Assembly: GCA_964437555.1 (NCBI GenBank)
Contig: CAYTHI010000003.1
Location: 782 to 64,781, forward strand
Origin: Candidatus Woesearchaeota archaeon
GTDB taxonomy: Archaea > Nanobdellota > Nanobdellia > Pacearchaeales > GW2011-AR1
DNA length: 64,000 bases
Direction: 5' to 3'
Shown here: one piece after another, positions 1-64,000 of the stretch
How the letters are laid out: each line of letters opens with the position of its first letter
How positions within the stretch are numbered: the first letter of the stretch is position 1
Translations under genes and position numbers: made by a program
Notes under the pieces: model-generated
What the model was told of the DNA's origin: nothing
Database searches by the model: none
Seen by the model: the letters and a program-made list of their open reading frames with translations, nothing else

Positions 1-291
1 TAGTTTTTTTCCTGCGATGTGCTGAATTTCTAAAGTATAACTATTAGATAATCCGGCTCTTTGTTTAACTTGAGAAGAAGATTTATTATTAATTGAGGAT
101 ATTAACTTTGGGACAGGAATTAATTGTCCTGCTTTTTCTAATAGTTTTGCTTCGCTTCTTGTTCTTAATTTTCTAAGTTTTTCATCTAGAATTAGAAGGC
201 GATATCCTTTGCTAACGCGGGTTTTTATTATGTTATTGCCTTCCTGAATTATTACTGCTTCTGCGCCTCTGGCGATGATTCTTTCTTTCAT
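1..291 (-). CDS. bud32: KEOPS complex kinase Bud32 (Kae1-associated Ser/Thr kinase), N-terminal part; gene runs off the left window edge
   Basis: Manual translation of minus strand from ATG at 291..289: MKERIIARGAEAVIIQEGNNIIKTRVSKGYRLLILDEKLRKLRTRSEAKLL...LEIQHIAGKKL. GAEA glycine loop and YRxxxLDxxLRxxRTRxEA are the conserved Bud32 N-lobe motifs. No in-frame stop to position 1. Not in ORF track because truncated. Confidence 0.7.
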   Translation of the reverse strand, partial: MKERIIARGAEAVIIQEGNNIIKTRVSKGYRLLILDEKLRKLRTRSEAKLLEKAGQLIPVPKLISSINNKSSSQVKQRAGLSNSYTLEIQHIAGKKL

Positions 292-845
292 TTTAATTTT
301 TTTACTCTTTTTATGATTTCATCAGCTATCTTGGCTGGAGCTTTATCTTTTGTGTAGACTATTAGAGCAGAGTATTTTTTAAATAAATGAGGAAATCTGA
401 AATAATTTTCTCTGGCCTTTTCTAATAACCATTTAGGGCCAGCATCCTTAAAATGAGTTCTATCTCTTTCTCTTTTGAAAAGAATGCGTATTGATTCTTT
501 TGCGTCTTTTGATGGAAGGAGACCAACAATTACTGAATTTTCTTTAGCTGTTTTTCTGACTTCCTCGCTTGATTCAGGAAACTTTTTTGAGCTGAATGAA
601 CCTCCTGATAAATCGAAAACAAAATTGTCTTTTTTGTATTCTTTAAGTATTAACTCGTATGAGCCTGTTTTTATCAGCTCTATTATTTTTCCTGATTTTA
701 TTACTTTATCTAGCCCCCCATGCTTTTTGAAGGCTTCTTCTCCTATTTCATCAGGAGAGATGTATTTTAGTTTTAATTTTTTAGCCACTATCTTTGAAAT
801 CGTGGATTTTCCTATTGAGCGAGGGCCTGTGATAGTTATTTTCAT
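288..845 (-). CDS. P-loop NTPase, putative small nucleoside/nucleotide kinase (cytidylate/adenylate-kinase-like fold)
   Basis: Walker A ITITGPRSIGKST at N-terminus, ~185 aa. TGA stop overlaps the bud32 ATG (ATGA), indicating translational coupling. Confidence 0.5.
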   Translation of the reverse strand: MKITITGPRSIGKSTISKIVAKKLKLKYISPDEIGEEAFKKHGGLDKVIKSGKIIELIKTGSYELILKEYKKDNFVFDLSGGSFSSKKFPESSEEVRKTAKENSVIVGLLPSKDAKESIRILFKRERDRTHFKDAGPKWLLEKARENYFRFPHLFKKYSALIVYTKDKAPAKIADEIIKRVKKLK

Positions 846-917
846 CTTAATAAATGAGGAAAAGAGATTAAAAGGGTTTTGGGGAAGGTTTAAATTAATT
901 CTTTCTTTTTCTTTTAT

Positions 918-1313
918 ATGGAAAGAAGCAAATTGCCTTTCAGGAGAAATTGTGAAGGATATTTTTTTAAGGAAGGAAATATTTTGGCTAAAGATAGAGG
1001 GGAATTTACAGAGTTTCCAGGCGGGGGAGTTGATGATGGAGAAACACCCGAAGAAGCATTAACCAGAGAGACTTTTGAGGAAACAGGCGCAATAGTTGAT
1101 AATTTGCAGAAAGTTGGAGATGCCAATTTTATCTGGGGTAAAGACTGGGCTAAGACAGACAAGCAAAAAGAGAGATATAAAAGATTTAAAGGAGAAGAAA
1201 TGCATTTTTTTGTCGGTAAGATAAAAGAATTAAAGGAAACAAAACATGAAGATAAATGGAGAGGTGAGATTTTCATGCCAATCAAAGAGGTTATAAATAA
1301 GTTAGAAGGTTAA
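918..1313 (+). CDS. NUDIX hydrolase
   Basis: Nudix box GGGVDDGETPEEALTRETFEETG (GX5EX7REUXEEXGU). Confidence 0.8.
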   Translation: MERSKLPFRRNCEGYFFKEGNILAKDRGEFTEFPGGGVDDGETPEEALTRETFEETGAIVDNLQKVGDANFIWGKDWAKTDKQKERYKRFKGEEMHFFVGKIKELKETKHEDKWRGEIFMPIKEVINKLEG

Positions 1314-1406
1314 AAACCATTTGGTAAAGATATTAAAAGCTATAGGGAAATGCAGTTGAGGATTTTAAGAGAGAAGGTTTAAAACTTCCAACGAAGTTCA
1401 TTTTTG

Positions 1407-1862
1407 ATGGAGTTGAGCGAGCTTTTAGTCAAGGCAAAGAAAACCAGTTATGCAAGCGGGAATAAAGCAAAAGTCTTAGCAGATGGTTTTGAAGAGTTTG
1501 TTTATGAGGAGGAGGGATACAAATACAGGGATAGATATTATGCTAAGGGCCCTAATCCTTTTGGCGGAGAGGAATTAGTCTGGTATAATGGCGAGGTTAT
1601 TTGGATTATGAATTTTTATGGTTATTTGATTTCTAATAACATTGAAAGTGAAGTAGTATATGCTTTTCTTAGAAAGGCAATGAGTCTTTTAACAAAAGAA
1701 AGGCCTTTCAGAGGCCCATCTAAATTTAAGGAAGGAAAATTTGAGTATAGAGATGAAAATGAAGGGGACATTGGGTCGTTTAGAGGCACAGAAAAGATTT
1801 ATTTTAAGGGAAAGGAAGTTTACCGACTGCATTATCATGGCGGGCTGCTTGGACAGGTTTAA
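1407..1862 (+). CDS. hypothetical protein
   Basis: ORF of 151 aa from ATG at 1407 (track start 1404 is TTG). No motif recognized. Confidence 0.4.
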   Translation: MELSELLVKAKKTSYASGNKAKVLADGFEEFVYEEEGYKYRDRYYAKGPNPFGGEELVWYNGEVIWIMNFYGYLISNNIESEVVYAFLRKAMSLLTKERPFRGPSKFKEGKFEYRDENEGDIGSFRGTEKIYFKGKEVYRLHYHGGLLGQV

Positions 1863-1871
1863 AAGTATTAA

Positions 1872-2090
1872 TTGCGTGATTTTTTCATGAGAGCAACAGC
1901 AAATTGCCCAAAATGCGGAAAAGTATTGACAACTGATTGCGGGGGTTGTATAATAGCAGGCACAGCATGGCATAAGTGCAAAGGCGATAAAGAAATGGAT
2001 GTTATTGAAGTTAAATGGAAGACTTATCCAGAGAATGAGAAAGAGCTTTTAGATGGGGCGAGAGAAAATAAGGACTTTAATGTTAATTAA
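1872..2090 (+). CDS. small zinc-ribbon protein (CPKCG...CGGC)
   Basis: 72 aa with CxxC...CGGC cysteine pairs, immediately downstream of previous ORF. Confidence 0.35.
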   Translation: MRDFFMRATANCPKCGKVLTTDCGGCIIAGTAWHKCKGDKEMDVIEVKWKTYPENEKELLDGARENKDFNVN

Positions 2091-2091
2091 A

Positions 2092-2280
2092 TCAAGACTT
2101 ATCAGCTTTTTCTTTCCTATTCTGCTGTCTTTCTTTTAATGACTCAATTTCTTTTGTGAAGTACTCATATAACTCTTCCTGCCCTAATTCTTGAGCCAAT
2201 CTTCTTTTTTCTTCATGCAATTCTATCTGCTTTTGTATAGATGCTATTCCCCTCTTGAGCCGATTTTTTCTTTTTGCCAT
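2092..2280 (-). CDS. small coiled-coil protein, translationally coupled to upstream NTase gene
   Basis: 62 aa, K/R/E-rich helical. Its ATG overlaps the NTase stop (TAATG). Confidence 0.35.
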   Translation of the reverse strand: MAKRKNRLKRGIASIQKQIELHEEKRRLAQELGQEELYEYFTKEIESLKERQQNRKEKADKS

Positions 2281-3041
2281 TATATTTTTAGATTATCTTT
2301 TAATAAATTAAGGAGCTTTTCTAAATCTTGCGGATTTAATATGATAGTTAACTTTTGGTCTCTTTTAATTGATTTATATGCCTTATCTATTGCCTTGTAA
2401 TCTATTCCCCCGGCATTTTCTTCAATCCACGATTCAAAAGCATTATTTGAGTATTTCTTTCCTGACAATAAGCATTTAATTATATATAGGCCTTTTAATC
2501 TCAATATCAGAGAGTAGGCAACCCCGTCTAAATTCTCTTTTCTGCTGATAAGTGATTTGTTTATTTTCATAATGCTTTTTGTTTCTTTTATATAGAATTT
2601 AAGATCTGATTTTTTAGGAGGGTATTTTTTTCTTAAATCCTCTAAAAGCTGCGCGTTTATTATGGGCTTTGCGTCAGAAAGAATTGAATAAATTAAAATT
2701 GGAGCAATTTTTATTGAGCCGGTTATGTCCTCTTTTTTTATGGAAATTATTTCATATCCTCTTGATTTTATTTTTATTTTCCTGCCTGAAATAATAAGCA
2801 AGTCTATGTCAGAGCCCGTTTCAGCTTCGTTTCTGGCATGAGAGCCATATAAGTAAAGCCCTTCTATTTCTTCAAGATGACTTCCTAATAATGATAAAAT
2901 CTTTTCTTTTAAGGATTTAGCAGGACGAACTATGATTACTTCCTGCCCGAGCCATTCTTTTGGGGCAAATATATGGGCGCCGTTACCTATTCCTGTGACT
3001 TTTCTTACTATCTGCTCATGATTTTCCAATTGCTTTAACAT
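2280..3041 (-). CDS. nucleotidyltransferase (Pol-beta/MNT superfamily) with N-terminal AbrB/SpoVT-like swapped-hairpin segment
   Basis: GSHARNEAETGSDIDLLII matches the GS-x9-DxD NTase motif. N-terminal VRKVTGIGNGAHIFAPKEWLGQEVIIV resembles the AbrB/MazE DNA-binding fold. Confidence 0.6.
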   Translation of the reverse strand: MLKQLENHEQIVRKVTGIGNGAHIFAPKEWLGQEVIIVRPAKSLKEKILSLLGSHLEEIEGLYLYGSHARNEAETGSDIDLLIISGRKIKIKSRGYEIISIKKEDITGSIKIAPILIYSILSDAKPIINAQLLEDLRKKYPPKKSDLKFYIKETKSIMKINKSLISRKENLDGVAYSLILRLKGLYIIKCLLSGKKYSNNAFESWIEENAGGIDYKAIDKAYKSIKRDQKLTIILNPQDLEKLLNLLKDNLKI

Positions 3042-3075
3042 GTATATACTTAGTATATACTAGTATTTAAGTGTT

Positions 3076-3414
3076 TTGGGGCGGATGGTTTGGAAAGAAG
3101 GCGAAGGACTAAGAATAGAAGAGAAGCTGGACAATATCAAGAAAGAGATAATAGGGCTTGCGCAGGAGAAGAATACGGATGTCCTTTTTTTTTTTTGTAA
3201 AAAGTGCTCAATAAAGGAATATGAAAAAATTATTTATCCTGATGATAAGGAAGGTTTCGCGGAATTAATCAGGAGCAAGGGGCTTTATAACAAATTTTCT
3301 TCCCTTAATTATTTTAAGCTTGCTCCTGCAATAAGAAAAAAAGAGCTGGATGCAGAAATTCTGGGCTTAATCAAAAAGGAAAAGGATTTTAGGCTGTCAT
3401 TAAGGGATATTTGA
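3076..3414 (+). CDS. hypothetical protein
   Basis: 112 aa ORF. Contains a T12 homopolymer (3186-3197) encoding FFFF. 3-prime end overlaps antisense with the RadC fragment. Confidence 0.3.
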   Translation: MGRMVWKEGEGLRIEEKLDNIKKEIIGLAQEKNTDVLFFFCKKCSIKEYEKIIYPDDKEGFAELIRSKGLYNKFSSLNYFKLAPAIRKKELDAEILGLIKKEKDFRLSLRDI

Positions 3415-3582
3415 TAAGGGATATTCTTTTAGCATTCTGTTTGCCATGTCTGTGACATTTTCATTAATCGTTCCTGTCCTTAGAATTATCGCGAAAAGCT
3501 CCGCGTCGCTCAGCGCTTCTGCTCCGTGCTTCAGGAAACGCTCTCTGGGCTTTGATGAATCTGGGAGGTCTTTGATACGCAT
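3400..3582 (-). CDS. truncated RadC-like protein: N-terminal helix-hairpin-helix segment only, no JAB domain
   Basis: MRIKDLPDSSKPRERFLKHGAEALSDAELFAIILRTGT matches the RadC/UPF0758 N-terminus (LPxxxRPRERLxxxGxxxLSDxELLAILLRTG). ORF stops after 60 aa. No JAB (HxHPxG) motif downstream in any frame that I could see. Confidence 0.55.
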   Translation of the reverse strand: MRIKDLPDSSKPRERFLKHGAEALSDAELFAIILRTGTINENVTDMANRMLKEYPLSNIP

Positions 3583-3640
3583 GAATTTAGAACGAAAAGA
3601 AATTATTTAACTCTTATTACTGGGTTTTGGATTAATTCGA

Positions 3641-4018
3641 TTAAACAGGAACCACCATTGTCTGCTGTGGAAGGTTTTGTGTGTTTTCCTGAACAATAAT
3701 CGGATTAACTTCCCTAATCTGATTTCTTATCATTATCTCATAGAATAATCTTAGTTCGATGGTGTTTTCCTCAATTTTAGCTTCAAATTTCCATTTTGGT
3801 ATCTGTCTTAGATAGATTTTGTCTACTCTAAAAAACTTAGAGGCATCAAATATCTGAATTCCAACTATATATCTGTCTTCATCTATGTCAACTATCATAT
3901 TCTGAAATTCCAAGGAGAAGTCATATTCCCTGTTTTTTACCTTGAAAAATAAGATGTCATTTACATAATCATAGTCCATTTCCCCTTTTCCTTCCAGATG
4001 TCTTGTTTTTTGTTCCAT
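3641..4018 (-). CDS. DUF2283-like putative antitoxin
   Basis: N-terminus MDYDYVNDILFFKV resembles the DUF2283 YDxExDxLYI signature. Immediately downstream of, and 2 nt from, the DUF4258-like ORF. Confidence 0.45.
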   Translation of the reverse strand: MEQKTRHLEGKGEMDYDYVNDILFFKVKNREYDFSLEFQNMIVDIDEDRYIVGIQIFDASKFFRVDKIYLRQIPKWKFEAKIEENTIELRLFYEIMIRNQIREVNPIIVQENTQNLPQQTMVVPV

Positions 4019-4019
4019 T

Positions 4020-4337
4020 TTATATTCTTGGTATATTTGTGAAGTAAAATGACACTATTTTAATCTTTTGGTGTTGGATGTCTGCTATTATCCTCATTGT
4101 CTTTTTTTCGTGCTTGTAGAAAATAGCGTAATTTCCATTGTTTTGGATTCCTACCACTATTGGAGTATCGTGGAGGATATATTCCTTAAGCTTTTCACAT
4201 TTAAATATCTTCCTTTGCTTATCACTTAGTCTGAAGAAAGTATGCTCTGTGCATTCAATCTGTTCTGACTTGTAATCTTTGATTATGCTAAGAAACTCCT
4301 CAATTTCTAACTTTTTCGCTATTAAATTGCCATACAT
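4020..4337 (-). CDS. DUF4258-like putative toxin
   Basis: 105 aa. The ECTEHTFFRLSDKQRKIF segment resembles the DUF4258 HAxxRmxeRgI core. DUF4258/DUF2283 is a known two-gene TA arrangement. Confidence 0.45.
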   Translation of the reverse strand: MYGNLIAKKLEIEEFLSIIKDYKSEQIECTEHTFFRLSDKQRKIFKCEKLKEYILHDTPIVVGIQNNGNYAIFYKHEKKTMRIIADIQHQKIKIVSFYFTNIPRI

Positions 4338-4375
4338 TCAATTTTATGGATTTTTGAGATTATAATTTTTTCTTT

Positions 4376-4423
4376 TTAAGGTTCTCCTGGCTTGCTGGAA
4401 TCCGGGAGGTCTTTGATTCTCAT
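4376..4423 (-). pseudogene. second, paralogous RadC-like 5-prime gene fragment (15 codons then stop)
   Basis: Minus strand reads ATGAGAATCAAAGACCTCCCGGATTCCAGCAAGCCAGGAGAACCTTAA = MRIKDLPDSSKPGEP*. It is about 80 percent identical to the start of the 3400..3582 gene, and the differences are mostly synonymous. Confidence 0.5.
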
Positions 4424-4520
4424 TATCTTTCCTTAGTTAGAGGATTATAAAAATCAATTGTTGGGGAACCCAGCATAATTATTTAAAGGCAGAAATGTTT
4501 AAATAGCCAATGGGGAGGGT

Positions 4521-4766
4521 TTGGACATGGAACAGGCACAATTGATAGAAAGATTTGGAAATGATAGCGACTGGTTCTATAGGAATACTGATAAGTTAAG
4601 AGAGGAAGGATATGTAGATAAATTTGTAGCAATAAAAAATTTTCAACCCATTGCTTCTGACGAGAATATAGATGTCCTTATAGGCAAACTTGAGGAGAGA
4701 AAAGAAAACTTGGCCTTTGTGTTTATAGAATTTGTTTATCCAAAAGATTACGTTCTTCTTTTGTAA
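4521..4766 (+). CDS. small hypothetical protein (DUF5678-like?)
   Basis: 81 aa. KFVAIKNFQPIASDENIDVLIGKL resembles a small beta-rich DUF often found beside retropepsin-like genes. Weak call. Confidence 0.35.
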   Translation: MDMEQAQLIERFGNDSDWFYRNTDKLREEGYVDKFVAIKNFQPIASDENIDVLIGKLEERKENLAFVFIEFVYPKDYVLLL

Positions 4767-4767
4767 A

Positions 4768-5196
4768 ATGATTAAAATACCTGCCCAGATTGCTTATTTT
4801 GCTGGAGGTTTCAGGCCCATGCTTAAAGTTATACTCGCTTCTGAGGACCCCAAGATATTTCTTCCGATTAGTGCCATTATTGATACGGGCAGTCCGACGA
4901 CACTTATAGGAGGTGCGGACATGAGGAGAATGAGATTATCAAAGCTCCAGATAAACAAGATAATTGGCAGAAAGGAAGAAGTCGATATAGGCGGTAGCAA
5001 ACTGCAAACTATTAAGTTGAAGAATATGGGTTTTAGAATAGGAAATTATTTGAATACTCAATTAGATGTTCAATTTCCCTTGAGCGGTGAAGGTAAAAAA
5101 CAGCCTAGTCTTTTGGGAGTTGATTTTTTAGAGAAAACAAAAGCAAATTTTTGTTTTAACCCTCATAAGAGAGAGTCTTATCTAGAAATAGATTAA
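4768..5196 (+). CDS. retropepsin-like (clan AA) aspartic peptidase
   Basis: AIIDTGSPTTLIGG contains the hhhDTG(S/A) active-site motif of retroviral-type aspartyl proteases. ATG at 4768 (track start 4732 is a non-ATG start). Confidence 0.5.
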   Translation: MIKIPAQIAYFAGGFRPMLKVILASEDPKIFLPISAIIDTGSPTTLIGGADMRRMRLSKLQINKIIGRKEEVDIGGSKLQTIKLKNMGFRIGNYLNTQLDVQFPLSGEGKKQPSLLGVDFLEKTKANFCFNPHKRESYLEID

Positions 5197-5210
5197 GGAG
5201 TATTGCCTTC

Positions 5211-6575
5211 CTACAACCGCATACCCTTCTTGCCCATCTTTCTTGCCATTTTCATTAATGTTTTTTGGTCTATCTTTCCTTCGGCCATTGAACTTTGGGA
5301 TTTAATTAATTCTTTGAGCATTTTGTATTGCTTTATTAAAGCACGGATGTCTGAAGTGCTTGTTCCTGAACCCTTTGCTATTCTTTGCATTCTGGATGTC
5401 TGTTTTTCCAATATTTCAGGGTTCTCTATTTCTTCTTTTGTCATTGAGTTTATTGCGTTCTTGTAGTTCTTCATTTTCTTTTGCTGCTGCTCTAACTGCT
5501 CTCCTGTGATTTTTTCTTTTGCTTTTCCTAATCCAGGAACCATTGAAAGAATTTTATCCATAGAGCCGAGAGATTCCATGGATTCCAATTGTGCCTGGAC
5601 ATCTCTTAATGTTAGCTTGCCTGCTTCTATATTTTCTTGAGTTTGTTTTAATTTGCTTTTGTCTGTTATAGAATGTATTTTTTCAATTAAGGATTTTAGG
5701 TCGCCCATGCCTAATAATCTGCTTAAGAATGAATCAGGGTCAAATAATTCCAAGTCATGTGGCTTTTCCCCGGTTCCTATAAAGATTACAGGGACTTTAG
5801 CTTCATAGCAGGCTGTTAAAGCGCCTCCTGCTTTTGCTGTTGAATCCATTCTTGTTATTATTACTCCTGTGATTTCTACTGCGGATTTAAATGTCTGGGC
5901 TTGTTTCTTTGCGGCCTGCCCTATATCTGCAGCCATTACTAAGAAAGTCTCTGTTGGCTTTGCTATCTTTGCAATTGTTTTTATTTCTTTTATTAATTCT
6001 TCGTCCAAAGCGTCTCGGCCTGCTGTGTCTACTAAAATTAGGTCGTATTCTTCTAAGTCTTCTTCGTATTTTTTCCAGATTTTTACAGGGTCTTTTTCAT
6101 TTTTGTCTATGAATACTGCGAAATTGTTTTTTTCTCCTAATTGCTTTAGCTGCTCGGATGCTGCTGGTCTGTGGACGTCCAATCCTATGGCTGCAACTTT
6201 ATGGCCCCTTTTGCTGTAATATAATGCTAATTTTGCTATGCTCGTCGTTTTTCCACAGCCATATAGCCCGAGCATCATGAATGTGTTTTTCTTTTTTAGG
6301 AGCAGGGTTTTTGATTCTCCTAAAATTGTTCTTAATTCATCGTGCAAAAGCTTAATGATGTGTTCTTTCTTTTCTATGCCTTTTATCCTTTCATCCAAAG
6401 CTGCCTGCTTTATTTTCTGGGTTATTTCCAATACTAACTGGACGTTTACGTCTGCTTCTATTAAGGCACGTTGAAGGTCTTTTACTATTGAATCTACTAG
6501 ATTTTTGTCAAGAAAGATAGCGTTCGCTATCTTGTCTGTTGTTTTTTTCAGTATTGAGGATAGCTTGTCTAACAC
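5211..6575 (-). CDS. srp54: signal recognition particle protein SRP54
   Basis: N/G domain with LGLYGCGKTTSIAKLA, DTAGR, and C-terminal Met-rich M domain. 454 aa. Confidence 0.95.
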   Translation of the reverse strand: MLDKLSSILKKTTDKIANAIFLDKNLVDSIVKDLQRALIEADVNVQLVLEITQKIKQAALDERIKGIEKKEHIIKLLHDELRTILGESKTLLLKKKNTFMMLGLYGCGKTTSIAKLALYYSKRGHKVAAIGLDVHRPAASEQLKQLGEKNNFAVFIDKNEKDPVKIWKKYEEDLEEYDLILVDTAGRDALDEELIKEIKTIAKIAKPTETFLVMAADIGQAAKKQAQTFKSAVEITGVIITRMDSTAKAGGALTACYEAKVPVIFIGTGEKPHDLELFDPDSFLSRLLGMGDLKSLIEKIHSITDKSKLKQTQENIEAGKLTLRDVQAQLESMESLGSMDKILSMVPGLGKAKEKITGEQLEQQQKKMKNYKNAINSMTKEEIENPEILEKQTSRMQRIAKGSGTSTSDIRALIKQYKMLKELIKSQSSMAEGKIDQKTLMKMARKMGKKGMRL

Positions 6576-6653
6576 GGAAAAGCGAGGAGATTTTGAGTAT
6601 TAAAGTTTTTGGGTTTGGAATAGGTTTAAATATCGCTCTTTTTGAACTGATTT

Positions 6654-7340
6654 ATGACAGACGCTGGAAGAATAGAATGTGCGAGATATGAGCCTTTCAC
6701 GCCAAGACTTGCTCACTTAGATGCTTATGTTAGGGATTTTATGAAAACCCACCTTAGGGAGGATTTGCTTCAGTATCATACAATGGACCATACTTTTGAT
6801 CCTCAGAATGGAGTTATTGCTGTAGCCCATAATCTATATCTTCTTGAGACTCCAAGCGACTTGCATTTTGGGGAAGATCATGAATCGCTTGCAAGTGCAG
6901 CGACTTTGCATGATTTTGGACTTGCTCTTAGCCCTGTATATGAAGGACATGAAGATAGGGGAGCAGCCCATGCTTGTGTTATTCTTCCTGCTCCTGAGTT
7001 CGGATACACTTATGGGCAGGCTTTAAAAGTATCAAGGCTTATAGGCTCCAGTAAAGTTTCGGAAACTCCAAACGATATCCTTGCTAAGATCTTAAGGGAT
7101 GCTGATGTTGCGAATCTTGGGGACCGTGAGCTATTTTGGCTTTCTAACGAAGCCTGGAGGCAGGAGTCAGGAGTGAATGACATGCATCAGTGGCTGAAAG
7201 GAACTGCTGACTTTATGAGATGTTCTGATTTTGGTACAGAATCTGCCAGAAGATTGTATTCTGAAGTCAAACAGGATAATCTTAGAGGCATCGAAGGAAT
7301 ACTTAGGCAATTAGAGGAAAGAAGGAAGTCACAGGCCTAA
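6654..7340 (+). CDS. HD-domain phosphohydrolase family protein
   Basis: HTMDHTF...HNLYLLE...ATLHDFG is the H...HD...D metal-binding pattern. Noticeably more G+C-rich than its neighbours. Confidence 0.65.
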   Translation: MTDAGRIECARYEPFTPRLAHLDAYVRDFMKTHLREDLLQYHTMDHTFDPQNGVIAVAHNLYLLETPSDLHFGEDHESLASAATLHDFGLALSPVYEGHEDRGAAHACVILPAPEFGYTYGQALKVSRLIGSSKVSETPNDILAKILRDADVANLGDRELFWLSNEAWRQESGVNDMHQWLKGTADFMRCSDFGTESARRLYSEVKQDNLRGIEGILRQLEERRKSQA

Positions 7341-8531
7341 ATTCTTAATTATATCTGCTTTTTTGAAATCTTTGAGGTCGTCGTATGACTGACCTGTGCC
7401 GAGATAGAAAATTGGCTTGCCTGTGACTTGTGATACTGACAAGGCGGCTCCGCCTTTTTCATCAACATCTGTTTTTGTAAGAATAATGCCGTCAATTCCA
7501 ACTGCTTCATTGAATGTTTTTGCCTGCTCAACAGCATCATTGCCTGTTATTGATTCTGCGACGAAGATTTTTAGGTCTGGCTTTGTGACGCGGATTATCT
7601 TTTCCATTTCTCTTATTAGGTTTTCTTTTGTGTACATCCTGCCTGCTGTGTCTATTAATACGCAGTTTATTTTATGCTTTTCAGCGTATGCTTTTGCATC
7701 AAATGCAACTGCCGCAGGGTCGCTTCCGTAATTGTGCGCTATAACTGGAGTATTTAATCTTTCTCCATGAATTTTTAATTGCTCAATTGAAGCTGCCCTG
7801 AAAGTATCGCCTGCTGCTAAAACGCAGGATATTCCTTGTTTTTTTAGCTTATGTGCGAGTTTTGCTATTGATGTTGTTTTTCCGCTTCCGTTGATGCCGA
7901 AGAAAATTATTGTGTAAATATCGCCTATGGATTTTTTCTTTTCTATTATTTCTATAAGGTTTGGGGGTTCTATTAATACCGATGAAATAGAATTTTTCAG
8001 GGATTGCAGGATTGTTTGCTCTATTTTGTCTTTTTTTACTTCTATTCCTATTAAATCCTTTTCCAGATTAGCTTTTATTTTATCAACGACTTCAAGGGCG
8101 ATGTTGTTTTCTAACAAGATTAACTCTAATGGCCGGAAGATTTCTTCTACATTTTCCTGCTTTAATGTAGTTGTTCCGAATTTTCCTGCTATTTTTGAGA
8201 AGAAAGATTTTTTTTCTTCTGTTATTTTTTCTTTAGATTCTGCTGCTTTATCTTCTTCTATTTTTTCCTCTGCTTCTTCTTTCTTTCCGAAGAGCTTTGA
8301 GAAAAATGATTGTTTGGCTTCTTCTTTTTCTTCTGCTAATTCTGGCGCTTGCTGTATTACTTGTATTTGCTCTGCCCTTTGCTTTTGAGCTTTAGCCGGC
8401 TCTATTATTTCTTTCTTCTTCAGCTTTTCCTTGGCTTGCTTTTTAGGCTTTTTTTCCTTCTTCTTCTCTTTTATTTTTTCATCAGGCGTGCCAAGCCAGG
8501 ATTTAAGCCTGTTTTTTTTTTTTTTTAACAT
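7329..8531 (-). CDS. ftsY: signal recognition particle receptor FtsY
   Basis: FFGINGSGKTTSIAKLA, DTAGR, GxTKxD in NG domain. K/E-rich N-terminal region. Codons 3-7 (KKKKN) are encoded by an A15 homopolymer. Confidence 0.95.
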   Translation of the reverse strand: MLKKKKNRLKSWLGTPDEKIKEKKKEKKPKKQAKEKLKKKEIIEPAKAQKQRAEQIQVIQQAPELAEEKEEAKQSFFSKLFGKKEEAEEKIEEDKAAESKEKITEEKKSFFSKIAGKFGTTTLKQENVEEIFRPLELILLENNIALEVVDKIKANLEKDLIGIEVKKDKIEQTILQSLKNSISSVLIEPPNLIEIIEKKKSIGDIYTIIFFGINGSGKTTSIAKLAHKLKKQGISCVLAAGDTFRAASIEQLKIHGERLNTPVIAHNYGSDPAAVAFDAKAYAEKHKINCVLIDTAGRMYTKENLIREMEKIIRVTKPDLKIFVAESITGNDAVEQAKTFNEAVGIDGIILTKTDVDEKGGAALSVSQVTGKPIFYLGTGQSYDDLKDFKKADIIKNLGL

Positions 8532-8647
8532 GAAAATTTTAGGAGAAAAGAGGTTTTAAAGCTGAGGGTTTGGGATTTTCGTCATTTTATAGTATTTATG
8601 CTTTGAAGATTGATAATTCTTATAAGCTCTGCTGAATTACTGACGGG

Positions 8648-9898
8648 ATGAAAGGGGTGTTTGTTATTGTTGATGGAGTTTCTGATGAAGCATGCAGTGT
8701 TTTGAATGGTAAGACGCCTTTGGAAGCTGCTGATACTCCCAATTTAGATTATTTTGCAGGCAAAAGCAAAATGGGGCATTGCTATCCTATTGGAGAAGGT
8801 ATTGCTCCTGAATCTTCAAGTGCTGTTGTTTCTTTATTTGGATATGATTACAGATATGCTCCCAGAGGACCTTTAGAGGCTGTTGGAGGAGGAATAAAAA
8901 TGGCAAAAGGAGATTTGGCTTTAAGATGCAATTTTGCAACTGTTGATGATTCTAACTGGAATATTCTAGACCCGAGAGCAGGAAGAACATTAACAACAAA
9001 GGAAGCAAGGAAACTTGCAGAAGCTATTAATGAGAAGGTTAAACTGCCTTTTAAGTTTGAGCTCTATCCAATGTCGCAGCATAGAGCAGTATTGGTGTTT
9101 AGAGGAGGGTTTTCTGATAATATAAGCAATGCAAATCCTTTTTACGGAGAAGGATTTTCTAGAATTCCTAGTAATTATAAAATGATCTGGGCGAAGCCGT
9201 TGGATGACGAGGATGATTCTAAGCTGTCCGCTGATTTAGTCAATCAATTCATAAGAAAAAGCAACGAGATTTTGGACAAACATCCTATCAATGTGTATAG
9301 AGCAAGAAAAGGGCTTTATTCAGCTAATTTTATTCTTTGCAGGGATGCTGGCAATTCTCCTGTTAAACTAAAGAAATTGCCTGGGAATTGGATGGCGCTT
9401 TCTTATATGCCTTTGGAGACAGGAATAGCAATGGCCGCCAAGATGGATTTGTATAAGTTCAGATATCCTAAAATAATGGGAATAGATGTGTATGACAATC
9501 TTTATTCAGGATTGAAGAAAGCAATGAGGAAGGCAATAAGAATGCTAAAAAGGAATTGGAATAAAGAGGATTATTTTTATATTCACATAAAAGAGACTGA
9601 TATTCCAGGGCACGATAATAAGCCGGATGATAAAGTCAAGATGATTGAAATGCTTGACAAGAAGCTGTTTTATTTCTTAAGAAAATTTATTGAGAAGCAT
9701 GATGCAAAGCTTTTAGTTACAGCAGACCATACAACTTCGTGCAGGCTGAAAGCGCACTCGGACAAGCCGGTGCCTGTGTTGTTTTATTCTAAGGATTTTG
9801 AGGCAGAGCCAGGAAAAAGATTTAGCGAGAAGTACGGATTGGAAGGAAGAAAGATTATGGCAAAAAAGCTTTTACAGCAGACACTTTTTCAAAGATAA
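8648..9898 (+). CDS. apgM: archaeal-type 2,3-bisphosphoglycerate-independent phosphoglycerate mutase (ApgM family)
   Basis: 416 aa, N-terminus MKGVFVIVDGVSDE typical of the ApgM/phosphopentomutase-like metalloenzyme family. Confidence 0.8.
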   Translation: MKGVFVIVDGVSDEACSVLNGKTPLEAADTPNLDYFAGKSKMGHCYPIGEGIAPESSSAVVSLFGYDYRYAPRGPLEAVGGGIKMAKGDLALRCNFATVDDSNWNILDPRAGRTLTTKEARKLAEAINEKVKLPFKFELYPMSQHRAVLVFRGGFSDNISNANPFYGEGFSRIPSNYKMIWAKPLDDEDDSKLSADLVNQFIRKSNEILDKHPINVYRARKGLYSANFILCRDAGNSPVKLKKLPGNWMALSYMPLETGIAMAAKMDLYKFRYPKIMGIDVYDNLYSGLKKAMRKAIRMLKRNWNKEDYFYIHIKETDIPGHDNKPDDKVKMIEMLDKKLFYFLRKFIEKHDAKLLVTADHTTSCRLKAHSDKPVPVLFYSKDFEAEPGKRFSEKYGLEGRKIMAKKLLQQTLFQR

Positions 9899-9931
9899 AG
9901 AGAATTCTGAAAAACAGGTGTTCTAATTGAA

Positions 9932-10648
9932 TTATTTGCTTTTAGCAATTCCCCATAATAAATTAAAATAAGTCTTGAAAGTATCAGCAAATTCTTTATC
10001 AATTATTTCAATTACTTGAATATCTTTTTTCTTTGTGAAGAAATAGAGTTTATTGTCAAAAACAATATATGCCACACCAAGGTTAATGTTTTCCGGTATA
10101 TATTTAATTTCTTGAGGAATAAATTCTCTCTTTTTATGAATCTTTCTATAATCATCAGTTTGTATCATTTTCCAATTTAAAGAGTTCAGCTGATGAATAA
10201 ATTGATTTTTCGATTCCCCCATTTGTTCTAATAGATAACCTCCTCTTCCCATAAAGAGTATTTCTGATTTTGAGTTAAGAGCGTTATTTATAAGCAGGCG
10301 TATTGCTCTTATTCCATATAAAATATTGACCTCCTGGTATCCCCGATGTAATTTATTTGTCTCTTTTTTAAAAACTGCGATTCCTTTCCTGAGATTCTCT
10401 ACCTTACCACTAAATTCTTCAACAATTAGTTCAGGGTTTATTGCAGAGAATATTTCTTTTCCTTGTACTTTCTTTCGAGAAATATATCCCTTATGAAATA
10501 GGGAGTTTATTACATCATATACTGTTCTTCTATCTATGTTTAGAAGTAATGCTATTTTCGGCGCTGAAAGTTCTTTTTCTCTTGCCAAAATCATATATAT
10601 TTGTGCTTCTTTTTCTGTAAATCCTAAGTCTTGCATTTCTTTAATCAT
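9932..10648 (-). CDS. TrmB-family transcriptional regulator
   Basis: N-terminal HTH: LGFTEKEAQIYMILAREKELSAPKIALLLNIDRRTVYDVINSLFHKGYI. Confidence 0.7.
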   Translation of the reverse strand: MIKEMQDLGFTEKEAQIYMILAREKELSAPKIALLLNIDRRTVYDVINSLFHKGYISRKKVQGKEIFSAINPELIVEEFSGKVENLRKGIAVFKKETNKLHRGYQEVNILYGIRAIRLLINNALNSKSEILFMGRGGYLLEQMGESKNQFIHQLNSLNWKMIQTDDYRKIHKKREFIPQEIKYIPENINLGVAYIVFDNKLYFFTKKKDIQVIEIIDKEFADTFKTYFNLLWGIAKSK

Positions 10649-10702
10649 GTGGTGATTTATTCACCACTTATATTTAAATCTTGTCCCGCTTGAGGTTTTT
10701 TC

Positions 10703-11368
10703 ATGGAGTTAAGCAGTTATGATATTTATGACAAGGCAGTAGCAGACTTCTACGGCAGGGTAATTAGAGCAGGATATCACACTCAAAATAGATATTTAGA
10801 TCAGCTATTATGCATTATACCAGAAGGGAGTTCGGTGTTAGAGTTGGGTTGCGGAACAGGAGAGCTTCTTAAACCATTAGCAAGGAAAGGAAGAAGGGTA
10901 GAAGGAGTCGATAAGTCACATGATATGCTTGTTAACCTTTATGAAGAATATCCTACGGCAGTTATACATCCTGTCGATATAAGGACATTTGATTCAAGTT
11001 TGATATATGACTATATTTTTTCATGTAACGGAGTTTTTTCTATAAAAGAAGATGAGCTAGAGTCATACTTGCTGGATGAAAATGAATTAGTAGATTGCCT
11101 TAGAAAATTCTCTAGAATGAGCAAGAATGGCCTTATTGTAAACAAAGGAAAAGATAAAGATGGTCTGAGGCTGCCTCTAAACGGAGGAGAATTTGTGCAC
11201 AGAGAATTCAGAGAGAAAGACATAGCAGTGATGATTCATCTTGGATTTTCTCAAGGCAGATTTATTGTAGAAAGAACACATGTAAAAAGAAGATATTCTC
11301 TGGAGAAAATTGTGGGCAAGAGTAACTTAAAGAGGTTAACAGAGGACTTTTCTTCAATAACTTTTTAA
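10703..11368 (+). CDS. class I SAM-dependent methyltransferase
   Basis: Motif I VLELGCGTGELL followed by an acidic residue after beta-2 (VEGVDKS). Confidence 0.75.
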   Translation: MELSSYDIYDKAVADFYGRVIRAGYHTQNRYLDQLLCIIPEGSSVLELGCGTGELLKPLARKGRRVEGVDKSHDMLVNLYEEYPTAVIHPVDIRTFDSSLIYDYIFSCNGVFSIKEDELESYLLDENELVDCLRKFSRMSKNGLIVNKGKDKDGLRLPLNGGEFVHREFREKDIAVMIHLGFSQGRFIVERTHVKRRYSLEKIVGKSNLKRLTEDFSSITF

Positions 11369-11699
11369 CTTTTTCCTTTTAAAGAATCCTAGATGGGGAA
11401 TAGCCGACGTTTATTTTACAGTTCCAATTGTCCATAATTTTATAAACCTTGTAACTTGCCTTAGATAATGGGATATGGATTTAGCAGGATTGGGCAGTAT
11501 ATTTGGGAAGGAATTCAGGCAGGGATGGAGATTGTTTCTTTTCTTGCTTTGGTCAGCTATGATGCTTTGATAAGGCAGTTTAAGCATGATAAAGCAGATA
11601 ATGATTTAAGAGAGCCTTCCAGAAAAAGGCTGACTTCTTTTTTTGACCCATAGCAATAAGCATAATAATTATTATAAAGCTCTGACTTTGATAGTTTTC

Positions 11700-12257
11700 A
11701 TGGTAACGTATGATGAGCTTTATGAGCTTTTAAGAAAGGAAAAATATTCTGAACAGCTCCAACTTCTTCCCAAGGATTTTTTAGAGAGCGTCAAGGAATA
11801 TTTTGACAGCCAGAAAAAGCTTATTTCTTTTGGAGATGATTTATTTTCTGATTCTTCCTTAAAGGAGAAAAAGCAGTATGAAAATTCTAAATCTATATTC
11901 AATGAGCTTATTCTGCGAAGAAAGAAAAAAATTCTTTCTCTTGTCTTTGTTGCTGCTGAAACAGGAGTAATGAAAAGAGACCTGAGCAATATGTTTTCTT
12001 TTGAGCAGGAATTGTTTGAGTATTTAGTAAGGGCTGTTGAAGAAAGCGGGATTAAACTGAAAAATTTAATGAACGGGATTAGTGATAAAAAAGCTTTTAA
12101 GGAAAAAATGATTGTTTTCAATGAGGATGTTGACGAGATGATAGATATGAGGGGAAGTATAATAGGTCCTTTCAGGAAGGGGACGCTTGCGAATATTGAT
12201 TCTGATGTTGCAGATATGCTTGTTTCTGACAGCAAGGCAAGTCTTGTGGATGCTTAA
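11700..12257 (+). CDS. putative GINS complex subunit (Gins51/Gins15-like)
   Basis: N-terminal YDELYELLRKEKYSEQLQLLPKDFLESVKEY resembles the GINS51 A-domain start. TATA-like ATTATAAAG sits about 25 bp upstream of ATG 11700. Weak call. Confidence 0.4.
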   Translation: MVTYDELYELLRKEKYSEQLQLLPKDFLESVKEYFDSQKKLISFGDDLFSDSSLKEKKQYENSKSIFNELILRRKKKILSLVFVAAETGVMKRDLSNMFSFEQELFEYLVRAVEESGIKLKNLMNGISDKKAFKEKMIVFNEDVDEMIDMRGSIIGPFRKGTLANIDSDVADMLVSDSKASLVDA

Positions 12258-12516
12258 TTTCAGGAAGGCTCGCAGTGGTTGAGTGCCTAGAATTAGCAAG
12301 CCCTCCTGAATATGGCTAACATTGACCTGGTGGTTTATCCCGTTTTAGTGGGAGTATGAGCCGCACATTGAATGTGCGGCGCGGTGCTTTTTCTGGCTTC
12401 ATTTTTTCCTCCATTTTTATTAACAGGATAAGACAATTCTTTTATTAATGGGTTGTTAAAGAAAAATCAAGAAAGCTCTTTCATAAGATTTAAAAGGGAA
12501 GCGGCTTACTTTTGGT

Positions 12517-13191
12517 ATGGTTAACTTCTATCTGGTTCCTTCATGGTTCTTCGGTTTTGGCACTATTTTGGAATTGATTTTTGGGATTATAACTTTGGCT
12601 GTTTCTCTTTATTCTTTTAAAGTGTATAAATATTCTCAATTAAGAGAGCCAAAGATTTTCGGATGGTCTTTTTTGGCTTTATCCTTGTCTTATTTTATAT
12701 GGGCTGCGGTAAGCGGATATGCAGGATTTCTTGCTCAGAAATCTGTTGATAATGTCTTTAATATTGCCGGTTTTACGCCAATTATTGTTCTTGGAATTTA
12801 TGCGCATATAATATTCTTTGTTCTCGGGCTTGTTACCCTGGCATATCTTACTTTTGGCATTAGAAGCCAGAGAGTTTATACTCTTTTAGCAAGCCTGAGT
12901 CTGATATCAGTATTGTTCAGCCAGACCAAGAGTATTTCTTTTTACTTCGTCTCATCTTTATTGCTGCTTTATGTTCTGTCTTTTTATGCTATTAATAAAT
13001 GGAAAAACAAGTCTTTCAGCAATTACTTTGTTCTTTTATCTTTTGTATTCTTGTTTGCAGGGACTGTTGACTTTACATTCTCTGCTGTGCGTCATATAAC
13101 TTATGTTGTTGGGCACATCTTTTATTTGATTGGATATGCATTTATTCTTGCTAATTTTATCCTCCTTTTTATGAAGTTGAGGAAAAGATGA
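12517..13191 (+). CDS. polytopic membrane protein (hypothetical)
   Basis: Multiple hydrophobic segments. ATGA overlap with the downstream wHTH gene. Confidence 0.5.
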   Translation: MVNFYLVPSWFFGFGTILELIFGIITLAVSLYSFKVYKYSQLREPKIFGWSFLALSLSYFIWAAVSGYAGFLAQKSVDNVFNIAGFTPIIVLGIYAHIIFFVLGLVTLAYLTFGIRSQRVYTLLASLSLISVLFSQTKSISFYFVSSLLLLYVLSFYAINKWKNKSFSNYFVLLSFVFLFAGTVDFTFSAVRHITYVVGHIFYLIGYAFILANFILLFMKLRKR

Positions 13192-13463
13192 GCAAGAAAA
13201 GAACGAGGCTTGAAGTGATTAAAGATATTCTTAATGTTATAAAAGACAGGAACGGAAGGATAAAGCCCACTCATATTTTGTATAAATCCAATTTGTCTCA
13301 TCATATGATGGAAGAATATCTTAATGAATTGATTTCCAAAGAGTTTATAGTTGAGAAAAAACTTGACAAAAGCAAGACTTATTTTATTACTGAGAAAGGC
13401 ATTAAGTTCTTAGAGAATTACAGAATGATTGCTGATTTTACGGAGAGTTTTGGATTGAATTGA
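13188..13463 (+). CDS. small winged-helix DNA-binding protein
   Basis: 91 aa. LEVIKDILNVIKDRNG...KSKTYFITEKGIKFLENY shows an HTH plus wing pattern. Confidence 0.5.
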   Translation: MSKKRTRLEVIKDILNVIKDRNGRIKPTHILYKSNLSHHMMEEYLNELISKEFIVEKKLDKSKTYFITEKGIKFLENYRMIADFTESFGLN

Positions 13464-13501
13464 TTTGCCTAAGAAGCTAACTGATAATTTGTGGCAAACC
13501 T

Positions 13502-13548
13502 ATCATCCGGATGGGCTTATCATCCTATCATCCGGATGCGGCTTATCA
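13502..13548. repeat. two tandem ~25-bp units atcatccggatg(g/c)ggcttatca, each with a 10-bp palindrome catccggatg
   Basis: Direct reading of 13501-13550. Overlaps the 3-prime end of the minus-strand ORF 13503..13826. Confidence 0.6.
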
Positions 13549-13826
13549 AATACTATCTGCATTCTTCTGCCTGAAAGAGCAGCCCATCTTTCTGCAACTT
13601 CTCTGGCAAATCTTTCTTCTCTTGTATCGTAGCAATGCACTTTGTCATATTTGATATCTATATCAATTATTCTTTTATTGAGTAATTTTGCAGTATAGAA
13701 GGAAATTACTTGGTTTGTTATCTCTAATCTACGAGCAGCTAATCTGTATTCTGCTGCAATTTGTTCTGCAAGCATGTCTTGTTCCTCAATTGTATTTCTC
13801 TCTCTGGTTTTTGCTGTATATGCCAT
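13503..13826 (-). CDS. hypothetical protein
   Basis: 107 aa, R/E-rich, no motif recognized. G+C visibly above local background. Confidence 0.4.
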   Translation of the reverse strand: MAYTAKTRERNTIEEQDMLAEQIAAEYRLAARRLEITNQVISFYTAKLLNKRIIDIDIKYDKVHCYDTREERFAREVAERWAALSGRRMQIVFDKPHPDDRMISPSG

Positions 13827-14092
13827 TGTTGCTTTGTTAAGCCTTAAAAGTTTATTTTATATATCTTTCTCTTTTGATGGCTTTGTTTAACAAGTAGCTT
13901 CTGTTTAAAAAGTCTATTTGACAAAGAGACTAATTATTGATAAGATGATGGTCGCAATAGCAAAAAACAAGTAGCCCATTTTAACGAATTATTGATTAAG
14001 GTTCTATGTCATAACATCTGTGTAGTTATTCAAGAAGTAAACTAATTAGGAGTAAAGGCAGAATTTAAATTAGATGAGACATTAGAAAGATA

Positions 14093-14539
14093 ATGACTGA
14101 CCCTTTCGTTTTACCAAAGGACTTACTACATGAAGTTATTTTAAGAACGATTGAAATAAATAACCTTTCTAACCGAATTATAAGACGTGCTTTTGACTTA
14201 GACTTAAAGTTTGAAGAAGAACCCCCTTATCGTTTTTTGAATGCAAATGAGATAAATAGATTTAATAGTTATTTCTTAGATAACTTGGGTGCAAGTTCAA
14301 GAGCAGAACTTTTGTTGGAAATTGTTGGAGATATTACGAATAAAAAAGAATTAAAGTCTTGCTCAGATTTTAAGAATAAATTAATAGACTTTTATAAGAT
14401 TAGAAACATCTTTGCACATAATTATTACCCAAAAGATTTGAAAGGGGTTACTCGCTTAGAGTCATCAACGCCCCACTGGATAGAACTTAACAAACAACAT
14501 CAAGGGTTATTTGAAGAACTAAAGAAATTCCTTATGTAA
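14093..14539 (+). CDS. putative HEPN/Abi_2 (AbiD/AbiF)-like protein
   Basis: KIRNIFAHNYYP matches the Abi_2 RNxxAHH / HEPN Rx4-6H signature. All-helical composition, 148 aa. Confidence 0.4.
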   Translation: MTDPFVLPKDLLHEVILRTIEINNLSNRIIRRAFDLDLKFEEEPPYRFLNANEINRFNSYFLDNLGASSRAELLLEIVGDITNKKELKSCSDFKNKLIDFYKIRNIFAHNYYPKDLKGVTRLESSTPHWIELNKQHQGLFEELKKFLM

Positions 14540-14605
14540 TTAGTATAAATCTTGTTTAATAAGTCAAGGTAAATTATGACTTTTTAAACAAAGCCTCTTT
14601 TGATT

Positions 14606-14619
14606 AAGCCTCTGGAGGT
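14606..14619 (-). repeat. direct repeat of the tRNA-Thr 3-prime end (CCTCCAGAGGCTT), att-like scar
   Basis: Forward aagcctctggagg at 14606-14618 recurs inside the tRNA 3-prime end (14685-14697). A shorter third copy AGAGGCTTT sits at 14591-14599. Confidence 0.45.
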
Positions 14620-14685
14620 TTATTCGAACTGCGTTCTCATACCTCCATTGGCTAGCAGCTTCGCCTTCGCTCAGTATACTATGAA

Positions 14686-14774
14686 AGCCTCTGGAGGGAA
14701 TTGAACCCCCAACCCTCAGTTTTTTTGCTTTTCTTGGTACAAAACTGATGCTCTAACCATTGAGCTACAGAGGC
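14686..14774 (-). tRNA. tRNA-Thr (anticodon UGU) with ~16-nt anticodon-loop intron
   Basis: Manual fold: acceptor GCCTCTG/CAGAGGC, D arm GCTC-AATGGTTA-GAGC, anticodon stem TCAGT/ACTGA flanking loop TTTGTA plus inserted CCAAGAAAAGCAAAAAA, T arm GGGGG-TTCAATT-CCCTC. Confidence 0.8.
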
Positions 14775-14814
14775 TTGTATTGTGAAAAGAAAATAGTCTT
14801 AAAAATCTATCGGA

Positions 14815-15417
14815 TTATTGCTCTGGAGCGGTTTGCTGTACTTCTTCCTTCAGTTTTTCTTTTAATTCAACTTGTTTTATTACAATAACTCCGCGTATTT
14901 CGCACAAAGCCAAGGGATAAATTTTCTTTAATTTCTGGGACAATGTTTTCTGAAGCTTGTTTGTAGTTATTTCCGCGAATAAGTCTCTTGTGGTTTTCAT
15001 TTTTAAATAGCTTTCAAGGTATTTTCTTGTTGTTTTTCTCAGCTCGTTTCTTACAGCTCTTGAAACTCTTTTTCTTGTTATAAGAAACGGCTTTATTCTC
15101 ACAATTGAGTTTTTGCAGCTTGTTTCAAATGAATCTTCAATATAGTCTATGCCGTTTCTTATAGTCTTTCTTACATATGACTGAAGCAATTGCATGCTTG
15201 CCGGCTCTGCTACCATTTCCTGACCTTGTTTTTCTATTTTCAGCCTTAGCTCAAAGTTTTTTCCTCTCAATACCTTTGTCAAATCTATTTTTACAACTTT
15301 TCCGGGCAGTTCTGATTCGTCCTGAGCGAGAACATGTATTTTTGCTGCGGTAATTGGTGCCTTTATTTCAAAAAATCTTTTTTTTGCTCCTTTCTTTGCT
15401 TTTATTTCTTCTGCCAT
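14815..15417 (-). CDS. rps3ae: 30S ribosomal protein S3Ae (eS1)
   Basis: MAEEIKAKKGAKKRFFEIKAP... 200 aa, typical S3Ae N-terminus and length. Confidence 0.9.
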   Translation of the reverse strand: MAEEIKAKKGAKKRFFEIKAPITAAKIHVLAQDESELPGKVVKIDLTKVLRGKNFELRLKIEKQGQEMVAEPASMQLLQSYVRKTIRNGIDYIEDSFETSCKNSIVRIKPFLITRKRVSRAVRNELRKTTRKYLESYLKMKTTRDLFAEITTNKLQKTLSQKLKKIYPLALCEIRGVIVIKQVELKEKLKEEVQQTAPEQ

Positions 15418-15418
15418 T

Positions 15419-15748
15419 TTACTTTGCTACTTTTTCTCCTATCTCTATTCTTGATGTTCTTATAGATTTTTTAGCATTTTTTGCTTTTTTGCATACTTTG
15501 CATGTGTACATAACTGTCAATCTTTTTGTTGCTTTTGTTTTTCTCTTCCAGTTTTTCACGGCCGGCTTGCTGAATCTTCCCAAGTTACCGAAGCCAGTCC
15601 TGTAATTTCTTTTTTTGGTCCTTAATTGGCCCCATCTTGATAGCGGATGTGCAGAAGAACGTGATTTCTGCTTGGCTACACTTATTAGTTGTGATGTCTG
15701 CTTCTTGCAGTATGGACAATATCTTTTCGTTTCTTTCGGAAGTTTCAT
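15419..15748 (-). CDS. rpl44e: 50S ribosomal protein L44e (eL42)
   Basis: MKLPKETKRYCPYCKKQT...CKVCKK is the zinc-ribbon L44e pattern. Chosen start is the internal Met (track ORF extends to 15802). Confidence 0.85.
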   Translation of the reverse strand: MKLPKETKRYCPYCKKQTSQLISVAKQKSRSSAHPLSRWGQLRTKKRNYRTGFGNLGRFSKPAVKNWKRKTKATKRLTVMYTCKVCKKAKNAKKSIRTSRIEIGEKVAK

Positions 15749-15859
15749 ATTATTTGGGCACAATAAATGTCTGAGACATCTTGTGTTAATTGCGCTCGCC
15801 AAACATCGCCCTAAGGGTGCAAGGGTCTATGCGTTATTTCATTGAGAAAGGTTTGGTTT

Positions 15860-16264
15860 TTAAACGTTTGTTTTCTTTTTTTTTATTAAATTGATATACT
15901 CCTTAACAGTCAATTTTTCTATTTTTTCCGGAATGACAGATTTTAAAGAAACCCATTGATAGCTTTTCTGTGGCCTATTCTCAAAATTTTTTGAAGATAA
16001 AGTATAGAGATAGAAATATTTTTGTTTGGGATATCCCTTATACAAAATTGCTTTTATTTTATTCTTGCCTGTTATATGGGTTGAAGCATGTTTTACACCT
16101 TTACAACCAAAAATCCCCATAATTATTGCCTGCTTTTTCCAGCTGGAAGCATAGATTCCTTTTAGAGAGTTATCTTTGTTTCCTGTCTTATCTGAGGCTT
16201 TTTTTGGAAGCAGACGACCTTTTATTTTTCTTCCACTTCCGTGATATAAGTATTTGGGTTTCAT
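15860..16264 (-). CDS. hypothetical basic protein
   Basis: 134 aa K-rich ORF, no motif recognized. Confidence 0.35.
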   Translation of the reverse strand: MKPKYLYHGSGRKIKGRLLPKKASDKTGNKDNSLKGIYASSWKKQAIIMGIFGCKGVKHASTHITGKNKIKAILYKGYPKQKYFYLYTLSSKNFENRPQKSYQWVSLKSVIPEKIEKLTVKEYINLIKKKKTNV

Positions 16265-16341
16265 TTGTTTTTAAATGAGGACAACCTTAAAAAGCTTTTT
16301 TGCAAAAGAATTAAATAGAGAAATTTTCCTTTGAAGTATAA

Positions 16342-16413
16342 GGCCCTGTAGGCTAATGGTTCAACCGGCTCTTTGACGTGGAGCATTTCGCAGTTCGATT
16401 CTGCGCAGGGCCA
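16342..16413 (+). tRNA. tRNA-Val (anticodon GAC)
   Basis: Manual fold: acceptor GGCCCTG/CAGGGCC, anticodon stem GCTCT/GGAGC with loop TTGACGT, T arm CGCAG-TTCGATT-CTGCG. Confidence 0.85.
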
Positions 16414-16474
16414 TTCGCCATGCTCGTTTTTTGCCTATAGCAAGGGTTAAATACCTAATATTGCAATATATATA

Positions 16475-16957
16475 ATGAAAAAGAGTGTTTTATTAGCTCT
16501 TATCTTTCTTTCTTTTATTCCTGTGAGTTTCGCTGATGAGATAATGAATGTGAATGTTGACATTGTTGTTCCGCAGGATATTGTTGAAATAGAAGTTCCT
16601 GATTATGTTGACCTTGGCGAGATAAACTGGACTTATGAGAGTAGGACTAACCCGACTTCAAATGATAAGATTTATATTAACAATACAGGAACTGTTAATG
16701 TGAGTGTAACTCCTGAACTTAAAAACCCTGATGAAATTTATGAATTTCTTCATTTTACAAAAAGATTAAGCGGCGAGAATTTTAACTGGACTCAAATAGG
16801 AGATTGGAGCATATTTATTCCAAGATCTGATGAATTGGGGGGATATGAGGATGATTACTTTTATATGAGACTGGATTTGACGGATTTTACCGGAAATATT
16901 AATCAGAGCCTTATTGATTATGATACTGACGTGTTATTTGTTGCAGTGGGAGAATGA
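16475..16957 (+). CDS. secreted protein (Sec signal peptide), hypothetical
   Basis: MKKSVLLALIFLSFIPVSFA signal peptide. First gene of a four-gene coupled surface cluster. Confidence 0.5.
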   Translation: MKKSVLLALIFLSFIPVSFADEIMNVNVDIVVPQDIVEIEVPDYVDLGEINWTYESRTNPTSNDKIYINNTGTVNVSVTPELKNPDEIYEFLHFTKRLSGENFNWTQIGDWSIFIPRSDELGGYEDDYFYMRLDLTDFTGNINQSLIDYDTDVLFVAVGE

Positions 16958-17541
16958 AAGTAGCTGTCTTATTTTTTGTTTTAATCTTTTTATTAAATTT
17001 TTTCATCGTTGACGGACTTAAAATAGGAATAAGTCCTTCTCAGGTTGAATTGCATGCTGATGAAAGCATGGATGCATGTGTGAATTTTACTTTATCTTCT
17101 GACAGAGATGTAGAATTTGATATAAGCTCTTTTTGGAGTGATTCAGATTCCAGAAAACTCGGAGATTATATATTATATCCTGCTGAGAAAGGCATAAGCT
17201 TTTCTTATAATTCATTGAATAGGTCAGGAGATAAAAGCAATTATCAAATGTGTTTGATAGGAGTCAAGGCAGGGGAATATTACGGAGTTTTGCTCGCAAA
17301 AGTTCTTGCAAAGAATGCTGCTGTCGGTATGTGGGTAGATTTTGAGGTTAAGGGCGAAAATGTGTTTGAGCGTTTAAGCGACAAGATTACAGGAGATGTT
17401 TTGGTCCTGAACGGAGCTCCTAAAGATGGGAAAAACTTTGCATATCCGGATTTACTTTTGCTCTTTAGCATTTTTCTTTCTTTTGTATTTCTTGTCCTTA
17501 TTCTAATGCTTGTTTTTAAGAGAACTAAAAATAAAATATGA
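16954..17541 (+). CDS. surface protein with N-terminal signal and C-terminal TM anchor, hypothetical
   Basis: N-terminal hydrophobic segment. C-terminal LLLLFSIFLSFVFLVLILMLVFKRTKNK anchor. ATGA overlap with upstream gene. Confidence 0.5.
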   Translation: MKVAVLFFVLIFLLNFFIVDGLKIGISPSQVELHADESMDACVNFTLSSDRDVEFDISSFWSDSDSRKLGDYILYPAEKGISFSYNSLNRSGDKSNYQMCLIGVKAGEYYGVLLAKVLAKNAAVGMWVDFEVKGENVFERLSDKITGDVLVLNGAPKDGKNFAYPDLLLLFSIFLSFVFLVLILMLVFKRTKNKI

Positions 17542-17592
17542 CTGACGAACATATCTGATAAACCTTATATATCCTTATTGGCTGATTAAATA

Positions 17593-19467
17593 ATGCTGAA
17601 TAAAAGAGGGCAGGTCGCTATTTTTATCATAATTGCGATAATTATTGTAGGAGGAATAGTTTTATTTGTTTCATTCAGGGATGTTATTTTCGGAACGAGC
17701 ATTCCTGCTGAATTACAGCCGGTTTTTAATGCGTATCAGGCCTGCATTAATGAAGAAACTGAAAGAGGACTTAATTTATTAGCTAATCAGGGAGGAAGAA
17801 TAAATATTGATGAATCTGACTTAGGGAATGATTATTCGCCCTTTACAAAAAATCTTAATTTTTACGGAGTTTCTGTTCCTTATTGGTATAGACTTGACGA
17901 GAAAGGGTTCATTGAAGAGAACATCCCCGCGAGAGGAGACATGGAAGAAGAGCTTGCGCAGCTTATTGAAGAAAATCTGAATGATTGTGATTTATCTTCT
18001 TATTATGAGCAGGGATTTTATATTGATTTGCCTGATGAAATCTCTTCGTCAGTCAGCATTTCAAATAATAAAGTGGAAGTTTCTGTGGATGCTGGCTTAA
18101 GCGTATCAAAAAAAGATATTTCTGCTGTAAAAGGCAAATATGATTTAGAAACGCAAAGCAGGCTTGGAGAGTTTTATGATGCGGCAAGAAAACTTTATGA
18201 TTATGAAGCTGAGACAAATTTTGCAGAAGAATATTCTATAGATGTCATCAGATTGTATGCTCCTGTTGATGGGGTTGAAGTCCAGTGCAGCCCGAAAATC
18301 TGGAAGACAGGAGAAGAGATTGATGCTGTTAAGGAAGGATTGGAGTCAAATATAGCTGCGATAAAGTTTCAGGGGGACGATTTTACTCTGGGGAGTAAAG
18401 ATAACAAATATTTTGTTGTTGACGCAAATACAAAGGTTCCTGCCAGATTAATTTATTCCAAGGAATGGCCCAGCGTTTTTGAGATAAGCGGCGATAAAGT
18501 AACTAATGAACTGATGATTGCAGAAGCTATTGGAAATCAGCAGGGGCTTGGAGTGATGGGCTTTTGCTATGTTCCCTATCATTTTGTATATGACATGAGG
18601 TTTCCGGTTATGTTTCAAGTAGGGGACGGGGTTGATTTATTCCAGTTTCCTGTTACTGTGATTGTAGATAATAATCTGGCTAAGAAAGCTGAATTGCCGC
18701 AAATAAATTACCAGGAACCTAAATTCAGGATGTGCGATTTCAAGGAAGCAGAAGCCGAGATTCACACTTATGATGAAGAGCTTAATCCTGTTGAAGCAGA
18801 TGTAAGCTTTGAATGCCTTGAAGAATCATGCGATTTAGGAAGAACAGAAATCAAGAATGGAGATGCTGTTTTTGAAGGCAGTATTCCTATCTGTGTAAAT
18901 GGAAAAATAGTTGCCAAAGCAGAAGGATTTTCTGATGCAAGACAAACGTTTTCCTCAAATAGCGAAAGTGTTGCAAATGTAATCATGGAGAAAGAATATG
19001 AAGTTGGAGTTAATGTTATGGTTGCAGGAGGGGGCATGAAGGAAGGCGAGCAAGCAGTTATTTACTTTGAAAATGATGAAGGCGGCAGAAGCGCTGTTAT
19101 TCCAGGAAATGAGAAAGTCAAGCTTAAGGAAGGGCAATACAAAATTAAGGTTTATGTTTACGGGAATTCCGGAATTACAATCCCTGCTTCAAGCAAGAGG
19201 CAGTGCATTGATGCTGCCAGAGGGGGCTTTGCAGGATTTTTCGGAGCGACAAAAGAGGAATGCTTTAATATTGATATTCCTGAGACAAAGATTGATTATG
19301 CTCTTAAAGGCGGAGGGCAAGAGGAAAGTTATATCCTTAAAGATGAATTGATTTCAGAAGAGATAAATTTGGAAGTTCAGGAATTGCCTTCGCCTGATTC
19401 TTTGGAGCAATTGCAGTACAATTATGAGCTTTTCAACAGCATGGGGGTTGGAATATCATTCAGATGA
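17593..19467 (+). CDS. large pilin-like surface protein with class III (type IV pilin-like) signal peptide
   Basis: MLNKRGQVAIFIIIAIIIVGGIVLFV fits a basic-Gly cleavage motif with Gln at +1 followed by a hydrophobic stretch, as in archaeal prepilin-peptidase substrates. 624 aa. Confidence 0.5.
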   Translation: MLNKRGQVAIFIIIAIIIVGGIVLFVSFRDVIFGTSIPAELQPVFNAYQACINEETERGLNLLANQGGRINIDESDLGNDYSPFTKNLNFYGVSVPYWYRLDEKGFIEENIPARGDMEEELAQLIEENLNDCDLSSYYEQGFYIDLPDEISSSVSISNNKVEVSVDAGLSVSKKDISAVKGKYDLETQSRLGEFYDAARKLYDYEAETNFAEEYSIDVIRLYAPVDGVEVQCSPKIWKTGEEIDAVKEGLESNIAAIKFQGDDFTLGSKDNKYFVVDANTKVPARLIYSKEWPSVFEISGDKVTNELMIAEAIGNQQGLGVMGFCYVPYHFVYDMRFPVMFQVGDGVDLFQFPVTVIVDNNLAKKAELPQINYQEPKFRMCDFKEAEAEIHTYDEELNPVEADVSFECLEESCDLGRTEIKNGDAVFEGSIPICVNGKIVAKAEGFSDARQTFSSNSESVANVIMEKEYEVGVNVMVAGGGMKEGEQAVIYFENDEGGRSAVIPGNEKVKLKEGQYKIKVYVYGNSGITIPASSKRQCIDAARGGFAGFFGATKEECFNIDIPETKIDYALKGGGQEESYILKDELISEEINLEVQELPSPDSLEQLQYNYELFNSMGVGISFR

Positions 19468-22400
19468 GAAAAATAATATTATCTTTCTTTTTTGTATCTT
19501 TACTTGGCTTGGTTTTTGTTGGTTTAGCAGGCGCGCAGACAGCTACTTTTGTAAATCATGTTTCTCCTGATTTCAGGCAATATTATTCTGCTGAGGAAAG
19601 GCTTGGGCAGTATTATCCTATTTTCTCCCAGGAAGATGAATTTTGCAGAAACAGGCAGGATATAATATTACAAGTTGCTCCGGCGGGATGCCAGCCGACT
19701 GTTGTAAGAAGTGATTTGCTTGCTGAGCAAAATGTTCCTGTTTTCTGCCAACTGCAGGCAATACAGGCAAATCCGTTGGTTGATATAAAGCAGATAAGAA
19801 ATATAAGATTCAGCGGCAGATATCCTGCTGAAATTTCAGGAACAGGTTTTCATCCTGCTAAAGCTGCATTAAGGACAGGAAATGTTTTGCTGGGAAATCC
19901 TGTTTTAAATGATGTAGGATATGTTGTAGTTGTATTGAAGAAAAATCCGAATGAAAAAGAATTGCCTGATTTTGTCAATGCAACCCTTACTGCTAATTTA
20001 GATTATTATGCCGGCAATGCTTTTGGGATAGGCTCAAGCGAATTACTTTTGCAGGTAGTTGATGATAGTAAATGGAATTCCGTGAGAAACAAGCAGAGCT
20101 TTTTGAACGGCGAATATTTCTTCAGATTAGAAGACGCCGAGCCGGAATTTGCGATTGTTTCTGTTTATCATCAGGACAGAAAAATTAATACAGTAAGAAT
20201 AAGCAGAGCAGAGGCATCAGAAAAGATTTATCTTCCCGGCTTGTACTGCGGAGGAGAGCTTAGATTAAAGTATGACGGATTTGTTTCTCCTGAAAATATT
20301 GCAAGATTAAAAGTTGGAGACGATGAAATTGAGGTTTATGAAGGCAGCAGTTTTCTTAATAATAAATGTGTTGTCAGAGACATTAGATTTACCAGCAATA
20401 GCGAAGGAAGTGTTGATGTTGTCTGCGGAACAGAAAGATTCAGCTTAAGCATAAATCCCGAAAGGCTGAATACGGGAGATTTAGTCAAGTTTGCTGATAA
20501 GGCAGAGAGCGCAGAACTTTGGAGTGTTGTTGGTTTTGAAGAAAATTCTGACGGGAAGAAAATAAGAATTACTAATTTAGCAGGAACAGAAAGCAGAACT
20601 ATTTCTTATTCAGAAATTGTTCCTGCTGATGAAGGCAGGCTTTATGAGGCAGTATATAATGCAGGCATTGAGGATTACATAAAGCAATCTATTGACAGCT
20701 ACGAGAGAACAGCCGTTGATTATTCAGCTGAAAAAGACAACTCCGGATTTTACGGGGAGAGAGCTCTTGAAAAGGGAATTGAATTTGCTGATAATACAAA
20801 CAAAGAAGTTACAGAAGCAAGATTAATCAATCTGCTCTTGGAGCAATACCCTTCTGCAAATAACTTTTCAAAATACAGCGACAAGCTTAACAGGATGTAC
20901 AGCATTAATTCTGACAAGGCAGTTGCGGTTGTGGATATTGATAATGATTATAAGACAATAAAATTAATTGGCTTTAGAGCGCCGGAGAAAAAATCTACGG
21001 CAACCATTGCATGGGGCGGAGAAAGATTCAGCGTTGAGCAGGGAAACAGCACTTCAGTCTCTCTTGGAAATCTGACTCTGAACAGGATTGAAAGAACAGG
21101 AATCAGCATTTCAGTTAAATGCTTGGATAAGGATTTAAGCGGAGGCAATTTCAATGTTAAAGTTGATGAAACTCAAAGAGGTGTTTGCGGAAGGGATTTG
21201 TCAATTGTAAATCTGAATATAGAAGATTTTGCCAGGATAAAAGTTGAGCCTGCAACAAGAACAACAGGACAGACAAACATAAGTATCAATATTGGAATTG
21301 AAAAAAGAGCGATACAGCTTTCTCCTGAGAAGGCGAGAGAGAAAATAGAAAATTTGAATAAAACCATTGAAAAATGGGAATCTGTTTCTAATAGCCTTGG
21401 AAATGTTGTAACAGGATTGAAGGCGGCGTGCTTTGCAACTTCAGGAATTCTGACTGCAAAGAATTTTCTTACAGGATTAAGCGGAGAAGCTTTGGCAAGG
21501 CAAAAAGTTATGAGAGACAGAGGAGGCTGGACAGACAGATGCACTAATGCTGTAAGCAGAGGAGAGTATTCAAGTATGGATGAATGTTTCAGGCAGAATG
21601 CAGGAGCCATTAGCGGCGATGTAAAATCAATGACAGAGGCGTTGAATCAGGTCAATGACAGGATTAAAGGAATACAGGGAGATTATGTCAAGCCCGCAGG
21701 AATTTTTGGAGAGACAATTACAGTTGATACAGACGGATTAAAACAAACCAACTTAGATTATATAAAACAGACTTATGGAAATTCTAATATAGAAAGCACG
21801 ACATCTAGCAATCAGCAGCTTGTTCTTGGTGATGTCATAGGGAGATTGCAAAGTGCTGATTCTCTTTCTCTTGATAAAATGAGTGATATTGAACTTTATG
21901 CAAAGCTGATTGATAATCAGGGAATAAGCAATGAGCAGAAAGAATTGTACAAGCAGAGACTTGGTTTTATTCTTGAGGATGTTGAAAAAAGGAATACAGC
22001 AGATAGCGAAAGAACGAGCTTTGAGACAGATACAGGATTTAAGGCGTATATTCCAAGCTATTCAAAGTCGGGAGAATATTATGGAAATGTTTATTCATCG
22101 GGAAAGATAAATTTAGGAAGCGGAGTTGATATTGAGGCGAATTCTCCTATCCAAGCTGTTCAGGGCAATGATGGAGCACAGTATTTGTTTGTTCTAAATG
22201 AGTTAAAGAATCAGGATGGGCAGACAATCTATTCTTATGACAGAAATAAAATTTATAAACTGACTGATAATAATGGCTGGACAGCCAATGCATTGCCTGC
22301 AACTTTTGATGTTGACAAAAGCATTGGAAGTTTTTCCACTTTCAGGAGCTTGAATGCGGGAAGTTATAATTATGCTTTTGCGCAGGGAGAGGCTGTTGTG

Positions 22401-24833
22401 AAATATTATGAAAGAGAGCCATTTAAGGGAATGCCTGCAATGGTGCCAGTAGATGTTGAGTCCGGGTTTTATGCTGCGACAGAGCAAACATTGCCAGGAT
22501 TTGGAAATATAAAAGCATTTGAATCTTCAGGAAGAATAGTAGGATTTTATGTTTGTAATGTTATGGAAGACAAGAGAGTTGGATTTTTCTCTCCAGGATT
22601 TGGAGATGACAGATGCATTAGATTTGATTTAACAACAGGGCAGCCTTTAGATGTATTCCCGGGGTTAGATAGTAGTAAGGCAAAAAGATTAGTTGAGAAG
22701 GCAATTCAGGCATTAAATGAAGCCGCAAGGCAGTATGGAAAAAGCCAGGTTACTATTCTTGGAAAAGTTTTCCAGACAGGAGCGCCTGCTGCATCTTCTC
22801 CTGCAACGCAATGCCAGGATTTCATGTCCCCTGAAGACTGCCAGTTGCTTTTCAATGTTTGCGATCCTGTGATATGCCCTACTTCAAGATGTGATTTTGG
22901 AGGGCAATACCCTGTTGATAATGTAATACAATCAGGAATTGTTGGAAGTGCTTTATTATGCCTTCCTAATGCTAAAGAAGGAATTGTTGTTCCTGTCTGC
23001 CTGTCGGGAATAAAAGCAGGAGTGGATGGGTATTTATCTATATTGAAATCTCATCAGGCATGTTTGCAGGAAAATATTGATACGGGAAATACTGTTGGTG
23101 TATGTGATTTAATCACTTCTGTTTATGCTTGTGAATTTTTCTGGAGACAGGCAGCTCCTCTTGCTAATGTTTTATTGCCTAAGATAGTTGAGTTTGCTTA
23201 TACAGGAGGACAGGGGCAAGTCAGAGGAGGAGGAGAATATTTGACTGTTCAATCTGCTTGGAAGAATACGCAGGATTCAATAGACTATTTCACTAATTAT
23301 TATGCCAAGAATTCTTTTGATTCTTTCAGAGCAAGAAGTATTGAGGAGGCGGGAACTCCTTTCTGCAAGGCATTTGTTTCTGCTAAGTCACCGACGTCGT
23401 TTGATACGTTATTAGCGCCAGATTCACCGGCGCAATATCATGCATGGTTTAGAGAGACAATTTATAGTGATGCAACTGTTCCTTCCACATCGCAGTATAA
23501 ATTATTTTATCATATCTTTGCAGGAAACGACAGAGGGGCTGTTTTCAGTGTTTATTTGAAGGAGCCCCCGGAAAGCTCTTATTACAGGACAACGCCGCAA
23601 ATAATTGTAGCTTCCGGATTTGTTGCAAGAGGGCAGGCAGTCAGCGAAACAAAAGACTTCACTGCTCCTTCTGGATACAAACAGCTTTGCATAAGAGTGA
23701 ATGACCAGGAAGAATGCGGATTCAAGCAGGTTTCAACGAGCTTTGCAGTTGACTATTTGAAAGACCAGTTTGTAAAAGATGAATTGGGAAGGACAGACAT
23801 TAAGACTGAAGCTGAATGCATTTCAGGAAGTGTTAATCCCGGTGCTTTGCTGAATCCTAATATACAGGAGGCAGCACAGGAAGCAATTGACCCTGCTGTC
23901 TATAAAAGAGGGATTGTAAGGATTTGCTCTACTGAAAATCCCGGGCTTTCAACTGATTCTGCAAGATTCAAGGAAGTTGGATTCTGCGGCGATGAGAAAC
24001 TTGTTTGCTGGCTTGATACCAATAGTGTTGATACAGCATTAAGTGATAGCATTCCTGCGGATATAAAAGCAGGCATAAATAATCAGACGCTTTCTGAATT
24101 AGGGGGAGAAGCAGATAAAATATTGCAGGAAAATGGATTTGTTTTGAATGCAGAAGCTTTGTTAAAGATAGATAAGATTGTAACAGAAATAGATAAGTTA
24201 GTAGGAAAAGGAAGTGAATTAAAGAATCAGCAATCACTTGCATCTGATTATTCACAGAAAGCTGTTTCTATTGAGTCAGATATAGAAGACTTAATGAGAA
24301 ACTTATTTTTTGACAGAGATAAAGCTGCTTTATTGATTGAAAGAGGCAGACTTTATGAAGGGCTTGCAAGAATATTGATCGGGCCTGATTTTAAAGGTGA
24401 TTTTAAAGGATTAGGAAAGGCGAGCCACACAGAATGCAGAGAGCAAATGTGCTATTCTGTGGAAGGGCCTGGAGATGATGAATGCAATGTTGATGAGGAT
24501 TGTGCTAGTATAACAGGAAATAGTAATGGAGGGACAGGTCAAGAAGCAGCAGGAACAGCAGAGCAATCTTTAAGCATTAAGGATGGCATTTTGCACGGAA
24601 AGGAAGGAAGTTTTCTTTATACTGATAATGTGATTAGTCCTATTTATTTTGTTGGCACAAGAGTTTTCGTTGTACTTTCAGACAGAGCTATTTTAATAGG
24701 AGACATTAGTGAAGGAAAAATTGTTATCAATAGCAATCAGGTTAGTGATGCGCAGGAAAGAGGTTTTATTGATGAAAGTGTTTCTGCCCTTACGAGCAAA
24801 ATTGACGGGAAAGATTTTGACGGATTTTTTTAA
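19464..24833 (+). CDS. giant (1789 aa) Cys-rich secreted/cell-surface protein
   Basis: Sec signal MRKIILSFFFVSLLGLVFVGLAGAQT. Many Cys pairs. ATGA overlap with the upstream pilin-like gene. Uninterrupted 5.4-kb ORF. Confidence 0.7.
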   Translation: MRKIILSFFFVSLLGLVFVGLAGAQTATFVNHVSPDFRQYYSAEERLGQYYPIFSQEDEFCRNRQDIILQVAPAGCQPTVVRSDLLAEQNVPVFCQLQAIQANPLVDIKQIRNIRFSGRYPAEISGTGFHPAKAALRTGNVLLGNPVLNDVGYVVVVLKKNPNEKELPDFVNATLTANLDYYAGNAFGIGSSELLLQVVDDSKWNSVRNKQSFLNGEYFFRLEDAEPEFAIVSVYHQDRKINTVRISRAEASEKIYLPGLYCGGELRLKYDGFVSPENIARLKVGDDEIEVYEGSSFLNNKCVVRDIRFTSNSEGSVDVVCGTERFSLSINPERLNTGDLVKFADKAESAELWSVVGFEENSDGKKIRITNLAGTESRTISYSEIVPADEGRLYEAVYNAGIEDYIKQSIDSYERTAVDYSAEKDNSGFYGERALEKGIEFADNTNKEVTEARLINLLLEQYPSANNFSKYSDKLNRMYSINSDKAVAVVDIDNDYKTIKLIGFRAPEKKSTATIAWGGERFSVEQGNSTSVSLGNLTLNRIERTGISISVKCLDKDLSGGNFNVKVDETQRGVCGRDLSIVNLNIEDFARIKVEPATRTTGQTNISINIGIEKRAIQLSPEKAREKIENLNKTIEKWESVSNSLGNVVTGLKAACFATSGILTAKNFLTGLSGEALARQKVMRDRGGWTDRCTNAVSRGEYSSMDECFRQNAGAISGDVKSMTEALNQVNDRIKGIQGDYVKPAGIFGETITVDTDGLKQTNLDYIKQTYGNSNIESTTSSNQQLVLGDVIGRLQSADSLSLDKMSDIELYAKLIDNQGISNEQKELYKQRLGFILEDVEKRNTADSERTSFETDTGFKAYIPSYSKSGEYYGNVYSSGKINLGSGVDIEANSPIQAVQGNDGAQYLFVLNELKNQDGQTIYSYDRNKIYKLTDNNGWTANALPATFDVDKSIGSFSTFRSLNAGSYNYAFAQGEAVVKYYEREPFKGMPAMVPVDVESGFYAATEQTLPGFGNIKAFESSGRIVGFYVCNVMEDKRVGFFSPGFGDDRCIRFDLTTGQPLDVFPGLDSSKAKRLVEKAIQALNEAARQYGKSQVTILGKVFQTGAPAASSPATQCQDFMSPEDCQLLFNVCDPVICPTSRCDFGGQYPVDNVIQSGIVGSALLCLPNAKEGIVVPVCLSGIKAGVDGYLSILKSHQACLQENIDTGNTVGVCDLITSVYACEFFWRQAAPLANVLLPKIVEFAYTGGQGQVRGGGEYLTVQSAWKNTQDSIDYFTNYYAKNSFDSFRARSIEEAGTPFCKAFVSAKSPTSFDTLLAPDSPAQYHAWFRETIYSDATVPSTSQYKLFYHIFAGNDRGAVFSVYLKEPPESSYYRTTPQIIVASGFVARGQAVSETKDFTAPSGYKQLCIRVNDQEECGFKQVSTSFAVDYLKDQFVKDELGRTDIKTEAECISGSVNPGALLNPNIQEAAQEAIDPAVYKRGIVRICSTENPGLSTDSARFKEVGFCGDEKLVCWLDTNSVDTALSDSIPADIKAGINNQTLSELGGEADKILQENGFVLNAEALLKIDKIVTEIDKLVGKGSELKNQQSLASDYSQKAVSIESDIEDLMRNLFFDRDKAALLIERGRLYEGLARILIGPDFKGDFKGLGKASHTECREQMCYSVEGPGDDECNVDEDCASITGNSNGGTGQEAAGTAEQSLSIKDGILHGKEGSFLYTDNVISPIYFVGTRVFVVLSDRAILIGDISEGKIVINSNQVSDAQERGFIDESVSALTSKIDGKDFDGFF

Positions 24834-24838
24834 CAACA

Positions 24839-24922
24839 TGCGGGAAAGAGGATTCGAACCTCTGTAAGCACTAAGCTACTTGGTCCTAAGCCAAGCCCGT
24901 TTGACCACTCCGGCATTCCCGC
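24839..24922 (-). tRNA. tRNA-Leu (anticodon UAG)
   Basis: Manual fold: acceptor GCGGGAA/TTCCCGC, anticodon stem CTTGG/CCAAG with loop CTTAGGA, long variable arm, T arm AGAGG-TTCGAAT-CCTCT. Confidence 0.85.
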
Positions 24923-24962
24923 TCGTCATTAGTAAAAAAGAGCTGTTTATAAGTATGGCGGT

Positions 24963-25565
24963 TTACTGCTTATTTTTTCTTGCAAGAATAACAGCGAGCA
25001 TTCCAAGCAGACTGACTAGTACTGGGAACCATACCTGCGAAATCCAGGGAACAGGAATTAAGAATAAGATGTCCTGGGTTAATAATGAAGATGGCCAACC
25101 CACAGCGAGCCAAAGCCCGACGTAGTAAAATATATCCCATGCTGCAAATGTCCATAAAAATACGGCAAATCTTTCTTTGGTTGCTTTAACAGATAGTAAA
25201 GCTATAGAAACCAGCATTATTATTGTAGCAATTTCCCTGAATATTTCTATTGCAAATAATGTTTGCGGCAGTTCATTTGATAGACTGAGAGCTTGGGTTT
25301 CTGGATTAAGTCCTATCGCTATCCTAAGATAAATCACAACAGCCGCTTCAACAAATCCGAATGCTGCGCTAAAGATTGCAGTTGTTAGAAGTGTTTGCTT
25401 TTGTATATTTAATTTCTTTTCTTTCCAGAAAAAATATGCGATGAATGGAACCAGAATCAGCAGATTTACCCACCATGGGTGTGCTAATAATTGAAATTCT
25501 TCCATGCTATTATAGAGAATTCTGGTAATTATAATCCTTTTTGTCCAGAGTTCTCTTATGGACAA
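24963..25565 (-). CDS. polytopic membrane protein (hypothetical)
   Basis: Multiple TM segments. True start may be the internal Met (MEEFQ...). Confidence 0.45.
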   Translation of the reverse strand: MSIRELWTKRIIITRILYNSMEEFQLLAHPWWVNLLILVPFIAYFFWKEKKLNIQKQTLLTTAIFSAAFGFVEAAVVIYLRIAIGLNPETQALSLSNELPQTLFAIEIFREIATIIMLVSIALLSVKATKERFAVFLWTFAAWDIFYYVGLWLAVGWPSSLLTQDILFLIPVPWISQVWFPVLVSLLGMLAVILARKNKQ

Positions 25566-25669
25566 TTCTTAAGAATATATCCCAAGTAACAGAATTGTCC
25601 ATAATTATTTAGAAACAATTTAAAGTTAATGATTTCTTTTATTGAAATAAATCTGTTTAGGATGGTAGA

Positions 25670-26599
25670 TTACTCTTTCTTCTTTTTTGATTCAGATTCT
25701 TTCTGTTTTAGCTTATCTTCAATGCCAAGGCGGTCTATCAATTCCTTGTACCTGTTCCTGATTGTTACTTCTGTTATTCCTGCAACATCTGCGACTTCTC
25801 TTTGCGTTTTTTTCTCATCATTCATTAAAGCGGCTACATATAATGCTGCTGCAGCGATTCCTGCAGGACCTCTTCCGCTTGTCAATTCAGAAATGTCTGC
25901 TTTTTTTAATACTTTTAGGGCTTCATTTTGTGTTTTTGGAGACAAATGGAGTATTGAAGAGAATCTTGAGATGTAATCTTTAGGCGATGAAGGACGGACT
26001 TTTATTCCTAATTTCCTTATTATAAACCTGTAAGTTCTTCCTATTTCTTTTCTTGCTACATCTGAAGCTGCTGAAATTTCATCTAATGTTCTTGGAATAT
26101 TATAAGACCTGCAGGCGGCATAAATACAGGCAGCAATTACTGATTCCATGCTTCTTCCTCTTACCAAGCCGCGTTGAAGAACGAAATTGTATACTCTCGC
26201 TGATTCATCTCTAACAACTGAAGGCAGATTGAGGAAAGAGGCAACACGCCTTAATTCAGCCATTGCAAGCCTTAAGTTTCTTTCAATGGATGTTGAAACT
26301 CTTTCCTGCCATTTTTTAAGCCTTAAGAATTTTCTTGTCTGGCCTGCTTCTAATCTGTAAATATCAGAAATCTCTCCGACGTTTGTTGTCAGTCCTTTGT
26401 CAAATTTTTGCATTGACATAGGAGCACCGCCCCTGCTCTTTTTCTCATTCTTGTCAAACTGGCCGCCTGAATCCTGACCTGTATCAACCATTTTTTCTTC
26501 AATAAGAAGACCGCAGTCGTTGCAAATTATTTCTCCTTTCTGGTCGTCGTATGTTAAATCAACGCTTCCGCATTCAGGGCATCTTTTTATATTACTCAT
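25670..26599 (-). CDS. tfb: transcription initiation factor IIB (TFB)
   Basis: N-terminal Zn ribbon CPECGS...CNDCG, two cyclin-like repeats, 309 aa. Confidence 0.95.
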   Translation of the reverse strand: MSNIKRCPECGSVDLTYDDQKGEIICNDCGLLIEEKMVDTGQDSGGQFDKNEKKSRGGAPMSMQKFDKGLTTNVGEISDIYRLEAGQTRKFLRLKKWQERVSTSIERNLRLAMAELRRVASFLNLPSVVRDESARVYNFVLQRGLVRGRSMESVIAACIYAACRSYNIPRTLDEISAASDVARKEIGRTYRFIIRKLGIKVRPSSPKDYISRFSSILHLSPKTQNEALKVLKKADISELTSGRGPAGIAAAALYVAALMNDEKKTQREVADVAGITEVTIRNRYKELIDRLGIEDKLKQKESESKKKKE

Positions 26600-26648
26600 T
26601 TAAGCACCACAAGGTTTAAAAAGAATTAGGTTAGGTAGGGTATTTAAG

Positions 26649-26668
26649 GCTTTCGGAGCCGAAAGCCT
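26649..26668 (-). terminator. perfect 9-bp-stem hairpin ggctttcgg-ag-ccgaaagcc downstream of rps8e
   Basis: Palindrome read directly. Lies between the rps8e stop (26692) and the tfb start (26599). Confidence 0.35.
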
Positions 26669-26691
26669 TTGACTTGCTTTATTTCTGAAAG

Positions 26692-27054
26692 TTATTCCTT
26701 AATTAAGACAGCATTAACATTTCCTTCCCTTGAAGGCCTGTTTGTGATTTTTGCTTTGCCTAAAGATGTTTCAATTATAACGCCTTTCATCAATCTGTTC
26801 TGCCTTGCCATAAACCTGTTTTGAGGAGTCTCCAAGACATTTTTTATCTCTGTTTTTTTTGTTTTTCCATCAATTATTATATTTGCAGTGTTTGCCCTAA
26901 GCATTACATGGATTTTATGCCCCCCCCTGATTCTTTTTGCCTTGGTTTTAGTTTCTCCAAGAGAGAGATGACTTTCCTGCGCCTGCCTGTCAGATGTTTT
27001 TTTCTTTCTTTCCCGATGGTATTTTCCACCGGAAATCTTTCTTCCATTATTCAT
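26692..27054 (-). CDS. rps8e: 30S ribosomal protein S8e (eS8)
   Basis: GRKISGGKYHRERKKK...RIRGGHKIHVMLRANTANI...GNVNAVLI matches the S8e pattern. Confidence 0.85.
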   Translation of the reverse strand: MNNGRKISGGKYHRERKKKTSDRQAQESHLSLGETKTKAKRIRGGHKIHVMLRANTANIIIDGKTKKTEIKNVLETPQNRFMARQNRLMKGVIIETSLGKAKITNRPSREGNVNAVLIKE

Positions 27055-27145
27055 TCTATTTTTTGTTTTAAGAGGTTTAAAAACGTTGCTATGCCTTTGG
27101 TTTTTTCTGTAATATTTTATTTTTCAACATCAAAATGTTTATATA

Positions 27146-27415
27146 GTGTCAGTAATGAATGCAGTCATGGTTAACGGAATTGAGAGGCCTCTTGATTTGC
27201 TTAATGTATCTAAGGGCAAAGAGGTTTTAGTGCAGTTGAAGAATGATAAACAGGTTGTCGGAACTTTAATGGCTTTTGATATCCATATAAATATTGTCCT
27301 GGATAATGCAAAGGAAATGCATTCAGGGGAAGTGAAGAAGAATCTTGGCCTTACATTCTTGAGAGGAGATACAATAATCTTAATTTCGCCCGCATCTACA
27401 AGTTTGAATAAATAA
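27146..27415 (+). CDS. archaeal Sm-like protein (LSm/SmAP)
   Basis: RPLDLLNVSKGKEVLVQLKNDKQVVGTLMAFDIHINIVLDNAKE...FLRGDTIILI shows Sm1/Sm2 motifs. Confidence 0.85.
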   Translation: MSVMNAVMVNGIERPLDLLNVSKGKEVLVQLKNDKQVVGTLMAFDIHINIVLDNAKEMHSGEVKKNLGLTFLRGDTIILISPASTSLNK

Positions 27416-27517
27416 TAATCAGCTCTCGTATAATAAAATTGCCAATAATGATAAGCTTAACATGATTGTTGATAATAGGATAATAATTCTGGATTAATCA
27501 GTAAATAGGAACTCTTT

Positions 27518-28411
27518 TTAGATTATAATCTCATCAAAGTCATTGGCAATTTTTGTGTTTTTGAATATCTTTTTTGCTTCTTTTTCTAATTCTGAGATAT
27601 TTTTCTCATATCTCTGGGATATGTGAGTTAAAATCAGCTGTTTTACTTTTGCTTTCCTGGCAATTGCTGCGGCTTGTTTTGCAGTTAAATGCCTGAATTC
27701 TTTTGCCTTTTCTTTTTCACTTTCAGAATATGATGCCTCACAGATAAGGATGTCTGAATTTTTTGCTATATTAATCAGGCTTAAGCTGTATCCCGTATCA
27801 AGTATTATTGCAATCTTTTTTCCTTTTTTTGTGTAGGAAACACTTTTAGCGCTTATCTTTTTGTCATTTACAATTATGTCCTTTCCTTCTTTTAATTTTC
27901 CAATTATTGGAGAATTCGGCAGTTTTAATTTTTTTAACTTTTTTTTATCCAGCCTGATTTTATCTTTTATTGATATTGAATAAGTATTTGTAGGGATTCC
28001 GTGAATGGCAGGAAAGGCATTTATTTCTATATCTTTATTTTCAAACACTTTCCTGCTTACTTCAGTAATTTCATGCTTTATGCTTCTCTTTCCATATATT
28101 TTCTTAATTGAGGAAAATTTTTCTTTTGACCATTTTGGCCCGTATATTTCCAGCTTTTTTGGATATCCTGACATTTCAAGAGTTTGAAGCAATCCAGGAA
28201 TACCTAAGACATGGTCTCCGTGCCAGTGAGTTATCAACATTTTAGTTAATTTGCAAGGATTTTCATCTGCTAATCTGAATTGTCTTTGGGTGCCTTCACC
28301 GCAATCAACTAATATATGCTCATTGCTTACATCTACGAGTATCGCTGTATGATTTCTTTCTTTAGTAGGTATTGAGTTTGATGTTCCAAGAAACTTTATT
28401 CTTAAGTCCAT
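27518..28411 (-). CDS. rnz: ribonuclease Z (MBL-fold tRNA 3-prime processing endonuclease)
   Basis: ITHWHGDH (HxHxDH) metallo-beta-lactamase motif, ~297 aa, short-form RNase Z architecture. Confidence 0.7.
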   Translation of the reverse strand: MDLRIKFLGTSNSIPTKERNHTAILVDVSNEHILVDCGEGTQRQFRLADENPCKLTKMLITHWHGDHVLGIPGLLQTLEMSGYPKKLEIYGPKWSKEKFSSIKKIYGKRSIKHEITEVSRKVFENKDIEINAFPAIHGIPTNTYSISIKDKIRLDKKKLKKLKLPNSPIIGKLKEGKDIIVNDKKISAKSVSYTKKGKKIAIILDTGYSLSLINIAKNSDILICEASYSESEKEKAKEFRHLTAKQAAAIARKAKVKQLILTHISQRYEKNISELEKEAKKIFKNTKIANDFDEIII

Positions 28412-28481
28412 TTTTAACTAAATCTTTTGTATTTTATATACTTATGTCAATGTATTTAAATCAATTTTCACTCTTTTTTCT

Positions 28482-29138
28482 ATGGCAAAGAGAGCTGTGT
28501 CTTTAATCATGTTGGTTTTATTCGTATCTGGTATGTTTTTTATTTTTTATTCTGAATATGGAAATATCACAGGCAGAGTCTCTGATTCGGATTATAGTTT
28601 TGATGTTATTGTAAATATTCCAGAAAAGACTGATATTCTTAAAGGGGAAAGTTTAGAGTTGCCTGCTAGTGTTATAAATTTAAATGCGGGGGTTTTAAAA
28701 GGATGCATGTTTGATTTTGAGAGTGATTTCCCCGGAACTATTTCAACAGAACAGAAGGAAATCATATATTCTTTGGAGAAACAGAATTATAATTTTGATA
28801 TCAATGCAGTATCTACTGCGTTCTTGGGAAGTTATTTAGTTCATTATACTTTTTCGTGTGAAAGCGGGCTTGAAAATGGTATTTTTTATATAAATTTATT
28901 AGATTCTAAGTCTGAATCTGGTCTAATCGGCTCTAATAAGAAGATGGAAAGCAGGATTACCGGATTTTCTGTTTTTGATAAAAGCACAAAGATTACTTCT
29001 TTGTTCGTAGTTTTAATCTCGCTGATAGTAATCTTCATTGCTTTGAAGTCTATTATAAAGAGAGAAAATGCTCATAATTATTTTTCTTCCAGAAAGTTCA
29101 TTAAATTGAATCTGGAAGATAGTCAGGGCAATCTTTAA
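28482..29138 (+). CDS. membrane-anchored extracellular protein, hypothetical
   Basis: N-terminal TM segment and a C-terminal TM near the end. Confidence 0.45.
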   Translation: MAKRAVSLIMLVLFVSGMFFIFYSEYGNITGRVSDSDYSFDVIVNIPEKTDILKGESLELPASVINLNAGVLKGCMFDFESDFPGTISTEQKEIIYSLEKQNYNFDINAVSTAFLGSYLVHYTFSCESGLENGIFYINLLDSKSESGLIGSNKKMESRITGFSVFDKSTKITSLFVVLISLIVIFIALKSIIKRENAHNYFSSRKFIKLNLEDSQGNL

Positions 29139-29165
29139 ATAGGTTTTTTTGACTTTCTTTGTGAT

Positions 29166-29253
29166 GCTCCCGTAGCTCAGCCTGGATAGAGCATCGGACT
29201 TCTAATAAGAAGAAGGAATCCGGGGGTCGCAGGTTCAAATCCTGTCGGGAGCG
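29166..29253 (+). tRNA. tRNA-Arg (anticodon UCU) with ~13-nt intron
   Basis: Manual fold: acceptor GCTCCCG/CGGGAGC, D arm GCTC...GAGC, anticodon stem TCGGA/TCCGG with loop CTTCTAA and inserted TAAGAAGAAGGAA, T arm GCAGG-TTCAAAT-CCTGT. Confidence 0.8.
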
Positions 29254-29297
29254 TTTTATTTAAGTAGATTTATATACCCTTATCAATAGAAATTTTT

Positions 29298-29735
29298 ATG
29301 GAGATATTATTTGTTTGCAGAGCGAATGTAGGGAGAAGCCAGATGGCTGCTGGTTTATTTAATAAGTATTCTAAAACACATCACGCTGATAGTGTGGGGT
29401 TTCAGGTTGATGGTTATTACGGACAGACAGGACAAATTCTTAAAGATTTTGCGGGCTTTAAAAGTCATGCAGATAATGTTATGAAGGTTATGTAAGAGGA
29501 GAACGTTGATGTTAGCATGAGCCAGAGAACGCAGCTAACGGAGCCGATGGTTTCAAGTTATGATAGAGTTGTCGTGTTAGCTCATAGAGCTGAATCTCCT
29601 GTTTATCTAACTAACAATCCTAAAGTTATCTTTTGGGAGATGAACGATCCTGCCGGAACGGGTTATGAAAGTCATGTCAAGACACGCGAGGATGTTAAAG
29701 GTCTTGTTAAAAAATTGATAGATGAATTAGAGTAG
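29298..29735 (+). pseudogene. ArsC/LMW protein-tyrosine-phosphatase family gene interrupted by an in-frame TAA (29493-29495)
   Basis: The ORFs 29298..29495 and 29517..29735 are in the same frame. N-part has the P-loop LFVCRANVGRSQMAAG (CX5R, SQMA as in ArsC). C-part has DPAG...REDVKGLV. The single in-frame stop lies mid-domain. Confidence 0.6.
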
Positions 29736-29804
29736 TAATCTATTTTTTCTAAGGCATTTTATTCATATAAACGTTTAAAAGGTCTTTTTATCTTTGTAAA
29801 TTAC

Positions 29805-29877
29805 GCGCACGTGGCACAGCGGCTACTGCAGTTGCCTGCAGAGCAACCTTTCCCAGGTTCGAGTCCTGGCGTGCGCT
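29805..29877 (+). tRNA. tRNA-Cys (anticodon GCA)
   Basis: Manual fold: acceptor GCGCACG/CGTGCGC, anticodon stem GTTGC/GCAAC with loop CTGCAGA, T arm CCAGG-TTCGAGT-CCTGG, discriminator U. Confidence 0.85.
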
Positions 29878-29886
29878 TTTTTTATT

Positions 29887-29948
29887 ATGTCAAGAAATCG
29901 AGGAGACTTCTTGAACATCCAAAAAACTAAACTTAAAGTTTTTTTGAT
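29887..29948 (+). repeat. 62-bp repeat element, copy A (hairpin tcaagaa-loop-ttcttga, then acatccaaaaaactaaacttaaagtttttttgat)
   Basis: Near-identical to 41445..41506. The stem is conserved, but the 11-nt loop is reverse-complemented between copies. Confidence 0.6.
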
Positions 29949-30078
29949 GCTTGCTATCCTGCTTAGCAGGATGTTCAGGAGCAGGATGCCTTTTTAAATT
30001 GCGGAAAAAAATTAGGTTAAGTGAATAAAATTAGCAAAATAGGCAATTCTTTAAATATCTGAATTTCTACTTATCTGA

Positions 30079-31569
30079 ATGGCTGAAGAAAAAAAGACAG
30101 AAGGAATTACTATTGATGAACTTGCTGCGTTTTGCAGGCGCAAAGGGTTTGCTTATCCTTCAGGAGAAATTTATGGCGGACTCTCCGGCTTTTGGGATTT
30201 TGGCCCTCTCGGAACAGAGCTTGCAAGGAATCTAAAAAATGAATGGTGGAAGTTTCACGTCAGGAACAGGGAGGATGTTGAAGGCATTGACGGAAGCATA
30301 ATCACAAATCCTAAAGTATGGGCAGCATCAGGCCATATTGAAAATTTTGTAGATATTGTTGTAATATGCAGGAAATGCAAGTCTAAAAGCAAGATAGACA
30401 AGCACGAGCTTGGAAAAGCAAGGTGTGATAAATGCGGAGGAGAATACGAATCAAAAGGAGAATTTAATCCGATGTTTGTTACTAAAGTAGGAGCGATTAA
30501 AGATGAAGCGGTAAATGCTTATTTAAGGCCAGAGACAGCGCAGTCTATTTTTGTTAATTTCAAAAATGTTTTTGAAAGCACAAGGGCAAAACTGCCTTTT
30601 GGGATTGCGCAGATAGGAAAAGCATTCAGGAATGAGATAGCACCGAGAGAATTTCTTTTTAGAGCAAGAGAGTTTGAGCAGATGGAGATTGAATATTTTA
30701 TCAAGAAAGGCACGAGATGCCCATATATTGATGAAATAGGAAAACTGGAAATTTCTTTTTATTCGGCTGAAATGCAGAAAAAAACTAAAGAGGGAAAGAA
30801 GATGAAGATAATTGATGCATGGAAAAAGAAAATAATAGGAGATTGGCAGGCTTATTGGCTTGCCCAGGAATATTTCTGGTTTTTGATGCTCGGAGCTAAT
30901 CCCGGTAATTTTAGGGCAAGACAGCACACAAAAGATGAAAAAAGCCATTATGCTTTAGATACATGGGATTTGGAATATAATTTTCCTATGGGCTGGAGGG
31001 AATTGCAGGGGTTTTCTAACAGAGGCAATTATGATTTGATGCAACATCAGAAAGCATCTGGAAAGAGCTTTGAAGTTTTTGATGAGGATACTAAGGAAAG
31101 ATTCATTCCTGAAGTTGCATGCGAGCCTTCTTTGGGGGTAGGAAGAGCTTTTTTAGTTTTCCTGCTCGATGCATATGAGCATGATAGGAAAAGGGAGAAT
31201 GTTGTTCTGCACCTGCATCCTAAGCTATCTCCGTACAAGGCAGCTATACTTCCTATTGTTTCTAAAGGAGAGATTGCTGAAGTTGCATATGAAGTATTTA
31301 GAGACCTGAAAGAAGATTTTAATGTCTTATTTGACAAGTCAGGAAGCATCGGCAGGAGATATTCAAGGAATGATGAGATAGGGACGCCGTATTGCATTAC
31401 AATTGATGAAGAGTCTTTGAAGAAAAAGACTGCAACTATTCGTGATAGGGATTCTACAAAGCAGATAAGAGTTAAAATAAATGACTTGAAGAAAGTTATT
31501 GACGAGCTTGTCAGAGATAAAATAGTGTTTGAGGATGCGGGCAAGATAGTCGAGACAAGGGTTAAATAG
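30079..31569 (+). CDS. glyS: glycyl-tRNA synthetase (archaeal/eukaryotic alpha2 type)
   Basis: 496 aa class II aaRS. N-terminus FAYPSGEIYGGLSGFWDFGPLG is typical of alpha2 GlyRS. TATA-like CTTTAAATAT ~27 bp upstream of the ATG. Confidence 0.9.
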   Translation: MAEEKKTEGITIDELAAFCRRKGFAYPSGEIYGGLSGFWDFGPLGTELARNLKNEWWKFHVRNREDVEGIDGSIITNPKVWAASGHIENFVDIVVICRKCKSKSKIDKHELGKARCDKCGGEYESKGEFNPMFVTKVGAIKDEAVNAYLRPETAQSIFVNFKNVFESTRAKLPFGIAQIGKAFRNEIAPREFLFRAREFEQMEIEYFIKKGTRCPYIDEIGKLEISFYSAEMQKKTKEGKKMKIIDAWKKKIIGDWQAYWLAQEYFWFLMLGANPGNFRARQHTKDEKSHYALDTWDLEYNFPMGWRELQGFSNRGNYDLMQHQKASGKSFEVFDEDTKERFIPEVACEPSLGVGRAFLVFLLDAYEHDRKRENVVLHLHPKLSPYKAAILPIVSKGEIAEVAYEVFRDLKEDFNVLFDKSGSIGRRYSRNDEIGTPYCITIDEESLKKKTATIRDRDSTKQIRVKINDLKKVIDELVRDKIVFEDAGKIVETRVK

Positions 31570-31594
31570 ACAGATTTAAAAAATCCTTTCGTTT

Positions 31595-31846
31595 TTGCTT
31601 TACCTGATGAATAGCATATTGTTTTTTCCTTTTTTTGCCATGGCCGGAATTCTTGCGGTTTTAGTGGGAATCCTTATTTTCGCTTTCTGGCTTTGGATGC
31701 TGATTGACTGCATTAAGAGGGGTTTCAGAAAAGATATTGAAAAAGTTATCTGGGTTTTGGTAATAATCTTTGCTACATGGATTGGAGCGCTGGTTTATTT
31801 CTTTGTGATAAGAAACGGCAATACTAAAGGGCTTATGAAAAAATAA
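31595..31846 (+). CDS. small two-TM membrane protein (PLDc_N-like)
   Basis: 83 aa, two hydrophobic helices. WLWMLIDC motif. Confidence 0.4.
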   Translation: MLYLMNSILFFPFFAMAGILAVLVGILIFAFWLWMLIDCIKRGFRKDIEKVIWVLVIIFATWIGALVYFFVIRNGNTKGLMKK

Positions 31847-31906
31847 TCGCATTTTTCACAGAAGATTCAATCTAAAAGTTTAAAAGTTATTAATCTATGA
31901 TTTATC

Positions 31907-32653
31907 GTGATTACTATATGGTTTTATACTCTTACCAGTGTATTTATTGTAAGCCTGATTTCTTTTGTAGGAGTTTTTACTCTGGGAATTTCTTCTGTCC
32001 GCCTTAAAAAGATTTTGATTTATCTGCTGGCATTTTCCGCAGGAGCCTTATTCGGAGACGCTTTTCTTCATATTATTCCTGAATTAGGGAAGGAAGGATT
32101 TACTATTTCCTCTTCTGCATGGATTCTTTCGGGGTTTTTATTATTTTTTGTGATAGAAAAGTTCGTTCACTGGCAGCACTGCCATATGCCTATCACTGAG
32201 AAGCATGTTCATCCATTTGCTTATATTAATTTGGTTGGAGATGGATTCCATAATTTTCTTGATGGACTGATAATTGCAGGAAGCTATATTGTTTCTGTTC
32301 CAATCGGAGTTGCCACAACACTTGCGGTTATTTTTCATGAGATACCGCAGGAAATAGGAGATTTTGGCGTTCTTTTGCATGGGGGATTTTCAAAAGGAAA
32401 AGTACTATTTTTGAATTTTGTATCTGCTCTATTTGCTGTTGTCGGAGCTTTAATTGGATTAATTCTTAGCAGTCGTGTTGAATCTATTTCAGGTATTTTG
32501 CTTCCTATTGCTGCCGGAGGATTTATTTATATTGCCGGAGCTGATTTAATACCGGAATTACATAAGGAAACAGGAGTAAGAAAGGCATTTCTTCAGCTTC
32601 TTTGCCTGCTGATTGGTGTTGGCGTGATGGCCCTGTTGCTATTGCTTGAATAA
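31907..32653 (+). CDS. ZIP-family divalent metal transporter
   Basis: HEIPQEIGDFGVL is the ZIP signature. Multiple TM segments. GTG start. Confidence 0.75.
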   Translation: MITIWFYTLTSVFIVSLISFVGVFTLGISSVRLKKILIYLLAFSAGALFGDAFLHIIPELGKEGFTISSSAWILSGFLLFFVIEKFVHWQHCHMPITEKHVHPFAYINLVGDGFHNFLDGLIIAGSYIVSVPIGVATTLAVIFHEIPQEIGDFGVLLHGGFSKGKVLFLNFVSALFAVVGALIGLILSSRVESISGILLPIAAGGFIYIAGADLIPELHKETGVRKAFLQLLCLLIGVGVMALLLLLE

Positions 32654-32691
32654 GGAAACGCTTATAAGGAATGTTTGTTTTTAGTTAGCTT

Positions 32692-33498
32692 ATGGGAAAG
32701 ATTGTAAGCTTTATTTCATTAAAGGGAGGAGTTGGAAAAACTACTTTGTCTGCTGCACTTGCTGCAGAACTTGCTAATTTTTATGGCAAGAAAGTATTGC
32801 TGATAGACGGGAATTATTCCGCGCCGAATCTTGGAATCCACATGGATATTATCACTCCGGGAAAAACTATTCATGATATTTTGAATGGAACTAAAATTTC
32901 TGCTTCTTTGCATCGCAAGTATAATGTTGATGTTATTCCCGGGAATTTTCTTTTTAACAGGGAGTATAATCCCATGAAATTGAGGGCTAAAATTGGATAT
33001 GCAAGAAAAAATTATGATTTTATTATAATTGATTCTTCTCCTTCGTTAAATGAGGAATTATTATCTGTTGTTTTGGCATCTGATTCCTTGTTTTTAGTAT
33101 CAACTCCGGATTACCCTACTCTTAGCTGTTCTATGAAAGCAGCAAGGCTTGCAAGGCAGAGAGGAGGGAATGTTTCAGGAATGATTGTGAACAGGTTTGT
33201 TGATGGGAATTATCAGATAAGCCTGCAGGAGATTCAGGAATCAACAGGAATTCCTGTTGTTGCGTGGATAAAGGAAGATGCCAATGTGGGAAGAAGCCTT
33301 TTTGAGAGAATTCCAATCAGTCTCTATTCAAGAAGGTCTCATTTTTCCAAGGAAATAAACAAGCTTGCCGCAGCTCTTGCAGGCATTAAAAGAAAGCCAG
33401 GGTTTTTCACAACATTTTTTGACATACCTCTGAAAAAAGAAGAAGTTAACAGGGAAGTTTTAAGGGAGAATTTTTATACCAGTATCTTCAAGGATTAG
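32692..33498 (+). CDS. ParA/MinD-family P-loop ATPase
   Basis: Deviant Walker A SLKGGVGKTT. 268 aa. Confidence 0.75.
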   Translation: MGKIVSFISLKGGVGKTTLSAALAAELANFYGKKVLLIDGNYSAPNLGIHMDIITPGKTIHDILNGTKISASLHRKYNVDVIPGNFLFNREYNPMKLRAKIGYARKNYDFIIIDSSPSLNEELLSVVLASDSLFLVSTPDYPTLSCSMKAARLARQRGGNVSGMIVNRFVDGNYQISLQEIQESTGIPVVAWIKEDANVGRSLFERIPISLYSRRSHFSKEINKLAAALAGIKRKPGFFTTFFDIPLKKEEVNREVLRENFYTSIFKD

Positions 33499-33499
33499 C

Positions 33500-33850
33500 A
33501 TGAAAAATGATTGTGTTTTTTGCAAAATCATTAAGGGCAAGATAAAAAGTGAGAGAATTGATGAAAGCAATAATTTTATTGCAATAAAGGATACAAGACC
33601 CAGAGCAGAAGGGCATACTTTAGTTATCTCGAAAAAGCATTTTGCCACTTTGCTTGATATCCCAAACAATATGGGAAATGAAATGCTTGAATTTACTAAG
33701 AAGGTTGCCGGAAAGCTTTTAGATGAAAAATATGGCGATGGCTTTAATGTTTTAATGAATAATCTTTCAGTTGCAGGGCAGATAGTTATGCATGCTCATC
33801 TGCATATAATTCCGAGAAAAGAAGGCGACGGGCTAAGAGTGCTGGCTTGA
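33500..33850 (+). CDS. HIT-family (histidine triad) hydrolase
   Basis: HAHLHIIPR histidine triad at C-terminus. CVFCKI zinc-binding motif at N-terminus. Confidence 0.85.
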   Translation: MKNDCVFCKIIKGKIKSERIDESNNFIAIKDTRPRAEGHTLVISKKHFATLLDIPNNMGNEMLEFTKKVAGKLLDEKYGDGFNVLMNNLSVAGQIVMHAHLHIIPRKEGDGLRVLA

Positions 33851-33851
33851 A

Positions 33852-33978
33852 TGGCGCTGGGGAGACTCGAACTCCCGACCTCGGCCTTTCTCAAATCTCA
33901 CGATTTGTGAGAAAATCCAATTTCTTACGAAATTGTCTTTCATGAGAGCCGCATTCTAACCAGCTGAACTACAGCGCC
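33852..33978 (-). tRNA. tRNA-Met/Ile2 (anticodon CAU; elongator-type, G1-C72) with ~52-nt intron
   Basis: Manual fold: acceptor GGCGCTG/CAGCGCC, anticodon stem CGGCT/GGCCG with loop CTCATGA, then the intron AAGACAATTTCGTAAGAAATTGGATTTTCTCACAAATCGTGAGATTTGAGAA containing two internal hairpins. T arm GGGAG-TTCGAGT-CTCCC. Confidence 0.8.
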
Positions 33979-34025
33979 CTATACTAATTTAATAAAGAAA
34001 AAGATGGTTTTAAAGGTTTATGGGC

Positions 34026-34250
34026 TTATCTTGAACGCTCTTCTGACTTGACTTCTTTGGGTTTTAGCCCCATTTTTTCGATTCTTCTTATCCTAACCAT
34101 ATAGCCTGCAATCCTGTTTCTTGTCTTTTTGCTGGGCATTGTGTGTTTAAGTATTCTTTTATTGTTTTCAAAATTCTCTGTAAAGGAATTCATATCCTTT
34201 GCGAGCTGTCTTCCTGTTTTCTTGATTAATAAGGATTTTATTCTTCCCAT
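34026..34250 (-). CDS. rps17e: 30S ribosomal protein S17e (eS17)
   Basis: MGRIKSLLIKKTGRQL...NKRI...PSKKTRNRIAGYMVRIRR matches S17e. Confidence 0.85.
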   Translation of the reverse strand: MGRIKSLLIKKTGRQLAKDMNSFTENFENNKRILKHTMPSKKTRNRIAGYMVRIRRIEKMGLKPKEVKSEERSR

Positions 34251-34280
34251 GCGAGAGTTTGCTTTCAGAGGTTTTTAAAT

Positions 34281-35213
34281 TTATGGATTTAACTTTTCAA
34301 ACTTTATCATATTTTTCCATTCTGACAGATATTCAGCTGCCTTTTTGTCCAACTCTCCTGTTGATATTAAAATGGCAGGCATTTTCGCTGTCTGCGCTTT
34401 CTGTACTGCTATTGTCAAATCGTTCTGGCTTATCTTTTTCTTATCCTTGAAAATAAGATAGAATTCCTGCTCTCCGAATTTTAATGCTGTTTTTACCTTT
34501 GCCGTATATTCTTTCTTTTTTGACAGCATTTCTTCTATAACTTGGATATCTTTTGATTTTAGGTATTCCTTTATAGAGTCTGACAAGTCTGGCTGTATTA
34601 GCTTCATTATCTTTTCTTTCTTGCTTTCTTTCTGTTTTTGAGGAGAGTTTAAGATAGGTTCTATTTCTTTTGTCTTTTTAATTTCCAGTTTAATTTCTTT
34701 CAATACCTCTTTCTTACTTTCTCTCCTTTCTTCTGTTTTCTTTTTTATTTCAGGAGAAATAATATCTCTAACGAGCTCTTTTGCCTGCTCTTCTTTTGTC
34801 TGAAAATATCTCCAGAATATTTTTGGAGCATCGTTCACTCTTACTGTTACCGGAATGGCAAAATCTTTTATTTTCCTTAAGGCAACTCTTAGGGAAGGGT
34901 CTAATTCTTCATCATTTAACACAAAGGAATCTTTTAATTTGAAAAAAGCTTCCTTTTCCTTTCCGTTTAGGTAATTTGTGAAATTCTCAAGCATTTTTTC
35001 CTGTCCTATCATATAATATATAGGCGAGCTGCCAACTTTCATATCGCTTAGTTTTAATCTTCTTTCACTTACTAATTCTGAAAGGAAAGCTGAAGTAAAA
35101 AGTGGAGAGATTCCAGCTTCTCTCGCTATTTTTGACGGAAAGCTTGGGCCATTTAACTTTATTATTGAAATTATTTTTTCTTTTGTCTCAAGAACTTTTT
35201 GTAAATCAGGCAT
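34281..35213 (-). CDS. winged-helix protein with long Lys/Glu-rich C-terminal region (TFIIE-beta/RPC34-like?)
   Basis: N-terminal NGPSFPSKIAREAGISPLFTSAFLSELVSERRLKL shows a wH pattern. No Zn ribbon. Function uncertain. Confidence 0.3.
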   Translation of the reverse strand: MPDLQKVLETKEKIISIIKLNGPSFPSKIAREAGISPLFTSAFLSELVSERRLKLSDMKVGSSPIYYMIGQEKMLENFTNYLNGKEKEAFFKLKDSFVLNDEELDPSLRVALRKIKDFAIPVTVRVNDAPKIFWRYFQTKEEQAKELVRDIISPEIKKKTEERRESKKEVLKEIKLEIKKTKEIEPILNSPQKQKESKKEKIMKLIQPDLSDSIKEYLKSKDIQVIEEMLSKKKEYTAKVKTALKFGEQEFYLIFKDKKKISQNDLTIAVQKAQTAKMPAILISTGELDKKAAEYLSEWKNMIKFEKLNP

Positions 35214-35253
35214 AATCCAAAAAGAGTGATGAGTATTATAAATATTGTTATGT

Positions 35254-35766
35254 CTAAGGCCTTATCCAGTCAACTTCAAAATAAGTGACATCGGATTCTT
35301 CGTCAACTATGGCTATCAAGAGCTTTTTCTTTGCAGCATGGGAAACTCTGTTCTTTGCTGCCAAATCATGCCATGAATGAGATTCTGTCTCTTTTACAGG
35401 GAAGACAATCCATTTTGCGTGGTCTTGCCCCGGCTTTATCCCTTTTTCATACACTCTGAATTCAGCTCCAAACTTAAGGGCTGTTTTGACAATGTATCCT
35501 TTTTTTCTTAAATCTAAAAATACAGGAAACTTTATCATCAGCTTTTTATCATGTTTTTTCAGTCTTTTTACCAGTTGATCTTCTGTAATCTTCTTGTTAT
35601 TTGAGAAAATCTCTATTTTATTTTCAAAAAGAAGAAATAGTGCTTCTAATGAAGAATATTCTATCTTATCTCTTCTTCTTTCTCCGAATCTTGATTTTTC
35701 ATATAAAGAAAATGCTTCTCTTGAGTTTGATGCAATTGAGTCTCCTATAAGGCGGGCGATTATCAT
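35254..35766 (-). CDS. endA: tRNA-splicing endonuclease catalytic subunit EndA
   Basis: KKGYIVKTALKFGAEFRVYEKG...HAKWIV...SHAAKKKLLIAIVD is the conserved EndA C-terminal catalytic fold (Y/H/K triad region). Confidence 0.8.
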   Translation of the reverse strand: MIIARLIGDSIASNSREAFSLYEKSRFGERRRDKIEYSSLEALFLLFENKIEIFSNNKKITEDQLVKRLKKHDKKLMIKFPVFLDLRKKGYIVKTALKFGAEFRVYEKGIKPGQDHAKWIVFPVKETESHSWHDLAAKNRVSHAAKKKLLIAIVDEESDVTYFEVDWIRP

Positions 35767-35833
35767 GGCTCTAATAGTGATTATGCATATTTAAGATTGA
35801 CGGGCATAATGCCTTCAGGAGCTTCCCAGAAAT

Positions 35834-36163
35834 TCAGCATTCCATTGAACTGATTCTTTTTGGGTTTTTTATTATGAATCCGTATTTGCCGTAAGAAGAA
35901 TCTGCCAGATGCAGAGATTTGTCCTTCATGAAATCCCGGTCGCTTGCGTATTTTTTTACTTCTGTTATTTCAGCTATCCCTATAATTGCTCCATATGTTA
36001 GATTTTTGATATTAAGCTTGTTTAATGCTTTTTCATCAGGAGATTTTGATGCGTGAATAAGGAATTTTCCCCTGAAATTAGTGTTCCATTTCCTGATTTC
36101 TATCTTCTTTTTTCCCTGAACCAGCAGTTCTGCCCATGGCTGTTTCAATGATAGGGCTTTCAT
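35834..36163 (-). CDS. ASCH-domain protein
   Basis: LSLKQPWAELLVQGKKKIEIRKWNTNFRGKFLIHA is the ASCH N-terminal signature. Confidence 0.75.
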   Translation of the reverse strand: MKALSLKQPWAELLVQGKKKIEIRKWNTNFRGKFLIHASKSPDEKALNKLNIKNLTYGAIIGIAEITEVKKYASDRDFMKDKSLHLADSSYGKYGFIIKNPKRISSMEC

Positions 36164-36245
36164 GGGCTAATAATGCTCATAGAATATTTAAGAATATTGA
36201 ATTGGAAACAGATAATTTTATATAGCTTTTAATTATACTATTTTC

Positions 36246-36389
36246 ATGGAAACCATAACTCTGCCAAGAAAAGAATACGCCGATTTGAAAAGAAAAGCAG
36301 AGCTTGACGAATCTCTGCTGATTAAGCTAATTAGAGGATTAGAAGATATAAAAGAAGGAAGAATAAAACGTTGGAAAGCTAAAAATTAA
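36246..36389 (+). CDS. small (47 aa) antitoxin-like ORF, convergent with relE
   Basis: METITLPRKEYADLKRKAELDESLLIKLIRGLEDIKEGRIKRWKAKN translated manually. Below the ORF-track size cutoff. Confidence 0.3.
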   Translation: METITLPRKEYADLKRKAELDESLLIKLIRGLEDIKEGRIKRWKAKN

Positions 36390-36693
36390 GTTTTTTCCTT
36401 ATCTCATTTCTATAATGAGGGATTAGGCTCTTTATTGTATTGATTGTTTCTTGTTGCCCTTTCTTGTCGCTTATAGCTATAACAAACACTACTAAGTACT
36501 CTTCGTATATAAGATAATAAAATCTATGGTTTCCGATTTTCTTTTCCCTAAAGAATTTATATCCTAATGGCTTGCCAACGAAAGGGTTAATTTCCAGTTG
36601 TTTTATCTCTTTGTCTATTCTTTTTCTTATTGAGTTATCAAGTGCTTTATAATCTCCATCAAACTCTTCCGTTGTAAAAATTTTATATTTCAT
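36379..36693 (-). CDS. RelE/ParE-family type II toxin
   Basis: 104 aa. F-T-x-x-F-x-x-D-Y-K-x-L-D, EINPFVGKPLGYK and GNHRFYYLIYEEYLVVFVIAISDKK match the RelE/StbE fold pattern. Confidence 0.65.
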   Translation of the reverse strand: MKYKIFTTEEFDGDYKALDNSIRKRIDKEIKQLEINPFVGKPLGYKFFREKKIGNHRFYYLIYEEYLVVFVIAISDKKGQQETINTIKSLIPHYRNEIRKKLNF

Positions 36694-36803
36694 CTCTTTT
36701 TTATTCTTAATGTTGCTACTTAAATATTATTATTAATTTATTTTAATGTTTATCTTATGCCACCAAACCAAAACTTTAAATCTCCAATTCTTTTGAATTA
36801 AAT

Positions 36804-39281
36804 ATGGCTGAAGAGAAAATAGTCAAATTTTCTAAGATAGAGAAAAAGTGGCAGAAGAAGTGGGAAGATAAGAAAGTATTTGAAGTAAAAGAGAGAAAAG
36901 GCACAAAGAAGTGTTATGTTTTAGAAATGTATCCTTATCCTTCTGGAAGCGGGTTGCATATGGGGCATGCTCTTAATTATACAATAGGAGACATTTATGC
37001 GCGGTTCAAAAGAATGCAGGGATTCAATGTATTGCATCCTATGGGATTTGATTCATTCGGGCTTCCTGCTGAAAATGCAGCCATAGCTGCTAAATCCCAT
37101 CCTAAGAAATTTACAGAAGATGCAGTTAAAAATTACATAAAACAGATGAAAAATCTTGGATTAAGCTATGATTGGAGCAGAGAGATAGAAAGCCATAAGC
37201 CGGAATATTATAAATGGGACCAATGGATTTTCCTGAAAATGTTTGAAAAAGGGCTTGCTTACAGGAAAAAAGCTCCTGTTAATTTTTGTCCTAAATGTAA
37301 TAGTGTTTTGGCAAATGAGCAGGTTGTTAATGGAAAGTGCTGGAGGCATGAAGATTGTGATGTTCAAGTTAAGCAATTGGAGCAGTGGTTTTTCAAGACA
37401 ACTGCTTATGCGAATGAGCTTTACGAAGGATTGGACAAATTGGAAGGATGGCCTGAAACAATAAAGACATTGCAGAGGAATTGGATTGGTAAAAGCGAAG
37501 GAGCTGAAATAGATTTTGAAATTAATGACAGGATGTGGAAAGTTTTTACTACGAGGGCTGATACTTTGTTTGGAGTTACATTTCTTGTTGTTTCTTCACA
37601 GCATCCTGATTTGCTTGAATTAGTAGCAGACAACCAGATGAAAGAAGCCCTTGCATTTTTGAAAAAAATAAAATCAGTAAAAGAAGAAGATTTAGAGAAG
37701 ATGGATAAGCAGGGAGTTTTTACAGGCAGTTATGCTATTCATCCTTTAACAAAGGAGAAAATTCCTATCTGGACAGGGAATTTTGTTGTTGCTGATTACG
37801 GAAGCGGGATTGTAATGGGAGTTCCTGCGCATGACCAGAGGGATTTTGAGTTTGCTAAGAAATATGGATTAAAAATAAAGGAAGTCATACAGCCCGAGCA
37901 GAAAAAATTATCTAATAGCATGAAAGATGTATTTACTGATTATGGAATATTAGTAAACTCAGAGGCTTTCAACGGCCTTTTTTCTGATGAAGGTAAGGAG
38001 CACATCATAAAAGCTCTTGGATTCAAGGGAAAAGGAAGAAAGGCTGTAAAGTTCAGGCTTAAGGACTGGCTCATTTCAAGGCAGAGGTTTTGGGGAACAC
38101 CTATTCCAATTATTTATTGTGATTCGTGCGGAATTGTTCCTGTTCCTGAAAAAGATTTGCCTGTAATATTGCCGGACGATGTTAGATTTTCAGGAGTAGA
38201 AAATCCTCTTGCTGATTACAGGAAATTTGTTGAAGTTGATTGCCCAAAATGTAAATCACTAGGAAGAAGAGAGACAGACACAATGGATACTTTTGTCAAT
38301 TCTTCTTGGTATTTCTTAAGATACTTAGATAGCAGAAATAAAAAAGAAATTTTCGATAAGGAAAAGGCAAAATACTGGATGCCTGTTGATGTTTATATAG
38401 GAGGCAGGGAGCATGCCTGCCTTCATTTGATTTATTTTAGGTTTTATACAAAATTTCTAAGGGATTCAGGATTATTGAAAGTAGATGAGCCGGCTTTAAG
38501 ATTGTTTAATCAGGGAACTCTGCATGCGTCTGACGGAAGGAAGATGAGCAAATCTTACGGAAATATTATTGTGCCTGAAGCTGTTAGTGAGAAATATGGA
38601 ATAGATACTGCGAGGATGTTTTTGGTTTCAGTGGCTTCGCCTGATAAAGATATAAATTGGAGTGATGAAGGGGCTGAAGGAAGCCTGCGCTTTTTATCCA
38701 AAGTTGTGAATTTTGTTAAAAATTTTAAAAATAGGAAAATAACTGCTTTGCAGGAAAGCAGATTAAATAGGGCAATAAGGGATTATAGCCGCGACTTGGA
38801 AAATTTCAGGTATAATTTTGCTGTAATAAAATTAAGGGAATTATTTGGATATTTGGAAGAGGGATGCGATAAGAAGAGTATTGAGATTTTTATTAAATTA
38901 TTAAGCCCGATATGCCCGCATATTGCTGAGGAGCTATGGGAAATATTGGGAGGAAAGGGATTTGTTAGTTTGGAAAAATGGCCTGAATTTAATGAGAAGA
39001 AAATAGATGACAAATTGGAAGAAACTGAAAAACAAAAGGAGAAAGTTATAGAAGACATAAAGAATATTATCAGAATTATCAGCGAGAAGAGAAAAAAAGA
39101 GCCGAAGAAAGCTTACATCTATGCTTTGCCCAATGAAGTTAAGAATTATGATGCTGAACTAATAGGAATGAAAACTAATCTGAAAGCACAGATTTTTGCT
39201 GTGAATGACAAGAAAAAATATGATCCTGAAGGCAAGGCAGGAAAGGCAAAGCCGGGCAAGCCGGGAATTTATGTTGAATAA
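36804..39281 (+). CDS. leuS: leucyl-tRNA synthetase, bacterial-type
   Basis: YPYPSGSGLHMGHALNYTIGDIYARFKRMQGFNVLHPMGFDSFGLPAENAA and KMSKS (RKMSKSYGN). 825 aa. PMGFDSFGLPAEN matches the bacterial lineage rather than the archaeal one. Confidence 0.9.
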   Translation: MAEEKIVKFSKIEKKWQKKWEDKKVFEVKERKGTKKCYVLEMYPYPSGSGLHMGHALNYTIGDIYARFKRMQGFNVLHPMGFDSFGLPAENAAIAAKSHPKKFTEDAVKNYIKQMKNLGLSYDWSREIESHKPEYYKWDQWIFLKMFEKGLAYRKKAPVNFCPKCNSVLANEQVVNGKCWRHEDCDVQVKQLEQWFFKTTAYANELYEGLDKLEGWPETIKTLQRNWIGKSEGAEIDFEINDRMWKVFTTRADTLFGVTFLVVSSQHPDLLELVADNQMKEALAFLKKIKSVKEEDLEKMDKQGVFTGSYAIHPLTKEKIPIWTGNFVVADYGSGIVMGVPAHDQRDFEFAKKYGLKIKEVIQPEQKKLSNSMKDVFTDYGILVNSEAFNGLFSDEGKEHIIKALGFKGKGRKAVKFRLKDWLISRQRFWGTPIPIIYCDSCGIVPVPEKDLPVILPDDVRFSGVENPLADYRKFVEVDCPKCKSLGRRETDTMDTFVNSSWYFLRYLDSRNKKEIFDKEKAKYWMPVDVYIGGREHACLHLIYFRFYTKFLRDSGLLKVDEPALRLFNQGTLHASDGRKMSKSYGNIIVPEAVSEKYGIDTARMFLVSVASPDKDINWSDEGAEGSLRFLSKVVNFVKNFKNRKITALQESRLNRAIRDYSRDLENFRYNFAVIKLRELFGYLEEGCDKKSIEIFIKLLSPICPHIAEELWEILGGKGFVSLEKWPEFNEKKIDDKLEETEKQKEKVIEDIKNIIRIISEKRKKEPKKAYIYALPNEVKNYDAELIGMKTNLKAQIFAVNDKKKYDPEGKAGKAKPGKPGIYVE

Positions 39282-39639
39282 TATTTAAATGGCGGATAAA
39301 ATTATTTTTTTAATGAGAAAAATCTCTGAAAAAATAAATGTTGAAAGCATTTTGCGTTATGAATTATTTATTGCCATAGGCTTTTTGCTTGTTTTTGGAA
39401 CATTAGCCAGGCTTTCAGGGTTTTATAATTTTTCCTCTGATTGATTCTGGTTTTTGGCAGGAGCCGGCCTGATTGTTGAAGGATTTATTTCTTTAAATAA
39501 GCAGAGAAAATTTGACAAAAAATATAAGATTCTGGAAAAGAAAGGATAGATTAGCCTTGCTCAAACGATATAATTTTGACCTATTTTGTGTATTCTCCAT
39601 CTCAATTAATTTTATTAATCACACATTCAGGATTGTTGT

Positions 39640-40419
39640 ATGACTTCAGATGTTTTATCTGCCTTGATTTTGGCAGTTATTCAGGGATTTACAGAATGGC
39701 TTCCTATTTCAAGTTCGGGGCATCTTATTTTATTTGAAAAGATTTTAGGATTTAATACGAGTTTGCCTTTTGATGTTGCGCTTCATTTTGGCACTTTAAT
39801 GGCTGTTTTTGTTTATTTTGGAAAGGAAATTGTGGATATTTTAGAAGATCTTTTCAGATTGAAATTTGACAGCACTAATGGAAAAATGGGAATTTTTCTT
39901 ATTTTTGCTTCTATTCCTGCCGCAATTCTTGGGTATTTTACTTTGGGATTCTTTGAAGCAGTTTTTTCAAATCTGACGGTTATTGCATGGGGGTTTGCTC
40001 TTACAGGCATGTTCCTTCTGATATCAAGTGTTCCCAGGAAACTTGAAGAAAACAGGCTTAATTTTAAGAAATCCTTTTTGATTGGAGTTGCGCAAGCCTT
40101 GGCAATTATTCCAGGGATATCAAGATCAGGGGCAACTATTTCAGCCGGAATAATGCAGGGATTGAATGAAAAAGATGCAATGAAGTTTTCTTTTCTTTTG
40201 TCGATACCGATAGTTTTTGGAGCCAATTTAGTAACAGTGGAAAAGGCTGTTCTTTCTCCTACTTTTATATGGGCAACTCTTGTCAGTTTTCTTGTTGGAT
40301 TATTATCAATATATTTGATGTTTAACTATGTTTTAACAAAGAGAAAAAACTTGTTTTGGTTCGGACTTTACTGTCTAATCCTCGCTTTCGGAATAGGATT
40401 TTATTTAACTTTATTTTAA
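39640..40419 (+). CDS. uppP: undecaprenyl-diphosphatase (UppP/BacA family)
   Basis: EWLPISSSGHL and SRSGATISAG motifs. 8 TM segments. Confidence 0.85.
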   Translation: MTSDVLSALILAVIQGFTEWLPISSSGHLILFEKILGFNTSLPFDVALHFGTLMAVFVYFGKEIVDILEDLFRLKFDSTNGKMGIFLIFASIPAAILGYFTLGFFEAVFSNLTVIAWGFALTGMFLLISSVPRKLEENRLNFKKSFLIGVAQALAIIPGISRSGATISAGIMQGLNEKDAMKFSFLLSIPIVFGANLVTVEKAVLSPTFIWATLVSFLVGLLSIYLMFNYVLTKRKNLFWFGLYCLILAFGIGFYLTLF

Positions 40420-40490
40420 AGTATATCTTTGATGATAGAATTGTTTTGTATGCAACAATCTTTATAAGCACTTAACTATTAAGAATTTAG

Positions 40491-41213
40491 ATGGTAAAAG
40501 AGGGGATGGATAGCCTGGTTTCTTCTATACGTCCACAGCATTCTGAAATACTAAGGCCCAGAACTTATTCTTTTGAAATTTTGGATCATCCATCTCTTTT
40601 TGAACCTTCTCTTAAAACAAGAAGTTTATTTGAAAGCGTTGGAGATACAGCTAATAATGTTGTGAGTAATTATTATGAGTCTTTAGTCGGAGCAATTGTT
40701 GGCTGTACTCATAGAAGAGCTCTTGTTGAATCTCAAGATGGCAGAAGCGGCTATCCTGATTTTATAGATGTGCGTAATCATACCGGAACCGAGGTCAAAG
40801 CAGTTGTACAAGGAAGAACTCTTGATTTAAGAGATAATCAAATAGCTTATTTAGCAGATTTCCAATCTACTCATCGTAGATATAGATTGCATTTTGCAGT
40901 TGCACGCTATAGAACTCCAAATATTCCTCTGCAAGGTATGAATTCTGCTGAATTATTAGATTTTCTTACTAAACACGCAACTGCGTATATGATTCTTTTG
41001 CCATTTAGTCTTGCACATCATTTCTTTGAGGCGGGAGAAGAAAAAAGGGTTGCGCATAGGTATAAGGGAAGTAAAACGTGGCTTCCCAGAATAAGATTAA
41101 GGTCCAGAGTATTAGATAATCTTGCATTTGATTCAGCGCAAGTTATAGAACAAGTTGGCTTGAATCCTGATAGCTACAGAACGTCAAGGAAAAAGGTCTT
41201 CTCCCAGACTTAG
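40491..41213 (+). CDS. hypothetical protein, possible PD-(D/E)xK nuclease fold
   Basis: GYPDFIDV...12 aa...EVK resembles PD-x(n)-ExK. G+C visibly higher than background. TATA-like CTTTATAAGC ~25 bp upstream. Confidence 0.3.
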   Translation: MVKEGMDSLVSSIRPQHSEILRPRTYSFEILDHPSLFEPSLKTRSLFESVGDTANNVVSNYYESLVGAIVGCTHRRALVESQDGRSGYPDFIDVRNHTGTEVKAVVQGRTLDLRDNQIAYLADFQSTHRRYRLHFAVARYRTPNIPLQGMNSAELLDFLTKHATAYMILLPFSLAHHFFEAGEEKRVAHRYKGSKTWLPRIRLRSRVLDNLAFDSAQVIEQVGLNPDSYRTSRKKVFSQT

Positions 41214-41247
41214 GTGCCATGATTCTGAAATCAGATCATTTCCAATT

Positions 41248-41442
41248 TTGAAAATTGACGATAGAATGCATAGAACCTGGATAAGAGAATTTGTGAAAGA
41301 TTACAGGCCAGAATCTTTGCCTTCTTATAAGCCCGATAGCGGGAGAGATAGTGATAAAGATGTGGTTTTGAGTGCTGAAAGAGATGATGACCTTCTGCCT
41401 GTTACTCCTGAATTTGTTGCTGATGAAGCAGCGCCATTTTAA
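41248..41442 (+). CDS. hypothetical small acidic protein
   Basis: 64 aa, TTG start in the track (internal ATG at 41266). Same G+C-rich island. Confidence 0.25.
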   Translation: MKIDDRMHRTWIREFVKDYRPESLPSYKPDSGRDSDKDVVLSAERDDDLLPVTPEFVADEAAPF

Positions 41443-41444
41443 TT

Positions 41445-41506
41445 ATGTCAAGAAGTCTCCTCAACTTCTTGAACATCCAAAAAACTAAACTTAAAGTTTT
41501 TTTGAT
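41445..41506 (+). repeat. 62-bp repeat element, copy B
   Basis: Matches 29887..29948 with an inverted loop. Overlaps the last 5 codons and the stop of alaS. Confidence 0.6.
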
Positions 41507-43713
41507 TTAACAATTGCCTTTATTCTTCTTACTCCGGCTGCGACTGATTCTTCCTTGATAATTTTAAAGTAGCCAATTTCTTTTGTGTTCTTTACATGAG
41601 GGCCTGTGCAGATTTCTTTGCTGAACCATCCGCCTTTTTCTTTTTTATCTATAATTGTGTATACGGAAACTTTCTCTGGATATTTGTGTCCGAATTCTGC
41701 CTGTGCTCCTGATTTTAAGGCATCCTGTAATTTTTCCTCTGTTCTTATGACTTCTAACCCTTCAGAGATTTTTCCATTTACTAAATCCTGAACTTTCTTT
41801 ATTTCTTCATCTGTAATTTTTCTTGGAAAATTGAAATCAAATCTTAAGCGTTCTGGAGTTATATTGGAACCGCGCTGTTTCACTTCTTGGCCTAGGATTC
41901 TTCTCAAGGCTTCGTTTAGCAAATGAGTTGCAGTATGAAGATGAGTTGTTGCTTCTGATGAATCTGCAAGACCTGATTTGAAGACACCTGCTGACTGAGT
42001 TCTTGATAATTCCTGGTGTTTTCTCATTTCAGATTCAAATCCTTTTCTGTCAAATTTTAGATTTCTAAATTTTTTGCATTCCTCTTCAATTAATTCTAAA
42101 GGGAAACCATAGGATTGATATAAGAGGAACGCTTCTTTTCCTGTAAGAGTTCCCATGCTTCTTGACTTTGAAGTTTTTCCTTTATTTTCTATAGCTTCAA
42201 TTATTTTTTTATTAAATATCATCAATCCCCTTTCAATGGTATTATTAAATTTATTTTCTTCTTCATCTAATTGTGTAAGAATGAAATTCCTATTTTTTTC
42301 TAACTCTGCATAATCAGAATAAATTTTAAAGACAGGTTCAGCAACTTTATGCATAAAGTTTTTTAAGGCATATCTTTGTCCTAACCTTACACTTCTTCTT
42401 ATTAATCTTCTTAAAACATAACCTCTTCCCCTATTGCTTGGTGTAACTCCCTCTGCAAGTATAAACACTGAGGCCTTTACATGGTCAGCTATTATCCTCA
42501 TTTTTTCTTGATCTTTATATTTATTGTTAGCTAATTTCTCGATCCCGACTATTATCGGTTTCCAAATTTCTGTTAAGTAATTATCGTCTAAATTGTTTAA
42601 AATTGCAAGGGTTCTTTCAACTCCCATGCCGGTGTCTACATTTTTCTGCTTTAATGGAATAAAATAGTATCGGTTGCCTTCAATAAACTTTTCAATTTGA
42701 TTTGGATTTTTGTATAGTTCCGCTTTATTTATCCCTGCTTTTTTTGCAGATTCTAAATTGTCTTTTTTATGGTCAAAATAAATGACTTCTTCTGGCTTTA
42801 AATTGTAATTATTTAATAATTTTTTAAAAAATTCTGGATTATCTTTTGAGGGATTTTTATCAAACCCTATTATGTCATAGGGCTTTCCAAGTCTATCTTC
42901 AATGTTTTTAAGGGTTTCTTCAGTATTAAAATTCTGTAAGACCTCTTCTACTCTTTTCTTATCATTCGTCACAATAATTTTTTTTATTCTATATCTTTGT
43001 AGTAATTCATGCAATTTTTGATTTAATTTATCTTTGTCATTTATCAGACATTTTATGGCATCCACTAATATGTATTTTATTTCTGTCTTGTTGTACTGCA
43101 TAAAAACATCATTCCAGATTTCAACCCAGTTCTTATCTTTTGGATTGAATTTCTTTGGAGCCGGCTTTTTTCCTGCCCAATAAAACATCTCTGTATCAGG
43201 ACCGCATGGGCCTGTTTTTCCTGCAGGCCCCCACCAATTGTCTTCTTTTGGAAGGAAGGCAATACGTTCTTTTGGTATTCCTAAAGAAAGCCAGACATTT
43301 GCGGATTCTTCATCTTTTTTCGCATCTTTATCTCCTTTAAAACAGGAAATTGCTAATTTATTAATCGGAATTTTAAGTTCTTTTGTAAGGAATTCGTATG
43401 AGAAAGAAATAGCTTCTTCTTTCCAATAATCACCTAAAGACCAGTTTCCGAGCATTTCAAAGAAAGTATGATGGGCTGTATCTCCGACTTCATTTATGTC
43501 TCCTGTTCTTATGCACTTCTGAACGCTTGTGAGCCTTCTTCCAAGAGGATGAGGATTCCCTATTATGTATGGAACAAGGGGGTGCATACCGGCTGTTGTG
43601 AATAATACAGTAGGATCATTTTCCGGTATTAGGGATGATGAAGGGATTATTTCATGCCTTTTTCTCTTGAAGAAATTAAGGTATTTATCTATCAGGTTTT
43701 TTCTGGTTATCAT
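41491..43713 (-). CDS. alaS: alanyl-tRNA synthetase (bacterial-like catalytic core, editing domain present, no C-Ala) with ~150-aa HAD-like insertion
   Basis: LFTTAGM, HHTFFEMLGNWSLGDYWK, DTGMGVER, editing HTATHLL and CTGPHV. ~150 extra residues between IWNDVFMQYNKTE and GNRYYFIPL carry HAD-like motifs (IIVTND, GKPYDIIGFD, EEVIYFDHKKDN...AKKAGI). Confidence 0.85.
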   Translation of the reverse strand: MITRKNLIDKYLNFFKRKRHEIIPSSSLIPENDPTVLFTTAGMHPLVPYIIGNPHPLGRRLTSVQKCIRTGDINEVGDTAHHTFFEMLGNWSLGDYWKEEAISFSYEFLTKELKIPINKLAISCFKGDKDAKKDEESANVWLSLGIPKERIAFLPKEDNWWGPAGKTGPCGPDTEMFYWAGKKPAPKKFNPKDKNWVEIWNDVFMQYNKTEIKYILVDAIKCLINDKDKLNQKLHELLQRYRIKKIIVTNDKKRVEEVLQNFNTEETLKNIEDRLGKPYDIIGFDKNPSKDNPEFFKKLLNNYNLKPEEVIYFDHKKDNLESAKKAGINKAELYKNPNQIEKFIEGNRYYFIPLKQKNVDTGMGVERTLAILNNLDDNYLTEIWKPIIVGIEKLANNKYKDQEKMRIIADHVKASVFILAEGVTPSNRGRGYVLRRLIRRSVRLGQRYALKNFMHKVAEPVFKIYSDYAELEKNRNFILTQLDEEENKFNNTIERGLMIFNKKIIEAIENKGKTSKSRSMGTLTGKEAFLLYQSYGFPLELIEEECKKFRNLKFDRKGFESEMRKHQELSRTQSAGVFKSGLADSSEATTHLHTATHLLNEALRRILGQEVKQRGSNITPERLRFDFNFPRKITDEEIKKVQDLVNGKISEGLEVIRTEEKLQDALKSGAQAEFGHKYPEKVSVYTIIDKKEKGGWFSKEICTGPHVKNTKEIGYFKIIKEESVAAGVRRIKAIVKSKKL

Positions 43714-43749
43714 GGAGAGATATCTTGAAGATTATATATAAAATTAGTG

Positions 43750-44100
43750 TTATTGCAATTTTTCTATCTGCCTTTTAATTTCTTCTATTTCCAGCTCCAA
43801 ATCCTCTCTTTTTTTATGCTCGTGCTTTATTTCTTCCAACTCTTCTTTTGCTTTTTCGTTTATTGAAGGGAGCTGCTTATAGAGTGCTTTCAATTCTTCA
43901 ATTGCTTCATTCGCCTTTTTCTTTATCAATAATTTTATAGCGAGCTTTTCTTCCCTTACTTTCTGATATTCCCTAATTTTTTTTATTATCTCTAAGATTT
44001 CCATTTGAGAATGGAGAAGATTTCTTTTTGCAAAAATTCTTTCTGATTTATCAAGACCTATATATTCCATTTTATTCTGTTTTCTCAAAGACTTCTTCAA
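43750..44100 (-). CDS. coiled-coil protein (hypothetical)
   Basis: 116 aa, K/E-rich heptad-like sequence. Confidence 0.35.
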   Translation of the reverse strand: MKKSLRKQNKMEYIGLDKSERIFAKRNLLHSQMEILEIIKKIREYQKVREEKLAIKLLIKKKANEAIEELKALYKQLPSINEKAKEELEEIKHEHKKREDLELEIEEIKRQIEKLQ

Positions 44101-44650
44101 TGACTGTTCTTATCTTTCCTTTTAATGACTGAAGCTCTTTTTCTAAGTAATTTATTTCGACATCTTCTTTTACCTTTGTATCTTTCAGCTTTTTGAATAA
44201 GTCGTCTATTTCTCCGAGCTTTTCCTGGACATTAGTTAAAGAGCCTCTGGCCGTCTTGAATTTGTCTATTTTTACAAAGATGGCATGCTTGTCTTTAGCA
44301 GGCATGCTGCCTGATTCAATTTGCTGAGGAAATCTCGTTTGTCTTATTTCCTGAAAATCTTGTTCTGGGAAGGCGGATTCAGATTCATTAACTTCCATTA
44401 GTTGTGGCATTTTGCTTTTAAGTTGAGGAAGAGGCAATGGAGCAGATTCTTGGATTTCGTCAAGCCTCATCATTGGCTGATTTTCTATCGGAGGCAGTTT
44501 TGGAAGGTTTCCTATCCGCACATCCTTGATTTCTTCTCCCTCAGGAGTTTCTTCAGTTATGGGGATTATCGGAGGCAGCTCAATCCTTGAGTTTGGCGCT
44601 GGCGGAAGCTCCGGCAGACCTTCGTTTTTCCCCTTTTTTTGCCAGAACAT
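44072..44650 (-). CDS. hypothetical protein with Pro-rich N-terminus and helical C-terminus
   Basis: 192 aa. LPELPPAPN...PKLPPIENQ then coiled-coil. Overlaps the downstream ORF by 29 nt. Confidence 0.35.
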   Translation of the reverse strand: MFWQKKGKNEGLPELPPAPNSRIELPPIIPITEETPEGEEIKDVRIGNLPKLPPIENQPMMRLDEIQESAPLPLPQLKSKMPQLMEVNESESAFPEQDFQEIRQTRFPQQIESGSMPAKDKHAIFVKIDKFKTARGSLTNVQEKLGEIDDLFKKLKDTKVKEDVEINYLEKELQSLKGKIRTVIEEVFEKTE

Positions 44651-44742
44651 TTTACTACTCTAATTGGGATATTTGGTTTAAATATGTTGCGAAATTCATA
44701 GTGAGTAGAAAGGTTTTTATTTGCTCTTCTTTAACTTACTTG

Positions 44743-45516
44743 ATGCCACGCCATAAAACCAGGAAAAGAGTCAATAGGATAAAAAAGAAATCAGCAAAAC
44801 CCGCTTTAATTGATAAATTTTCAATTGATTTGGTTAAGAGCGCTGTTGTCTCTGTTACAGGACCGGGAAGTGAGAAGATTGTTGACCTTTTAGCCGGAAA
44901 GAAAAATGTTAATGAATTTGATATTTCCCAGAAACTCGGCTCTACTATAAATCAAACGAGAAATGTCCTGTACAAATTATCTGACGAGGGCCTAGTCAGC
45001 TTTATCAGGAAGAAGGACAAAAAGAACGGCGGATGGTACACTTATTTCTGGACTCTTGATATATCGCGGGCTCTTGACCATCTTAAGGATATAATACAGA
45101 GAAAAATACAGGAGTTAAATAAAGAGCTTGCAAACAGACAGAGCGGGAGAATATATCATTGCGAGGTCTGCAATATTGAATATAGCGAAGAAGATGCATT
45201 GCTGAATTCTTTTTCCTGCCCGGAATGCGGAAGTGTGATGATGTTGAGAGACAATCAGCCGGTAATATCCAGGCTGAATGCCGAGATAGAGAAGGCAAAG
45301 CAGAATTTAGGCAGCCTTTTTGTAGAAATTGATAAATTGCAGAAAAAAGAAGGAGTTGTTATGGTTAGAAAACAAAAGGCAGAGGAGAGAAAGAAGAAGG
45401 CCGAGAGAAAGAAGAAGAGAGAGGAAAATCAAAAAAACAAGCCTAAAAAGAAAGTAAAAAATATTAAAAAAGCTGCTAAGCGTTCATCTAAAAAGAAGAA
45501 GAAAAAGAAGAGATAA
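44743..45516 (+). CDS. tfe: transcription factor E (TFE, TFIIE-alpha homolog)
   Basis: Winged helix GSEKIVDLLAGKKNVNEFDISQKLGSTINQTRNVLYKLSDEGLVSFIRKKDKKNGGWYTYFW, then Zn ribbon CEVC...CPECG, then a K-rich tail. ATG at 44743 chosen over the longer track ORF. Confidence 0.8.
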   Translation: MPRHKTRKRVNRIKKKSAKPALIDKFSIDLVKSAVVSVTGPGSEKIVDLLAGKKNVNEFDISQKLGSTINQTRNVLYKLSDEGLVSFIRKKDKKNGGWYTYFWTLDISRALDHLKDIIQRKIQELNKELANRQSGRIYHCEVCNIEYSEEDALLNSFSCPECGSVMMLRDNQPVISRLNAEIEKAKQNLGSLFVEIDKLQKKEGVVMVRKQKAEERKKKAERKKKREENQKNKPKKKVKNIKKAAKRSSKKKKKKKR

Positions 45517-45528
45517 ATTTTGATTATC

Positions 45529-46377
45529 ATGGCTTACAAAAGAATAAGTATGCATAGTTCAGCAGGGAATGTTTTTCAGAGAAGGTCTTTGACTACGATT
45601 TTGATATTTGCCAATGTGCTGCTTTTTGCCTTTTTTTATATTTTATATCTTTTTTATCTTTCAACCGCCGATTATATTGCCCTTAAGCCTTCAGATATTG
45701 TTCTTGGAAAACATTTATGGACAATACTGACGAGCATGTTCATGCATGCAGGAATCTTTCATCTTTTTGTTAATATGTTCTCTCTTTTTTTCATTGGAAA
45801 TTTTACTGAACAGATTATTGGCAGGAAGAGATTCATATGGCTTTATTTTGTTTCAGGAATTGCAGGAGCATTATTTTTTGTTGGATTTGCGTGGCTTGGA
45901 CAATACATTCCGAGAGGAAGCATTGCTTTTGGGAGCATGGACAGCCTTGCAGTTGGAGCCAGCGGAGCTTTATTCGGGCTTCTTGGGTTGCTGGCTGTTT
46001 TAGTTCCAAACAAAAGAGTTTATCTTATAATTGGGCCTCTTATAGCTATTGTAATTCAGGTAATACTTGCGCGCTTTCTAAGCGGCATGTATCTTAACAT
46101 TCTTAATATTTTCTTTTCAATACTAATATTTGTCATGCTTTTTTCAATGTTCTCTCCCAATCCAAGATTAAGGAGAATTTCACTTCCTTTAGGCCTTCCT
46201 TTCTGGCTGACTCCTATAATAGCTATAGTTCCCCTTGTCATAATCGGGTTTATTGTTGAGTTGCCAATTGGAAACACCGCTCATTTTGGGGGCCTTGTTG
46301 CAGGGCTTATTTATGGATATTATCTGAGGCTGAAGTATTCAAGAAAAATAAGGCTTTTGAACAGGATTATAAAATGA
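45529..46377 (+). CDS. rhomboid-family intramembrane serine protease
   Basis: GASGALFG (GxSG) and a downstream TM His (AHFGGLVAG). Polytopic. Confidence 0.75.
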   Translation: MAYKRISMHSSAGNVFQRRSLTTILIFANVLLFAFFYILYLFYLSTADYIALKPSDIVLGKHLWTILTSMFMHAGIFHLFVNMFSLFFIGNFTEQIIGRKRFIWLYFVSGIAGALFFVGFAWLGQYIPRGSIAFGSMDSLAVGASGALFGLLGLLAVLVPNKRVYLIIGPLIAIVIQVILARFLSGMYLNILNIFFSILIFVMLFSMFSPNPRLRRISLPLGLPFWLTPIIAIVPLVIIGFIVELPIGNTAHFGGLVAGLIYGYYLRLKYSRKIRLLNRIIK

Positions 46378-46967
46378 GAAGAAGGAGAAAAAATATCTTT
46401 GCAAAATCATATCACAATTCTTTTGCTTACCTTGCTGAATCAAGAAATTATATTTATCTTGCTATTGTCCTTTTTGTGCTTTCCTCTTTTATTGGATATT
46501 ATTTTCATGATTCATTCTCTGTTTATTTAAATCCGCTAATAAAAGATTTAATTGATCGGACTGCCGGATTGAATGCTTCAGAGCTTATAGTATTTATTTT
46601 TACAAATAATTTCTTTGCTTCTTTTATAGGACTGATTTCCGGTGTTTTATTTGGGATTTTTCCTATATTTAATATCCTTCTTAATGGTGTATTGCTGGGT
46701 TATGTTCTTGCTCTTGCGGTCTCTTTGGAAGGATGGTTTAGCATTTTCAGGCTGCTTCCGCATGGTGTTTTTGAACTCCCTGCAATCTTTATCTCAATAG
46801 GGCTTGGAATTAAAATCGGAGGATTTATTTTCGCCAGAGGAGGCAGAAAGATATTTGAATTGAAGAGAAGGCTGATTAATTCTATTTTTGTATTCATTGA
46901 ATTTGTCCTGCCCTTGCTCGTGATTGCGGCTATCATTGAAGGGCTTTTAATATCCTTTTTTGGATAG
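46374..46967 (+). CDS. SpoIIM/DUF95-family membrane protein
   Basis: LLPHGVFELPAIFIS is the DUF95 signature. ATGA overlap with the rhomboid gene. Confidence 0.6.
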   Translation: MRRRRKNIFAKSYHNSFAYLAESRNYIYLAIVLFVLSSFIGYYFHDSFSVYLNPLIKDLIDRTAGLNASELIVFIFTNNFFASFIGLISGVLFGIFPIFNILLNGVLLGYVLALAVSLEGWFSIFRLLPHGVFELPAIFISIGLGIKIGGFIFARGGRKIFELKRRLINSIFVFIEFVLPLLVIAAIIEGLLISFFG

Positions 46968-47002
46968 GTTAAGTTTTAAAAGATGCTAAACTTCTAAAAA
47001 AT

Positions 47003-47509
47003 ATGGACTTTTCAAGCAAAAGCGTTGATGAAATTGATGAAGGAAGGGATATTCAGAATCTTCGCAAATTGGAGGCCGTGCTATTTATAGCTGGCAGATT
47101 TTTAAGCATTCAGGAACTTGTTTCTTTTACTGAAATAAATCCTATTATTTTAAGAAAATTGCTTTCGGATTTAGAAGATAAATATGAAGATTCTGCTATT
47201 GAAGTTATTGAGAAAGACGGGAAATGGAAAATGGATGTTTCTTCTGAGTTTTCATGGCTTGTAAACAGGTTAGCAGGAGGAAGCGCCGAATTCAGCAAGG
47301 CAGAGCAGGAAACTCTGGCAATTATTGCTTACAAGCAGCCGATAAAGCAGAGTGTTTTGATTAAGATAAGAGGCAATAAAGCATATGATCATGTGAAAAA
47401 TTTTGTTTCAACAGGATTGGTTAATAGAAAGAGAGCCGGAAGAACAGCTGATTTAACTTTAAGCGAGGACTTCTACGATTATTTTCAAGTGAGCAAGGAA
47501 GGTAAGTGA
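47003..47509 (+). CDS. scpB: segregation and condensation protein B (ScpB)
   Basis: LEAVLFIAGRFLSIQEL...AIIAYKQPIKQSVLIKIRG shows the tandem wH pattern of ScpB. Confidence 0.75.
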   Translation: MDFSSKSVDEIDEGRDIQNLRKLEAVLFIAGRFLSIQELVSFTEINPIILRKLLSDLEDKYEDSAIEVIEKDGKWKMDVSSEFSWLVNRLAGGSAEFSKAEQETLAIIAYKQPIKQSVLIKIRGNKAYDHVKNFVSTGLVNRKRAGRTADLTLSEDFYDYFQVSKEGK

Positions 47510-47510
47510 T

Positions 47511-48767
47511 ATGGACTTCTATTTTGTTTTAATGTATACTCTTTCTTACATAGGGCTTATAGCAACTTCTTTTTATGTCATTAATCTTTTTTTGTATTAC
47601 AGGAAGGTTAGAGAGCCTGAGCCAAAGGCAGATAAAACAGTGAGCATTATAATTCCTGCTTATAATGAAAGCAAGGGAATTGCGAGGACGATTAAATCTG
47701 TTTTATCTCTTGATTATCCTGAAGGGAAATTGGAAGTAATAATAGTAGACGATGGGAGCAGGGATAATACTTATGAATTAGCAAAAAGATTTGCGTCTGA
47801 TAAAAATCCTAAAGTAAGAGTTTTCAGGAAAAAGAACGGGGGAAAAGGGTCTGCCCTGAATCTTGGAATTTCTAAAGCAGACGGAGAAATAATTATTACG
47901 ATGGATGCTGATACTTTTGTGAGAAAAGACGCTTTGAAGGTGATGATTGGGTATTTTTACGATGAAGACGTAATGGCTGTTTCACCTTCAATGGGAGTTT
48001 ACAAGCCTAAGGGCATTTGGGGCAGGATTCTGCAAATTGAATATTATATGGGTGTTTTCTTGAGGAAGAGCTTTGCTACTGTAAATGCAATTCATATCAC
48101 GCCGGGAGCTTTTTCAGCTTACAGGAAAAACTTTTTCTTGGAGCACGGAGGATTTGACGAACACAATTTAACTGAAGATTTAGAAGTTGCTTTAAGAATT
48201 CAGAGCAAATACGGAATAATAGAAAATGCAGAGAAAGCGGTCGCATATACCTACTCTCCCGAATCGTTTAAAGCGTTACTTTATCAGAGGAGGAGATGGT
48301 ATTCCGGCCTTATTCAAAATCTTTGGAATTATAAAAGGCTTTTTGGATTTAAGCACGGAGCTTTAGGATATATTGTTCTGCCTACTGCAGTTGTTACGGT
48401 TCTTCTTTCAGTAATCCTGACAATTTATACTGTCCTTAGAGTTTCTTTGCAACTCACAGACGACATGAGATTTCTAAGGTCTATTAATTTTGAATTTGGA
48501 GGATGGTTTGATTTCAACTCTTATTTATTTGAGAGATTCTTTTATACATTATTCAGCAGGCCGGTTTTCATACTCGTTATTTTGTTTTTAATAATGCTTG
48601 GGCTATACATTCATTTTTCCAGAAAGAAAATGGGATATAAAGAGGGTATTAAAATCAATTTTGTGCTATTTAGCATGTTTTATTCGCTTTTATTCGCTTT
48701 TTGGTGGATAGTGTCTGCTTTTTATGTGTCTTTTAACAGGAAAGTTGCATGGAGGGAAGGATTATGA
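47511..48767 (+). CDS. family 2 glycosyltransferase (processive, QxxRW type)
   Basis: IIIPAYNE, VIIVDDGSRDNT, TMDADT (DXD) and QRRRW motifs. N- and C-terminal TM segments. Confidence 0.8.
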   Translation: MDFYFVLMYTLSYIGLIATSFYVINLFLYYRKVREPEPKADKTVSIIIPAYNESKGIARTIKSVLSLDYPEGKLEVIIVDDGSRDNTYELAKRFASDKNPKVRVFRKKNGGKGSALNLGISKADGEIIITMDADTFVRKDALKVMIGYFYDEDVMAVSPSMGVYKPKGIWGRILQIEYYMGVFLRKSFATVNAIHITPGAFSAYRKNFFLEHGGFDEHNLTEDLEVALRIQSKYGIIENAEKAVAYTYSPESFKALLYQRRRWYSGLIQNLWNYKRLFGFKHGALGYIVLPTAVVTVLLSVILTIYTVLRVSLQLTDDMRFLRSINFEFGGWFDFNSYLFERFFYTLFSRPVFILVILFLIMLGLYIHFSRKKMGYKEGIKINFVLFSMFYSLLFAFWWIVSAFYVSFNRKVAWREGL

Positions 48768-49396
48768 AAGTTCAGGAAAAATACTTTTTTAGAATGATAA
48801 TATCTTTTTTTGTAGCAACTATTCTTTTTATTTTGATATTTATTTCAGCTTATTCTGTCTCTTACCTAAATTATCAAAACATAAGGTCAGAAAATAAGCT
48901 TATTCAGGTGTCTTTAGTAAGGCTTGATGAGATTATGGCAAGCGAGAGCTGTGATGATGCGCTTTTATTTGAATCTTCTGAAAATCTGGATGCTGTCGGT
49001 TCGCAGCTCAACATTCTGGAGAAAAGATTTGGGAATAAGGATATAAGAGTTTTAGAGCAGAAGAAAGTTTATTCAGACTTGGAGTATAAGCATCTGCAGA
49101 TTATTAGGAATTTTAATGAAAATTGCAACAAAAATTTTGAGCCAATTATATTTTTTTATTCCAATATTAGGGATAAGCAGGATAAAAGCGAGAATATGGG
49201 TTCTATTTTAAGTGTCTTCAAAAGGAGAAACAGCGGTTTTGTAATGATTTATTCTTTTGACTTTAATTTGGATTATGGATTGATTGAGAAGCTTGAGAAA
49301 GACTATAATGTGTCAGAGGTCCCGATAGTTGTTGTGAAAGAGAAAGAAAAGATTTATCTGCGCAACATAGATGAACTTGAAGAAATTTTCGGCTGA
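48749..49396 (+). CDS. membrane-anchored hypothetical protein
   Basis: 215 aa with a single N-terminal TM. Overlaps the GT2 gene end. Confidence 0.4.
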   Translation: MEGRIMKVQEKYFFRMIISFFVATILFILIFISAYSVSYLNYQNIRSENKLIQVSLVRLDEIMASESCDDALLFESSENLDAVGSQLNILEKRFGNKDIRVLEQKKVYSDLEYKHLQIIRNFNENCNKNFEPIIFFYSNIRDKQDKSENMGSILSVFKRRNSGFVMIYSFDFNLDYGLIEKLEKDYNVSEVPIVVVKEKEKIYLRNIDELEEIFG

Positions 49397-49451
49397 GAAA
49401 CATGCTGATTCGCAACCATAATTAATTTAAACACATAAAATATCTCCTTTC

Positions 49452-50072
49452 ATGCAAGAAAGAGTTGTAGAGGCGATAAGAGACGGGGAGGTTGTTCGCA
49501 TGAGCGAGGTCCAGGCAAGAATGGAGGATTTGTTTATTATCAGAAGGGCAGAAGTGATTGAGGCAAGAAATAATGCAGAAGTTGCGAGGTCTATCGGCCA
49601 AGAAAATGTTCCCTCTCATAGGGTATTGGATTTAACTAACAGAGAGCAAAGAGTAAGAGTTTCCCTGCTTGATAAATGGAAGAGAGACGGAGCAGAGTAC
49701 AAGAAAAACAATGTTCTTAAGGAATTAGTTGATAATTTTCACTGGTATGTTATCAAGGTCAGGAAATCAAGAAATCTTTCAAGAAAACAGCTTGCAGATG
49801 CAATCGGCTGTCAGGAAGAGCAGATAAAGATTATTGAAAACGGGCAATTGCCCCAGGATAACTTTTTCTTAATTAACAAGCTGGAAAATTTTCTGAAGAT
49901 AAATTTGAGAAAGAACAGGCCTGTTGAGCAAAGCGTCAGTGTTAGTGATTTGCAGAGGGCAAGAGATGTCAGGACAATCACACAGAACTCTGCAGATTCT
50001 TTCAGAACACACCAGAAAGACCAAAGCTCTATAAAGAACCTTCTTGGCGATGATATTGAGATAATTGATTAA
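49452..50072 (+). CDS. HTH_XRE-domain protein (MBF1-like without Zn ribbon)
   Basis: RKSRNLSRKQLADAIGCQEEQIKIIENGQ is a Cro/C1-type HTH. Confidence 0.55.
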   Translation: MQERVVEAIRDGEVVRMSEVQARMEDLFIIRRAEVIEARNNAEVARSIGQENVPSHRVLDLTNREQRVRVSLLDKWKRDGAEYKKNNVLKELVDNFHWYVIKVRKSRNLSRKQLADAIGCQEEQIKIIENGQLPQDNFFLINKLENFLKINLRKNRPVEQSVSVSDLQRARDVRTITQNSADSFRTHQKDQSSIKNLLGDDIEIID

Positions 50073-50360
50073 TCAATTATCCGTGGGGAAGAAATTTTGG
50101 GGATGAGGAATATGAACACTCTTTCAGACAGAAGTATAAAGATAGTACAATCTTACCAAGTAGTGCTTTCGAATGACATAAAGATGCTTATTTTACCTAC
50201 AAAGTCATAGAATCTAACAAAGGTCTTGTTTGGACTACGTGGGTTTTAGCAATTGTCACCATTATCTTAAGTATACCAGCACTTTTTTTCAACTAGCCTT
50301 TTTGCACAACGCTTACTTTATACTAATCTAAGCAGAAACCTTTAAAAATACTCTTTTTAA

Positions 50361-50624
50361 TTGATTGTCATGAATGTTGAAGTTTTAAATTCGGGCAAGG
50401 ATTTTATTGATATTAAAACGGATAATCTAACTGTCGCTGAAATACTAAGGGTTTATCTGAACAATGAAGGCGTTAAATTCGCTACATGGAGAAGAGAGCA
50501 TCCTGATAAACCATTGACTATGAGAATAGAGGTATCAAGCGGAACTGTAAAGAAGGCGATTGGGGATGCGATATCGCTAATTAATAAAGACCTTAATAGT
50601 ATTGTAAAACTTCTGAAAAAGTAA
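50361..50624 (+). CDS. rpoL: DNA-directed RNA polymerase subunit L (Rpo11)
   Basis: NLTVAEILRVYLNNEGVKFATWRREHPDKPLTMRIEV matches the RpoL/Rpb11 pattern. TATA-like CTTTAAAAATAC upstream. Confidence 0.75.
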   Translation: MIVMNVEVLNSGKDFIDIKTDNLTVAEILRVYLNNEGVKFATWRREHPDKPLTMRIEVSSGTVKKAIGDAISLINKDLNSIVKLLKK

Positions 50625-50685
50625 TTTTTCTTTGAACGTTAGCTTTATTAAAGGCTTTTACCTGACAATTATATGGAGGTGCATT

Positions 50686-50856
50686 ATGTGCAAGAGCTGG
50701 TGTGAGTTGATAATCGCTATTGTAGTTATAGTGTTTGCCTTGTGGCAGACTACCTATTCGCAGTGGATAGTGGTTATCGCGGGCATTGTGTTGGCTATAC
50801 ACTCTTTTACGTGCAAGAAGTGTTTTGCTGGCATGGGCCACACGAAGAAAAGATAA
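50686..50856 (+). CDS. small Cys-rich membrane protein, paralog 1
   Basis: MCKSWCEL...WQTTYSQWI...CKKC. GGAGGT about 8 nt upstream of the ATG. Confidence 0.4.
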   Translation: MCKSWCELIIAIVVIVFALWQTTYSQWIVVIAGIVLAIHSFTCKKCFAGMGHTKKR

Positions 50857-50934
50857 CTAAATAACTAAATTATTTGTTTTTTATTATTAGAAACGCTTAA
50901 AAATCGCCTTATCTTTTTCAGATAGGAGGTAAAA

Positions 50935-51150
50935 GTGAATTGTAACTGCGCTTGGATTGAAGGAATACTTTCTGTCCTGATAGTATTGTTCGTGTTCTGG
51001 CAGACTACCTATTCGCAGTGGATTCTTGCAATAGCCGCTGTTTTGCTTTTGCTGCATGCTCTTGTTTGCAAGAACTGCAGAATATGTAAAGAATGCGGAA
51101 TGAACATGAAAGGAAGGCGTTTAGGATTAAGGCGCTCAAGGAGAAGATAA
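50935..51150 (+). CDS. small Cys-rich membrane protein, paralog 2
   Basis: MNCNCAWIE...WQTTYSQWI...CKNCRICKEC. Shares a 26-nt identical stretch (tggcagactacctattcgcagtggat) with paralog 1. GTG start with GGAGGT upstream. Confidence 0.4.
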   Translation: MNCNCAWIEGILSVLIVLFVFWQTTYSQWILAIAAVLLLLHALVCKNCRICKECGMNMKGRRLGLRRSRRR

Positions 51151-51173
51151 TTTTTCAATAGGTTTATAAGTTT

Positions 51174-51407
51174 TTGTTGATTTATTTTTTTATGGAAAAG
51201 AGAGCTCTTGCCGTGCTTTTAGTTTTTATTGTAGGGTTTTCAGTCGTTTTAAACTCTTTTTTAAATATAGTTTTTTTTGGCTCTGAAGTATTCTTGAGTC
51301 CGCCTAAGGCAAGTTCTGTTGCGGATGGAAGCTCTTTGATTTTTATGATGAGCTTTATGTTTATCTTTATTGTTCTTATTGCATGGGCAGTCAGCCTTGA
51401 TAACTGA
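51174..51407 (+). CDS. small membrane protein
   Basis: 77 aa with two hydrophobic segments. Confidence 0.3.
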   Translation: MLIYFFMEKRALAVLLVFIVGFSVVLNSFLNIVFFGSEVFLSPPKASSVADGSSLIFMMSFMFIFIVLIAWAVSLDN

Positions 51408-51443
51408 CATTATTTTTATATAGTTCGTTAGGAAGTATTTTTC

Positions 51444-52148
51444 ATGGAGAAAATTTCTGCAGGAAGCTATGATTTAAACAAATGGCTTCACGGAGGTTAT
51501 GAAAGCGAGGTTATAACTGCTATTTATGGGGATGCCGGCACAGGCAAAACTAATTTTTGCCTTTTGGCTGCTGTTTCGCAGGCAAAAAAAGGAAACAAGG
51601 TTATTTACATTGATACTGAAGGAGGATTTTCTTCAGAAAGATTTAAGCAGCTTATTGAGAATGGAAACAATAAAGAAGTTAATTTTAATGATGTTCTTAA
51701 AAATATTTTTATCATTAAGCCTACTTCTTTTGAGGAGCAGAAAAAAGCTTTCAGTGAACTTTTAAAACATTTGAAAAACCAAGTCTCGCTAATTGTTGTT
51801 GACGGGATGACAATGCTTTATCGCCTTGATTTAGCTTCTGCGCGGGAGCAGGAAAATGGAGAGCTGCAAAAAGTTAATTCTGAATTAGCCAAGCAGATGA
51901 GATTGCTTGCAGAGATAGCAAGGAAAAACAGCATTCCTGTAATTGTGACTAATCAGGTTTATAGGAAAGATAATGAAGTTCACATGGTTGGAGGGGACAT
52001 TTTAAGGTATTGGAGTAAATGCCTCATTGAGCTTTCTAATGAGAAAGGAAGAAGAAGTGCTGACCTAGTCAAGCACAGAAGCTTAAAAGAATCAAGTTTG
52101 AGTTTCCAAATCTGGAATGGCGGGATAAGAAAGAGGGGATGGCTATAA
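51444..52148 (+). CDS. radB: RadB (archaeal RadA/Rad51 paralog, RecA-superfamily ATPase)
   Basis: Walker A GDAGTGKTNFCL, KVIYIDTEGGFSSER, ~234 aa without an N-terminal HhH domain. Confidence 0.7.
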   Translation: MEKISAGSYDLNKWLHGGYESEVITAIYGDAGTGKTNFCLLAAVSQAKKGNKVIYIDTEGGFSSERFKQLIENGNNKEVNFNDVLKNIFIIKPTSFEEQKKAFSELLKHLKNQVSLIVVDGMTMLYRLDLASAREQENGELQKVNSELAKQMRLLAEIARKNSIPVIVTNQVYRKDNEVHMVGGDILRYWSKCLIELSNEKGRRSADLVKHRSLKESSLSFQIWNGGIRKRGWL

Positions 52149-52187
52149 AATAGTAATACTTAAATACTAGTATTACTGTTATACTTT

Positions 52188-52442
52188 ATGGAAATAAGAA
52201 CGATAAAAGGAATTGACAGAGAAAGATGGCTTAAATTTAGAGAAATCGCCGCAAGAAAAGGATTGAAGCTTGGAGAACTATTTTCAGATATGATTGAAGA
52301 ATATAATAAAAAATCTGACGAGTTTTGGGACAAAATTTTGAGCGGAGAGAAAAGAATTTCAGATAAGGAGGCGGAAGAAATGCATAAAACAGTAAGAAAA
52401 TTAAGAAAAGAAAAATGGTTTAAAAATGAACTTAATTTTTGA
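52188..52442 (+). CDS. VapB-like antitoxin
   Basis: 84 aa, basic and helical. 17-nt overlap with the downstream PIN gene. Confidence 0.5.
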   Translation: MEIRTIKGIDRERWLKFREIAARKGLKLGELFSDMIEEYNKKSDEFWDKILSGEKRISDKEAEEMHKTVRKLRKEKWFKNELNF

Positions 52443-52803
52443 TACTTCTGTCTTAATAGAGCTGGACAGAGGGAATAAAGAGATTATAGAAAAAATATCC
52501 AATATAAGAAAATTTTATCCTGCACCAGCTAAGATAAGCTTTATTTCTTATTTTGAATTTCTCTATGGATTAGAAGGCAAATCTGAGAAGAATAAAAACA
52601 AATCCAAGGAATTTATTGAGGAGTTTAATATTATTAATACTTCAAAAGAAACTGCTAATTTATTAATAAAGCTCAAGCATAATTACGAATTTCCCTTGGC
52701 TGATTTACTTATAGCTTCTCATGCATGGGAAACTAATGGCATTTTAGTTACAAAAGACAAGGATTTTGAGAAAATAAAGGAAATTGATTGCATTTTAATT
52801 TAG
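52426..52803 (+). CDS. VapC PIN-domain toxin
   Basis: LIFDTSVLIE (Asp1), DLLIASHA, and TKDKDF acidic residues of the PIN fold. Confidence 0.8.
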   Translation: MNLIFDTSVLIELDRGNKEIIEKISNIRKFYPAPAKISFISYFEFLYGLEGKSEKNKNKSKEFIEEFNIINTSKETANLLIKLKHNYEFPLADLLIASHAWETNGILVTKDKDFEKIKEIDCILI

Positions 52804-52880
52804 AGTGCATAACAATTAAATATTTTTATTCTTATAAATGTGACGAGAAGTATTAAATATCTTCATTTCTTTTCGTCCTT

Positions 52881-54569
52881 ATGAAATACATTGAGCTTGT
52901 GAAGGTTTATGATGCATTGTCCAAGACAGCGAGCAGATTGGAGAAAACACAAATCATTGCTGAATTCTTGCCGAGGCTGAAAGGGCATGAGGAATGGGCT
53001 TATCTTTTGCGAGGAAGAGTTTATCCGGAATATGATGTAAGGGAATTTGGAATTTCATCCCAGCTGACAATAAAGGCAATAGCGAAAGCTTCAGGCAGTG
53101 ACAGCAAGGGGATTGTTCAAAAGTTTAATAAAATCGGGGATTTGGGGGATGTTGCTTTTGAAATTTTGCATAAAAAAAAGCAAAAGGCATTATTTTTCAA
53201 AGAGCTCGATGTTAATCATGTCTTATTGAATTTGAGAAAGCTGTGCGAAATTGAAGGCGCAGGAACTGTAGATAAGAAAATGGATATTATTGCTGAATTA
53301 TTGCAAAACGCTTCACATGATGAAACTCGATATTTGATAAGAACTTTATTATCTGACTTAAGAGTCGGAGTTGCTGATGCAACTGTATTAGATGCAATTA
53401 TCTCTGCGTTTTTTAAAGAAGACAAAGAAGAAATGACTAAAAAAGTAAAGAACGCTTATGATTTATTGACTGATTTCGCAGTTGTTTTAAAAATGGCTTT
53501 TAAGGGAGAAAGTGCATTTGAGCATGTTGAATTAATTCCAGGAAGGCCTTTAAATGTGATGCTTGCTATTAAGGCAGAGAATTTTTCAGAAGCCTTTGAG
53601 GCCTGCGGAAAACCAGCAGCTATTGAACACAAGTATGATGGCTTTAGGGTTGTTATCAGCTGCGACGGAAAAGAAATAAAATTATTTACAAGGAGATTAG
53701 AAGATGTAACAAATCAATTTCCAGATATAGTCAAGTTTGTCAAGGAGCATGTGAAGGCAGAAAGTTTTATTCTTGATTCTGAAGCAGTCGGTTTTAATTA
53801 TGAGAAGAAAAAATATTTGCCTTTTGAAGCAGTCAGCCAGAGAATAAAGAGAAAATATCATATTGACAAACTTGTCAAGGAATTGCCTGTTGAGGTTAAT
53901 GTTTTTGATGTTCTTTATTTGAATGGAAAAAATACTGTTGAATTGCCTTTTAAAGAGCGCAGAAAAATAATTGAGAAGATAATTCATGAGGAAAAATGGA
54001 AATTTAAGATTGCAACCCAAATCGTTACTGATAATATGGAAGAGGCAGAAAGGTTTTACAAGGAGGCATTAAAGTTAGGAGAGGAAGGAGTCATGATTAA
54101 GAATATAAATGCTCAATATAAGCCGGGAAGGCTTGTTGGCTATATGGTTAAGATGAAGCCAGATGTTGCTGATTTGGACTTGGTTGTTGTCGGAGCTGAA
54201 TACGGAAAAGGCAAAAGAGCAGGGGGATTAACAAGCTTTATAGTTGCCTGCAGGCAAGGAGATGATTTTCTTGAAGTTGGAAAAGTTTCCTCTGGATTAA
54301 AGGAAAAATCATCAGAGGGCACAACTTATATGGAATTGAATAACCTTCTCAAGCCTTTGATTATTAGCGAGAGAGGAAACTCTGTGAAGGTCAAGCCAAA
54401 AGTTGTTGTTGCTGTTACTTACCAAAATATTCAGGGAAGCCCCAGCTATAATTCCGGCTTTGCTTTAAGATTTCCAAGAATAACTGCTTACAGGCCTGAG
54501 AAAAGTATTAAAGACATTGCAGCCTTGGATGAAATAATTAAAGAGGTAAAAAGACAGAAAAGAAGATGA
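52881..54569 (+). CDS. lig: ATP-dependent DNA ligase
   Basis: Adenylation motif I EHKYDGFR (KxDG). 562 aa, archaeal Lig1-like length. Confidence 0.9.
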   Translation: MKYIELVKVYDALSKTASRLEKTQIIAEFLPRLKGHEEWAYLLRGRVYPEYDVREFGISSQLTIKAIAKASGSDSKGIVQKFNKIGDLGDVAFEILHKKKQKALFFKELDVNHVLLNLRKLCEIEGAGTVDKKMDIIAELLQNASHDETRYLIRTLLSDLRVGVADATVLDAIISAFFKEDKEEMTKKVKNAYDLLTDFAVVLKMAFKGESAFEHVELIPGRPLNVMLAIKAENFSEAFEACGKPAAIEHKYDGFRVVISCDGKEIKLFTRRLEDVTNQFPDIVKFVKEHVKAESFILDSEAVGFNYEKKKYLPFEAVSQRIKRKYHIDKLVKELPVEVNVFDVLYLNGKNTVELPFKERRKIIEKIIHEEKWKFKIATQIVTDNMEEAERFYKEALKLGEEGVMIKNINAQYKPGRLVGYMVKMKPDVADLDLVVVGAEYGKGKRAGGLTSFIVACRQGDDFLEVGKVSSGLKEKSSEGTTYMELNNLLKPLIISERGNSVKVKPKVVVAVTYQNIQGSPSYNSGFALRFPRITAYRPEKSIKDIAALDEIIKEVKRQKRR

Positions 54570-54832
54570 AAAAGAGAAATTTTGATGATTATTTATTGAT
54601 GATTATTTTATTATTTTTATTGGTAATTATAGTGCTTATGGTGAAGGATTTTAAATCAGGCGTTAATTTTTCTCCCGGCATAATGGAAGATTCGGGCGGC
54701 GTTTATTTTTGGATTATACTTGGGATTTTAGCATTCTTTGCTTTGCTGATTGTAGTGCTTATTTTCTTGTCTGAAGTACAAAATCATCAGACAGATTATC
54801 AAAGAGCATACGATAAGCATAGAGAAGTTTAA
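54566..54832 (+). CDS. small two-TM membrane protein
   Basis: 88 aa. ATGA overlap with lig. Confidence 0.4.
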   Translation: MKKRNFDDYLLMIILLFLLVIIVLMVKDFKSGVNFSPGIMEDSGGVYFWIILGILAFFALLIVVLIFLSEVQNHQTDYQRAYDKHREV

Positions 54833-54856
54833 ATAAGAAATGTACTTTTAATTTCT

Positions 54857-56797
54857 ATGGAAAGGAGGTTTAGCATTTATTTAGCAATGAGCCTGATTGT
54901 ACTTTTCGGATTGTACTCTTTTGTCTTTTATTTCATTGCGCAGAATGCTGGTGTGTTCTTTTCTCCTCCTGTTAATGAGCCTGGAACATGCACTGATAAT
55001 GACGGAGGGATTTCCCCTTCCACTAAAGGAACTCTTGTGTCAGAGAATTATAATTATGGGCAGGCGATAACCTTAGCTGACTTCTGCCTTAATAGCAGCA
55101 ATGTTGTTGACTATTCCTGTTTTTCTAACGGTACTTTCGGGGCAAATGTTTTTGCATGCAGGTATGGATGCAATGATGGAGCATGCATTAATGATAGGTA
55201 TAGTTATTTACTCTCTCCGGAAAATTTCTTAAGGCTTAATGGTATACCTGCTGTTTCTATAAGAGACAGCGTGGCTGACAGCATTCTATGCGCAGATAAG
55301 AAAGCAGGCGATTTATGCCAGATAGGAATTACATATGTTAATATAACTAATGTTTATGTTTCTAATGATAATGTTCATAAGGCAGTCCAGCTTGACAGCG
55401 ATTTCTCAGGAAGGCCTTTCGGGGCGGTTTTTGATAATTTAAAAAACAGGATATATCTTCCGTTGAAAAGCGAGTTGCCTGCTTCTTCTGTAAATATAAA
55501 TGTTATTGACAGTGACGGTGATTTAGTCCAGCCCTACACTTTCTCATGGGGCTCTAATTCTATAAGCATAAATGCGGGTTCTTTGTCCCAATACAAAAGC
55601 CATAATTTTGCTTTTGAAGTTGTTGATGGCGACAAGTTGAAAGTTAGTTTTCCTTCAACGAATGGCAATGTAGAGCTTTATTTGCTTTATGGAGACGGAA
55701 CTTCTTTTACAGGCATTGGGCAAAATTCCAGCAATAAACTTGCCGCAACTTATGCTGACGGATTTTTATTCAACAAGACAGATGGAGACCAGTGGTTTAG
55801 CCTTTACTGGAGCAAGGCAGGCACTAACTTAACTTGTTATTCTAATTTTACCGCAAAAATAGGACAATGCCTACCTGGAGAGCGCAATGAAAAATACTTT
55901 ACAAGCAGCAATACTTGCGGAATCAGCCTTCCTGAAAATCAAACATTTGAGAGATGCGATTATGATAATAACAGAGTCATAGGGTTTGTCAGTGATATTG
56001 ACAGCAACTTCAATGCTTCGCTTTACGATAATGGCTTTGCAGCGAATTTGTCCAGAAATTTTTCCGGAGAGCATGAAATATCAATCAATGAGGGGGGAGA
56101 TAAAAGAGTAGAATTTACTTTTGATTTTGATGAAGATGTATTGGATTTAACTGAAATATTTTTGAGGAGGCAGAATAATTCAGAAGGTTTTGGCTATGTC
56201 ATTGTAAATGGTCTGGATAATCTGAACAAGAGCGCTTATGTAGATAAGCTGGCTAATCAAAGCAATTCTGTATGCATTAAAAACAGGGATATTCAGGATA
56301 TAGATGAATTTTCTAACAGATGCACTTCAAACAGCGAGGAAGTTGTTTTATGCAATGGAATTGGGGATGAGGAATATGTATGCACTGATTTTGGCTCTTA
56401 TTATTTAGTGAGCGGATTGTCGGACTCTGCTGTAAAAGAATTTTTCTATCAGGGATATACGGGAAATGGCTCATCTAATTGTATTCCTTCATGGAGCTGC
56501 GGGGAATGGGAAGAATGTGCTGGCGGCCAGCAGATTAGGATTTGTGAGGATGTTAATAGCTGCGGTAGCTCATCTGGAAAGCCTTCGGAAGTAAAAGAGT
56601 GCGGAGAGTCTTCTGTACAGCAATCCAGCCAGAACGGGCAGGAATTAAATCCTGCAGGTTCAGCTTCTATTGGCGCACAGATTTATTTCTGGATGATTAT
56701 TATGATTATTCTTGTCTGCATAGCAATAGTAATCATACTCATAGCCCTCAATATAAAGAATAAGAGAAAGCTTGCCGAGCAATTTTTCTTAGGATGA
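54857..56797 (+). CDS. Cys-rich extracellular protein with N-terminal TM/signal and C-terminal TM anchor
   Basis: 646 aa with many Cys. C-terminal IYFWMIIMIILVCIAIVIILIAL anchor followed by KNKRK. Confidence 0.55.
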   Translation: MERRFSIYLAMSLIVLFGLYSFVFYFIAQNAGVFFSPPVNEPGTCTDNDGGISPSTKGTLVSENYNYGQAITLADFCLNSSNVVDYSCFSNGTFGANVFACRYGCNDGACINDRYSYLLSPENFLRLNGIPAVSIRDSVADSILCADKKAGDLCQIGITYVNITNVYVSNDNVHKAVQLDSDFSGRPFGAVFDNLKNRIYLPLKSELPASSVNINVIDSDGDLVQPYTFSWGSNSISINAGSLSQYKSHNFAFEVVDGDKLKVSFPSTNGNVELYLLYGDGTSFTGIGQNSSNKLAATYADGFLFNKTDGDQWFSLYWSKAGTNLTCYSNFTAKIGQCLPGERNEKYFTSSNTCGISLPENQTFERCDYDNNRVIGFVSDIDSNFNASLYDNGFAANLSRNFSGEHEISINEGGDKRVEFTFDFDEDVLDLTEIFLRRQNNSEGFGYVIVNGLDNLNKSAYVDKLANQSNSVCIKNRDIQDIDEFSNRCTSNSEEVVLCNGIGDEEYVCTDFGSYYLVSGLSDSAVKEFFYQGYTGNGSSNCIPSWSCGEWEECAGGQQIRICEDVNSCGSSSGKPSEVKECGESSVQQSSQNGQELNPAGSASIGAQIYFWMIIMIILVCIAIVIILIALNIKNKRKLAEQFFLG

Positions 56798-56808
56798 TTT
56801 TATAATAT

Positions 56809-56951
56809 AAAGCTTTCGTAAAGCTGTTCAAACAAAGTTCTCCATCTTTAATAAAGTAAAGAGCATAAAGCTTTATTGAAGTTCTGCAAACTTACGTTCT
56901 TGAACTTTCCGAAAGCAATCTGTTTAAAGCTTTCGTAAAGCTTTACGAAAG
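56809..56951. promoter_or_regulatory. cluster of related palindromic sites (agctttcgtaaagct; ctttccgaaag; 22-bp perfect palindrome ctttcgtaaagctttacgaaag at 56930-56951) upstream of ORF 56985
   Basis: Read directly from sequence. All lie in the 187-bp intergenic region. Confidence 0.4.
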
Positions 56952-56984
56952 TATCTTTAAAAGGCGCGGATATTCCAGGTTATT

Positions 56985-57842
56985 ATGAAAAAAACAGAAA
57001 TGAAAGGAGGTAAAGACGAAATGGAAAATAAAATGGTAAAGGCAGGAGCTATGTTTGCTATGGCTTTACTTTTGTTAGGGGCTATTGCACCTTTAATCAG
57101 TGCTGTTCCTCTTTCGGAGGAAAACAGGATTGCTGAGCAGAGATATGCTGAATCAAGGCAAAGCTTTTTGCAGGCGGAAAATATCTATAAGCAGGCAAGA
57201 GCTGATTTCTTTACTGCAAAACAAAGATTTGGAATAAGGGATGAGGCATCAATAACTGCTGCAAGAAATTTCTTAGATAAGGCAATTACAGCAACTGTGA
57301 GATATCTTGAAAATATCAAGGATTTTGTAGCAGCTGACTGGGCATTATCTGAAGCGCAGAAAAGCGCAATAGCCGCAGGGATTGATACGGATATTCAGTG
57401 GCTTGAAGGCAAGCAGGCAGAGATTGCGACTGCTGACAGAGCGGCTCTTGTAGCGATTGGCAAGGAAGTCAGGGATTATTGGGCGCAAGTCCGAGTGGAT
57501 TTAAAGAAGAATGTTATTGCTCCAATCTTAAGCGCGAGAGCTGACTGGCTTTTAATGAAAGCTGACGAAGCAAGCGACAGAGTTCTGAATGCCATATCGG
57601 AAGCGGAAGCGAGGGGAGAAGATGTAACGCGTGCTAGAGAAATACTTGCTGACTTTGATAGCAAGATGGACCTGGCTCAATCTGAATATGATAAGGCAAA
57701 AGCCAAGTTCGCTGAAATAAACAGCCTTGCAGATGCTGATGAATTTTTCAGAGCAGCGCAGGAATTTATGAGGCAGGGTAATACATATCTTAGACAGGCT
57801 TATGCTTCGCTAAGAGATGCTTATGCAGAAATAAGAGCATAA
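56985..57842 (+). CDS. secreted/anchored Ala-rich alpha-helical protein (hypothetical)
   Basis: N-terminal hydrophobic MVKAGAMFAMALLLLGAIAPLISAV. The remainder is predicted helical. Confidence 0.45.
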   Translation: MKKTEMKGGKDEMENKMVKAGAMFAMALLLLGAIAPLISAVPLSEENRIAEQRYAESRQSFLQAENIYKQARADFFTAKQRFGIRDEASITAARNFLDKAITATVRYLENIKDFVAADWALSEAQKSAIAAGIDTDIQWLEGKQAEIATADRAALVAIGKEVRDYWAQVRVDLKKNVIAPILSARADWLLMKADEASDRVLNAISEAEARGEDVTRAREILADFDSKMDLAQSEYDKAKAKFAEINSLADADEFFRAAQEFMRQGNTYLRQAYASLRDAYAEIRA

Positions 57843-57855
57843 ATTTATTTTTTCC

Positions 57856-57897
57856 GTCGGGATTTAAAATCCCGACAATCTTTTTTATTTTTTTAGA
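57856..57897 (+). terminator. hairpin gtcgggattt-aaaatcccgac followed by T-runs
   Basis: Perfect 10-bp stem immediately after the stop of 56985..57842, followed by TTTTTTATTTTTTT. Confidence 0.5.
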
Positions 57898-57900
57898 AAC

Positions 57901-57927
57901 CTTTATAAATGAACTCCCTTTATAAAT
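57901..57927 (+). promoter_or_regulatory. tandem duplicated TATA boxes (cctttataaat x2) upstream of tbp
   Basis: Second TATA is centred ~25 bp before the ATG at 57948. An 11-bp unit is repeated 18 bp apart. Confidence 0.45.
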
Positions 57928-57947
57928 ACTAAATTTATCTTACTATC

Positions 57948-58508
57948 ATGGCAAAATCAGACCTTAAAGTTCAGAATATTGTTGCTACGAGTTCTTTGGG
58001 AAAGCCAGTTTCTTTGACAAAGCTTGCAAGGTCACAGAGCAATACTGAATACAATCCTGAACAATTTCCTGGTCTCGTTTTAAGAGTACAAAAACCGAAG
58101 TCAGCGGTTTTAGTGTTCTCTTCTGGGAATCTGGTGTGCACAGGAACAAAGAGTGTCGCACAGGTTAAAGAGGTGATAGCCCAGGTCATAAAACAACTTG
58201 CGAAAATTGGGGTTAAGATAACTGACAAGCCGAAAATAACTGTGCAAAACATAGTTGCTTCGGGAAGTATTGATGTGGATCTTAACCTCAATATTCTTGC
58301 TCTTGAACTGGAAAATACTGAATATGAGCCGGAGCAATTTCCAGGGCTTGTGTACAAATTGGACGATCCAACAACCACTTTCTTGTTGTTTTCAAATGGA
58401 AAGCTTGTTTGCACAGGAACAAAAAGCAGGCAGCAGCTTGAAGAGGCAATGACAAAGCTTAATAAGAATATCAAGGCTGTTCTTGCGAGATTGAAGAGAG
58501 AGGGTTAA
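57948..58508 (+). CDS. tbp: TATA-box binding protein
   Basis: Two direct repeats, each with NIVATSSLG / NIVASGSID and FPGLV...LVCTGTKS. Confidence 0.95.
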   Translation: MAKSDLKVQNIVATSSLGKPVSLTKLARSQSNTEYNPEQFPGLVLRVQKPKSAVLVFSSGNLVCTGTKSVAQVKEVIAQVIKQLAKIGVKITDKPKITVQNIVASGSIDVDLNLNILALELENTEYEPEQFPGLVYKLDDPTTTFLLFSNGKLVCTGTKSRQQLEEAMTKLNKNIKAVLARLKREG

Positions 58509-58510
58509 TT

Positions 58511-58786
58511 TTGGTAAATAATTTAGTTATTCGTGATGCGGTAGTGGATGGATTAAAAGATGATAGTCGTTTTGCTGATTCTCAACTTGCTGCGGAACTC
58601 AATAGGACTCTTGGATTCGCTGTTAATCATGGAATAGTTGGCCCCGATTTAGATTCTGATCAGAGAGTATATTGTAAACTTCTTGCTGCCGGAGGTTTGC
58701 TTGAGGAAAGAGGAGATAAAAATAGACCAATTCATTATTTAATTACAAACAAAGGTAGAAATGTGTACGAACGAGTTTGGGTCTAG
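58511..58786 (+). CDS. hypothetical protein
   Basis: 91 aa, TTG start in the track, relatively G+C-rich. Confidence 0.3.
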   Translation: MVNNLVIRDAVVDGLKDDSRFADSQLAAELNRTLGFAVNHGIVGPDLDSDQRVYCKLLAAGGLLEERGDKNRPIHYLITNKGRNVYERVWV

Positions 58787-59134
58787 ATTTTTGTTTTTTA
58801 TTTAGGCTTGCAGGTTCATCTTCTACATCTTCGTTAATACTCATTGCTGCTTCGTTTCTTAAATTTAAAACGTAGACGGATATCTGTTTGTCTTTTTTTT
58901 CTATATAACTCCTTAATACTTTTTCAAGAGGGTTGTAATTAAATATTAATTTGCTTTTTGGCTCAAGAATGCCTGAATAGATTCTGGATGAAAGCAATTA
59001 CTTGTCTTTATTTGGAGTGTAAATATATAGCAAGCAATACTGAAACGCATACTCCTTCTATTATTGCCGGGCTTTTCCATTTATTCCTATTTTCCACAAT
59101 TTTTTAAACAAATAGGATTACCTTAACTTATTGC

Positions 59135-60298
59135 TTATAAAAACTCATTCAATTTTCTTTGTTTGCCAAAATTTTTCAGCAGGAAGGATTTATTTGTATA
59201 ATTTTGTATTGGTTGTTTTAACCTTGCTTGGATAGCTGATAATGCTTCTCTTAATGTTGAGAAAGTTTCATGAGCTTTTTTGAAAGCTTCTCTTGACGTT
59301 TCTCTTAGAATGCCGACGCCGCAAGGCGCGTAATATTCAGGGCGTATTTCCCTGATTACTAAACATTGCGCCTGTTTTCTTATTTTTTCTAAATATTCTG
59401 TTAAGGAAAGACGATTTGCATAATAAGCTCCTGTTACAGAATCTGCATATTTCTTTCTTGGAAGGAATGTTTCGTAATCTGACCAAACGTCTGGGGATTT
59501 TAATGAGATTTCTATGACTTCAAATGAGTATTTATCTGGCAGAAGTAGAAATTCATAATGATTCCCTAAATATTCTGCATTGAAAACTTGAAATTCTGAT
59601 ATTTCCTGATAATAGCGGATTTTTTCCAGTTTTTTCTTGGATATTGTGTCATCTGTTGCTGTTATTGCCCATCTTGTCGGCACTAATCTTCTATTCTTTT
59701 TCAATCCCAGCAAGCCGGCTGAAAGAAGTTTTATTATATTTGATACAGAAATATCAGATTTATGAAGCTCTAAAATAGCCGGAGCAGATTTAATTTCCTC
59801 ATCGTTAACAAGATAATCTACTTTTGGCTTTATTCTTGTGTTCTCCTGAAGCTTTGCTGATTTTAAAGATGCTGCTCTGCTTATTAACGGGACTCTTGAG
59901 TCAGGATGCCTTGTAAAATTAATCGGCTTTTTTAATTTGAATTCTGTTGCAACAGACTTGGAAGTCATTGCTATTTCATGGAAAACCTGCAGGAATTTTG
60001 TGTCATGCTTTTTTACATGATTTTGAGTTCTTGAATAAATTAATTTCTGCCTCTGGCTCATTATATCTGATATGGAAAGCTTATTTTCATGCCATAATTC
60101 CGGAGAGGACATTATTTCTGTGTTGCCGTATTCTTCCGGAGAAAGAATGCCGGTGTAGACATTCGGATAGTTCCACTTTCCTACAAATATTTCAGGGGGC
60201 GATGAGCCGGAGAATTCTGTCTTAAGATTTTTAGAAGGCAAAAGAAAAGAATGCCTTTTGCAGTTTTCTTCTCCGCATATTTTGCATTTATATGACAT
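59135..60298 (-). CDS. putative archaeal Nre-family DNA-repair protein with C-terminal PIP box
   Basis: 387 aa. N-terminal Cys cluster CKICGEENC. C-terminal QRKLNEFL fits the PCNA-interaction motif Qxx[LIM]xx[FY][FYL]. Confidence 0.4.
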   Translation of the reverse strand: MSYKCKICGEENCKRHSFLLPSKNLKTEFSGSSPPEIFVGKWNYPNVYTGILSPEEYGNTEIMSSPELWHENKLSISDIMSQRQKLIYSRTQNHVKKHDTKFLQVFHEIAMTSKSVATEFKLKKPINFTRHPDSRVPLISRAASLKSAKLQENTRIKPKVDYLVNDEEIKSAPAILELHKSDISVSNIIKLLSAGLLGLKKNRRLVPTRWAITATDDTISKKKLEKIRYYQEISEFQVFNAEYLGNHYEFLLLPDKYSFEVIEISLKSPDVWSDYETFLPRKKYADSVTGAYYANRLSLTEYLEKIRKQAQCLVIREIRPEYYAPCGVGILRETSREAFKKAHETFSTLREALSAIQARLKQPIQNYTNKSFLLKNFGKQRKLNEFL

Positions 60299-60322
60299 TA
60301 ATAAAGATAGGAAATCAGGTAT

Positions 60323-60565
60323 TTAGGAATATTTGTGATTCACAACTGCTTTCTTTCTTGAGCCGTAAGTTTTCATGCCTGCAATTATGAATGCTATTCC
60401 TATTATAACTGCTATAAAACCTAAAGAATATATTGTGTTATTTGTAGCAAACCTTAAGATACCGAAACCGAGAATTAATGATGCGAACGCAGTTCTGATG
60501 TAAGCAAGCATGGTTCTTTCATTAGCCCATAGAGTTCTTTCAATATCAAGCTTAATTTTATCCAT
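60323..60565 (-). CDS. DUF202/YidH-family small membrane protein
   Basis: ERTLWANERTMLAYIRT matches the DUF202 signature. Confidence 0.7.
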   Translation of the reverse strand: MDKIKLDIERTLWANERTMLAYIRTAFASLILGFGILRFATNNTIYSLGFIAVIIGIAFIIAGMKTYGSRKKAVVNHKYS

Positions 60566-60814
60566 ACTTATTACAAAGAAAGGCGGTTTTTAAATTTAGG
60601 GAGAGTGCTTAGTGATTTATTGACTATATAATCTCTATATAAATGAAGGTATTTAATCAAAAATGAAATCAACATTAATGAAACACTACAAATATTAATG
60701 ATAACCTAGTTTTTCTATTTTTTAATATTTTGATAAATAAAGACGGTTATTTAGAAGAATATTCAGTTTATTACTCCATTATCATTGAAGAGAATAACTT
60801 ATAACTTTAGCTCT

Positions 60815-61012
60815 TTAACCTTTCAAATCAGAAATACCGAGAAGGATGAACAATACGCCCATCATTACAACAATCCAGAATAATCCGCCTTTAAAGAATT
60901 GCCAGGCCGCACCCCAAAAGTTCCATAGCCCCCATGATTGAGAATACCAAGCAATTATTACAGGGACGATTACAAGTACAAGCCCGAGCAAGAGTTCAGA
61001 CCATTTATTCAT
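60815..61012 (-). CDS. small Trp-rich membrane protein
   Basis: 65 aa, two TM segments. Confidence 0.3.
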   Translation of the reverse strand: MNKWSELLLGLVLVIVPVIIAWYSQSWGLWNFWGAAWQFFKGGLFWIVVMMGVLFILLGISDLKG

Positions 61013-61094
61013 GTTATCTGTATTTTATCACACTTTATAAACATTTTTGTTGTGAAATCCACTAATTTATAAATCTTATTTTACATACTCTGGA

Positions 61095-61349
61095 ATGTTC
61101 GGATATGATTATGCTCAATTGCTTGGGCTTCCTGCCTGGCTGTTAGTTATTGTTTTAGCGTGGAGCTTAGCTTGGAAAGGATTTGCCTTATGGAAGTCTG
61201 CGAGGAGGAATCAGGCTGTTTGGTTTGTGGTTTTATTAGTTGTCAATACTATAGGTATTTTAGAGATTCTTTACTTATTCTTGTTTTCAAAAATAAATTT
61301 AAGTGATACATCTTCAAAGCGAAAGAAAGCACGAAAGAAAAAGAATTAA
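61095..61349 (+). CDS. small membrane protein with basic tail
   Basis: 84 aa, two TM segments plus KRKKARKKKN. Confidence 0.3.
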   Translation: MFGYDYAQLLGLPAWLLVIVLAWSLAWKGFALWKSARRNQAVWFVVLLVVNTIGILEILYLFLFSKINLSDTSSKRKKARKKKN

Positions 61350-61432
61350 TTTTTTTGAACCAAATAACTCTCGCTTACGTTACAATACATTAGAAAGGGA
61401 ATTCTTAAATAACCCCTTAGTTTAGGTTTTTG

Positions 61433-62476
61433 ATGTTATCAGAAGAGCAGATTATTGAAATAAGGGAGCATCTTGAAAGAGCGCAGAACCCTGTGTTTTT
61501 TTATGACAATGATGCAGACGGATTGTGCAGTTATGTCCTTCTTAGAAGATTCTTAGGCAGAGGGAAAGGAGTTGCTATAAGGACAAAGCCAGAGATAGAC
61601 AAGGGATATGCAAGAAAAATTCAGGAATTTAATGCAGATTGTGTGTTTATTCTGGACAAGCCGATTATTGGAAAGGCATTTGTTGATGAAATTAAAGGCT
61701 TAGGAATTCCAATGGTCTGGATAGACCATCATGATTTAGATGAAAGCTATGATGGAATCTTTAGCTATAATTCTGCAAAAAATAAAAGCAAGAGCGCGGA
61801 GCCTGTAACTTGCGTGTGCTATAAAGTTGTTGGCGAGAGAAAGGAAGATATCTGGATTGCACTGATGGGATGTGTTTCTGATAATTTTATGCCGGACTTC
61901 CTGGCTGAGTTTTCAGAAAGATATCCTGATTTTTCAAAACCAATCAAGGAAATAAAAATTCCTTTTGATATTTATTATAAAACAGAAATTGGATTTTTGA
62001 TAAAGGCGCTTTCTTTTGGGCTTAAGGATTCTGTAACACATGTTGTTCAATTGCAGAATTTTTTTATTTCCTGTAAGTCGCCGCAGGAATTGGTTTCATT
62101 TCTTGACAGCGGAAGCTCGTTCGGCAAAAAGTACAGGGAAGTGAGAAGCAAATATGATTCTCTTCTTAAAAAAGCAAGGATGATAAAGTATGGAAAGGTT
62201 ATTTTTTTCAAGTACGGGGGAGATTTAAGCATAAGCGCTGAGCTTTCTAATGAATTAATGTATACTTTTCCTAAGAAGATTGTAGCGGTTGCTTATGATA
62301 ACGGGGGCATGGCAAATATTTCTTTGAGAGGAGATAATGTTAAAGATATTTTGGAAAAAGTAATTGGTAAATTTGAGGGGGCTTCGGGCGGAGGGCATAG
62401 AGACGCTGTCGGAGCGAGGATAAAAAGCGCTGATTTAGATAAATTTAAGAATGAACTAAATGAATTATTCAAATGA
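61433..62476 (+). CDS. DHH-family phosphoesterase (RecJ/NrnA-like)
   Basis: DNDADGLCS (DHH motif I/II) and IDHHD (motif III). Confidence 0.75.
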   Translation: MLSEEQIIEIREHLERAQNPVFFYDNDADGLCSYVLLRRFLGRGKGVAIRTKPEIDKGYARKIQEFNADCVFILDKPIIGKAFVDEIKGLGIPMVWIDHHDLDESYDGIFSYNSAKNKSKSAEPVTCVCYKVVGERKEDIWIALMGCVSDNFMPDFLAEFSERYPDFSKPIKEIKIPFDIYYKTEIGFLIKALSFGLKDSVTHVVQLQNFFISCKSPQELVSFLDSGSSFGKKYREVRSKYDSLLKKARMIKYGKVIFFKYGGDLSISAELSNELMYTFPKKIVAVAYDNGGMANISLRGDNVKDILEKVIGKFEGASGGGHRDAVGARIKSADLDKFKNELNELFK

Positions 62477-63507
62477 ATTTCAAGGAAATAAGAGCCGAAA
62501 TATACGGGAGAGTTCAGGGAGTCGGTTTCAGGGATTTTATTAAATCCAATGCAGAGAAACTTGGCTTAAAGGGCTTTGTGAAGAACAATAGCGATGGCTC
62601 TTTATTATTGGTCGCGCAGGGAGACGAGAAGGCAGTAGGAGAACTCATTAATTTGGCACATAAAGGATCTTTTTTCTCCTCAATAAGCGGAATGTCTTAT
62701 GTTTTTGCTGAGCCAAAGGAAAAATTTGAAGATTTCAGAATTGCAAGAGAGGGCGGATTTATCAGTGACCAAAAGAAAAGCTTCTCACAATTAGGAAAAA
62801 CTCTTCTTGGGCTTGCTTCTCCTGAAGAAAAGCCAAAGCATATAGCTATTATTCCTGATGGAAACAGGAGATGGGCGCAGGAAAAAGGATTTGAAAGCAT
62901 AAAAGGAATTCAAAGAAGCGGAAGCTATACGCATTTAAAAGAACTATTTGAAGTTGCAAAAAAAGAAAATGTGAAGTATTTCAGCTTATGGGGATTCTCA
63001 ACTGAAAACTGGAAAAGGCCGCAAAAGGAGATTGATGCTGTTTTTGAGTTAATATCAAGAGACATTGAAAAATTCAGGCAGGATGCTTTTAAAGACAATA
63101 TAAGGTTCAGGCATATAGGCAGGAAGGACAGGATTCCTAACAAATTTATTGATGCGTTGAATAAGCTTGAAGATGAAACAAAAAATTTTGATAATTTTAA
63201 TGTTCAATTATGCCTTGATTATGGGGGAAAAGATGAAATTGTCAGGGCTGTTAATAAAATAATAAAAGAAGGCAAGACAAAGATTGATGAAAAGATGTTT
63301 TCACAATATCTTGATTCTTCAGGGATTCCAGAGCCCGATTTGATAATAAGAACTTCAGGGGAAAAAAGATTGAGCGGCTTTATGCCTTTCCAGTCAGATT
63401 ATGCAGAGCTTTATTTCTGCGACAAGTATTTTCCTGATTTTAATGCAGAGGATTTGACGAAGGCCGTAAAGATTTACGGGATGAGAAAGAGAAGGTTTGG
63501 AAAGTAG
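62473..63507 (+). CDS. uppS: acylphosphatase fused to undecaprenyl-diphosphate synthase (cis-prenyltransferase)
   Basis: N-terminal ~95 aa IYGRVQGVGFRDF...GFVKNNSDGSLLLVAQG is an acylphosphatase. The rest, HIAIIPDGNRRWA...IRTSGEKRLSGF, is UppS. There is no internal Met between the two domains. Confidence 0.8.
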   Translation: MNFKEIRAEIYGRVQGVGFRDFIKSNAEKLGLKGFVKNNSDGSLLLVAQGDEKAVGELINLAHKGSFFSSISGMSYVFAEPKEKFEDFRIAREGGFISDQKKSFSQLGKTLLGLASPEEKPKHIAIIPDGNRRWAQEKGFESIKGIQRSGSYTHLKELFEVAKKENVKYFSLWGFSTENWKRPQKEIDAVFELISRDIEKFRQDAFKDNIRFRHIGRKDRIPNKFIDALNKLEDETKNFDNFNVQLCLDYGGKDEIVRAVNKIIKEGKTKIDEKMFSQYLDSSGIPEPDLIIRTSGEKRLSGFMPFQSDYAELYFCDKYFPDFNAEDLTKAVKIYGMRKRRFGK

Positions 63508-63509
63508 AA

Positions 63510-63890
63510 CTAAATTATAATTGCTTCTTTAAATTGTTTAAAATGATTATCTGTTGTTAAAATTGTGGCTTTTATATTTTGCGCAGATTTTATTATTAGG
63601 GCATCTGCCAGGGAGAAGCCGAGAATCTTATTTTTCATTGAGGCATGGAGCAAACCCGCTTCGTGTGCTATTTTTGGAGTAATATTTGTTATTTCAGAAT
63701 TCTTTATTATAGCTTCATAAGCAAGCTCTGAATTGCCTCTTTTTCTCTTTACTTTGCTAACTACTTCAGCTATATTAAGAGAGGTTGTATATATTTCATT
63801 TTGCTCTTTCAAAATTTTATTTACCATCTCTCCGGATAGGCTTCCCTCAAGGTATTCTATCCATGCTGAAGAATCTATTAGATATTTCAT
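63510..63890 (-). CDS. VapC PIN-domain toxin
   Basis: YLIDSSAWIEYL, DALIIKSA and TTDNHF acidic residues of the PIN fold. Confidence 0.8.
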   Translation of the reverse strand: MKYLIDSSAWIEYLEGSLSGEMVNKILKEQNEIYTTSLNIAEVVSKVKRKRGNSELAYEAIIKNSEITNITPKIAHEAGLLHASMKNKILGFSLADALIIKSAQNIKATILTTDNHFKQFKEAIII

Positions 63891-64000
63891 TGGAATCTGT
63901 CATTCATTCTATCTTTTTTTGTAAATTTGCCTATGCCCTTAAGAGCCCCGTAAAAATCTTTTCTTGGCTTTTTTACTTCTATCTCAACTAACTCGTTCTC
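63887..64000 (-). CDS. VapB-like antitoxin, C-terminal part (gene runs off the right window edge)
   Basis: Manual minus-strand translation ...ENELVEIEVKKPRKDFYGALKGIGKFTKKDRMNDRFQ* with its TGA overlapping the vapC ATG (ATGA). Confidence 0.4.
   Translation of the reverse strand, partial: ENELVEIEVKKPRKDFYGALKGIGKFTKKDRMNDRFQ

What the first reader, a model, noticed from the sequence alone, without database searches (positions are those of the whole stretch)
3400..4425. DUF4258/DUF2283-like toxin-antitoxin cassette lodged between two paralogous RadC-like 5-prime gene fragments
The minus-strand ORF at 3582 encodes only the HhH N-terminus of a RadC/UPF0758 protein (60 aa, no JAB domain). 840 bp further on, 4423..4379 encodes MRIKDLPDSSKPGEP-stop. 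The two copies share the first 14 residues but differ at third codon positions (cgt/aga, tca/agc, cca/ccg). This means they descend from two diverged but once-selected radC paralogs rather than from a fresh target-site duplication. Between them sit a 105-aa DUF4258-like ORF and a 125-aa DUF2283-like ORF, 2 nt apart, the order seen in known DUF4258/DUF2283 TA pairs. This suggests that RadC-like genes, which are themselves frequent cargo of mobile elements, serve here as insertion or recombination sites for a TA cassette.
Basis: partly seen in the sequence, partly recalled or inferred. Interest (0 to 1): 0.5.

Follow-up and report, generated by a model that had tools for sequence, protein, structure and literature searches.

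The report
Toxin-antitoxin operon flanked by radC remnants
An intact toxin–antitoxin gene pair in the variable "defence island" of a tiny DPANN archaeon is flanked by two dead leftovers of a radC gene; these are recombination and deletion scars of ordinary island turnover, not a new kind of element.

Summary

The decisive evidence is metagenomic locus L095. It carries the same toxin, antitoxin and spacer, then a full-length 225-aa radC, at 88% DNA identity over 969 nt. So copy A is the radC that natively follows the cassette. It was cut at codon 56 by a ~3.7-kb deletion that also removed type I restriction-modification genes. Copy B is the orphaned promoter plus 15 codons of another radC allele, and it abuts the left edge of that block exactly.

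The site, downstream of SRP54, is a hypervariable defence island. Close relatives carry different cargo there, plus radC stubs cut at other points. In DPANN archaea radC usually sits beside type I R-M genes.

Site-specific insertion is not supported. The finding is ordinary island turnover and of modest interest.

The parts
4376..4423 (-). radC copy B: start codon, 15 radC-like codons (MRIKDLPDSSKPGEP) and stop. This is an orphaned 5' remnant of a radC allele.
   Evidence: tblastn with full-length radC matches aa 1-14. It is 84% identical over 49 nt to the radC start of L095. It ends exactly where homology to the L095 cassette block begins.
4445..4453 (-). A/T-rich TATA-like element (TTTTTATAA) 22-30 nt upstream of the copy B ATG. 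Presumed archaeal promoter of the lost radC.
   Evidence: Read directly from the sequence. Function is inferred, not tested. This upstream region has no homologue in other loci.
4338..4377 (-). Left flank of the toxin-antitoxin block, with a TATA-like AAATTATAAT about 23-31 nt upstream of the toxin ATG. Presumed own promoter of the operon.
   Evidence: Homologous to L095 5204-5243, where GAAAAATTA(T/G)AATCTC is conserved. Promoter function is inferred.
4020..4337 (-). Toxin gene (105 aa). RelE/ParE-superfamily (BECR) fold, closest to MqsR. Family pre-annotated as PF27370 'MJ0788'.
3641..4018 (-). Antitoxin gene (125 aa) with an N-terminal DUF2283 domain (aa 14-60) and a C-terminal extension.
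   Evidence: Pfam PF10049, E 2.1e-8, above the cut-off. Always immediately downstream of the toxin gene in L002-L005, L095 and L113. omega 0.03 against L095.
3583..3640 (-). Spacer between the antitoxin gene and radC copy A, with TATA-like TTAAATAA (3603-3610). This is the native radC upstream region.
   Evidence: About 90% identical to the spacer upstream of the intact radC in L095. Similarity to other radC upstream regions extends 13-33 nt upstream of the ATG.
3415..3582 (-). radC copy A, radC-derived part (codons 1-56 of the HhH/UPF0758_N domain). Truncated pseudogene remnant.
   Evidence: Pfam UPF0758_N E 1.4e-19. 92% aa identity to the N-terminus of the full-length radC of L095. Full-length radC is the norm in relatives.
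3513..3582 (-). Divergent patch within copy A (codons 1-23): 31% mismatch to L095, against 7% for codons 24-56 and 9% for the toxin-antitoxin genes. A recombinant tract from another radC allele.
   Evidence: Change-point analysis: Fisher p 5.6e-5 and 1.2e-6, permutation p 0.002. pS 0.77 against 0.34.
3400..3424 (-). Deletion junction. radC codon 56 (ends at 3415) is fused to the stop codon of the convergent 112-aa gene (3412-3414). The last 5 codons of the 60-aa ORF (SNIP*) are the antisense of that gene's end. The 10-nt ATATCCCTTA occurs on both sides (3415-3424 and 3401-3410).
   Evidence: Alignment to L095. In L095, 3,687 nt lie between these two points: the rest of radC, hsdM and an AlbA_2/HATPase_c_4 gene. 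Sequence read.
3076..3414 (+). Convergent 112-aa gene of unknown family. It forms the right edge of the deletion.
   Evidence: 60% aa identity to the L095 119-aa ORF (9856-10215), which lies beyond hsdM in that locus. No Pfam or PADLOC hit.

Best explanation
The region combines one working module and two scars, inside the hypervariable defence island downstream of SRP54 in a Pacearchaeota-like DPANN genome.

(1) The working module is an intact type II toxin-antitoxin operon with its own promoter. The toxin is a 105-aa protein with a RelE/MqsR-type fold. It most likely arrests growth by cleaving mRNA. The co-transcribed 125-aa DUF2283 protein most likely neutralises it by direct binding. The activity is inferred and was not tested here.

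(2) radC copy A is what remains of the full-length radC gene that natively follows this cassette. A ~3.7-kb deletion removed radC codons 57-225 (the JAB domain) together with the adjacent convergent type I R-M genes. It fused codon 56 to the stop codon of the next convergent gene.

(3) radC copy B is the orphaned promoter plus first 14-15 codons of a second radC allele. It was left behind when the toxin-antitoxin-radC block was joined to another radC-bearing module. There are two likely routes. One is one-ended homologous recombination, with radC as the anchor and an illegitimate left junction at a GAAC microhomology (HFIR-like). The other is deletion between two adjacent radC-bounded modules.

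radC is therefore a recurrent recombination and erosion point because it is a conserved gene embedded among rapidly exchanged defence genes. It is not the target of a dedicated integrase.
For: Module:
- The toxin/DUF2283 pair is adjacent and co-directional in five other contexts.
- omega is 0.09 for the toxin and 0.03 for the antitoxin at dS about 0.5.

Copy A:
- L095 has the same toxin (89% aa), antitoxin (95% aa) and spacer, then a 225-aa radC with HNHPSG...PSQED. Identity is 88% over 969 nt, ending at window 3415.
- Beyond that point L095 has hsdM, an AlbA_2 gene and the homologue of the window's 112-aa gene.
- The window has no JAB sequence.

Copy B:
- Its radC similarity stops exactly at the left edge of the L095 homology block, with GAAC/GAAAC shared by both parents.
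- Its upstream region is unrelated to the copy A spacer.
- The differences between A and B are mostly synonymous.

Island context:
- PGM-FtsY-SRP54 synteny is conserved in the three nearest relatives. The DNA downstream of SRP54 differs in each and is rich in R-M and toxin-antitoxin genes.
- Orthologous radC stubs end at aa 33 (L092) and about aa 24 (L094), against 56 here.
- Other stubs abut RloB/AAA, HNH/MazE/type I R-M and Abi genes.
- HsdR domains are the commonest neighbours of radC in 23 DPANN loci.

Recombination at radC:
- Codons 1-23 of copy A form a divergent patch.
- L024 has an exact 59-nt repeat of the radC 3' end around a 790-bp insert.
Against: - The order of events cannot be reconstructed. 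The divergent patch in copy A lies inside the L095-like block. This needs an extra gene-conversion step in one lineage under any scenario.
- Copy B is only non-significantly closer to L095's radC start than copy A is (7 against 13 mismatches in 45 nt, p 0.20).
- The same left boundary of the cassette block in the window and in L095 could hint at a discrete element end rather than a random illegitimate junction.
- The 10-nt repeat kept on both sides of the right junction is not what a simple microhomology deletion leaves behind.
- Toxicity, neutralisation and promoter activity are all untested.
- All sequences are metagenome assemblies, and the junctions were not checked against reads.
Confidence: 0.6

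Rival explanations
1. Site-specific integration. The ~0.85-kb cassette is a small integrative element, mobilised in trans, whose attachment site lies in radC. Copies B and A(1-15) would be attL and attR, with the 14-nt exact core as the crossover region.
For: An exact 14-nt core lies within a 46-nt imperfect direct repeat. L024 has a perfect 59-nt repeat of the radC 3' end around an insert of almost the same size, with spacing 849 against 841 bp. The left boundary of the cassette block coincides in the window and L095. From memory, not verified in the held papers: the Tn554 family inserts into radC in staphylococci.
Against: No recombinase or transposase was found among the island genes or the ten other window ORFs scanned. 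The duplicated segment is the 5' end of radC here and the 3' end in L024. Stub truncation points vary widely: about aa 24, 33, 38, 52, 54, 56 and 57. The two inserts share no end motifs or terminal inverted repeats. The L024 cassette is not homologous to this one. L095 has the cassette with no left-hand radC repeat. In L002, L004 and L005 the cassette has no radC nearby.
Confidence: 0.08
2. The 60-aa ORF is not a remnant. It is a functional stand-alone HhH (UPF0758_N) microprotein kept by selection, possibly as a third component of the toxin-antitoxin operon.
For: It has its own TATA-like element. There are no non-synonymous changes in codons 25-56 against L095. Short UPF0758_N-only ORFs recur in many DPANN contigs. 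The stub's DNA is 88% identical to that of L092, while SRP54 is 77% identical.
Against: It ends inside the domain (profile positions 1-54 of 77). Its last five codons are the antisense of a neighbouring gene's end. Related stubs end at different points with unrelated tails. About 40 of 55 related loci encode the full 215-225-aa protein. The absence of non-synonymous change is also expected if the deletion is recent relative to the split from L095.
Confidence: 0.1
3. Two complete radC-bounded modules, DUF5678-Asp-protease-radC and toxin-antitoxin-radC, once lay side by side. A plain deletion removed the first radC from codon 16 up to the cassette's left flank. Nothing was inserted into radC.
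For: DUF5678->Asp-protease->radC is a recurrent arrangement (L006; L126). The window's DUF5678/Asp-protease pair lies directly beside copy B. L015 shows that two radC copies can lie 1.2 kb apart.
Against: In the window the DUF5678/Asp-protease pair is inverted relative to copy B, unlike in L006 and L126. The window pair is not detectably similar in sequence to those of L006 and L126. No locus with both complete modules in tandem was found.
Confidence: 0.22

Closest known systems
MqsR/MqsA, BrnT/BrnA and other RelE/ParE-superfamily (BECR-fold) type II toxin-antitoxin modules
   Different: No sequence-level match to any of these families. The antitoxin is a DUF2283 protein rather than an HTH/zinc-ribbon MqsA or an RHH BrnA. 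No biochemical data exist for this family.
DUF4258 (PF14076) toxin family
   Same: It belongs to the same superfamily according to the 2025 review. Four of 25 homologues give weak DUF4258 hits. It is likewise uncharacterised.
   Different: The window protein has no DUF4258 hit at E <= 1. The family is pre-annotated as the separate Pfam entry PF27370. The review lists antitoxin-first order for DUF4258.
Homology-facilitated illegitimate recombination, and displacement arrays in T6SS effector-immunity and Rhs loci
   Same: A conserved gene serves as the homologous anchor, and new cargo is spliced in with one illegitimate junction. Orphaned gene ends and strings of leftover fragments remain (PMC3240628; PMC5361080). 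Here the scars are orphaned radC ends next to exchanged defence cargo.
   Different: Those systems are bacterial, and the anchor is part of the toxin system itself. Here the anchor is radC in an archaeal defence island. The mechanism is inferred from scars only. A microhomology (GAAC) is visible, but the homologous junction cannot be located.
RadC-like JAB genes in mobile elements and anti-restriction contexts
   Same: RadC-type JAB proteins with an N-terminal HhH domain are known to be common in conjugative elements and prophages, and to be fused to ArdC anti-restriction modules. Here radC is habitually next to type I R-M genes.
   Different: In the window only the first 56 codons of the HhH domain survive. 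The published associations are bacterial. The linkage of radC to hsdR in DPANN genomes was seen here in about 10 of 23 loci and was not found described in the papers searched.

Membership tests
DUF4258 (PF14076) | Match to the Pfam model at or above its gathering score | tested here: not met
   No hit for the window protein at E <= 1. Only 4 of 25 homologues hit, with best E 0.04.
PF27370 'MJ0788' | Match to the Pfam model | tested here: inconclusive
   The model is absent from the local Pfam copy. The database's precomputed annotation lists PF27370 for the window protein and 22 of 26 homologues, flagged 'weak' in the contig look-ups.
RelE/ParE (BECR-fold) toxin superfamily | Compact alpha/beta BECR fold | tested here: met
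RelE/ParE (BECR-fold) toxin superfamily | RNase (or gyrase-poisoning) activity with basic/aromatic catalytic residues | not testable with these tools
   Invariant H32, R36, R42, K43 and Y74 are plausible catalytic residues. Their positions relative to the MqsR or RelE active sites were not mapped.
Type II toxin-antitoxin module | Two small adjacent co-directional genes whose pairing is conserved across unrelated contexts | tested here: met
   The pair is conserved in L002/3, L004, L005, L095 and L113, with different neighbours. The genes are 1 nt apart.
Type II toxin-antitoxin module | The toxin inhibits growth and the antitoxin protein neutralises it | not testable with these tools
   This needs an expression experiment.
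DUF2283 (PF10049) | Match to the Pfam model above its gathering score | tested here: met
   34.6 bits against 23, E 2.1e-8, aa 14-60. The L113 homologue also matches.
RadC / UPF0758 | N-terminal HhH (UPF0758_N) domain | tested here: met
   Copy A: E 1.4e-19, but only profile positions 1-54 of 77. Copy B: 14 residues only.
RadC / UPF0758 | C-terminal JAB/MPN domain with the HxHxxxxxxxS..D metal site | tested here: not met
   No motif or tblastn hit anywhere in the window. The domain is present in L007, L095 and about 40 other relatives.
Site-specific integrative element (att-flanked) | Identical core repeats at a fixed target position, plus a recombinase | tested here: not met
   A 14-nt core exists. 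However, no recombinase was found, the radC positions vary and there are no shared end motifs.
Homology-facilitated illegitimate recombination product | One junction within homology to the recipient, and one illegitimate junction at a short microhomology | tested here: inconclusive
   The left junction shows GAAC/GAAAC shared by the radC and cassette parents. The homologous junction cannot be located, because the rest of radC is deleted and the 5' patch complicates the picture.

The most novel reading that the evidence does not exclude
In DPANN archaea radC may be more than a bystander. It could be the conserved homologous anchor of type I R-M/toxin-antitoxin defence islands, through which whole cargo blocks are exchanged between lineages. 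The duplicated radC ends (5' here, 3' in L024), the mosaic 5' tracts and the nested stubs would be regular by-products of that exchange. That would make radC a usable marker for finding and dating defence-island turnover in these genomes.
Probability: 0.3. Interest if true: 0.5.

Novelty: new member of a known kind. Interest (0 to 1): 0.3.

Why it matters
The finding adds an uncharacterised archaeal pairing to the catalogue of type II toxin-antitoxin modules: a RelE/MqsR-fold toxin (PF27370) with a DUF2283 antitoxin. It also documents, at nucleotide resolution, how a DPANN defence island turns over. Cargo blocks are swapped, a conserved neighbour gene (radC) is duplicated at its ends and eroded, and type I R-M genes are lost. 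If the link between radC and type I R-M genes, and the radC-end scars, prove general, they offer a simple handle for tracing horizontal exchange of defence genes in organisms that cannot be cultured. As a single locus it is not surprising to a specialist.

Tried and rejected
- The word-indexed homologue search with the 60-aa stub returned only short proteins of 38-103 aa. This briefly suggested a stand-alone family or universal truncation. The genome and metagenome scans showed full-length radC in about 40 of 55 relatives, so the first result was a search bias combined with contig-end fragments.
- The exhaustive representative search with the stub was uninformative, because metagenomic fragments dominate the length distribution.
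- A profile search of the toxin family against PDB sequences found nothing, best E 0.7.
- The afdb50 fold library was unavailable. Foldseek against PDB gave no significant E-values.
- The L024 cassette was tested for homology to the window cassette and rejected. Only its architecture is parallel.
- Synteny of radC flanks across 15 DPANN genomes showed none.
- A search for shared end motifs or terminal inverted repeats in the two inserts found none above shuffles.
- PADLOC has no model matching the toxin or the antitoxin.
- The 2026 BECR classification preprint was not held. The S. sciuri paper retrieved for radC integration does not mention radC in its main text. So the Tn554-in-radC parallel rests on memory only.
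- The possible radC-like fragments in L014 (12 of 14 aa, 31 of 42 nt to its own radC) and L025 are too weak to count.
Full report
**1. What is in the sequence**

On the minus strand, reading from high to low coordinates, the region contains:
- a 15-codon ORF, MRIKDLPDSSKPGEP (4423-4379, stop at 4378-4376);
- a 105-aa ORF (4337-4020);
- one nucleotide later, a 125-aa ORF (4018-3641);
- a 58-nt spacer;
- a 60-aa ORF (3582-3400).

The 60-aa ORF matches Pfam UPF0758_N (E 1.4e-19), but only profile positions 1-54 of 77. It matches only the N-terminal ~45 positions of the NCBIfam RadC models.

The two radC starts form a 46-nt direct repeat of 76% identity, 841 bp apart. An exact 14-nt core occurs nowhere else in the window. 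The upstream regions do not align.

Residues 1-12 are identical. Over codons 1-12, pS is 0.63 against pN 0.11. So the two copies do descend from different, once-selected alleles.

No JAB motif and no JAB-like tblastn hit exist anywhere in the 64 kb.

**2. The two-gene cassette**

The 125-aa protein is DUF2283 (34.6 bits against a cut-off of 23).

The 105-aa protein has no hit in the local Pfam. Its 27 homologues come mostly from Pacearchaeota and Nanoarchaeota metagenomes, and the database pre-annotates them as PF27370 "MJ0788". Only 4 of 25 members give weak DUF4258 hits, best E 0.04. One each hits HigB-like and PBECR3.

Foldseek's top names are the same toxins, but none is statistically significant.

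A 2025 review lists DUF4258 among 13 BECR-fold type II toxin families. It is uncharacterised and has antitoxin-first order. MqsR and BrnT are toxin-first, like this cassette. I therefore call the toxin a RelE/ParE-superfamily member related to DUF4258 only distantly.

The toxin/DUF2283 pair is adjacent and co-directional in five other contexts with unrelated neighbours: L002/3, L004, L005, L095 and L113. Against L095, omega is 0.09 for the toxin and 0.03 for the antitoxin, at dS about 0.5.

This is the signature of an intact, mobile type II toxin-antitoxin module. RNase activity and neutralisation are inferred, not shown.

**3. radC is normally full-length**

My first homologue search returned only short UPF0758_N proteins with different unrelated tails. 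Scans of genomes and metagenomes corrected this. About 40 of 55 DPANN-type loci encode a 215-225-aa radC with the HNHPSG...PS..D site.

True stubs are a minority: the window, L006, L009/10, L011, L092, L094, L101 and L132. L007/8 carry a frameshifted full-length gene.

**4. The key comparison, L095**

A 19.8-kb metagenomic contig carries:
- SRP54 (79% aa identity);
- then other island genes;
- then the same toxin (89% aa), antitoxin (95% aa) and spacer;
- then a full-length 225-aa radC;
- then convergent hsdM, an AlbA_2/HATPase_c_4 gene, and a 119-aa gene that is 60% identical to the window's convergent 112-aa ORF.

DNA identity is 88% over 969 nt, from window 4377 to 3415. Two conclusions follow.

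(a) The order toxin-antitoxin->radC is a pre-existing linked arrangement, and copy A is that block's own radC.

(b) Copy A was truncated by a deletion of 3,687 nt (in L095 coordinates). The deletion fused radC codon 56 (…GAA TAT CCC TTA, ending at 3415) directly to the stop codon of the 112-aa gene (3412-3414). The last five codons of the "60-aa ORF" are simply the antisense of that gene's end.

An unexplained detail is that the 10-mer ATATCCCTTA is present on both sides of this junction.

**5. Copy B**

Its radC similarity ends exactly at the left edge of the block shared with L095. A GAAC/GAAAC microhomology is common to the radC and cassette parents. It is 84% identical to L095's radC start. 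Its own upstream region, which has a TATA-like element, has no counterpart elsewhere.

Within copy A, codons 1-23 (3582-3513) are a divergent patch:
- 22 of 70 mismatches to L095, against 7 of 98 afterwards;
- 9% mismatch in the toxin-antitoxin genes;
- Fisher p 5.6e-5 and 1.2e-6, permutation p 0.002.

So at least three radC alleles have contributed to this ~1-kb stretch.

Copy B is closer to L095's start than copy A is (7 against 13 mismatches in 45 nt), but not significantly so (p 0.20).

The simplest reading is that a toxin-antitoxin-radC block was joined to a resident radC-bearing module. One route is one-ended homologous recombination with an illegitimate left junction. This is HFIR, as described in bacteria and invoked for orphan arrays in T6SS and Rhs loci. 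The other route is deletion between two neighbouring radC-bounded modules. The order of events cannot be resolved.

**6. The site is a hypervariable defence island**

The three nearest relatives by SRP54 (84-87% aa) share PGM-FtsY-SRP54 synteny. Immediately downstream of SRP54 their content differs entirely:
- L092: GmrSD/HNH, EcoRI-type methylase and MazE;
- L093: an ABC transporter and type I R-M genes;
- L094: methyltransferases, a cupredoxin, a kinase and an NTase.

None has an intact radC there. L092 has an orthologous stub ending at aa 33 (88% nt identity to the window, against 77% for SRP54). L094 has one ending at about aa 24, with an internal deletion. Together with the window (aa 56), this is a nested series of 3' erosions of one relatively GC-rich radC allele.

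Elsewhere, stubs abut RloB/AAA_21 plus methylases, HNH/MazE/type I R-M/Abi, or DUF5678 plus an Asp-protease.

Across 23 non-redundant DPANN loci, the commonest neighbours within 3 kb of radC are HsdR domains (8-9 ORFs), along with type I and II methyltransferases. L113 has radC, a convergent hsdR, and then the same toxin-antitoxin family.

The downstream neighbour of radC is typically convergent. Deletions or replacements of that cargo can therefore easily bite into the 3' end of radC.

**7. A parallel at the other end of radC**

In L024, a full-length radC is followed by a 790-bp insert with two small ORFs. Then comes an exact 59-nt repeat of the radC 3' end, and then hsdR. That cassette is not homologous to the window's.

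The two inserts share no end motifs or terminal inverted repeats. No recombinase was found among the window ORFs scanned.

Variable breakpoints, different radC ends and the absence of a recombinase all argue against a dedicated att-site system. They favour homology-driven recombination at a conserved gene.

**8. Verdict**

The two copies are diverged radC alleles and not a target-site duplication, and radC is a recombination point. It needs revising in three respects: the cassette and copy A form one pre-existing block, the loss of the JAB domain is a separate deletion, and the toxin is not a DUF4258 member.

The module is a new, uncharacterised member of a well-known kind, namely RelE-superfamily type II toxin-antitoxin systems. 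The radC remnants are ordinary scars of defence-island turnover.

The more general pattern is the most interesting lead, and it deserves a systematic survey. That pattern is radC habitually linked to type I R-M genes in DPANN archaea and repeatedly duplicated or eroded at its ends.

Noticed in passing
window 3401-3424: The 10-mer ATATCCCTTA occurs twice, 4 nt apart, on either side of the radC/112-aa-gene deletion junction. One copy is native radC (codons 53-56). The other is the antisense of the 112-aa gene's last codons. In L095 that gene end reads differently (TTGAAGGACATATAA). A simple microhomology deletion would leave one copy, not two.
   Followed up: partly
window 4521-5196 (+); L006 5314-5947; L126 5368-6004: A DUF5678 plus retroviral-type Asp-protease gene pair lies beside copy B. 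The same family pair sits directly upstream of radC in L006 and L126, where the protease gene overlaps the radC start in L126. In the window it is inverted. The protease weakly matches the PADLOC candidate PDC-M08B (E 7e-4). It may be an unrecognised two-gene defence or toxin-antitoxin-like module.
   Followed up: partly
window 2092-3041 (-); L128 7565-8396: A 253-aa protein combines a DUF2080/AbrB-like N-terminus with a Pol-beta nucleotidyltransferase domain. It gives weak hits to HalB, MntA and PADLOC PDC-S09/M05A. Its stop abuts the start of a 62-aa ORF. A homologous pair lies downstream of radC in L128.
   Followed up: partly
L024 1426-1484 and 2275-2333: An exact 59-nt direct repeat of the radC 3' end flanks a 790-bp insert with two or three small ORFs, between an intact radC and hsdR. 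Its architecture mirrors the window's. The insert is not homologous to the window's cassette.
   Followed up: partly
L015 3-218 (-) and 1447-1908 (+): Two divergently oriented radC copies, both running off the ends of a 1.9-kb contig, have two ORFs of unknown family between them. So radC can be present in more than one copy at a single locus.
   Followed up: no
L012-L026, L095-L130 (radC +/- 3 kb): In about 10 of 23 DPANN loci, a 770-1030-aa HsdR-type gene lies immediately downstream of radC, usually convergent. This radC-type I R-M linkage was not found described in the papers searched.
   Followed up: partly
window 3400-3582; L092 13969-14082; L094 about 10302-10390: The radC stub allele shared by these three genomes is markedly GC-richer than its surroundings: 44% over the whole stub, locally about 60%, against 36% for the window. 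This suggests relatively recent acquisition or a distinct origin.
   Followed up: no
L014 11767-11808: A possible radC fragment (RFLKYGAEVLSDAE) lies 3.1 kb downstream of that locus's intact radC. It matches its own radC at 12 of 14 aa and 31 of 42 nt. It starts inside a terminator-like hairpin. It is too short to be sure.
   Followed up: partly
L095 2985-3603; L006 6176-6472: L095 has a small gene pair: a 104-aa protein with a weak MC6 (ABC-3C middle component) hit, followed by a 107-aa protein with a RelE-like C-terminal sequence. The 104-aa protein has a clear homologue convergent to the radC stub in L006. This is further shared cargo between these islands.
   Followed up: no
window 14685-14775, 24839-24922, 29165-29254: The tRNA-Gly (91 nt) and tRNA-Arg (90 nt) genes are longer than usual, with anticodons at positions 37-38. 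They may carry archaeal introns. The 1,789-aa ORF at 19464-24833 was not examined.
   Followed up: no
vs 28/52 (method): The word-indexed protein search with a 60-aa query returned only short proteins. It missed the many full-length RadC relatives that the DNA-level scans found. Length distributions from that tool should not be read as biology.
   Followed up: yes

What the first reader, a model, noticed from the sequence alone, without database searches (positions are those of the whole stretch)
13500..14775. Small accessory islet at tRNA-Thr: att-like repeats of the tRNA 3-prime end, a putative Abi_2/HEPN gene, and a tandem palindromic repeat
The intron-containing tRNA-Thr(UGU) ends ...CCTCCAGAGGCTT. 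Exactly the same 13 nt recur 67 bp further on (forward 14606-14618), and a shorter AGAGGCTTT copy sits at 14591-14599. A 13-nt exact repeat within 100 bp is very unlikely by chance, so this is the classic footprint of integrase-mediated insertion into a tRNA 3-prime end. Immediately beyond is a 148-aa all-helical ORF whose KIRNIFAHNYYP segment matches the Abi_2 (AbiD/AbiF) RNxxAHH / HEPN Rx4-6H motif, although it is about half the usual Abi_2 length. Next is a G+C-rich 107-aa unknown ORF ending in two tandem 25-bp units that each contain the palindrome catccggatg; these are candidate protein-binding or arm-type sites.
Basis: partly seen in the sequence, partly recalled or inferred. Interest (0 to 1): 0.55.

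Follow-up and report, generated by a model that had tools for sequence, protein, structure and literature searches.

The report
Insertion-sequence remnant beside a tRNA scar
The supposed integrase-made "islet" next to tRNA-Thr is a patchwork of separate mobile-DNA scars: a 717-bp transposase-less insertion-sequence derivative carrying a probable HEPN RNase gene, a 79-bp duplication of the tRNA's 3' end, and an orphan ORF of unknown origin.

Summary
Its explanation, one integrase-inserted islet, does not hold.

- **ORF148 arrived by transposition.** The 148-aa ORF (14093-14539) lies in a 717-bp element (13879-14595) with 17-bp terminal inverted repeats (GGCTTTGTTTAAMAAGT) and a perfect 9-bp target-site duplication (TCTTTTGAT). 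Upstream of the ORF is a 45-codon remnant of a DDE transposase gene with an in-frame stop.
- **Full-length relatives are IS5-family elements.** In DPANN-archaeal metagenomes they encode an IS5-family (IS903-like) transposase whose stop codon overlaps the start of an ORF148 homologue, and they end in the same inverted repeat.
- **ORF148 is probably a minimal HEPN protein.** It has invariant RNx3H and Ex3R motifs, 24 of 29 homologues weakly hit the Cas13b HEPN region, and dN/dS is about 0.1. No homologue matches Pfam Abi_2.
- **The 13-nt tRNA repeat is real but encloses no genes.** It is absent in most relatives and present at other distances in a few, as expected of an attachment-site scar. It brackets only 66 non-coding bp. 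No integrase was found among the ORFs tested.
- **ORF107 and the 25-bp tandem palindromes are unexplained.** They have no convincing relatives anywhere.

Interest is modest. The IS family with a coupled HEPN-like gene appears undescribed.

The parts
14686..14774 (-). tRNA-Thr(UGU) with a 16-nt canonical intron (14722-14737)
   Evidence: Rfam tRNA, 63 bits, with an 18-nt insert after UUUGU. Intron-less orthologues occur in L037, L043 and L048.
14685..14697 (-). Proximal copy of the 13-nt repeat: the last 11 nt of the tRNA, the discriminator and 1 further nt
14619..14684 (-). 66-bp non-coding spacer between the repeats, homologous to the sequence that precedes the distal repeat in L037
   Evidence: Window 14605-14653 is 86% identical over 49 nt to L037 6052-6100. 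Weaker similarity further 5' is seen by eye in the MAFFT alignment. No Rfam hit. The predicted fold is not significant (z -1.7).
14606..14618 (-). Distal copy of the 13-nt repeat (att-like scar)
14596..14604 (.). Right copy of the 9-bp target-site duplication TCTTTTGAT
14579..14595 (-). Right terminal inverted repeat (GGCTTTGTTTAAAAAGT on the minus strand). With 14552-14566 it forms the conserved terminal hairpin.
   Evidence: (I11, I23). The same end follows the ORF148 homologue in 16 of the 29 loci scanned, and the flanks diverge right after AAAGCC. Hairpin z -4.25.
14093..14539 (+). ORF148: probable minimal HEPN-domain protein and conserved second gene of the IS family
13959..14092 (+). Pseudogene remnant of the last 44 codons of the IS5-family DDE transposase, with an in-frame stop. 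Its stop codon overlaps the ORF148 ATG.
   Evidence: tblastn gives 84% identity to the L001 transposase C-terminus, E 6e-17. The translation shows E->stop.
13879..13913 (+). Left terminal inverted repeat (13879-13895, GGCTTTGTTTAACAAGT) plus a second tandem copy of the motif (13897-13913)
   Evidence: (TRF period 18). The full-length element L009 has the same architecture.
13870..13878 (.). Left copy of the 9-bp target-site duplication TCTTTTGAT
13503..13826 (-). ORF107: an orphan ORF that may not be a functional gene
   Evidence: Only itself is found among 5.8 billion proteins. In the full HMMER scan, the one match that looks real is a weak one to the MULE-like fragment P0058. The stronger match to P0057 (E 1.9e-11) is nine short stretches of a repeat unit in a 1743-aa protein, which I judged spurious by inspection. 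Absent from syntenic relatives.
13499..13548 (.). Two tandem 25/26-bp units, each holding the palindrome CATCCGGATG. They overlap the last codons of ORF107.
   Evidence: No copy in 60 other loci or in viral contigs.

Best explanation
The region between the HTH_45 gene and tRNA-Thr is a mosaic of independent mobile-DNA scars, not one islet.

(1) Insertion-sequence derivative. A non-autonomous derivative of an archaeal IS5-family (IS903-like) insertion sequence occupies 13879-14595. A DDE transposase supplied in trans inserted it into the target TCTTTTGAT, which was duplicated. An internal deletion has removed all but the last 44 codons of its own transposase gene. What remains is both terminal inverted repeats, with their doubled binding motifs, and the family's conserved second gene, ORF148.

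(2) ORF148. I infer that it is a small HEPN-fold RNase. It probably forms a dimer that builds a composite RNx3H active site, and in intact elements it is translationally coupled to the transposase. I think it most likely acts as a selfish toxin-like or regulatory RNase that favours keeping the element. This step is inference.

(3) tRNA repeat. The 13-nt duplication of the tRNA-Thr 3' end, with its 66-bp filling, is an older and separate scar. It is most likely the remnant (attL, arm, attR) of a small element that integrated site-specifically into the tRNA 3' end. The IS later landed one base beyond it.

(4) ORF107 and the tandem palindromes. These are a lineage-specific insert of unknown origin, possibly another decayed transposon fragment.
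For: IS structure:
- The 17-nt TIRs occur only at these two places in the window (0.01 expected). Identical 9-mers abut them directly.
- L009 holds a full element, 124-4405, with perfect TIRs of the same sequence, the same doubled left-end motif and its own 9-bp TSD, CTCAAAACC.
- The right end...GACTTnTTAAACAAAGCC, follows the ORF148 homologue in 16 of the 29 loci scanned, and the flanks then become unrelated.
- Window 13959-14093 encodes the transposase C-terminus with an in-frame stop. L003 and L011 keep 36 and 27 codons, so they are independent deletion derivatives.

IS family:
- The transposase is DDE_Tnp_1 and hits IS5-family transposases in plasmids.
- Bacterial IS17 has the TIR GGCTTTGTTGCACAAA, sharing the first 9 nt with this element.

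ORF148:
- The start/stop overlap with the transposase is seen in L001, L006 and L009.
- dN/dS is 0.07-0.14.
- E14x3R18 and R104-N-x3-H109 are invariant or nearly so. These are the two HEPN signatures described in PMC3710099.
- 24 of 29 members hit the PADLOC Cas13b model at its C-terminal end, which I take to be its second HEPN domain (best E 4e-6). Others hit Csx1 and CARF_HEPN.

tRNA scar:
- The repeat is exact and unique in the window.
- 8 of 55 tRNAs in the collected loci have a repeat of 10 nt or more of the 3' end downstream, against 1 in each control.
- Syntenic relatives mostly lack it.
- L037 carries a homologous arm plus repeat 670 nt from the tRNA.
Against: - No empty-site allele of this exact locus was found for either the IS or the tRNA repeat. 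The closest relatives share only about 50-58% S3Ae identity.
- No autonomous IS copy is in the 64-kb window, so mobilisation in trans is inferred.
- No antitoxin partner is evident.
- A deletion leaving exactly core, arm, core is an awkward history for the 79-bp unit.
- No integrase was seen in any of the relatives' inserts that were examined.
Confidence: 0.78

Rival explanations
1. First reader's model. One accessory islet (ORF148, ORF107 and arm-type repeats) was inserted by a tyrosine integrase into the tRNA-Thr 3' end. The 13-nt and 9-nt copies are its att sites.
For: A direct repeat of the tRNA 3' end exists and is polymorphic among relatives. The region downstream of tRNA-Thr is variable in relatives, for example a metal-resistance cassette in L049.
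Against: The repeats bracket only 66 bp, and all the proposed cargo lies beyond the distal copy. ORF148 has its own TIRs and TSD and occurs in many unrelated contexts. The 9-nt 'copy' is the IS terminus. No further copy with 2 or fewer mismatches lies toward 13500. No integrase was found among the ORFs tested.
Confidence: 0.04
2. The 79-bp unit is a decayed tandem duplicate of the tRNA-Thr gene, a pseudo-tRNA with an internal deletion. Its 3' end is kept identical by gene conversion. It is not a recombinase scar.
For: By eye the spacer holds D-loop-like (TAGCCAATGG against TAGCTCAATGG) and T-loop-like (GTTCGAAT) strings in the right order.
Against: The Rfam tRNA model finds nothing there even at E 10. 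The identity block is sharply limited to the 3' end and runs 1 nt past the discriminator, as att cores do. The window and L037 copies share derived bases that the tRNA lacks (GAATAAACC against CAATTCCC) despite saturated divergence of the host genes. This fits horizontal spread better than ancient vertical decay.
Confidence: 0.15
3. ORF148 is not an RNase. It is a helical accessory factor of transposition, for example a DNA-end-binding or regulatory protein that recognises the doubled terminal motifs.
For: It is always placed next to the right inverted repeat and hairpin, and it is translationally coupled to the transposase. The fold matches are only generic helical bundles.
Against: Homologues also pair with a PD-(D/E)xK nuclease gene away from any IS end (L004/L013, L030). 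The invariant residues are exactly the HEPN catalytic signatures. The gene stays under purifying selection in elements that have lost the transposase.
Confidence: 0.2
4. The spacer plus distal repeat is a small functional RNA gene, a tRNA-minihelix mimic transcribed with or after tRNA-Thr.
For: A hairpin pairs GCCAATGGAGG with CCTCCAGAGGC. L041 has a similar GCGAATGGAGGT...CTCCAGAGGC arrangement. The sequence is conserved between the window and L037.
Against: The fold is not better than shuffles (z -1.7, 10 of 200 shuffles as good). The L037 substitutions break three predicted pairs and none compensates. No Rfam family matches. Most relatives lack the unit.
Confidence: 0.05

Closest known systems
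IS5 family, IS903 group insertion sequences (for example IS903 and IS17)
   Same: DDE_Tnp_1 transposase. 9-bp target duplication. Terminal repeats start GGCTTTGTT, as in IS17 (GGCTTTGTTGCACAAA). That IS903 itself has GGCTTTGTTGAATAAATC ends and a 9-bp duplication is from my memory.
   Different: The host is a DPANN archaeon. A second, conserved, translationally coupled 150-160-aa gene lies at the right end. The terminal motifs are doubled and the right end forms a hairpin. Some copies carry kilobases of cargo (L009, L015). Some transposases have an N-terminal SWIM finger (L001). The window copy has lost its transposase.
Non-autonomous IS derivatives (MITE-like deletion derivatives)
   Same: Intact TIRs and TSD with no functional transposase.
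   Different: It keeps an intact, selected protein-coding gene. Classical MITEs are non-coding.
Minimal HEPN toxins/RNases (HepT/DUF86, HEPN-T, Cas13 and Csx1 HEPN domains)
   Same: Size of about 150 aa and an all-helical fold. RNx3H near the C-terminal third and Ex3R in helix 1. Weak but consistent profile hits to the Cas13b, Csx1 and CARF_HEPN HEPN regions.
   Different: No MNT antitoxin neighbour in the IS context. No Pfam family matched. The partner gene is a transposase or a PD-(D/E)xK nuclease.
Toxin-antitoxin and defence genes embedded in transposition modules (Tn3 family; PMC7157771)
   Same: A toxin-type gene is an integral, conserved part of a transposon rather than occasional cargo (abstract and title only).
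   Different: This is a single gene with no recognisable antitoxin, in a different transposon family and in archaea.
tRNA-targeted integrative elements with attL/attR direct repeats (PMC6563490)
   Same: A direct repeat of the tRNA 3' end extending just past the gene. It is present or absent among relatives.
   Different: Only 66 bp lie between the repeats, with no integrase and no cargo.

Membership tests
IS5 family / IS903 group | DDE_Tnp_1 (PF01609) transposase | tested here: met
   Full-length relatives score E 2e-22 and hit annotated IS5-family transposases. In the window only a 44-codon pseudogene remnant survives.
IS5 family / IS903 group | Terminal inverted repeats starting GGC, of the IS903-group type | tested here: met
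   The window TIRs are 16/17 complementary. The first 9 nt equal the IS17 TIR.
IS5 family / IS903 group | 9-bp target-site duplication | tested here: met
   TCTTTTGAT in the window and CTCAAAACC in L009.
IS5 family / IS903 group | Single transposase ORF, about 1-1.5 kb (from memory of ISfinder descriptions) | tested here: not met
   A conserved second ORF is present, and complete copies reach 4.3 kb.
HEPN superfamily | Rx4-6H motif with a polar residue after R (PMC3710099) | tested here: met
   R104-N-I-F-A-H109. R, F, A and H are invariant in 29 sequences, and also in the alignment that includes the 36-48% identical members.
HEPN superfamily | Upstream acidic Ex3[KR] motif | tested here: met
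   E14 and R18 are nearly invariant in helix 1.
HEPN superfamily | Helical-bundle HEPN fold | tested here: inconclusive
HEPN superfamily | Profile similarity to established HEPN families | tested here: inconclusive
   PADLOC Cas13b in 24 of 29 members (best E 4e-6), Csx1 in 5, CARF_HEPN in 4. NCBIfam Cas13b E 1e-3. In Pfam only 1 of 29 hits HEPN_RiboL-PSP, at E 0.05. HHpred was not available.
HEPN superfamily | Metal-independent endoribonuclease activity | not testable with these tools
   Needs biochemistry.
Abi_2 (AbiD/AbiF, PF07751) | Match to the Pfam Abi_2 profile | tested here: not met
   No hit at E<=1 for ORF148. None of 29 family members hits at E<=10.
   The family is about 70 proteins of 148-178 aa. 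Every named source record is a Nanoarchaeota or Pacearchaeota MAG. No plasmid or phage relatives.
tRNA-integrated genomic island (tyrosine-recombinase type) | Direct repeat of the tRNA 3' end (attL/attR) | tested here: met
   13-nt exact repeat, 0 expected by chance.
tRNA-integrated genomic island (tyrosine-recombinase type) | Cargo and integrase between the repeats | tested here: not met
   66 non-coding bp between the copies. No integrase among 18 window ORFs scanned.
tRNA-integrated genomic island (tyrosine-recombinase type) | Empty sites in related genomes | tested here: met
   Six of the eight syntenic relatives (L032, L033, L043, L048, L049, and L037 at the proximal position) show no repeat within 300 nt of the tRNA. 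L039 and L055 have one. These relatives are distant, however.

The most novel reading that the evidence does not exclude
DPANN archaea may host an undescribed branch of IS903-like transposons in which a minimal HEPN RNase gene is an obligatory module, translationally coupled to the transposase. The gene would survive, under purifying selection, in TIR-bounded transposase-less mini-elements, making it a transposable solo toxin or defence gene. Separately, the short (50-120 bp) fillings between duplicated tRNA-Thr 3' ends in several archaeal lineages could be copies of a tiny element mobilised in trans by an integrase, not random relics.
Probability: 0.25. Interest if true: 0.55.

Novelty: new variant of a known kind. 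Interest (0 to 1): 0.38.

Why it matters
- It replaces an 'integrase islet' reading with a concrete structure defined to the base: IS ends, target duplication, transposase stump and tRNA scar.
- It shows that a small protein family confined to DPANN archaea, with no Pfam assignment, travels as the second gene of an IS5-family element. A 2019 survey (PMC6563490) stated that composite DNA transposons carrying passenger genes had not been detected in archaea, so L009-type copies with kilobases of cargo are of some interest.
- If ORF148 is an active HEPN RNase, this would be a simple case of a toxin-type gene built into an archaeal transposition module. It would be testable with one small protein.
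- For genome annotation of DPANN MAGs, the TIR motif GGCTTTGTTTAAAAAGT is a usable marker of this family.

Tried and rejected
- S3Ae-based locus search in GTDB genomes found nothing by peptide words. It was replaced by a tRNA DNA pattern search.
- I looked for the left inverted repeat upstream of the transposase in L001, L006 and L003 and did not find it. Those copies are either truncated or extend beyond the fetched DNA.
- The PDB sequence-profile search gave only a chance L30 hit. Foldseek against PDB gave nothing. The afdb50 library was unavailable.
- ORF148 has no relatives in the plasmid or phage collections. PHROGs gave no meaningful hit.
- ORF107 has no family in Pfam, NCBIfam, PADLOC or PHROGs. 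Its single-sequence AF2 model is too weak (pTM 0.38) to justify a fold search. tblastx against all loci gave only the P0058 fragment.
- The 25-bp unit and the spacer+repeat are absent from viral contigs.
- The sigma-70 promoter and intrinsic-terminator scan is uninformative for an archaeon.
- I considered and rejected the 66-bp spacer as a MITE (no terminal inverted repeats), as a box C/D sRNA (no boxes), and as a split-tRNA half (no T-arm or acceptor pairing). These checks were by eye.
- I considered a degenerate third att copy next to the HTH_45 stop, as in L037. Similarity is only about 50%, so I rejected it.
- A possible GGCTTATCA / TGATTAAGCC inverted pair bounding ORF107 is too short to mean anything.
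Full report
**Setting.** The window comes from an AT-rich DPANN archaeon. ORF148's exact sequence is recorded from an NCBI contig of 65 kb, and homologues are labelled Nanoarchaeota or Pacearchaeota. The finding lies between a winged-helix gene (HTH_45, 13188-13463, plus strand) and a block of tRNA-Thr, ribosomal protein S3Ae and L44e on the minus strand.

**Checking the observation.**
- Rfam confirms a tRNA at 14686-14774 on the minus strand (63 bits). It has an 18-nt insertion in the anticodon loop.
- Read by hand, the loop is UUUGUA, then a 16-nt intron (14722-14737), then A. The anticodon is therefore UGU (Thr). ARAGORN misnames the gene because of the intron.
- The 13-mer AAGCCTCTGGAGG occurs exactly twice in the window, at 14606-14618 and 14685-14697. 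No shuffle produced a match.
- ORF148, ORF107 and the two 25/26-bp units with CATCCGGATG are all present.
- Small corrections: 66 bp separate the copies; the short AGAGGCTTT copy is at 14590-14598; ORF107 is only marginally richer in G+C.

**ORF148 sits in an insertion-sequence derivative.**
- The repeat finder reported a 17-nt inverted pair, 13879-13895 (GGCTTTGTTTAACAAGT) and 14579-14595 (ACTTTTTAAACAAAGCC) (I11). The pair is unique in the window.
- Identical 9-mers abut it directly: TCTTTTGAT at 13870-13878 and at 14596-14604. This is the signature of a DDE-type transposition event.
- ORF148 has about 70 homologues, all without a Pfam domain. In other contigs the homologue starts on the stop codon of a DDE_Tnp_1 transposase gene (L001/2, L006/7, L009, L012).
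- The homologue is followed by the same terminal hairpin and the same ...AAACAAAGCC end in 16 of the 29 loci scanned. After that end the flanks are unrelated.
- L009 holds a complete copy (124-4405) with perfect TIRs (GGCTTTGTTTAAAAAGT), the same doubled motif at the left end, and its own 9-bp duplication, CTCAAAACC. It carries a NUMOD3/Vsr-like nuclease, a wHTH protein and an unknown gene as cargo.
- In the window, 13959-14092 translates to SKKQVAHFNELLIKVLCHNICVVIQEVN*LGVKAEFKLDETLER. This is 84% identical to the C-terminus of the L001 transposase and has an in-frame stop.
- The window element is therefore an internal-deletion derivative. L003 and L011 are independent derivatives that keep 36 and 27 codons.
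- The transposase matches annotated IS5-family transposases. The bacterial IS5-family element IS17 has the TIR GGCTTTGTTGCACAAA, which shares the first nine bases.
AAAGCC is the IS terminus and TCT is the start of the target duplication.

**What ORF148 probably is.**
- Pfam finds nothing, and in particular no Abi_2, for ORF148 or for any of 29 homologues.
- The family conserves two motifs: E14-x3-R18 in the first helix and R104-N-x3-H109. These are the two signatures given for HEPN domains, including the polar residue after the arginine (PMC3710099).
- 24 of 29 members weakly hit the C-terminal end of a Cas13b model, which I take to be its second HEPN domain (best E 4e-6). Others hit Csx1 and a CARF-HEPN model.
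- The AlphaFold model is confident (pLDDT 84) and has five helices.
- I therefore call it a probable minimal HEPN protein and not an Abi_2 member.
- dN/dS between copies is 0.07-0.14, including the window copy, so the gene is maintained.
- Relatives also occur outside IS ends, coupled instead to a PD-(D/E)xK nuclease gene (L004/L013, L030).
- My mechanistic reading is inferred, not shown: a dimeric RNase acting as a selfish toxin-like or regulatory module of the transposon.

**The tRNA 3'-end repeat.**
An integrated element lies between attL and attR, and here that interval is 66 non-coding bp. The IS inserted one base beyond the distal copy.
- A DNA-pattern scan for the tRNA's 3' part returned 28 loci. 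Eight keep the L44e-S3Ae-tRNA-Thr synteny, and L037 and L049 also keep HTH_45, the membrane protein and Gins downstream.
- Most loci have no repeat. Sharp 12-18-nt copies of the 3' end, running one or two bases past the gene, occur at 50 nt (L041), 78 nt (L052), 118 nt (L055) and about 640 nt (L039).
- Over all collected loci, 8 of 55 tRNAs have such a downstream repeat, against 1 in each of two controls.
- In L037 a one-mismatch copy lies 670 nt from the tRNA and overlaps the HTH_45 stop codon. The 49 nt ending in it are 86% identical to the window's spacer plus repeat.
- The host proteins are only about 58% identical, so that similarity is better explained by related small elements entering the same tRNA than by vertical relics.
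- The predicted hairpin is not significant, and the L037 changes break pairs rather than compensate. I therefore do not favour a functional RNA.
- No integrase was found in the window ORFs tested or in the L039 and L049 inserts.
- My reading is an old att-type scar, held with moderate confidence.

**ORF107 and the tandem units.**
- ORF107 has no homologue among 5.8 billion clustered proteins.
- A full HMMER scan found only two other matches. One is a short repeat unit in the 1743-aa protein P0057, which I judged spurious by inspection. The other is a weak match of residues 14-55 to a 102-aa fragment, which itself weakly hits the MULE transposase domain.
- ORF107 is absent from the syntenic relatives.
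- The 25-bp unit is unique to this locus among everything fetched.
- The origin stays unknown. A decayed transposon fragment is possible but unproven.

**Verdict.** The most useful product is the definition of an apparently undescribed IS903-like family in DPANN archaea that carries a conserved HEPN-like second gene. The window holds a transposase-less copy of it.

Noticed in passing
L003:3735-3890: The 3' end of tRNA-Lys(UUU), TCGGGGCCA, is repeated with the same 79-nt start-to-start spacing as in the window. A truncated copy of the IS (last 36 transposase codons plus an ORF148 homologue) begins right after the distal copy.
   Followed up: partly
L009:124-4405: A complete 4.3-kb transposon of the same family with perfect TIRs and a 9-bp TSD. 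Besides the transposase and the ORF148 homologue it carries a NUMOD3 + DUF559/Vsr-like (MTES_1575-type) nuclease, a 358-aa unknown protein and a wHTH protein.
   Followed up: partly
L004:3357-4471, L013, L030:3772-5465: ORF148-family genes outside any IS end, overlapping or closely following a PD-(D/E)xK (Cas4/RecB-like) nuclease gene. In L004 they sit in a cluster of nucleotidyltransferase-HEPN pairs next to a type I methylase.
   Followed up: no
window 24750-24922: Two overlapping 9-mers of the tRNA-Leu(UAG) 3' end (CCTCTTTCC, TCTTTCCCG) recur 25 and 76 nt downstream. They lie inside the 3' end of the convergent 1789-aa ORF and may be chance.
   Followed up: partly
window 19464-24833: A very large (1789 aa) ORF with an N-terminal signal-like segment. 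It is preceded by three smaller secreted-looking ORFs (16475-19467).
   Followed up: no
window 2280-3041 (-): A nucleotidyltransferase (Polbeta/NTP_transf_2) protein with a weak N-terminal DUF2080 'putative transposon-encoded protein' match.
   Followed up: no
window 13145-13198: A 20-nt inverted repeat (85% complementary) spans the overlap between the membrane-protein gene and the HTH_45 gene. It attracts spurious microRNA-family matches in Rfam.
   Followed up: no
L049:1432-5237: In a syntenic Woesearchaeota genome the space between tRNA-Thr and HTH_45 holds an ArsR regulator, a P-type ATPase and a cupredoxin protein. The tRNA-Thr downstream region is therefore a variable, cargo-accepting site.
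   Followed up: partly
L036:3452-3700, L047:4198-4400: Bacterial loci (labelled Saccharibacteria and Gammaproteobacteria) caught by the tRNA pattern show 18-21-nt repeats of tRNA-Lys and tRNA-Leu 3' ends 117-166 nt downstream. These are the same kind of short-range att-like scar.
   Followed up: no
L001:2680-2756 and L006:2890-2975: G+C-rich, hairpin-prone leaders directly upstream of the transposase start codons in two full-length copies. No left inverted repeat was found nearby.
   Followed up: no

What the first reader, a model, noticed from the sequence alone, without database searches (positions are those of the whole stretch)
16475..24833. Four-gene translationally coupled surface operon: two small secreted proteins, a 624-aa pilin-like protein with class III signal peptide, and a 1789-aa Cys-rich giant protein
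All four ORFs begin with signal or TM segments. Three of the junctions are ATGA overlaps or gaps of <60 nt. The third protein starts MLNKRGQ-VAIFIIIAIIIVGG, a basic-Gly cleavage site with Gln at +1 followed by a hydrophobic stretch, as in archaeal prepilin-peptidase substrates. The fourth is one of the largest ORFs plausible for a small genome; it is Cys-rich and ends just before tRNA-Leu. In DPANN-like episymbionts such giant surface proteins are candidate host-attachment factors, and the operon composition (pilin-like plus giant adhesin plus small secreted partners) is not a described system.
Basis: partly seen in the sequence, partly recalled or inferred. Interest (0 to 1): 0.55.

Follow-up and report, generated by a model that had tools for sequence, protein, structure and literature searches.

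The report
Conserved Pacearchaeota surface protein pair
Two overlapping genes, one for a membrane-anchored pilin-like 624-aa protein and one for a secreted 1789-aa protein, form a strongly conserved pair found in hundreds of tiny symbiotic (DPANN/Pacearchaeota-type) archaea; they match no known protein family or fold and are probably a core cell-surface complex.

Summary
The four ORFs, both ATGA overlaps, the 51-nt gap, the signal/TM starts and the flanking tRNAs are exactly as reported. The unit is not one conserved four-gene operon.

- **Conserved core:** g3 (624 aa) plus g4 (1789 aa). g3 lies directly upstream of g4 in all 79 related loci that have upstream DNA. The 4-nt overlap is kept in 50 of 73 loci. 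The pair sits in the same housekeeping neighbourhood (S3Ae/L44e … TFB/S8e). Relatives occur in 512 GTDB species genomes, all DPANN.
- **Rate of change:** the pair evolves about as slowly as ribosomal protein S3Ae.
- **Accessory pair:** g1 and g2 always occur together but in only 12 of about 77 loci, evolve faster, and have their own TATA box, as does g3.
- **g3 N-terminus:** [K/R]-[G/A]-Q followed by a hydrophobic stretch is kept in 117 of 120 homologues, with leaders of 3-40 aa. This fits a class III signal. No peptidase or pilus ATPase is in the window, and the rest of the genome could not be searched.
- **g4:** not a fusion artefact and not a repeat adhesin. It has a Sec signal, no anchor, 30 invariant cysteines and a mosaic of conserved and variable blocks.

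Best reading: a g3-anchored, g4-displaying surface or host-contact complex. Its function is unproven.

The parts
16447..16453 (+). TATA-box-like element (TTAAATA) about 25 nt upstream of the g1 ATG; putative promoter of the g1-g2 unit
   Evidence: Sequence read. Similar TTAAATA/TTTATATA elements lie at about -25 to -35 upstream of g1 homologues in most g1-bearing loci. Function is inferred, not shown.
16475..16957 (+). g1: 160-aa secreted acidic protein (Sec-type signal 1-~20; 18 kDa; pI 4.1; no Cys) with a conserved 'NNTGTV' beta-rich domain. Accessory gene.
   Evidence: Homologues occur in only 11 of about 76 related loci and always together with g2. Identity to the closest relative is 42-44%, where g3/g4 are 62-65%. 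No Pfam or NCBIfam hit.
16954..17541 (+). g2: 195-aa protein with an N-terminal signal, a beta-rich domain with 2 conserved Cys, and a C-terminal TM anchor plus basic tail. It overlaps g1 by ATGA. Accessory gene.
   Evidence: Same restricted distribution as g1. A database search with g1+g2 concatenated returned only g2 itself.
17565..17572 (+). TATA box (TTATATAT) centred about 25 nt upstream of the g3 ATG, inside the 51-nt g2-g3 gap; putative own promoter giving a leaderless g3-g4 transcript
   Evidence: The same (C/T)TTATATA element lies at -30 to -22 in about 13 related loci that lack the small upstream ORF. Function is inferred.
17593..19467 (+). g3: 624-aa, 69.5-kDa membrane-anchored protein, the conserved partner of g4
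   Evidence: More than 1050 homologues at 44-65% identity over the full length. It lies directly upstream of g4 in 79 of 79 loci with upstream DNA. It has 10 invariant Cys. AF2 model pLDDT is 81.7. No Pfam hit in any of 57 members.
17593..17676 (+). g3 class III-type signal: leader MLNKRG, predicted cleavage before Gln7, then the hydrophobic helix QVAIFIIIAIIIVGGIVLFVSF
   Evidence: 117 of 120 homologues have [K/R (89%)]-[G 105 / A 12]-Q followed by at least 20 of 22 hydrophobic residues. Leader length is 3-40 aa. The mature N-terminus Q-V-(T/A/S)-I-F-V-I-x-A is strongly conserved. Cleavage itself was not tested.
17716..18672 (+). g3 N-terminal alpha/beta ectodomain (aa ~42-360) with no identified structural relative
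18730..19464 (+). g3 C-terminal beta-sandwich domains (aa ~380-624), transthyretin / CarboxypepD_reg / CnaB-like
19464..24833 (+). g4: 1789-aa, 196-kDa secreted protein without a membrane anchor; its start overlaps the g3 stop (ATGA)
   Evidence: More than 556 homologues at 41-62% identity over about 90% of the length. There are 1055 clusters at the 50% level, 917 of them with E<=1e-30, and 512 GTDB species genomes. It has 30 invariant Cys. The 4-nt overlap is kept in 50 of 73 loci. There are no internal repeats.
19464..19535 (+). g4 Sec-type signal peptide (MRKIILSFFFVSLLGLVFVGLAGA|Q)
   Evidence: Hydropathy. All 40 homologues inspected have a basic n-region, a hydrophobic core and an (A/S)xA|Q-type end. 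The cleavage site is inferred.
19644..20453 (+). g4 conserved N-terminal block (aa 61-330)
   Evidence: Mean identity to the query across 53 sequences is 0.38-0.78 per 30-aa window. Invariant residues include C61, C76, C95, C262, C302, C321 and the RSD motif.
21261..21533 (+). g4 conserved helical block (aa 600-690) containing a ~52-residue helix
   Evidence: Conservation 0.59-0.70. AF2 helix at segment residues 33-84, which correspond to g4 622-673.
22341..24053 (+). g4 conserved core (aa 960-1530): a 10-Cys cluster (1117-1223), moderately hydrophobic helices, an ApaG/FnIII-like beta-sandwich (~1324-1420) and a C-terminal Cys-containing subdomain
24054..24830 (+). g4 variable C-terminal region (aa 1531-1789): helical bundle, a disordered Gly/Ser-rich linker and a small beta domain
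   Evidence: Conservation is 0.07-0.28 with gaps. Homologue lengths vary from 1.7 to 2.75 kaa. AF2 gives helices at segment 943-1050, disorder at 1054-1111 and a beta domain at 1114-1191.

Best explanation
**Proposed complex.** g3 and g4 encode the two subunits of a lineage-specific cell-surface complex that belongs to the core genome of Pacearchaeota-type DPANN archaea.

**Proposed mechanism.**
- g3 is targeted by a class III (prepilin-type) signal. After probable cleavage between Gly6 and Gln7, its conserved hydrophobic N-terminal helix stays in the membrane as the only anchor. Its 590-aa ectodomain (a novel alpha/beta domain plus transthyretin-like beta-sandwiches) projects outward as a stalk.
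- g4 is exported through Sec and loses its signal peptide. It has no anchor of its own and is held at the surface by binding g3.
- The conserved 4-nt start/stop overlap couples translation of the two genes, so they are made in fixed proportion.
- The slowly evolving, Cys-stabilised blocks of g4 (61-330, 600-690, 960-1530) form the assembly and mechanical core.
- The variable, indel-rich inserts (331-390, 540-600, 750-960, 1530-end) are the exposed parts that meet the environment or host.
- The complex acts as the main surface coat or host-contact structure of the cell rather than as a long pilus.
- g1-g2 is a separate, optional 'secreted plus C-terminally anchored' pair with its own promoter that decorates or modulates this surface in some lineages.

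**Shown:** gene structure, targeting signals, conservation, synteny, coupling geometry, and the lack of known homologues.

**Inferred:** signal cleavage, g3-g4 binding, surface location, and a role in host contact.
For: - **Linkage and coupling.** g3 is immediately upstream of g4 in 79 of 79 related loci that have upstream DNA. The 4-nt overlap is kept in 50 of 73.
- **Synteny.** The pair sits between S3Ae/L44e and TFB/S8e in many genomes. No relatives were found in viral contigs.
- **Family size.** 512 species genomes carry a relative. The family comprises 1055 50%-identity clusters and is sharply bounded.
- **Rate.** g3 and g4 identities (44-65%) track S3Ae, phosphoglycerate mutase and the RNase Z-like protein in the same genome pairs.
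- **Targeting logic.** g3 has a conserved [KR][GA]Q + hydrophobic N-terminus with a variable-length leader and no other TM segment. g4 has a Sec signal in all 40 homologues inspected and no anchor.
- **Cysteines.** 30 of 34 in g4 and 10 of 10 in g3 are invariant, as expected for extracellular disulfide-stabilised proteins.
- **Mosaic conservation and length.** g4 shows conserved and variable blocks. g3 length is nearly fixed (607-654 aa) while g4 varies (1.7-2.4 kaa).
- **Biological context.** Pacearchaeales have genomes of about 0.74 Mb and lack ATP synthase and glycolysis. They appear strongly host-attached.
Against: - No direct evidence exists for g3-g4 binding, for surface localisation or for expression.
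- Class III processing is untested. No peptidase, ATPase or platform gene is among the 34 window proteins scanned against Pfam or in motif scans of the window and about 1.2 Mb of related loci.
- One paper states that type IV pilus components are missing in DPANN.
- Surface coat proteins and adhesins usually evolve fast, whereas this pair evolves like housekeeping proteins.
- g4 has fewer N-glycosylation sequons than expected, 7 against about 13.6.
- The g4 model is only moderate (pLDDT 69), and its most conserved stretch is modelled worst.
- The first 589 residues of g4 were not modelled.
- Another gene in the window (54857-56797) has the classic archaeal surface-glycoprotein layout and could be the real coat protein.
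Confidence: 0.4

Rival explanations
1. True two-component S-layer. g4 is the lattice-forming canopy protein and g3 the membrane stalk, a functional analogue of Sulfolobales SlaA/SlaB that covers the whole cell.
For: - A large secreted subunit without an anchor plus a smaller single-TM subunit, encoded by coupled adjacent genes.
- Near-universal and syntenic with housekeeping genes.
- Both proteins are acidic, pI 4.4 and 4.9.
- S-layers are seen on other DPANN, and SlaA/SlaB is the known two-component precedent.
Against: - No sequence match to any solved S-layer protein.
- The SlaB match is a generic beta-sandwich.
- The g3 anchor is N-terminal and pilin-like, not a C-terminal TM plus coiled coil.
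- g4 is helix-rich and Cys-rich, not an array of Ig-like domains.
- N-glycosylation sequons are depleted.
- Conservation is far higher than is usual for S-layer proteins (the comparison rests on general knowledge).
- A separate glycoprotein-like candidate lies at 54857-56797.
Confidence: 0.2
2. Pilus-associated adhesin. g3 is a large minor pilin incorporated at the tip or base of a type IV-like filament, and it presents g4 as a host adhesin, like minor pilins with PilY1.
For: - Strongly conserved class III-type N-terminus with Gln at +1.
- Sequence conservation of the hydrophobic helix itself (F at +5 in 102 of 117, I at +7 in 112 of 117) exceeds what a plain anchor needs.
- TFF systems 1 and 4A, the latter including a PilY-like adhesin, are reported in some DPANN.
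- Secretion ATPases were found in 'nanoarchaea' whose pilins could not be identified.
Against: - No ATPase, platform or peptidase gene lies in the 64-kb window or next to the pair in 85 loci.
- The pair sits among housekeeping genes, not in a pilus locus.
- In the g3 model the helix is broken after the TM part and is followed by a 590-aa ectodomain, not a pilin fold.
- No small major-pilin gene is nearby.
- He et al. report T4P components missing in DPANN.
Confidence: 0.15
3. Host-membrane contact or transfer machine. The conserved, moderately hydrophobic Cys-clustered core of g4 undergoes a conformational change or oligomerises. It thereby bridges, perforates or extracts lipids and metabolites from the host envelope, with g3 as its base.
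For: - The core is constrained at 53-68% identity over 570 aa, flanked by variable receptor-like inserts. Viral spikes have a similar layout (analogy, from general knowledge).
- The most conserved stretch (1230-1321) is the one AF2 models with least confidence. This is compatible with an oligomeric or metastable element.
- Long helices are present.
- Pacearchaeales lack ATP synthase, glycolysis and most biosynthesis, so they must take resources from a host.
Against: - No g4 segment apart from the signal peptide reaches TM-like hydropathy.
- No structural similarity to known fusogens, pore formers or lipid-transfer proteins.
- Low AF2 confidence has many trivial causes.
- The idea is entirely inferential.
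Confidence: 0.15
4. Extracellular enzyme complex. The conserved g4 core is a novel hydrolase or scavenging enzyme tethered to the cell by g3.
For: - Enzyme-like conservation with many invariant polar residues, for example R82-S83-D84, H130, E164, D1134, E1258 and the nearly invariant H1350.
- Pacearchaeota are proposed to live on scavenged nucleotides, and they encode other large extracellular enzymes.
Confidence: 0.07

Closest known systems
Archaeal class III signal-peptide proteins that are not filament subunits (e.g. Sulfolobus bindosome sugar-binding proteins processed by PibD)
   Same: Both have a short basic leader ending in Gly/Ala and a conserved hydrophobic N-terminal helix, followed by a large globular ectodomain that stays cell-associated (family description).
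   Different: There is no sequence or fold relationship. g3 is paired with a giant secreted partner. No Bas-like assembly genes or peptidase were seen nearby.
Epd-type (EppA-processed) archaeal pilins of TFF system 1
   Same: The [K/R]-G-Q cleavage-site pattern with Gln at +1 is shared (the +1 Gln of EppA substrates is from my own knowledge). System 1 is reported in some DPANN.
   Different: g3 is 624 aa with a multidomain ectodomain and a broken N-terminal helix. Its mature N-terminus QV(T/A)IFVI does not show the QxSxE pattern that I recall for DUF361 pilins. It is not located in a pilus gene cluster.
SlaA/SlaB two-component S-layer of Sulfolobales
   Same: Both combine a large anchorless secreted subunit with a smaller single-TM stalk subunit built of beta-sandwiches, encoded by adjacent co-expressed genes.
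   Different: There is no homology. The anchor is at the opposite end. g4 is helix-rich and Cys-rich, has few sequons and is highly conserved.
Minor pilin + PilY1-type tip adhesin modules of type IV pili
   Same: A pilin-like protein is genetically coupled to a large non-pilin surface protein. A PilY-like adhesin is reported in archaeal subsystem 4A/B.
   Different: No PilY1/beta-propeller fold was found and there is no pilus machinery context.
Pacearchaeota/Woesearchaeota lineage-specific families of unknown function (modules 222 and 98 of Castelle et al. 2021), including the up-to-3000-aa lytic-transglycosylase proteins (fam00969)
   Same: They share a lineage-restricted distribution, a predicted extracellular or membrane location and large size.
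   Different: g4 has no lytic transglycosylase or other Pfam domain. Whether g3 and g4 are among the published family lists could not be checked, because the supplementary table is not held.

Membership tests
Archaeal type IV pilin-like / class III signal peptide proteins | Short, positively charged leader ending in Gly or Ala at -1 | tested here: met
   K/R at -2 in 104 of 117 homologues and G (105) or A (12) at -1 in 117 of 117. Leader length is 3-40 aa.
Archaeal type IV pilin-like / class III signal peptide proteins | About 20 hydrophobic residues immediately after the cleavage site, conserved in sequence | tested here: met
   At least 20 of 22 residues are hydrophobic in 117 of 120 homologues. 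Q+1 is invariant, F+5 occurs in 102 of 117, I+7 in 112 of 117 and A+9 in 108 of 117.
Archaeal type IV pilin-like / class III signal peptide proteins | Processing by an A24-family prepilin peptidase (PibD/FlaK/EppA) encoded in the genome | not testable with these tools
   None is among the 34 window proteins scanned. The GxGD motif scan hit only SRP54, by chance.
Archaeal type IV pilin-like / class III signal peptide proteins | Assembly ATPase and platform protein, usually in the same locus | tested here: not met
   No T2SSE/T2SSF-type gene lies in the 64-kb window or within about 6-10 kb of the pair in 85 loci. Presence elsewhere in the genome is unknown.
Archaeal type IV pilin-like / class III signal peptide proteins | Pilin fold: one long continuous alpha1 helix packed on a small beta-sheet head | tested here: not met
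   The AF2 model has helix 5-32, a low-confidence break at 29-41, helix 42-65, and then a 560-aa multidomain ectodomain.
SlaA/SlaB-type two-component S-layer | Sequence or specific structural homology to SlaA or SlaB | tested here: not met
SlaA/SlaB-type two-component S-layer | Large anchorless secreted subunit plus small membrane-anchored subunit from adjacent co-expressed genes | tested here: met
   This is an architectural analogy only.
SlaA/SlaB-type two-component S-layer | Formation of a regular lattice; heavy N-glycosylation | not testable with these tools
   The lattice cannot be tested here. Sequons are depleted in g4, 7 against about 13.6 expected, which argues against heavy N-glycosylation.
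Giant repeat adhesins (Ig-like, cadherin or beta-helix repeat proteins; SPEARE-type DPANN proteins) | Tandem arrays of adhesin domains or recognisable protease/nuclease/adhesion domains | tested here: not met
   No DNA or protein internal repeats. No Pfam domains in the core. Only one ApaG/FnIII-like sandwich was detected.
Giant repeat adhesins (Ig-like, cadherin or beta-helix repeat proteins; SPEARE-type DPANN proteins) | Rapid sequence turnover and patchy distribution | tested here: not met
   Identity of 41-62% over the full length in hundreds of genomes, a fixed genomic position, and a rate similar to S3Ae.

The most novel reading that the evidence does not exclude
g3-g4 is a previously unrecognised archaeal surface nanomachine. 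A pilin-type anchored base carries a 200-kDa disulfide-locked protein of new fold. This complex is the order-wide device by which Pacearchaeales, which lack ATP synthase, glycolysis and most biosynthesis, dock onto the host envelope and draw lipids, nucleotides or energy carriers from it. The conserved core would be the working part and the variable inserts would set host specificity.
Probability: 0.2. Interest if true: 0.85.

Novelty: new variant of a known kind. Interest (0 to 1): 0.55.

Why it matters
Pacearchaeota-type DPANN archaea are abundant and uncultivated, and they depend almost completely on other cells. How they attach to and exploit a host is unknown.

This gene pair takes up about 1% of a roughly 0.74-Mb genome and is kept in a fixed housekeeping neighbourhood in hundreds of species. 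It evolves as slowly as a ribosomal protein yet is predicted to be extracellular, and it has no relative in any curated family or solved structure.

That combination makes it one of the best-defined candidates for the core envelope or host-interface structure of this order. It also gives concrete handles for experiments: antibodies or tags for cryo-ET, a testable prepilin-type cleavage site, a conserved core suited to structure determination, and variable inserts to compare with host range.

Tried and rejected
- **Curated families.** Pfam and NCBIfam scans of all four proteins gave nothing. Pfam on 57 individual g3 homologues also gave nothing.
- **PDB sequence profiles.** Searches with the g3 and g4 alignments found nothing meaningful.
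- **Pilus machinery.** Pfam on 30 further window ORFs and motif scans of all ORFs in the window and in about 1.2 Mb of related loci found none. Genome-wide presence could not be tested.
- **Other class III-like proteins.** Scans of the window and the loci found almost none.
- **g1+g2 database search.** It returned only g2 itself.
- **Viral or mobile origin.** Rejected, because IMG/VR holds no relatives.
- **Fusion artefact.** Rejected on the evidence.
- **Repeat adhesin.** Rejected on the evidence.
- **Small upstream ORF in relatives.** The ribbon-helix-helix reading could not be confirmed by Pfam, NCBIfam or PDB.
- **Source record.** Look-up of the window's own record failed.
- **Literature.** No paper found describes this pair. 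Castelle 2021 Supplementary Table 3, which might list the families, is not held.

Full report
**1. Observation**

- g1, 16475-16957, 160 aa
- g2, 16954-17541, 195 aa
- g3, 17593-19467, 624 aa
- g4, 19464-24833, 1789 aa

g1/g2 and g3/g4 overlap by ATGA, and g2 and g3 are 51 nt apart. tRNA-Val (+) lies 61 nt upstream of g1. tRNA-Leu lies on the minus strand 5 nt after the g4 stop.

A hydropathy scan gave these results:
- g1 has an N-terminal signal-like segment.
- g2 has a signal plus a C-terminal TM with a basic tail.
- g3 has one N-terminal hydrophobic helix after MLNKRGQ.
- g4 has only an N-terminal signal and no other TM-like stretch.

g4 is 196 kDa with pI 4.9, and g3 is 69.5 kDa with pI 4.4. 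'Cys-rich' holds only moderately: 1.9% in g4 and 1.6% in g3, against 0.92% in 24 Pfam-assigned genes of the window.

The window is archaeal and AT-rich, about 35% GC. It carries TFB, S3Ae, L44e, S8e, SRP54, FtsY and several aminoacyl-tRNA synthetases.

**2. What is conserved**

g4 has more than 556 database homologues at 41-62% identity over about 90% of its length. g3 has more than 1050 at 44-65% over the full length. Where a source gives a name, all are hypothetical proteins of Pacearchaeota or Nanoarchaeota MAGs.

An exhaustive HMMER search with the g4 core (aa 960-1530) found 1055 clusters at the 50% level. Of these, 917 have E<=1e-30 and only 45 fall between 1e-10 and 1e-3, so the family is sharply bounded. 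Protein lengths run from 1.7 to 2.75 kaa.

A scan of one genome per GTDB species found relatives in 512 genomes. All of the 80 loci listed carry DPANN labels, namely Pacearchaeota, Woesearchaeota or Nanoarchaeota, with two odd auto-labels. IMG/VR viral contigs contain none.

In the 85 loci fetched:
- g3 lies directly upstream of g4 in every locus that has upstream DNA, 79 of 79.
- The 4-nt overlap is kept in 50 of 73 loci. Part of the remainder reflects my crude start-codon calls.
- TFB and S8e lie downstream in most loci, and S3Ae/L44e or Gins/PGM lie upstream in many.

Between the window and four relatives, g3 (46-65%) and g4 (44-62%) are as conserved as S3Ae (48-66%), phosphoglycerate mutase (56-69%) and the RNase Z-like protein (54-62%). 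That is unusual for predicted surface proteins.

g4 is therefore a real single gene, not a fusion artefact.

**3. The operon is modular**

Iterative searches of all ORFs in the loci find g1 and g2 homologues only together. They occur in only 11 of about 76 loci plus the window, always just upstream of g3. They are also more diverged: 42-44% and 28-40% identity in the two relatives where g3/g4 are 52-65% and 46-62%. A database search with g1+g2 concatenated returned only g2 itself.

g1 is an anchorless secreted beta-rich protein with a conserved NNTGTV motif. g2 has a signal, a beta domain with two conserved Cys and a C-terminal TM plus basic tail.

Both g1 and g3 are preceded by TATA-like boxes centred about 25 nt before the ATG: TTAAATA at 16447-16453 and TTATATAT at 17565-17572. 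The same elements recur in relatives. The window therefore most likely holds two leaderless bicistronic units, g1-g2 and g3-g4, each internally coupled. This is inference, since no transcript data exist.

About 50 of 76 relatives have no TATA box before g3. Instead they carry a highly conserved 42-48 aa ORF (MKKYLLLIEDEKLWEKFKE.I.KDINSEIIELIKEKV..GGKK). It abuts or overlaps the g3 start and is followed by a GGAGG-like motif. Its strand-helix-helix pattern suggests a ribbon-helix-helix protein, but Pfam, NCBIfam and PDB profile searches gave no support. The search, which covered ATG-initiated ORFs of 25-120 aa, found no copy in the 64-kb window.

**4. g3**

Among 120 homologues, 117 have [K/R in 89%]-[G 105 / A 12]-Q followed by at least 20 of 22 hydrophobic residues. 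Two of the three exceptions look like truncated gene calls.

The leader before Gln varies from 3 to 40 residues and is not conserved. The mature N-terminus Q-V-(T/A/S)-I-F-V-I-x-A is strongly conserved. This is the pattern of archaeal class III (prepilin-type) signals. From my own knowledge, Gln at +1 is typical of EppA-processed Epd pilins.

The AF2 model has mean pLDDT 81.7 and shows the following:
- helix 5-32, then a low-confidence break
- helix 42-65
- an alpha/beta domain extending to about residue 360
- beta-sandwich domains to the C-terminus

No listed hit was of another fold type, so the alpha/beta domain has no identified relative.

g3 is thus pilin-like in its targeting signal but is not a canonical pilin.

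**5. g4**

All 40 homologues inspected have a Sec-type signal ending (A/S)xA|Q.

Conservation is mosaic:
- Conserved blocks: 61-330, 600-690 and 960-1530.
- Variable, gap-rich stretches: 331-390, 540-600, 750-960 and 1530-end.

Thirty cysteines are invariant, ten of them clustered in 1117-1223. There are no tandem or internal repeats, and the four proteins show no similarity to each other. N-glycosylation sequons are fewer than expected, 7 against about 13.6.

The AF2 model of residues 590-1789 is moderate, with pLDDT 69. It shows long helices, several beta domains, a C-terminal helical bundle, a disordered linker and a small beta domain. The most conserved stretch (1230-1321) has the lowest confidence.

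**6. Pilus machinery**

None of the 34 window proteins scanned with Pfam (the four ORFs and 30 others) is an A24 peptidase, a secretion ATPase or a platform protein. Motif scans of all ORFs in the window and in about 1.2 Mb of related loci found none. No further convincing class III-like proteins were seen.

- He et al. state that T4P components are missing in DPANN.
- Makarova et al. found secretion ATPases in 'nanoarchaea' without identifiable pilins, and found two genomes without a peptidase.
- A 2026 preprint reports TFF systems 1 and 4A in some DPANN.

The class III processing step therefore remains untested.

**7. Interpretation**

What the data show directly is a translationally coupled, obligately linked, slowly evolving, core-genome pair. 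One protein has a single pilin-type N-terminal anchor. The other is a giant anchorless secreted protein.

The simplest mechanism is a stoichiometric surface complex in which g3 tethers g4. The conserved blocks would form the assembly core and the variable inserts the exposed face. I give this generic anchor-plus-ectoprotein, host-contact or coat model a confidence of 0.4.

Narrower rivals are:
- a true SlaA/SlaB-like S-layer lattice (0.2)
- a pilus-tip or pilus-base adhesin module (0.15)
- a host-membrane bridging or transfer machine (0.15)
- a tethered novel enzyme (0.07)

The context makes a host-interface role attractive. Pacearchaeales genomes have a median size of 739 kb at 34% GC and lack ATP synthase and glycolysis. 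They appear tightly host-attached. Published work notes Pacearchaeota-specific families of unknown function that are largely membrane-bound or extracellular. I found no paper describing this particular pair.

**8. Verdict**

The real unit is the g3-g4 pair, with an optional g1-g2 pair and, in other genomes, a small upstream ORF.

By sequence and fold it belongs to no known family. By architecture it is a new variant of known anchor-plus-large-subunit surface systems. Interest is moderate to high for DPANN cell biology, but the function is unproven.

Noticed in passing
L001:8000-8137, L005:7976-8113 and ~50 other related loci; absent from window: A highly conserved 42-48 aa ORF (MKKYLLLIEDEKLWEKFKE.I.KDINSEIIELIKEKV..GGKK) sits immediately upstream of g3, overlaps its start and is followed by a GGAGG-like motif. 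It occurs in about two thirds of relatives. Its strand-helix-helix pattern suggests a ribbon-helix-helix regulator or small assembly factor. A more distant paralogue (…KKFLLEVPSDLWEKWKD…) lies about 5 kb downstream of g4 in L016, L029, L060 and L064.
   Followed up: partly
window 54857-56797 (+): A 646-aa protein with no Pfam or NCBIfam hit. It has an N-terminal TM/signal, 3.6% Cys, many N-x-S/T sequons, and a C-terminal TM plus basic tail. This is the classic layout of an archaeal surface glycoprotein, so it is an alternative S-layer candidate. It is followed by a 285-aa protein (56985-57842) with a signal peptide and an Ala-rich sequence that looks helical.
   Followed up: partly
window 41491-43713 (-): The alanyl-tRNA synthetase (740 aa) has a HAD-type hydrolase domain (aa ~224-329) between two stretches matching its class II core. 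This is an unusual domain arrangement.
   Followed up: no
window 62473-63507 (+): An undecaprenyl/cis-prenyl diphosphate synthase domain is fused to an N-terminal acylphosphatase domain in a single 344-aa ORF.
   Followed up: no
window 14685-14775 (-) and 29165-29254 (+): tRNA-Gly (91 nt) and tRNA-Arg (90 nt) are about 15-18 nt longer than standard tRNAs, which suggests introns. In several related loci a tRNA 3' end (…GGGGCCA) also lies just upstream of g1, as tRNA-Val does here.
   Followed up: no
window 24963-25565 (-) and 12517-13191 (+): Two multi-TM proteins (200 aa and 224 aa) have no Pfam match. The first lies directly downstream of g4 and tRNA-Leu. Unannotated proteins of similar size (188-213 aa) occupy a similar position in L001 and L004, but I did not compare their sequences. 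Neither window protein has the GxGD motif of prepilin peptidases.
   Followed up: partly
window 28482-29138 (+): A 218-aa protein starts MAKRAVSLIMLVLFVSG… (a weak class III-like or signal-anchor start) and has a second TM near the C-terminus. It has no family match.
   Followed up: no
window 24386-24409 (+), inside g4: Two exact copies of a 12-nt unit (TGATTTTAAAGG) encode DFKGDFKG in the variable C-terminal region of g4. This is the only tandem repeat in the locus.
   Followed up: yes
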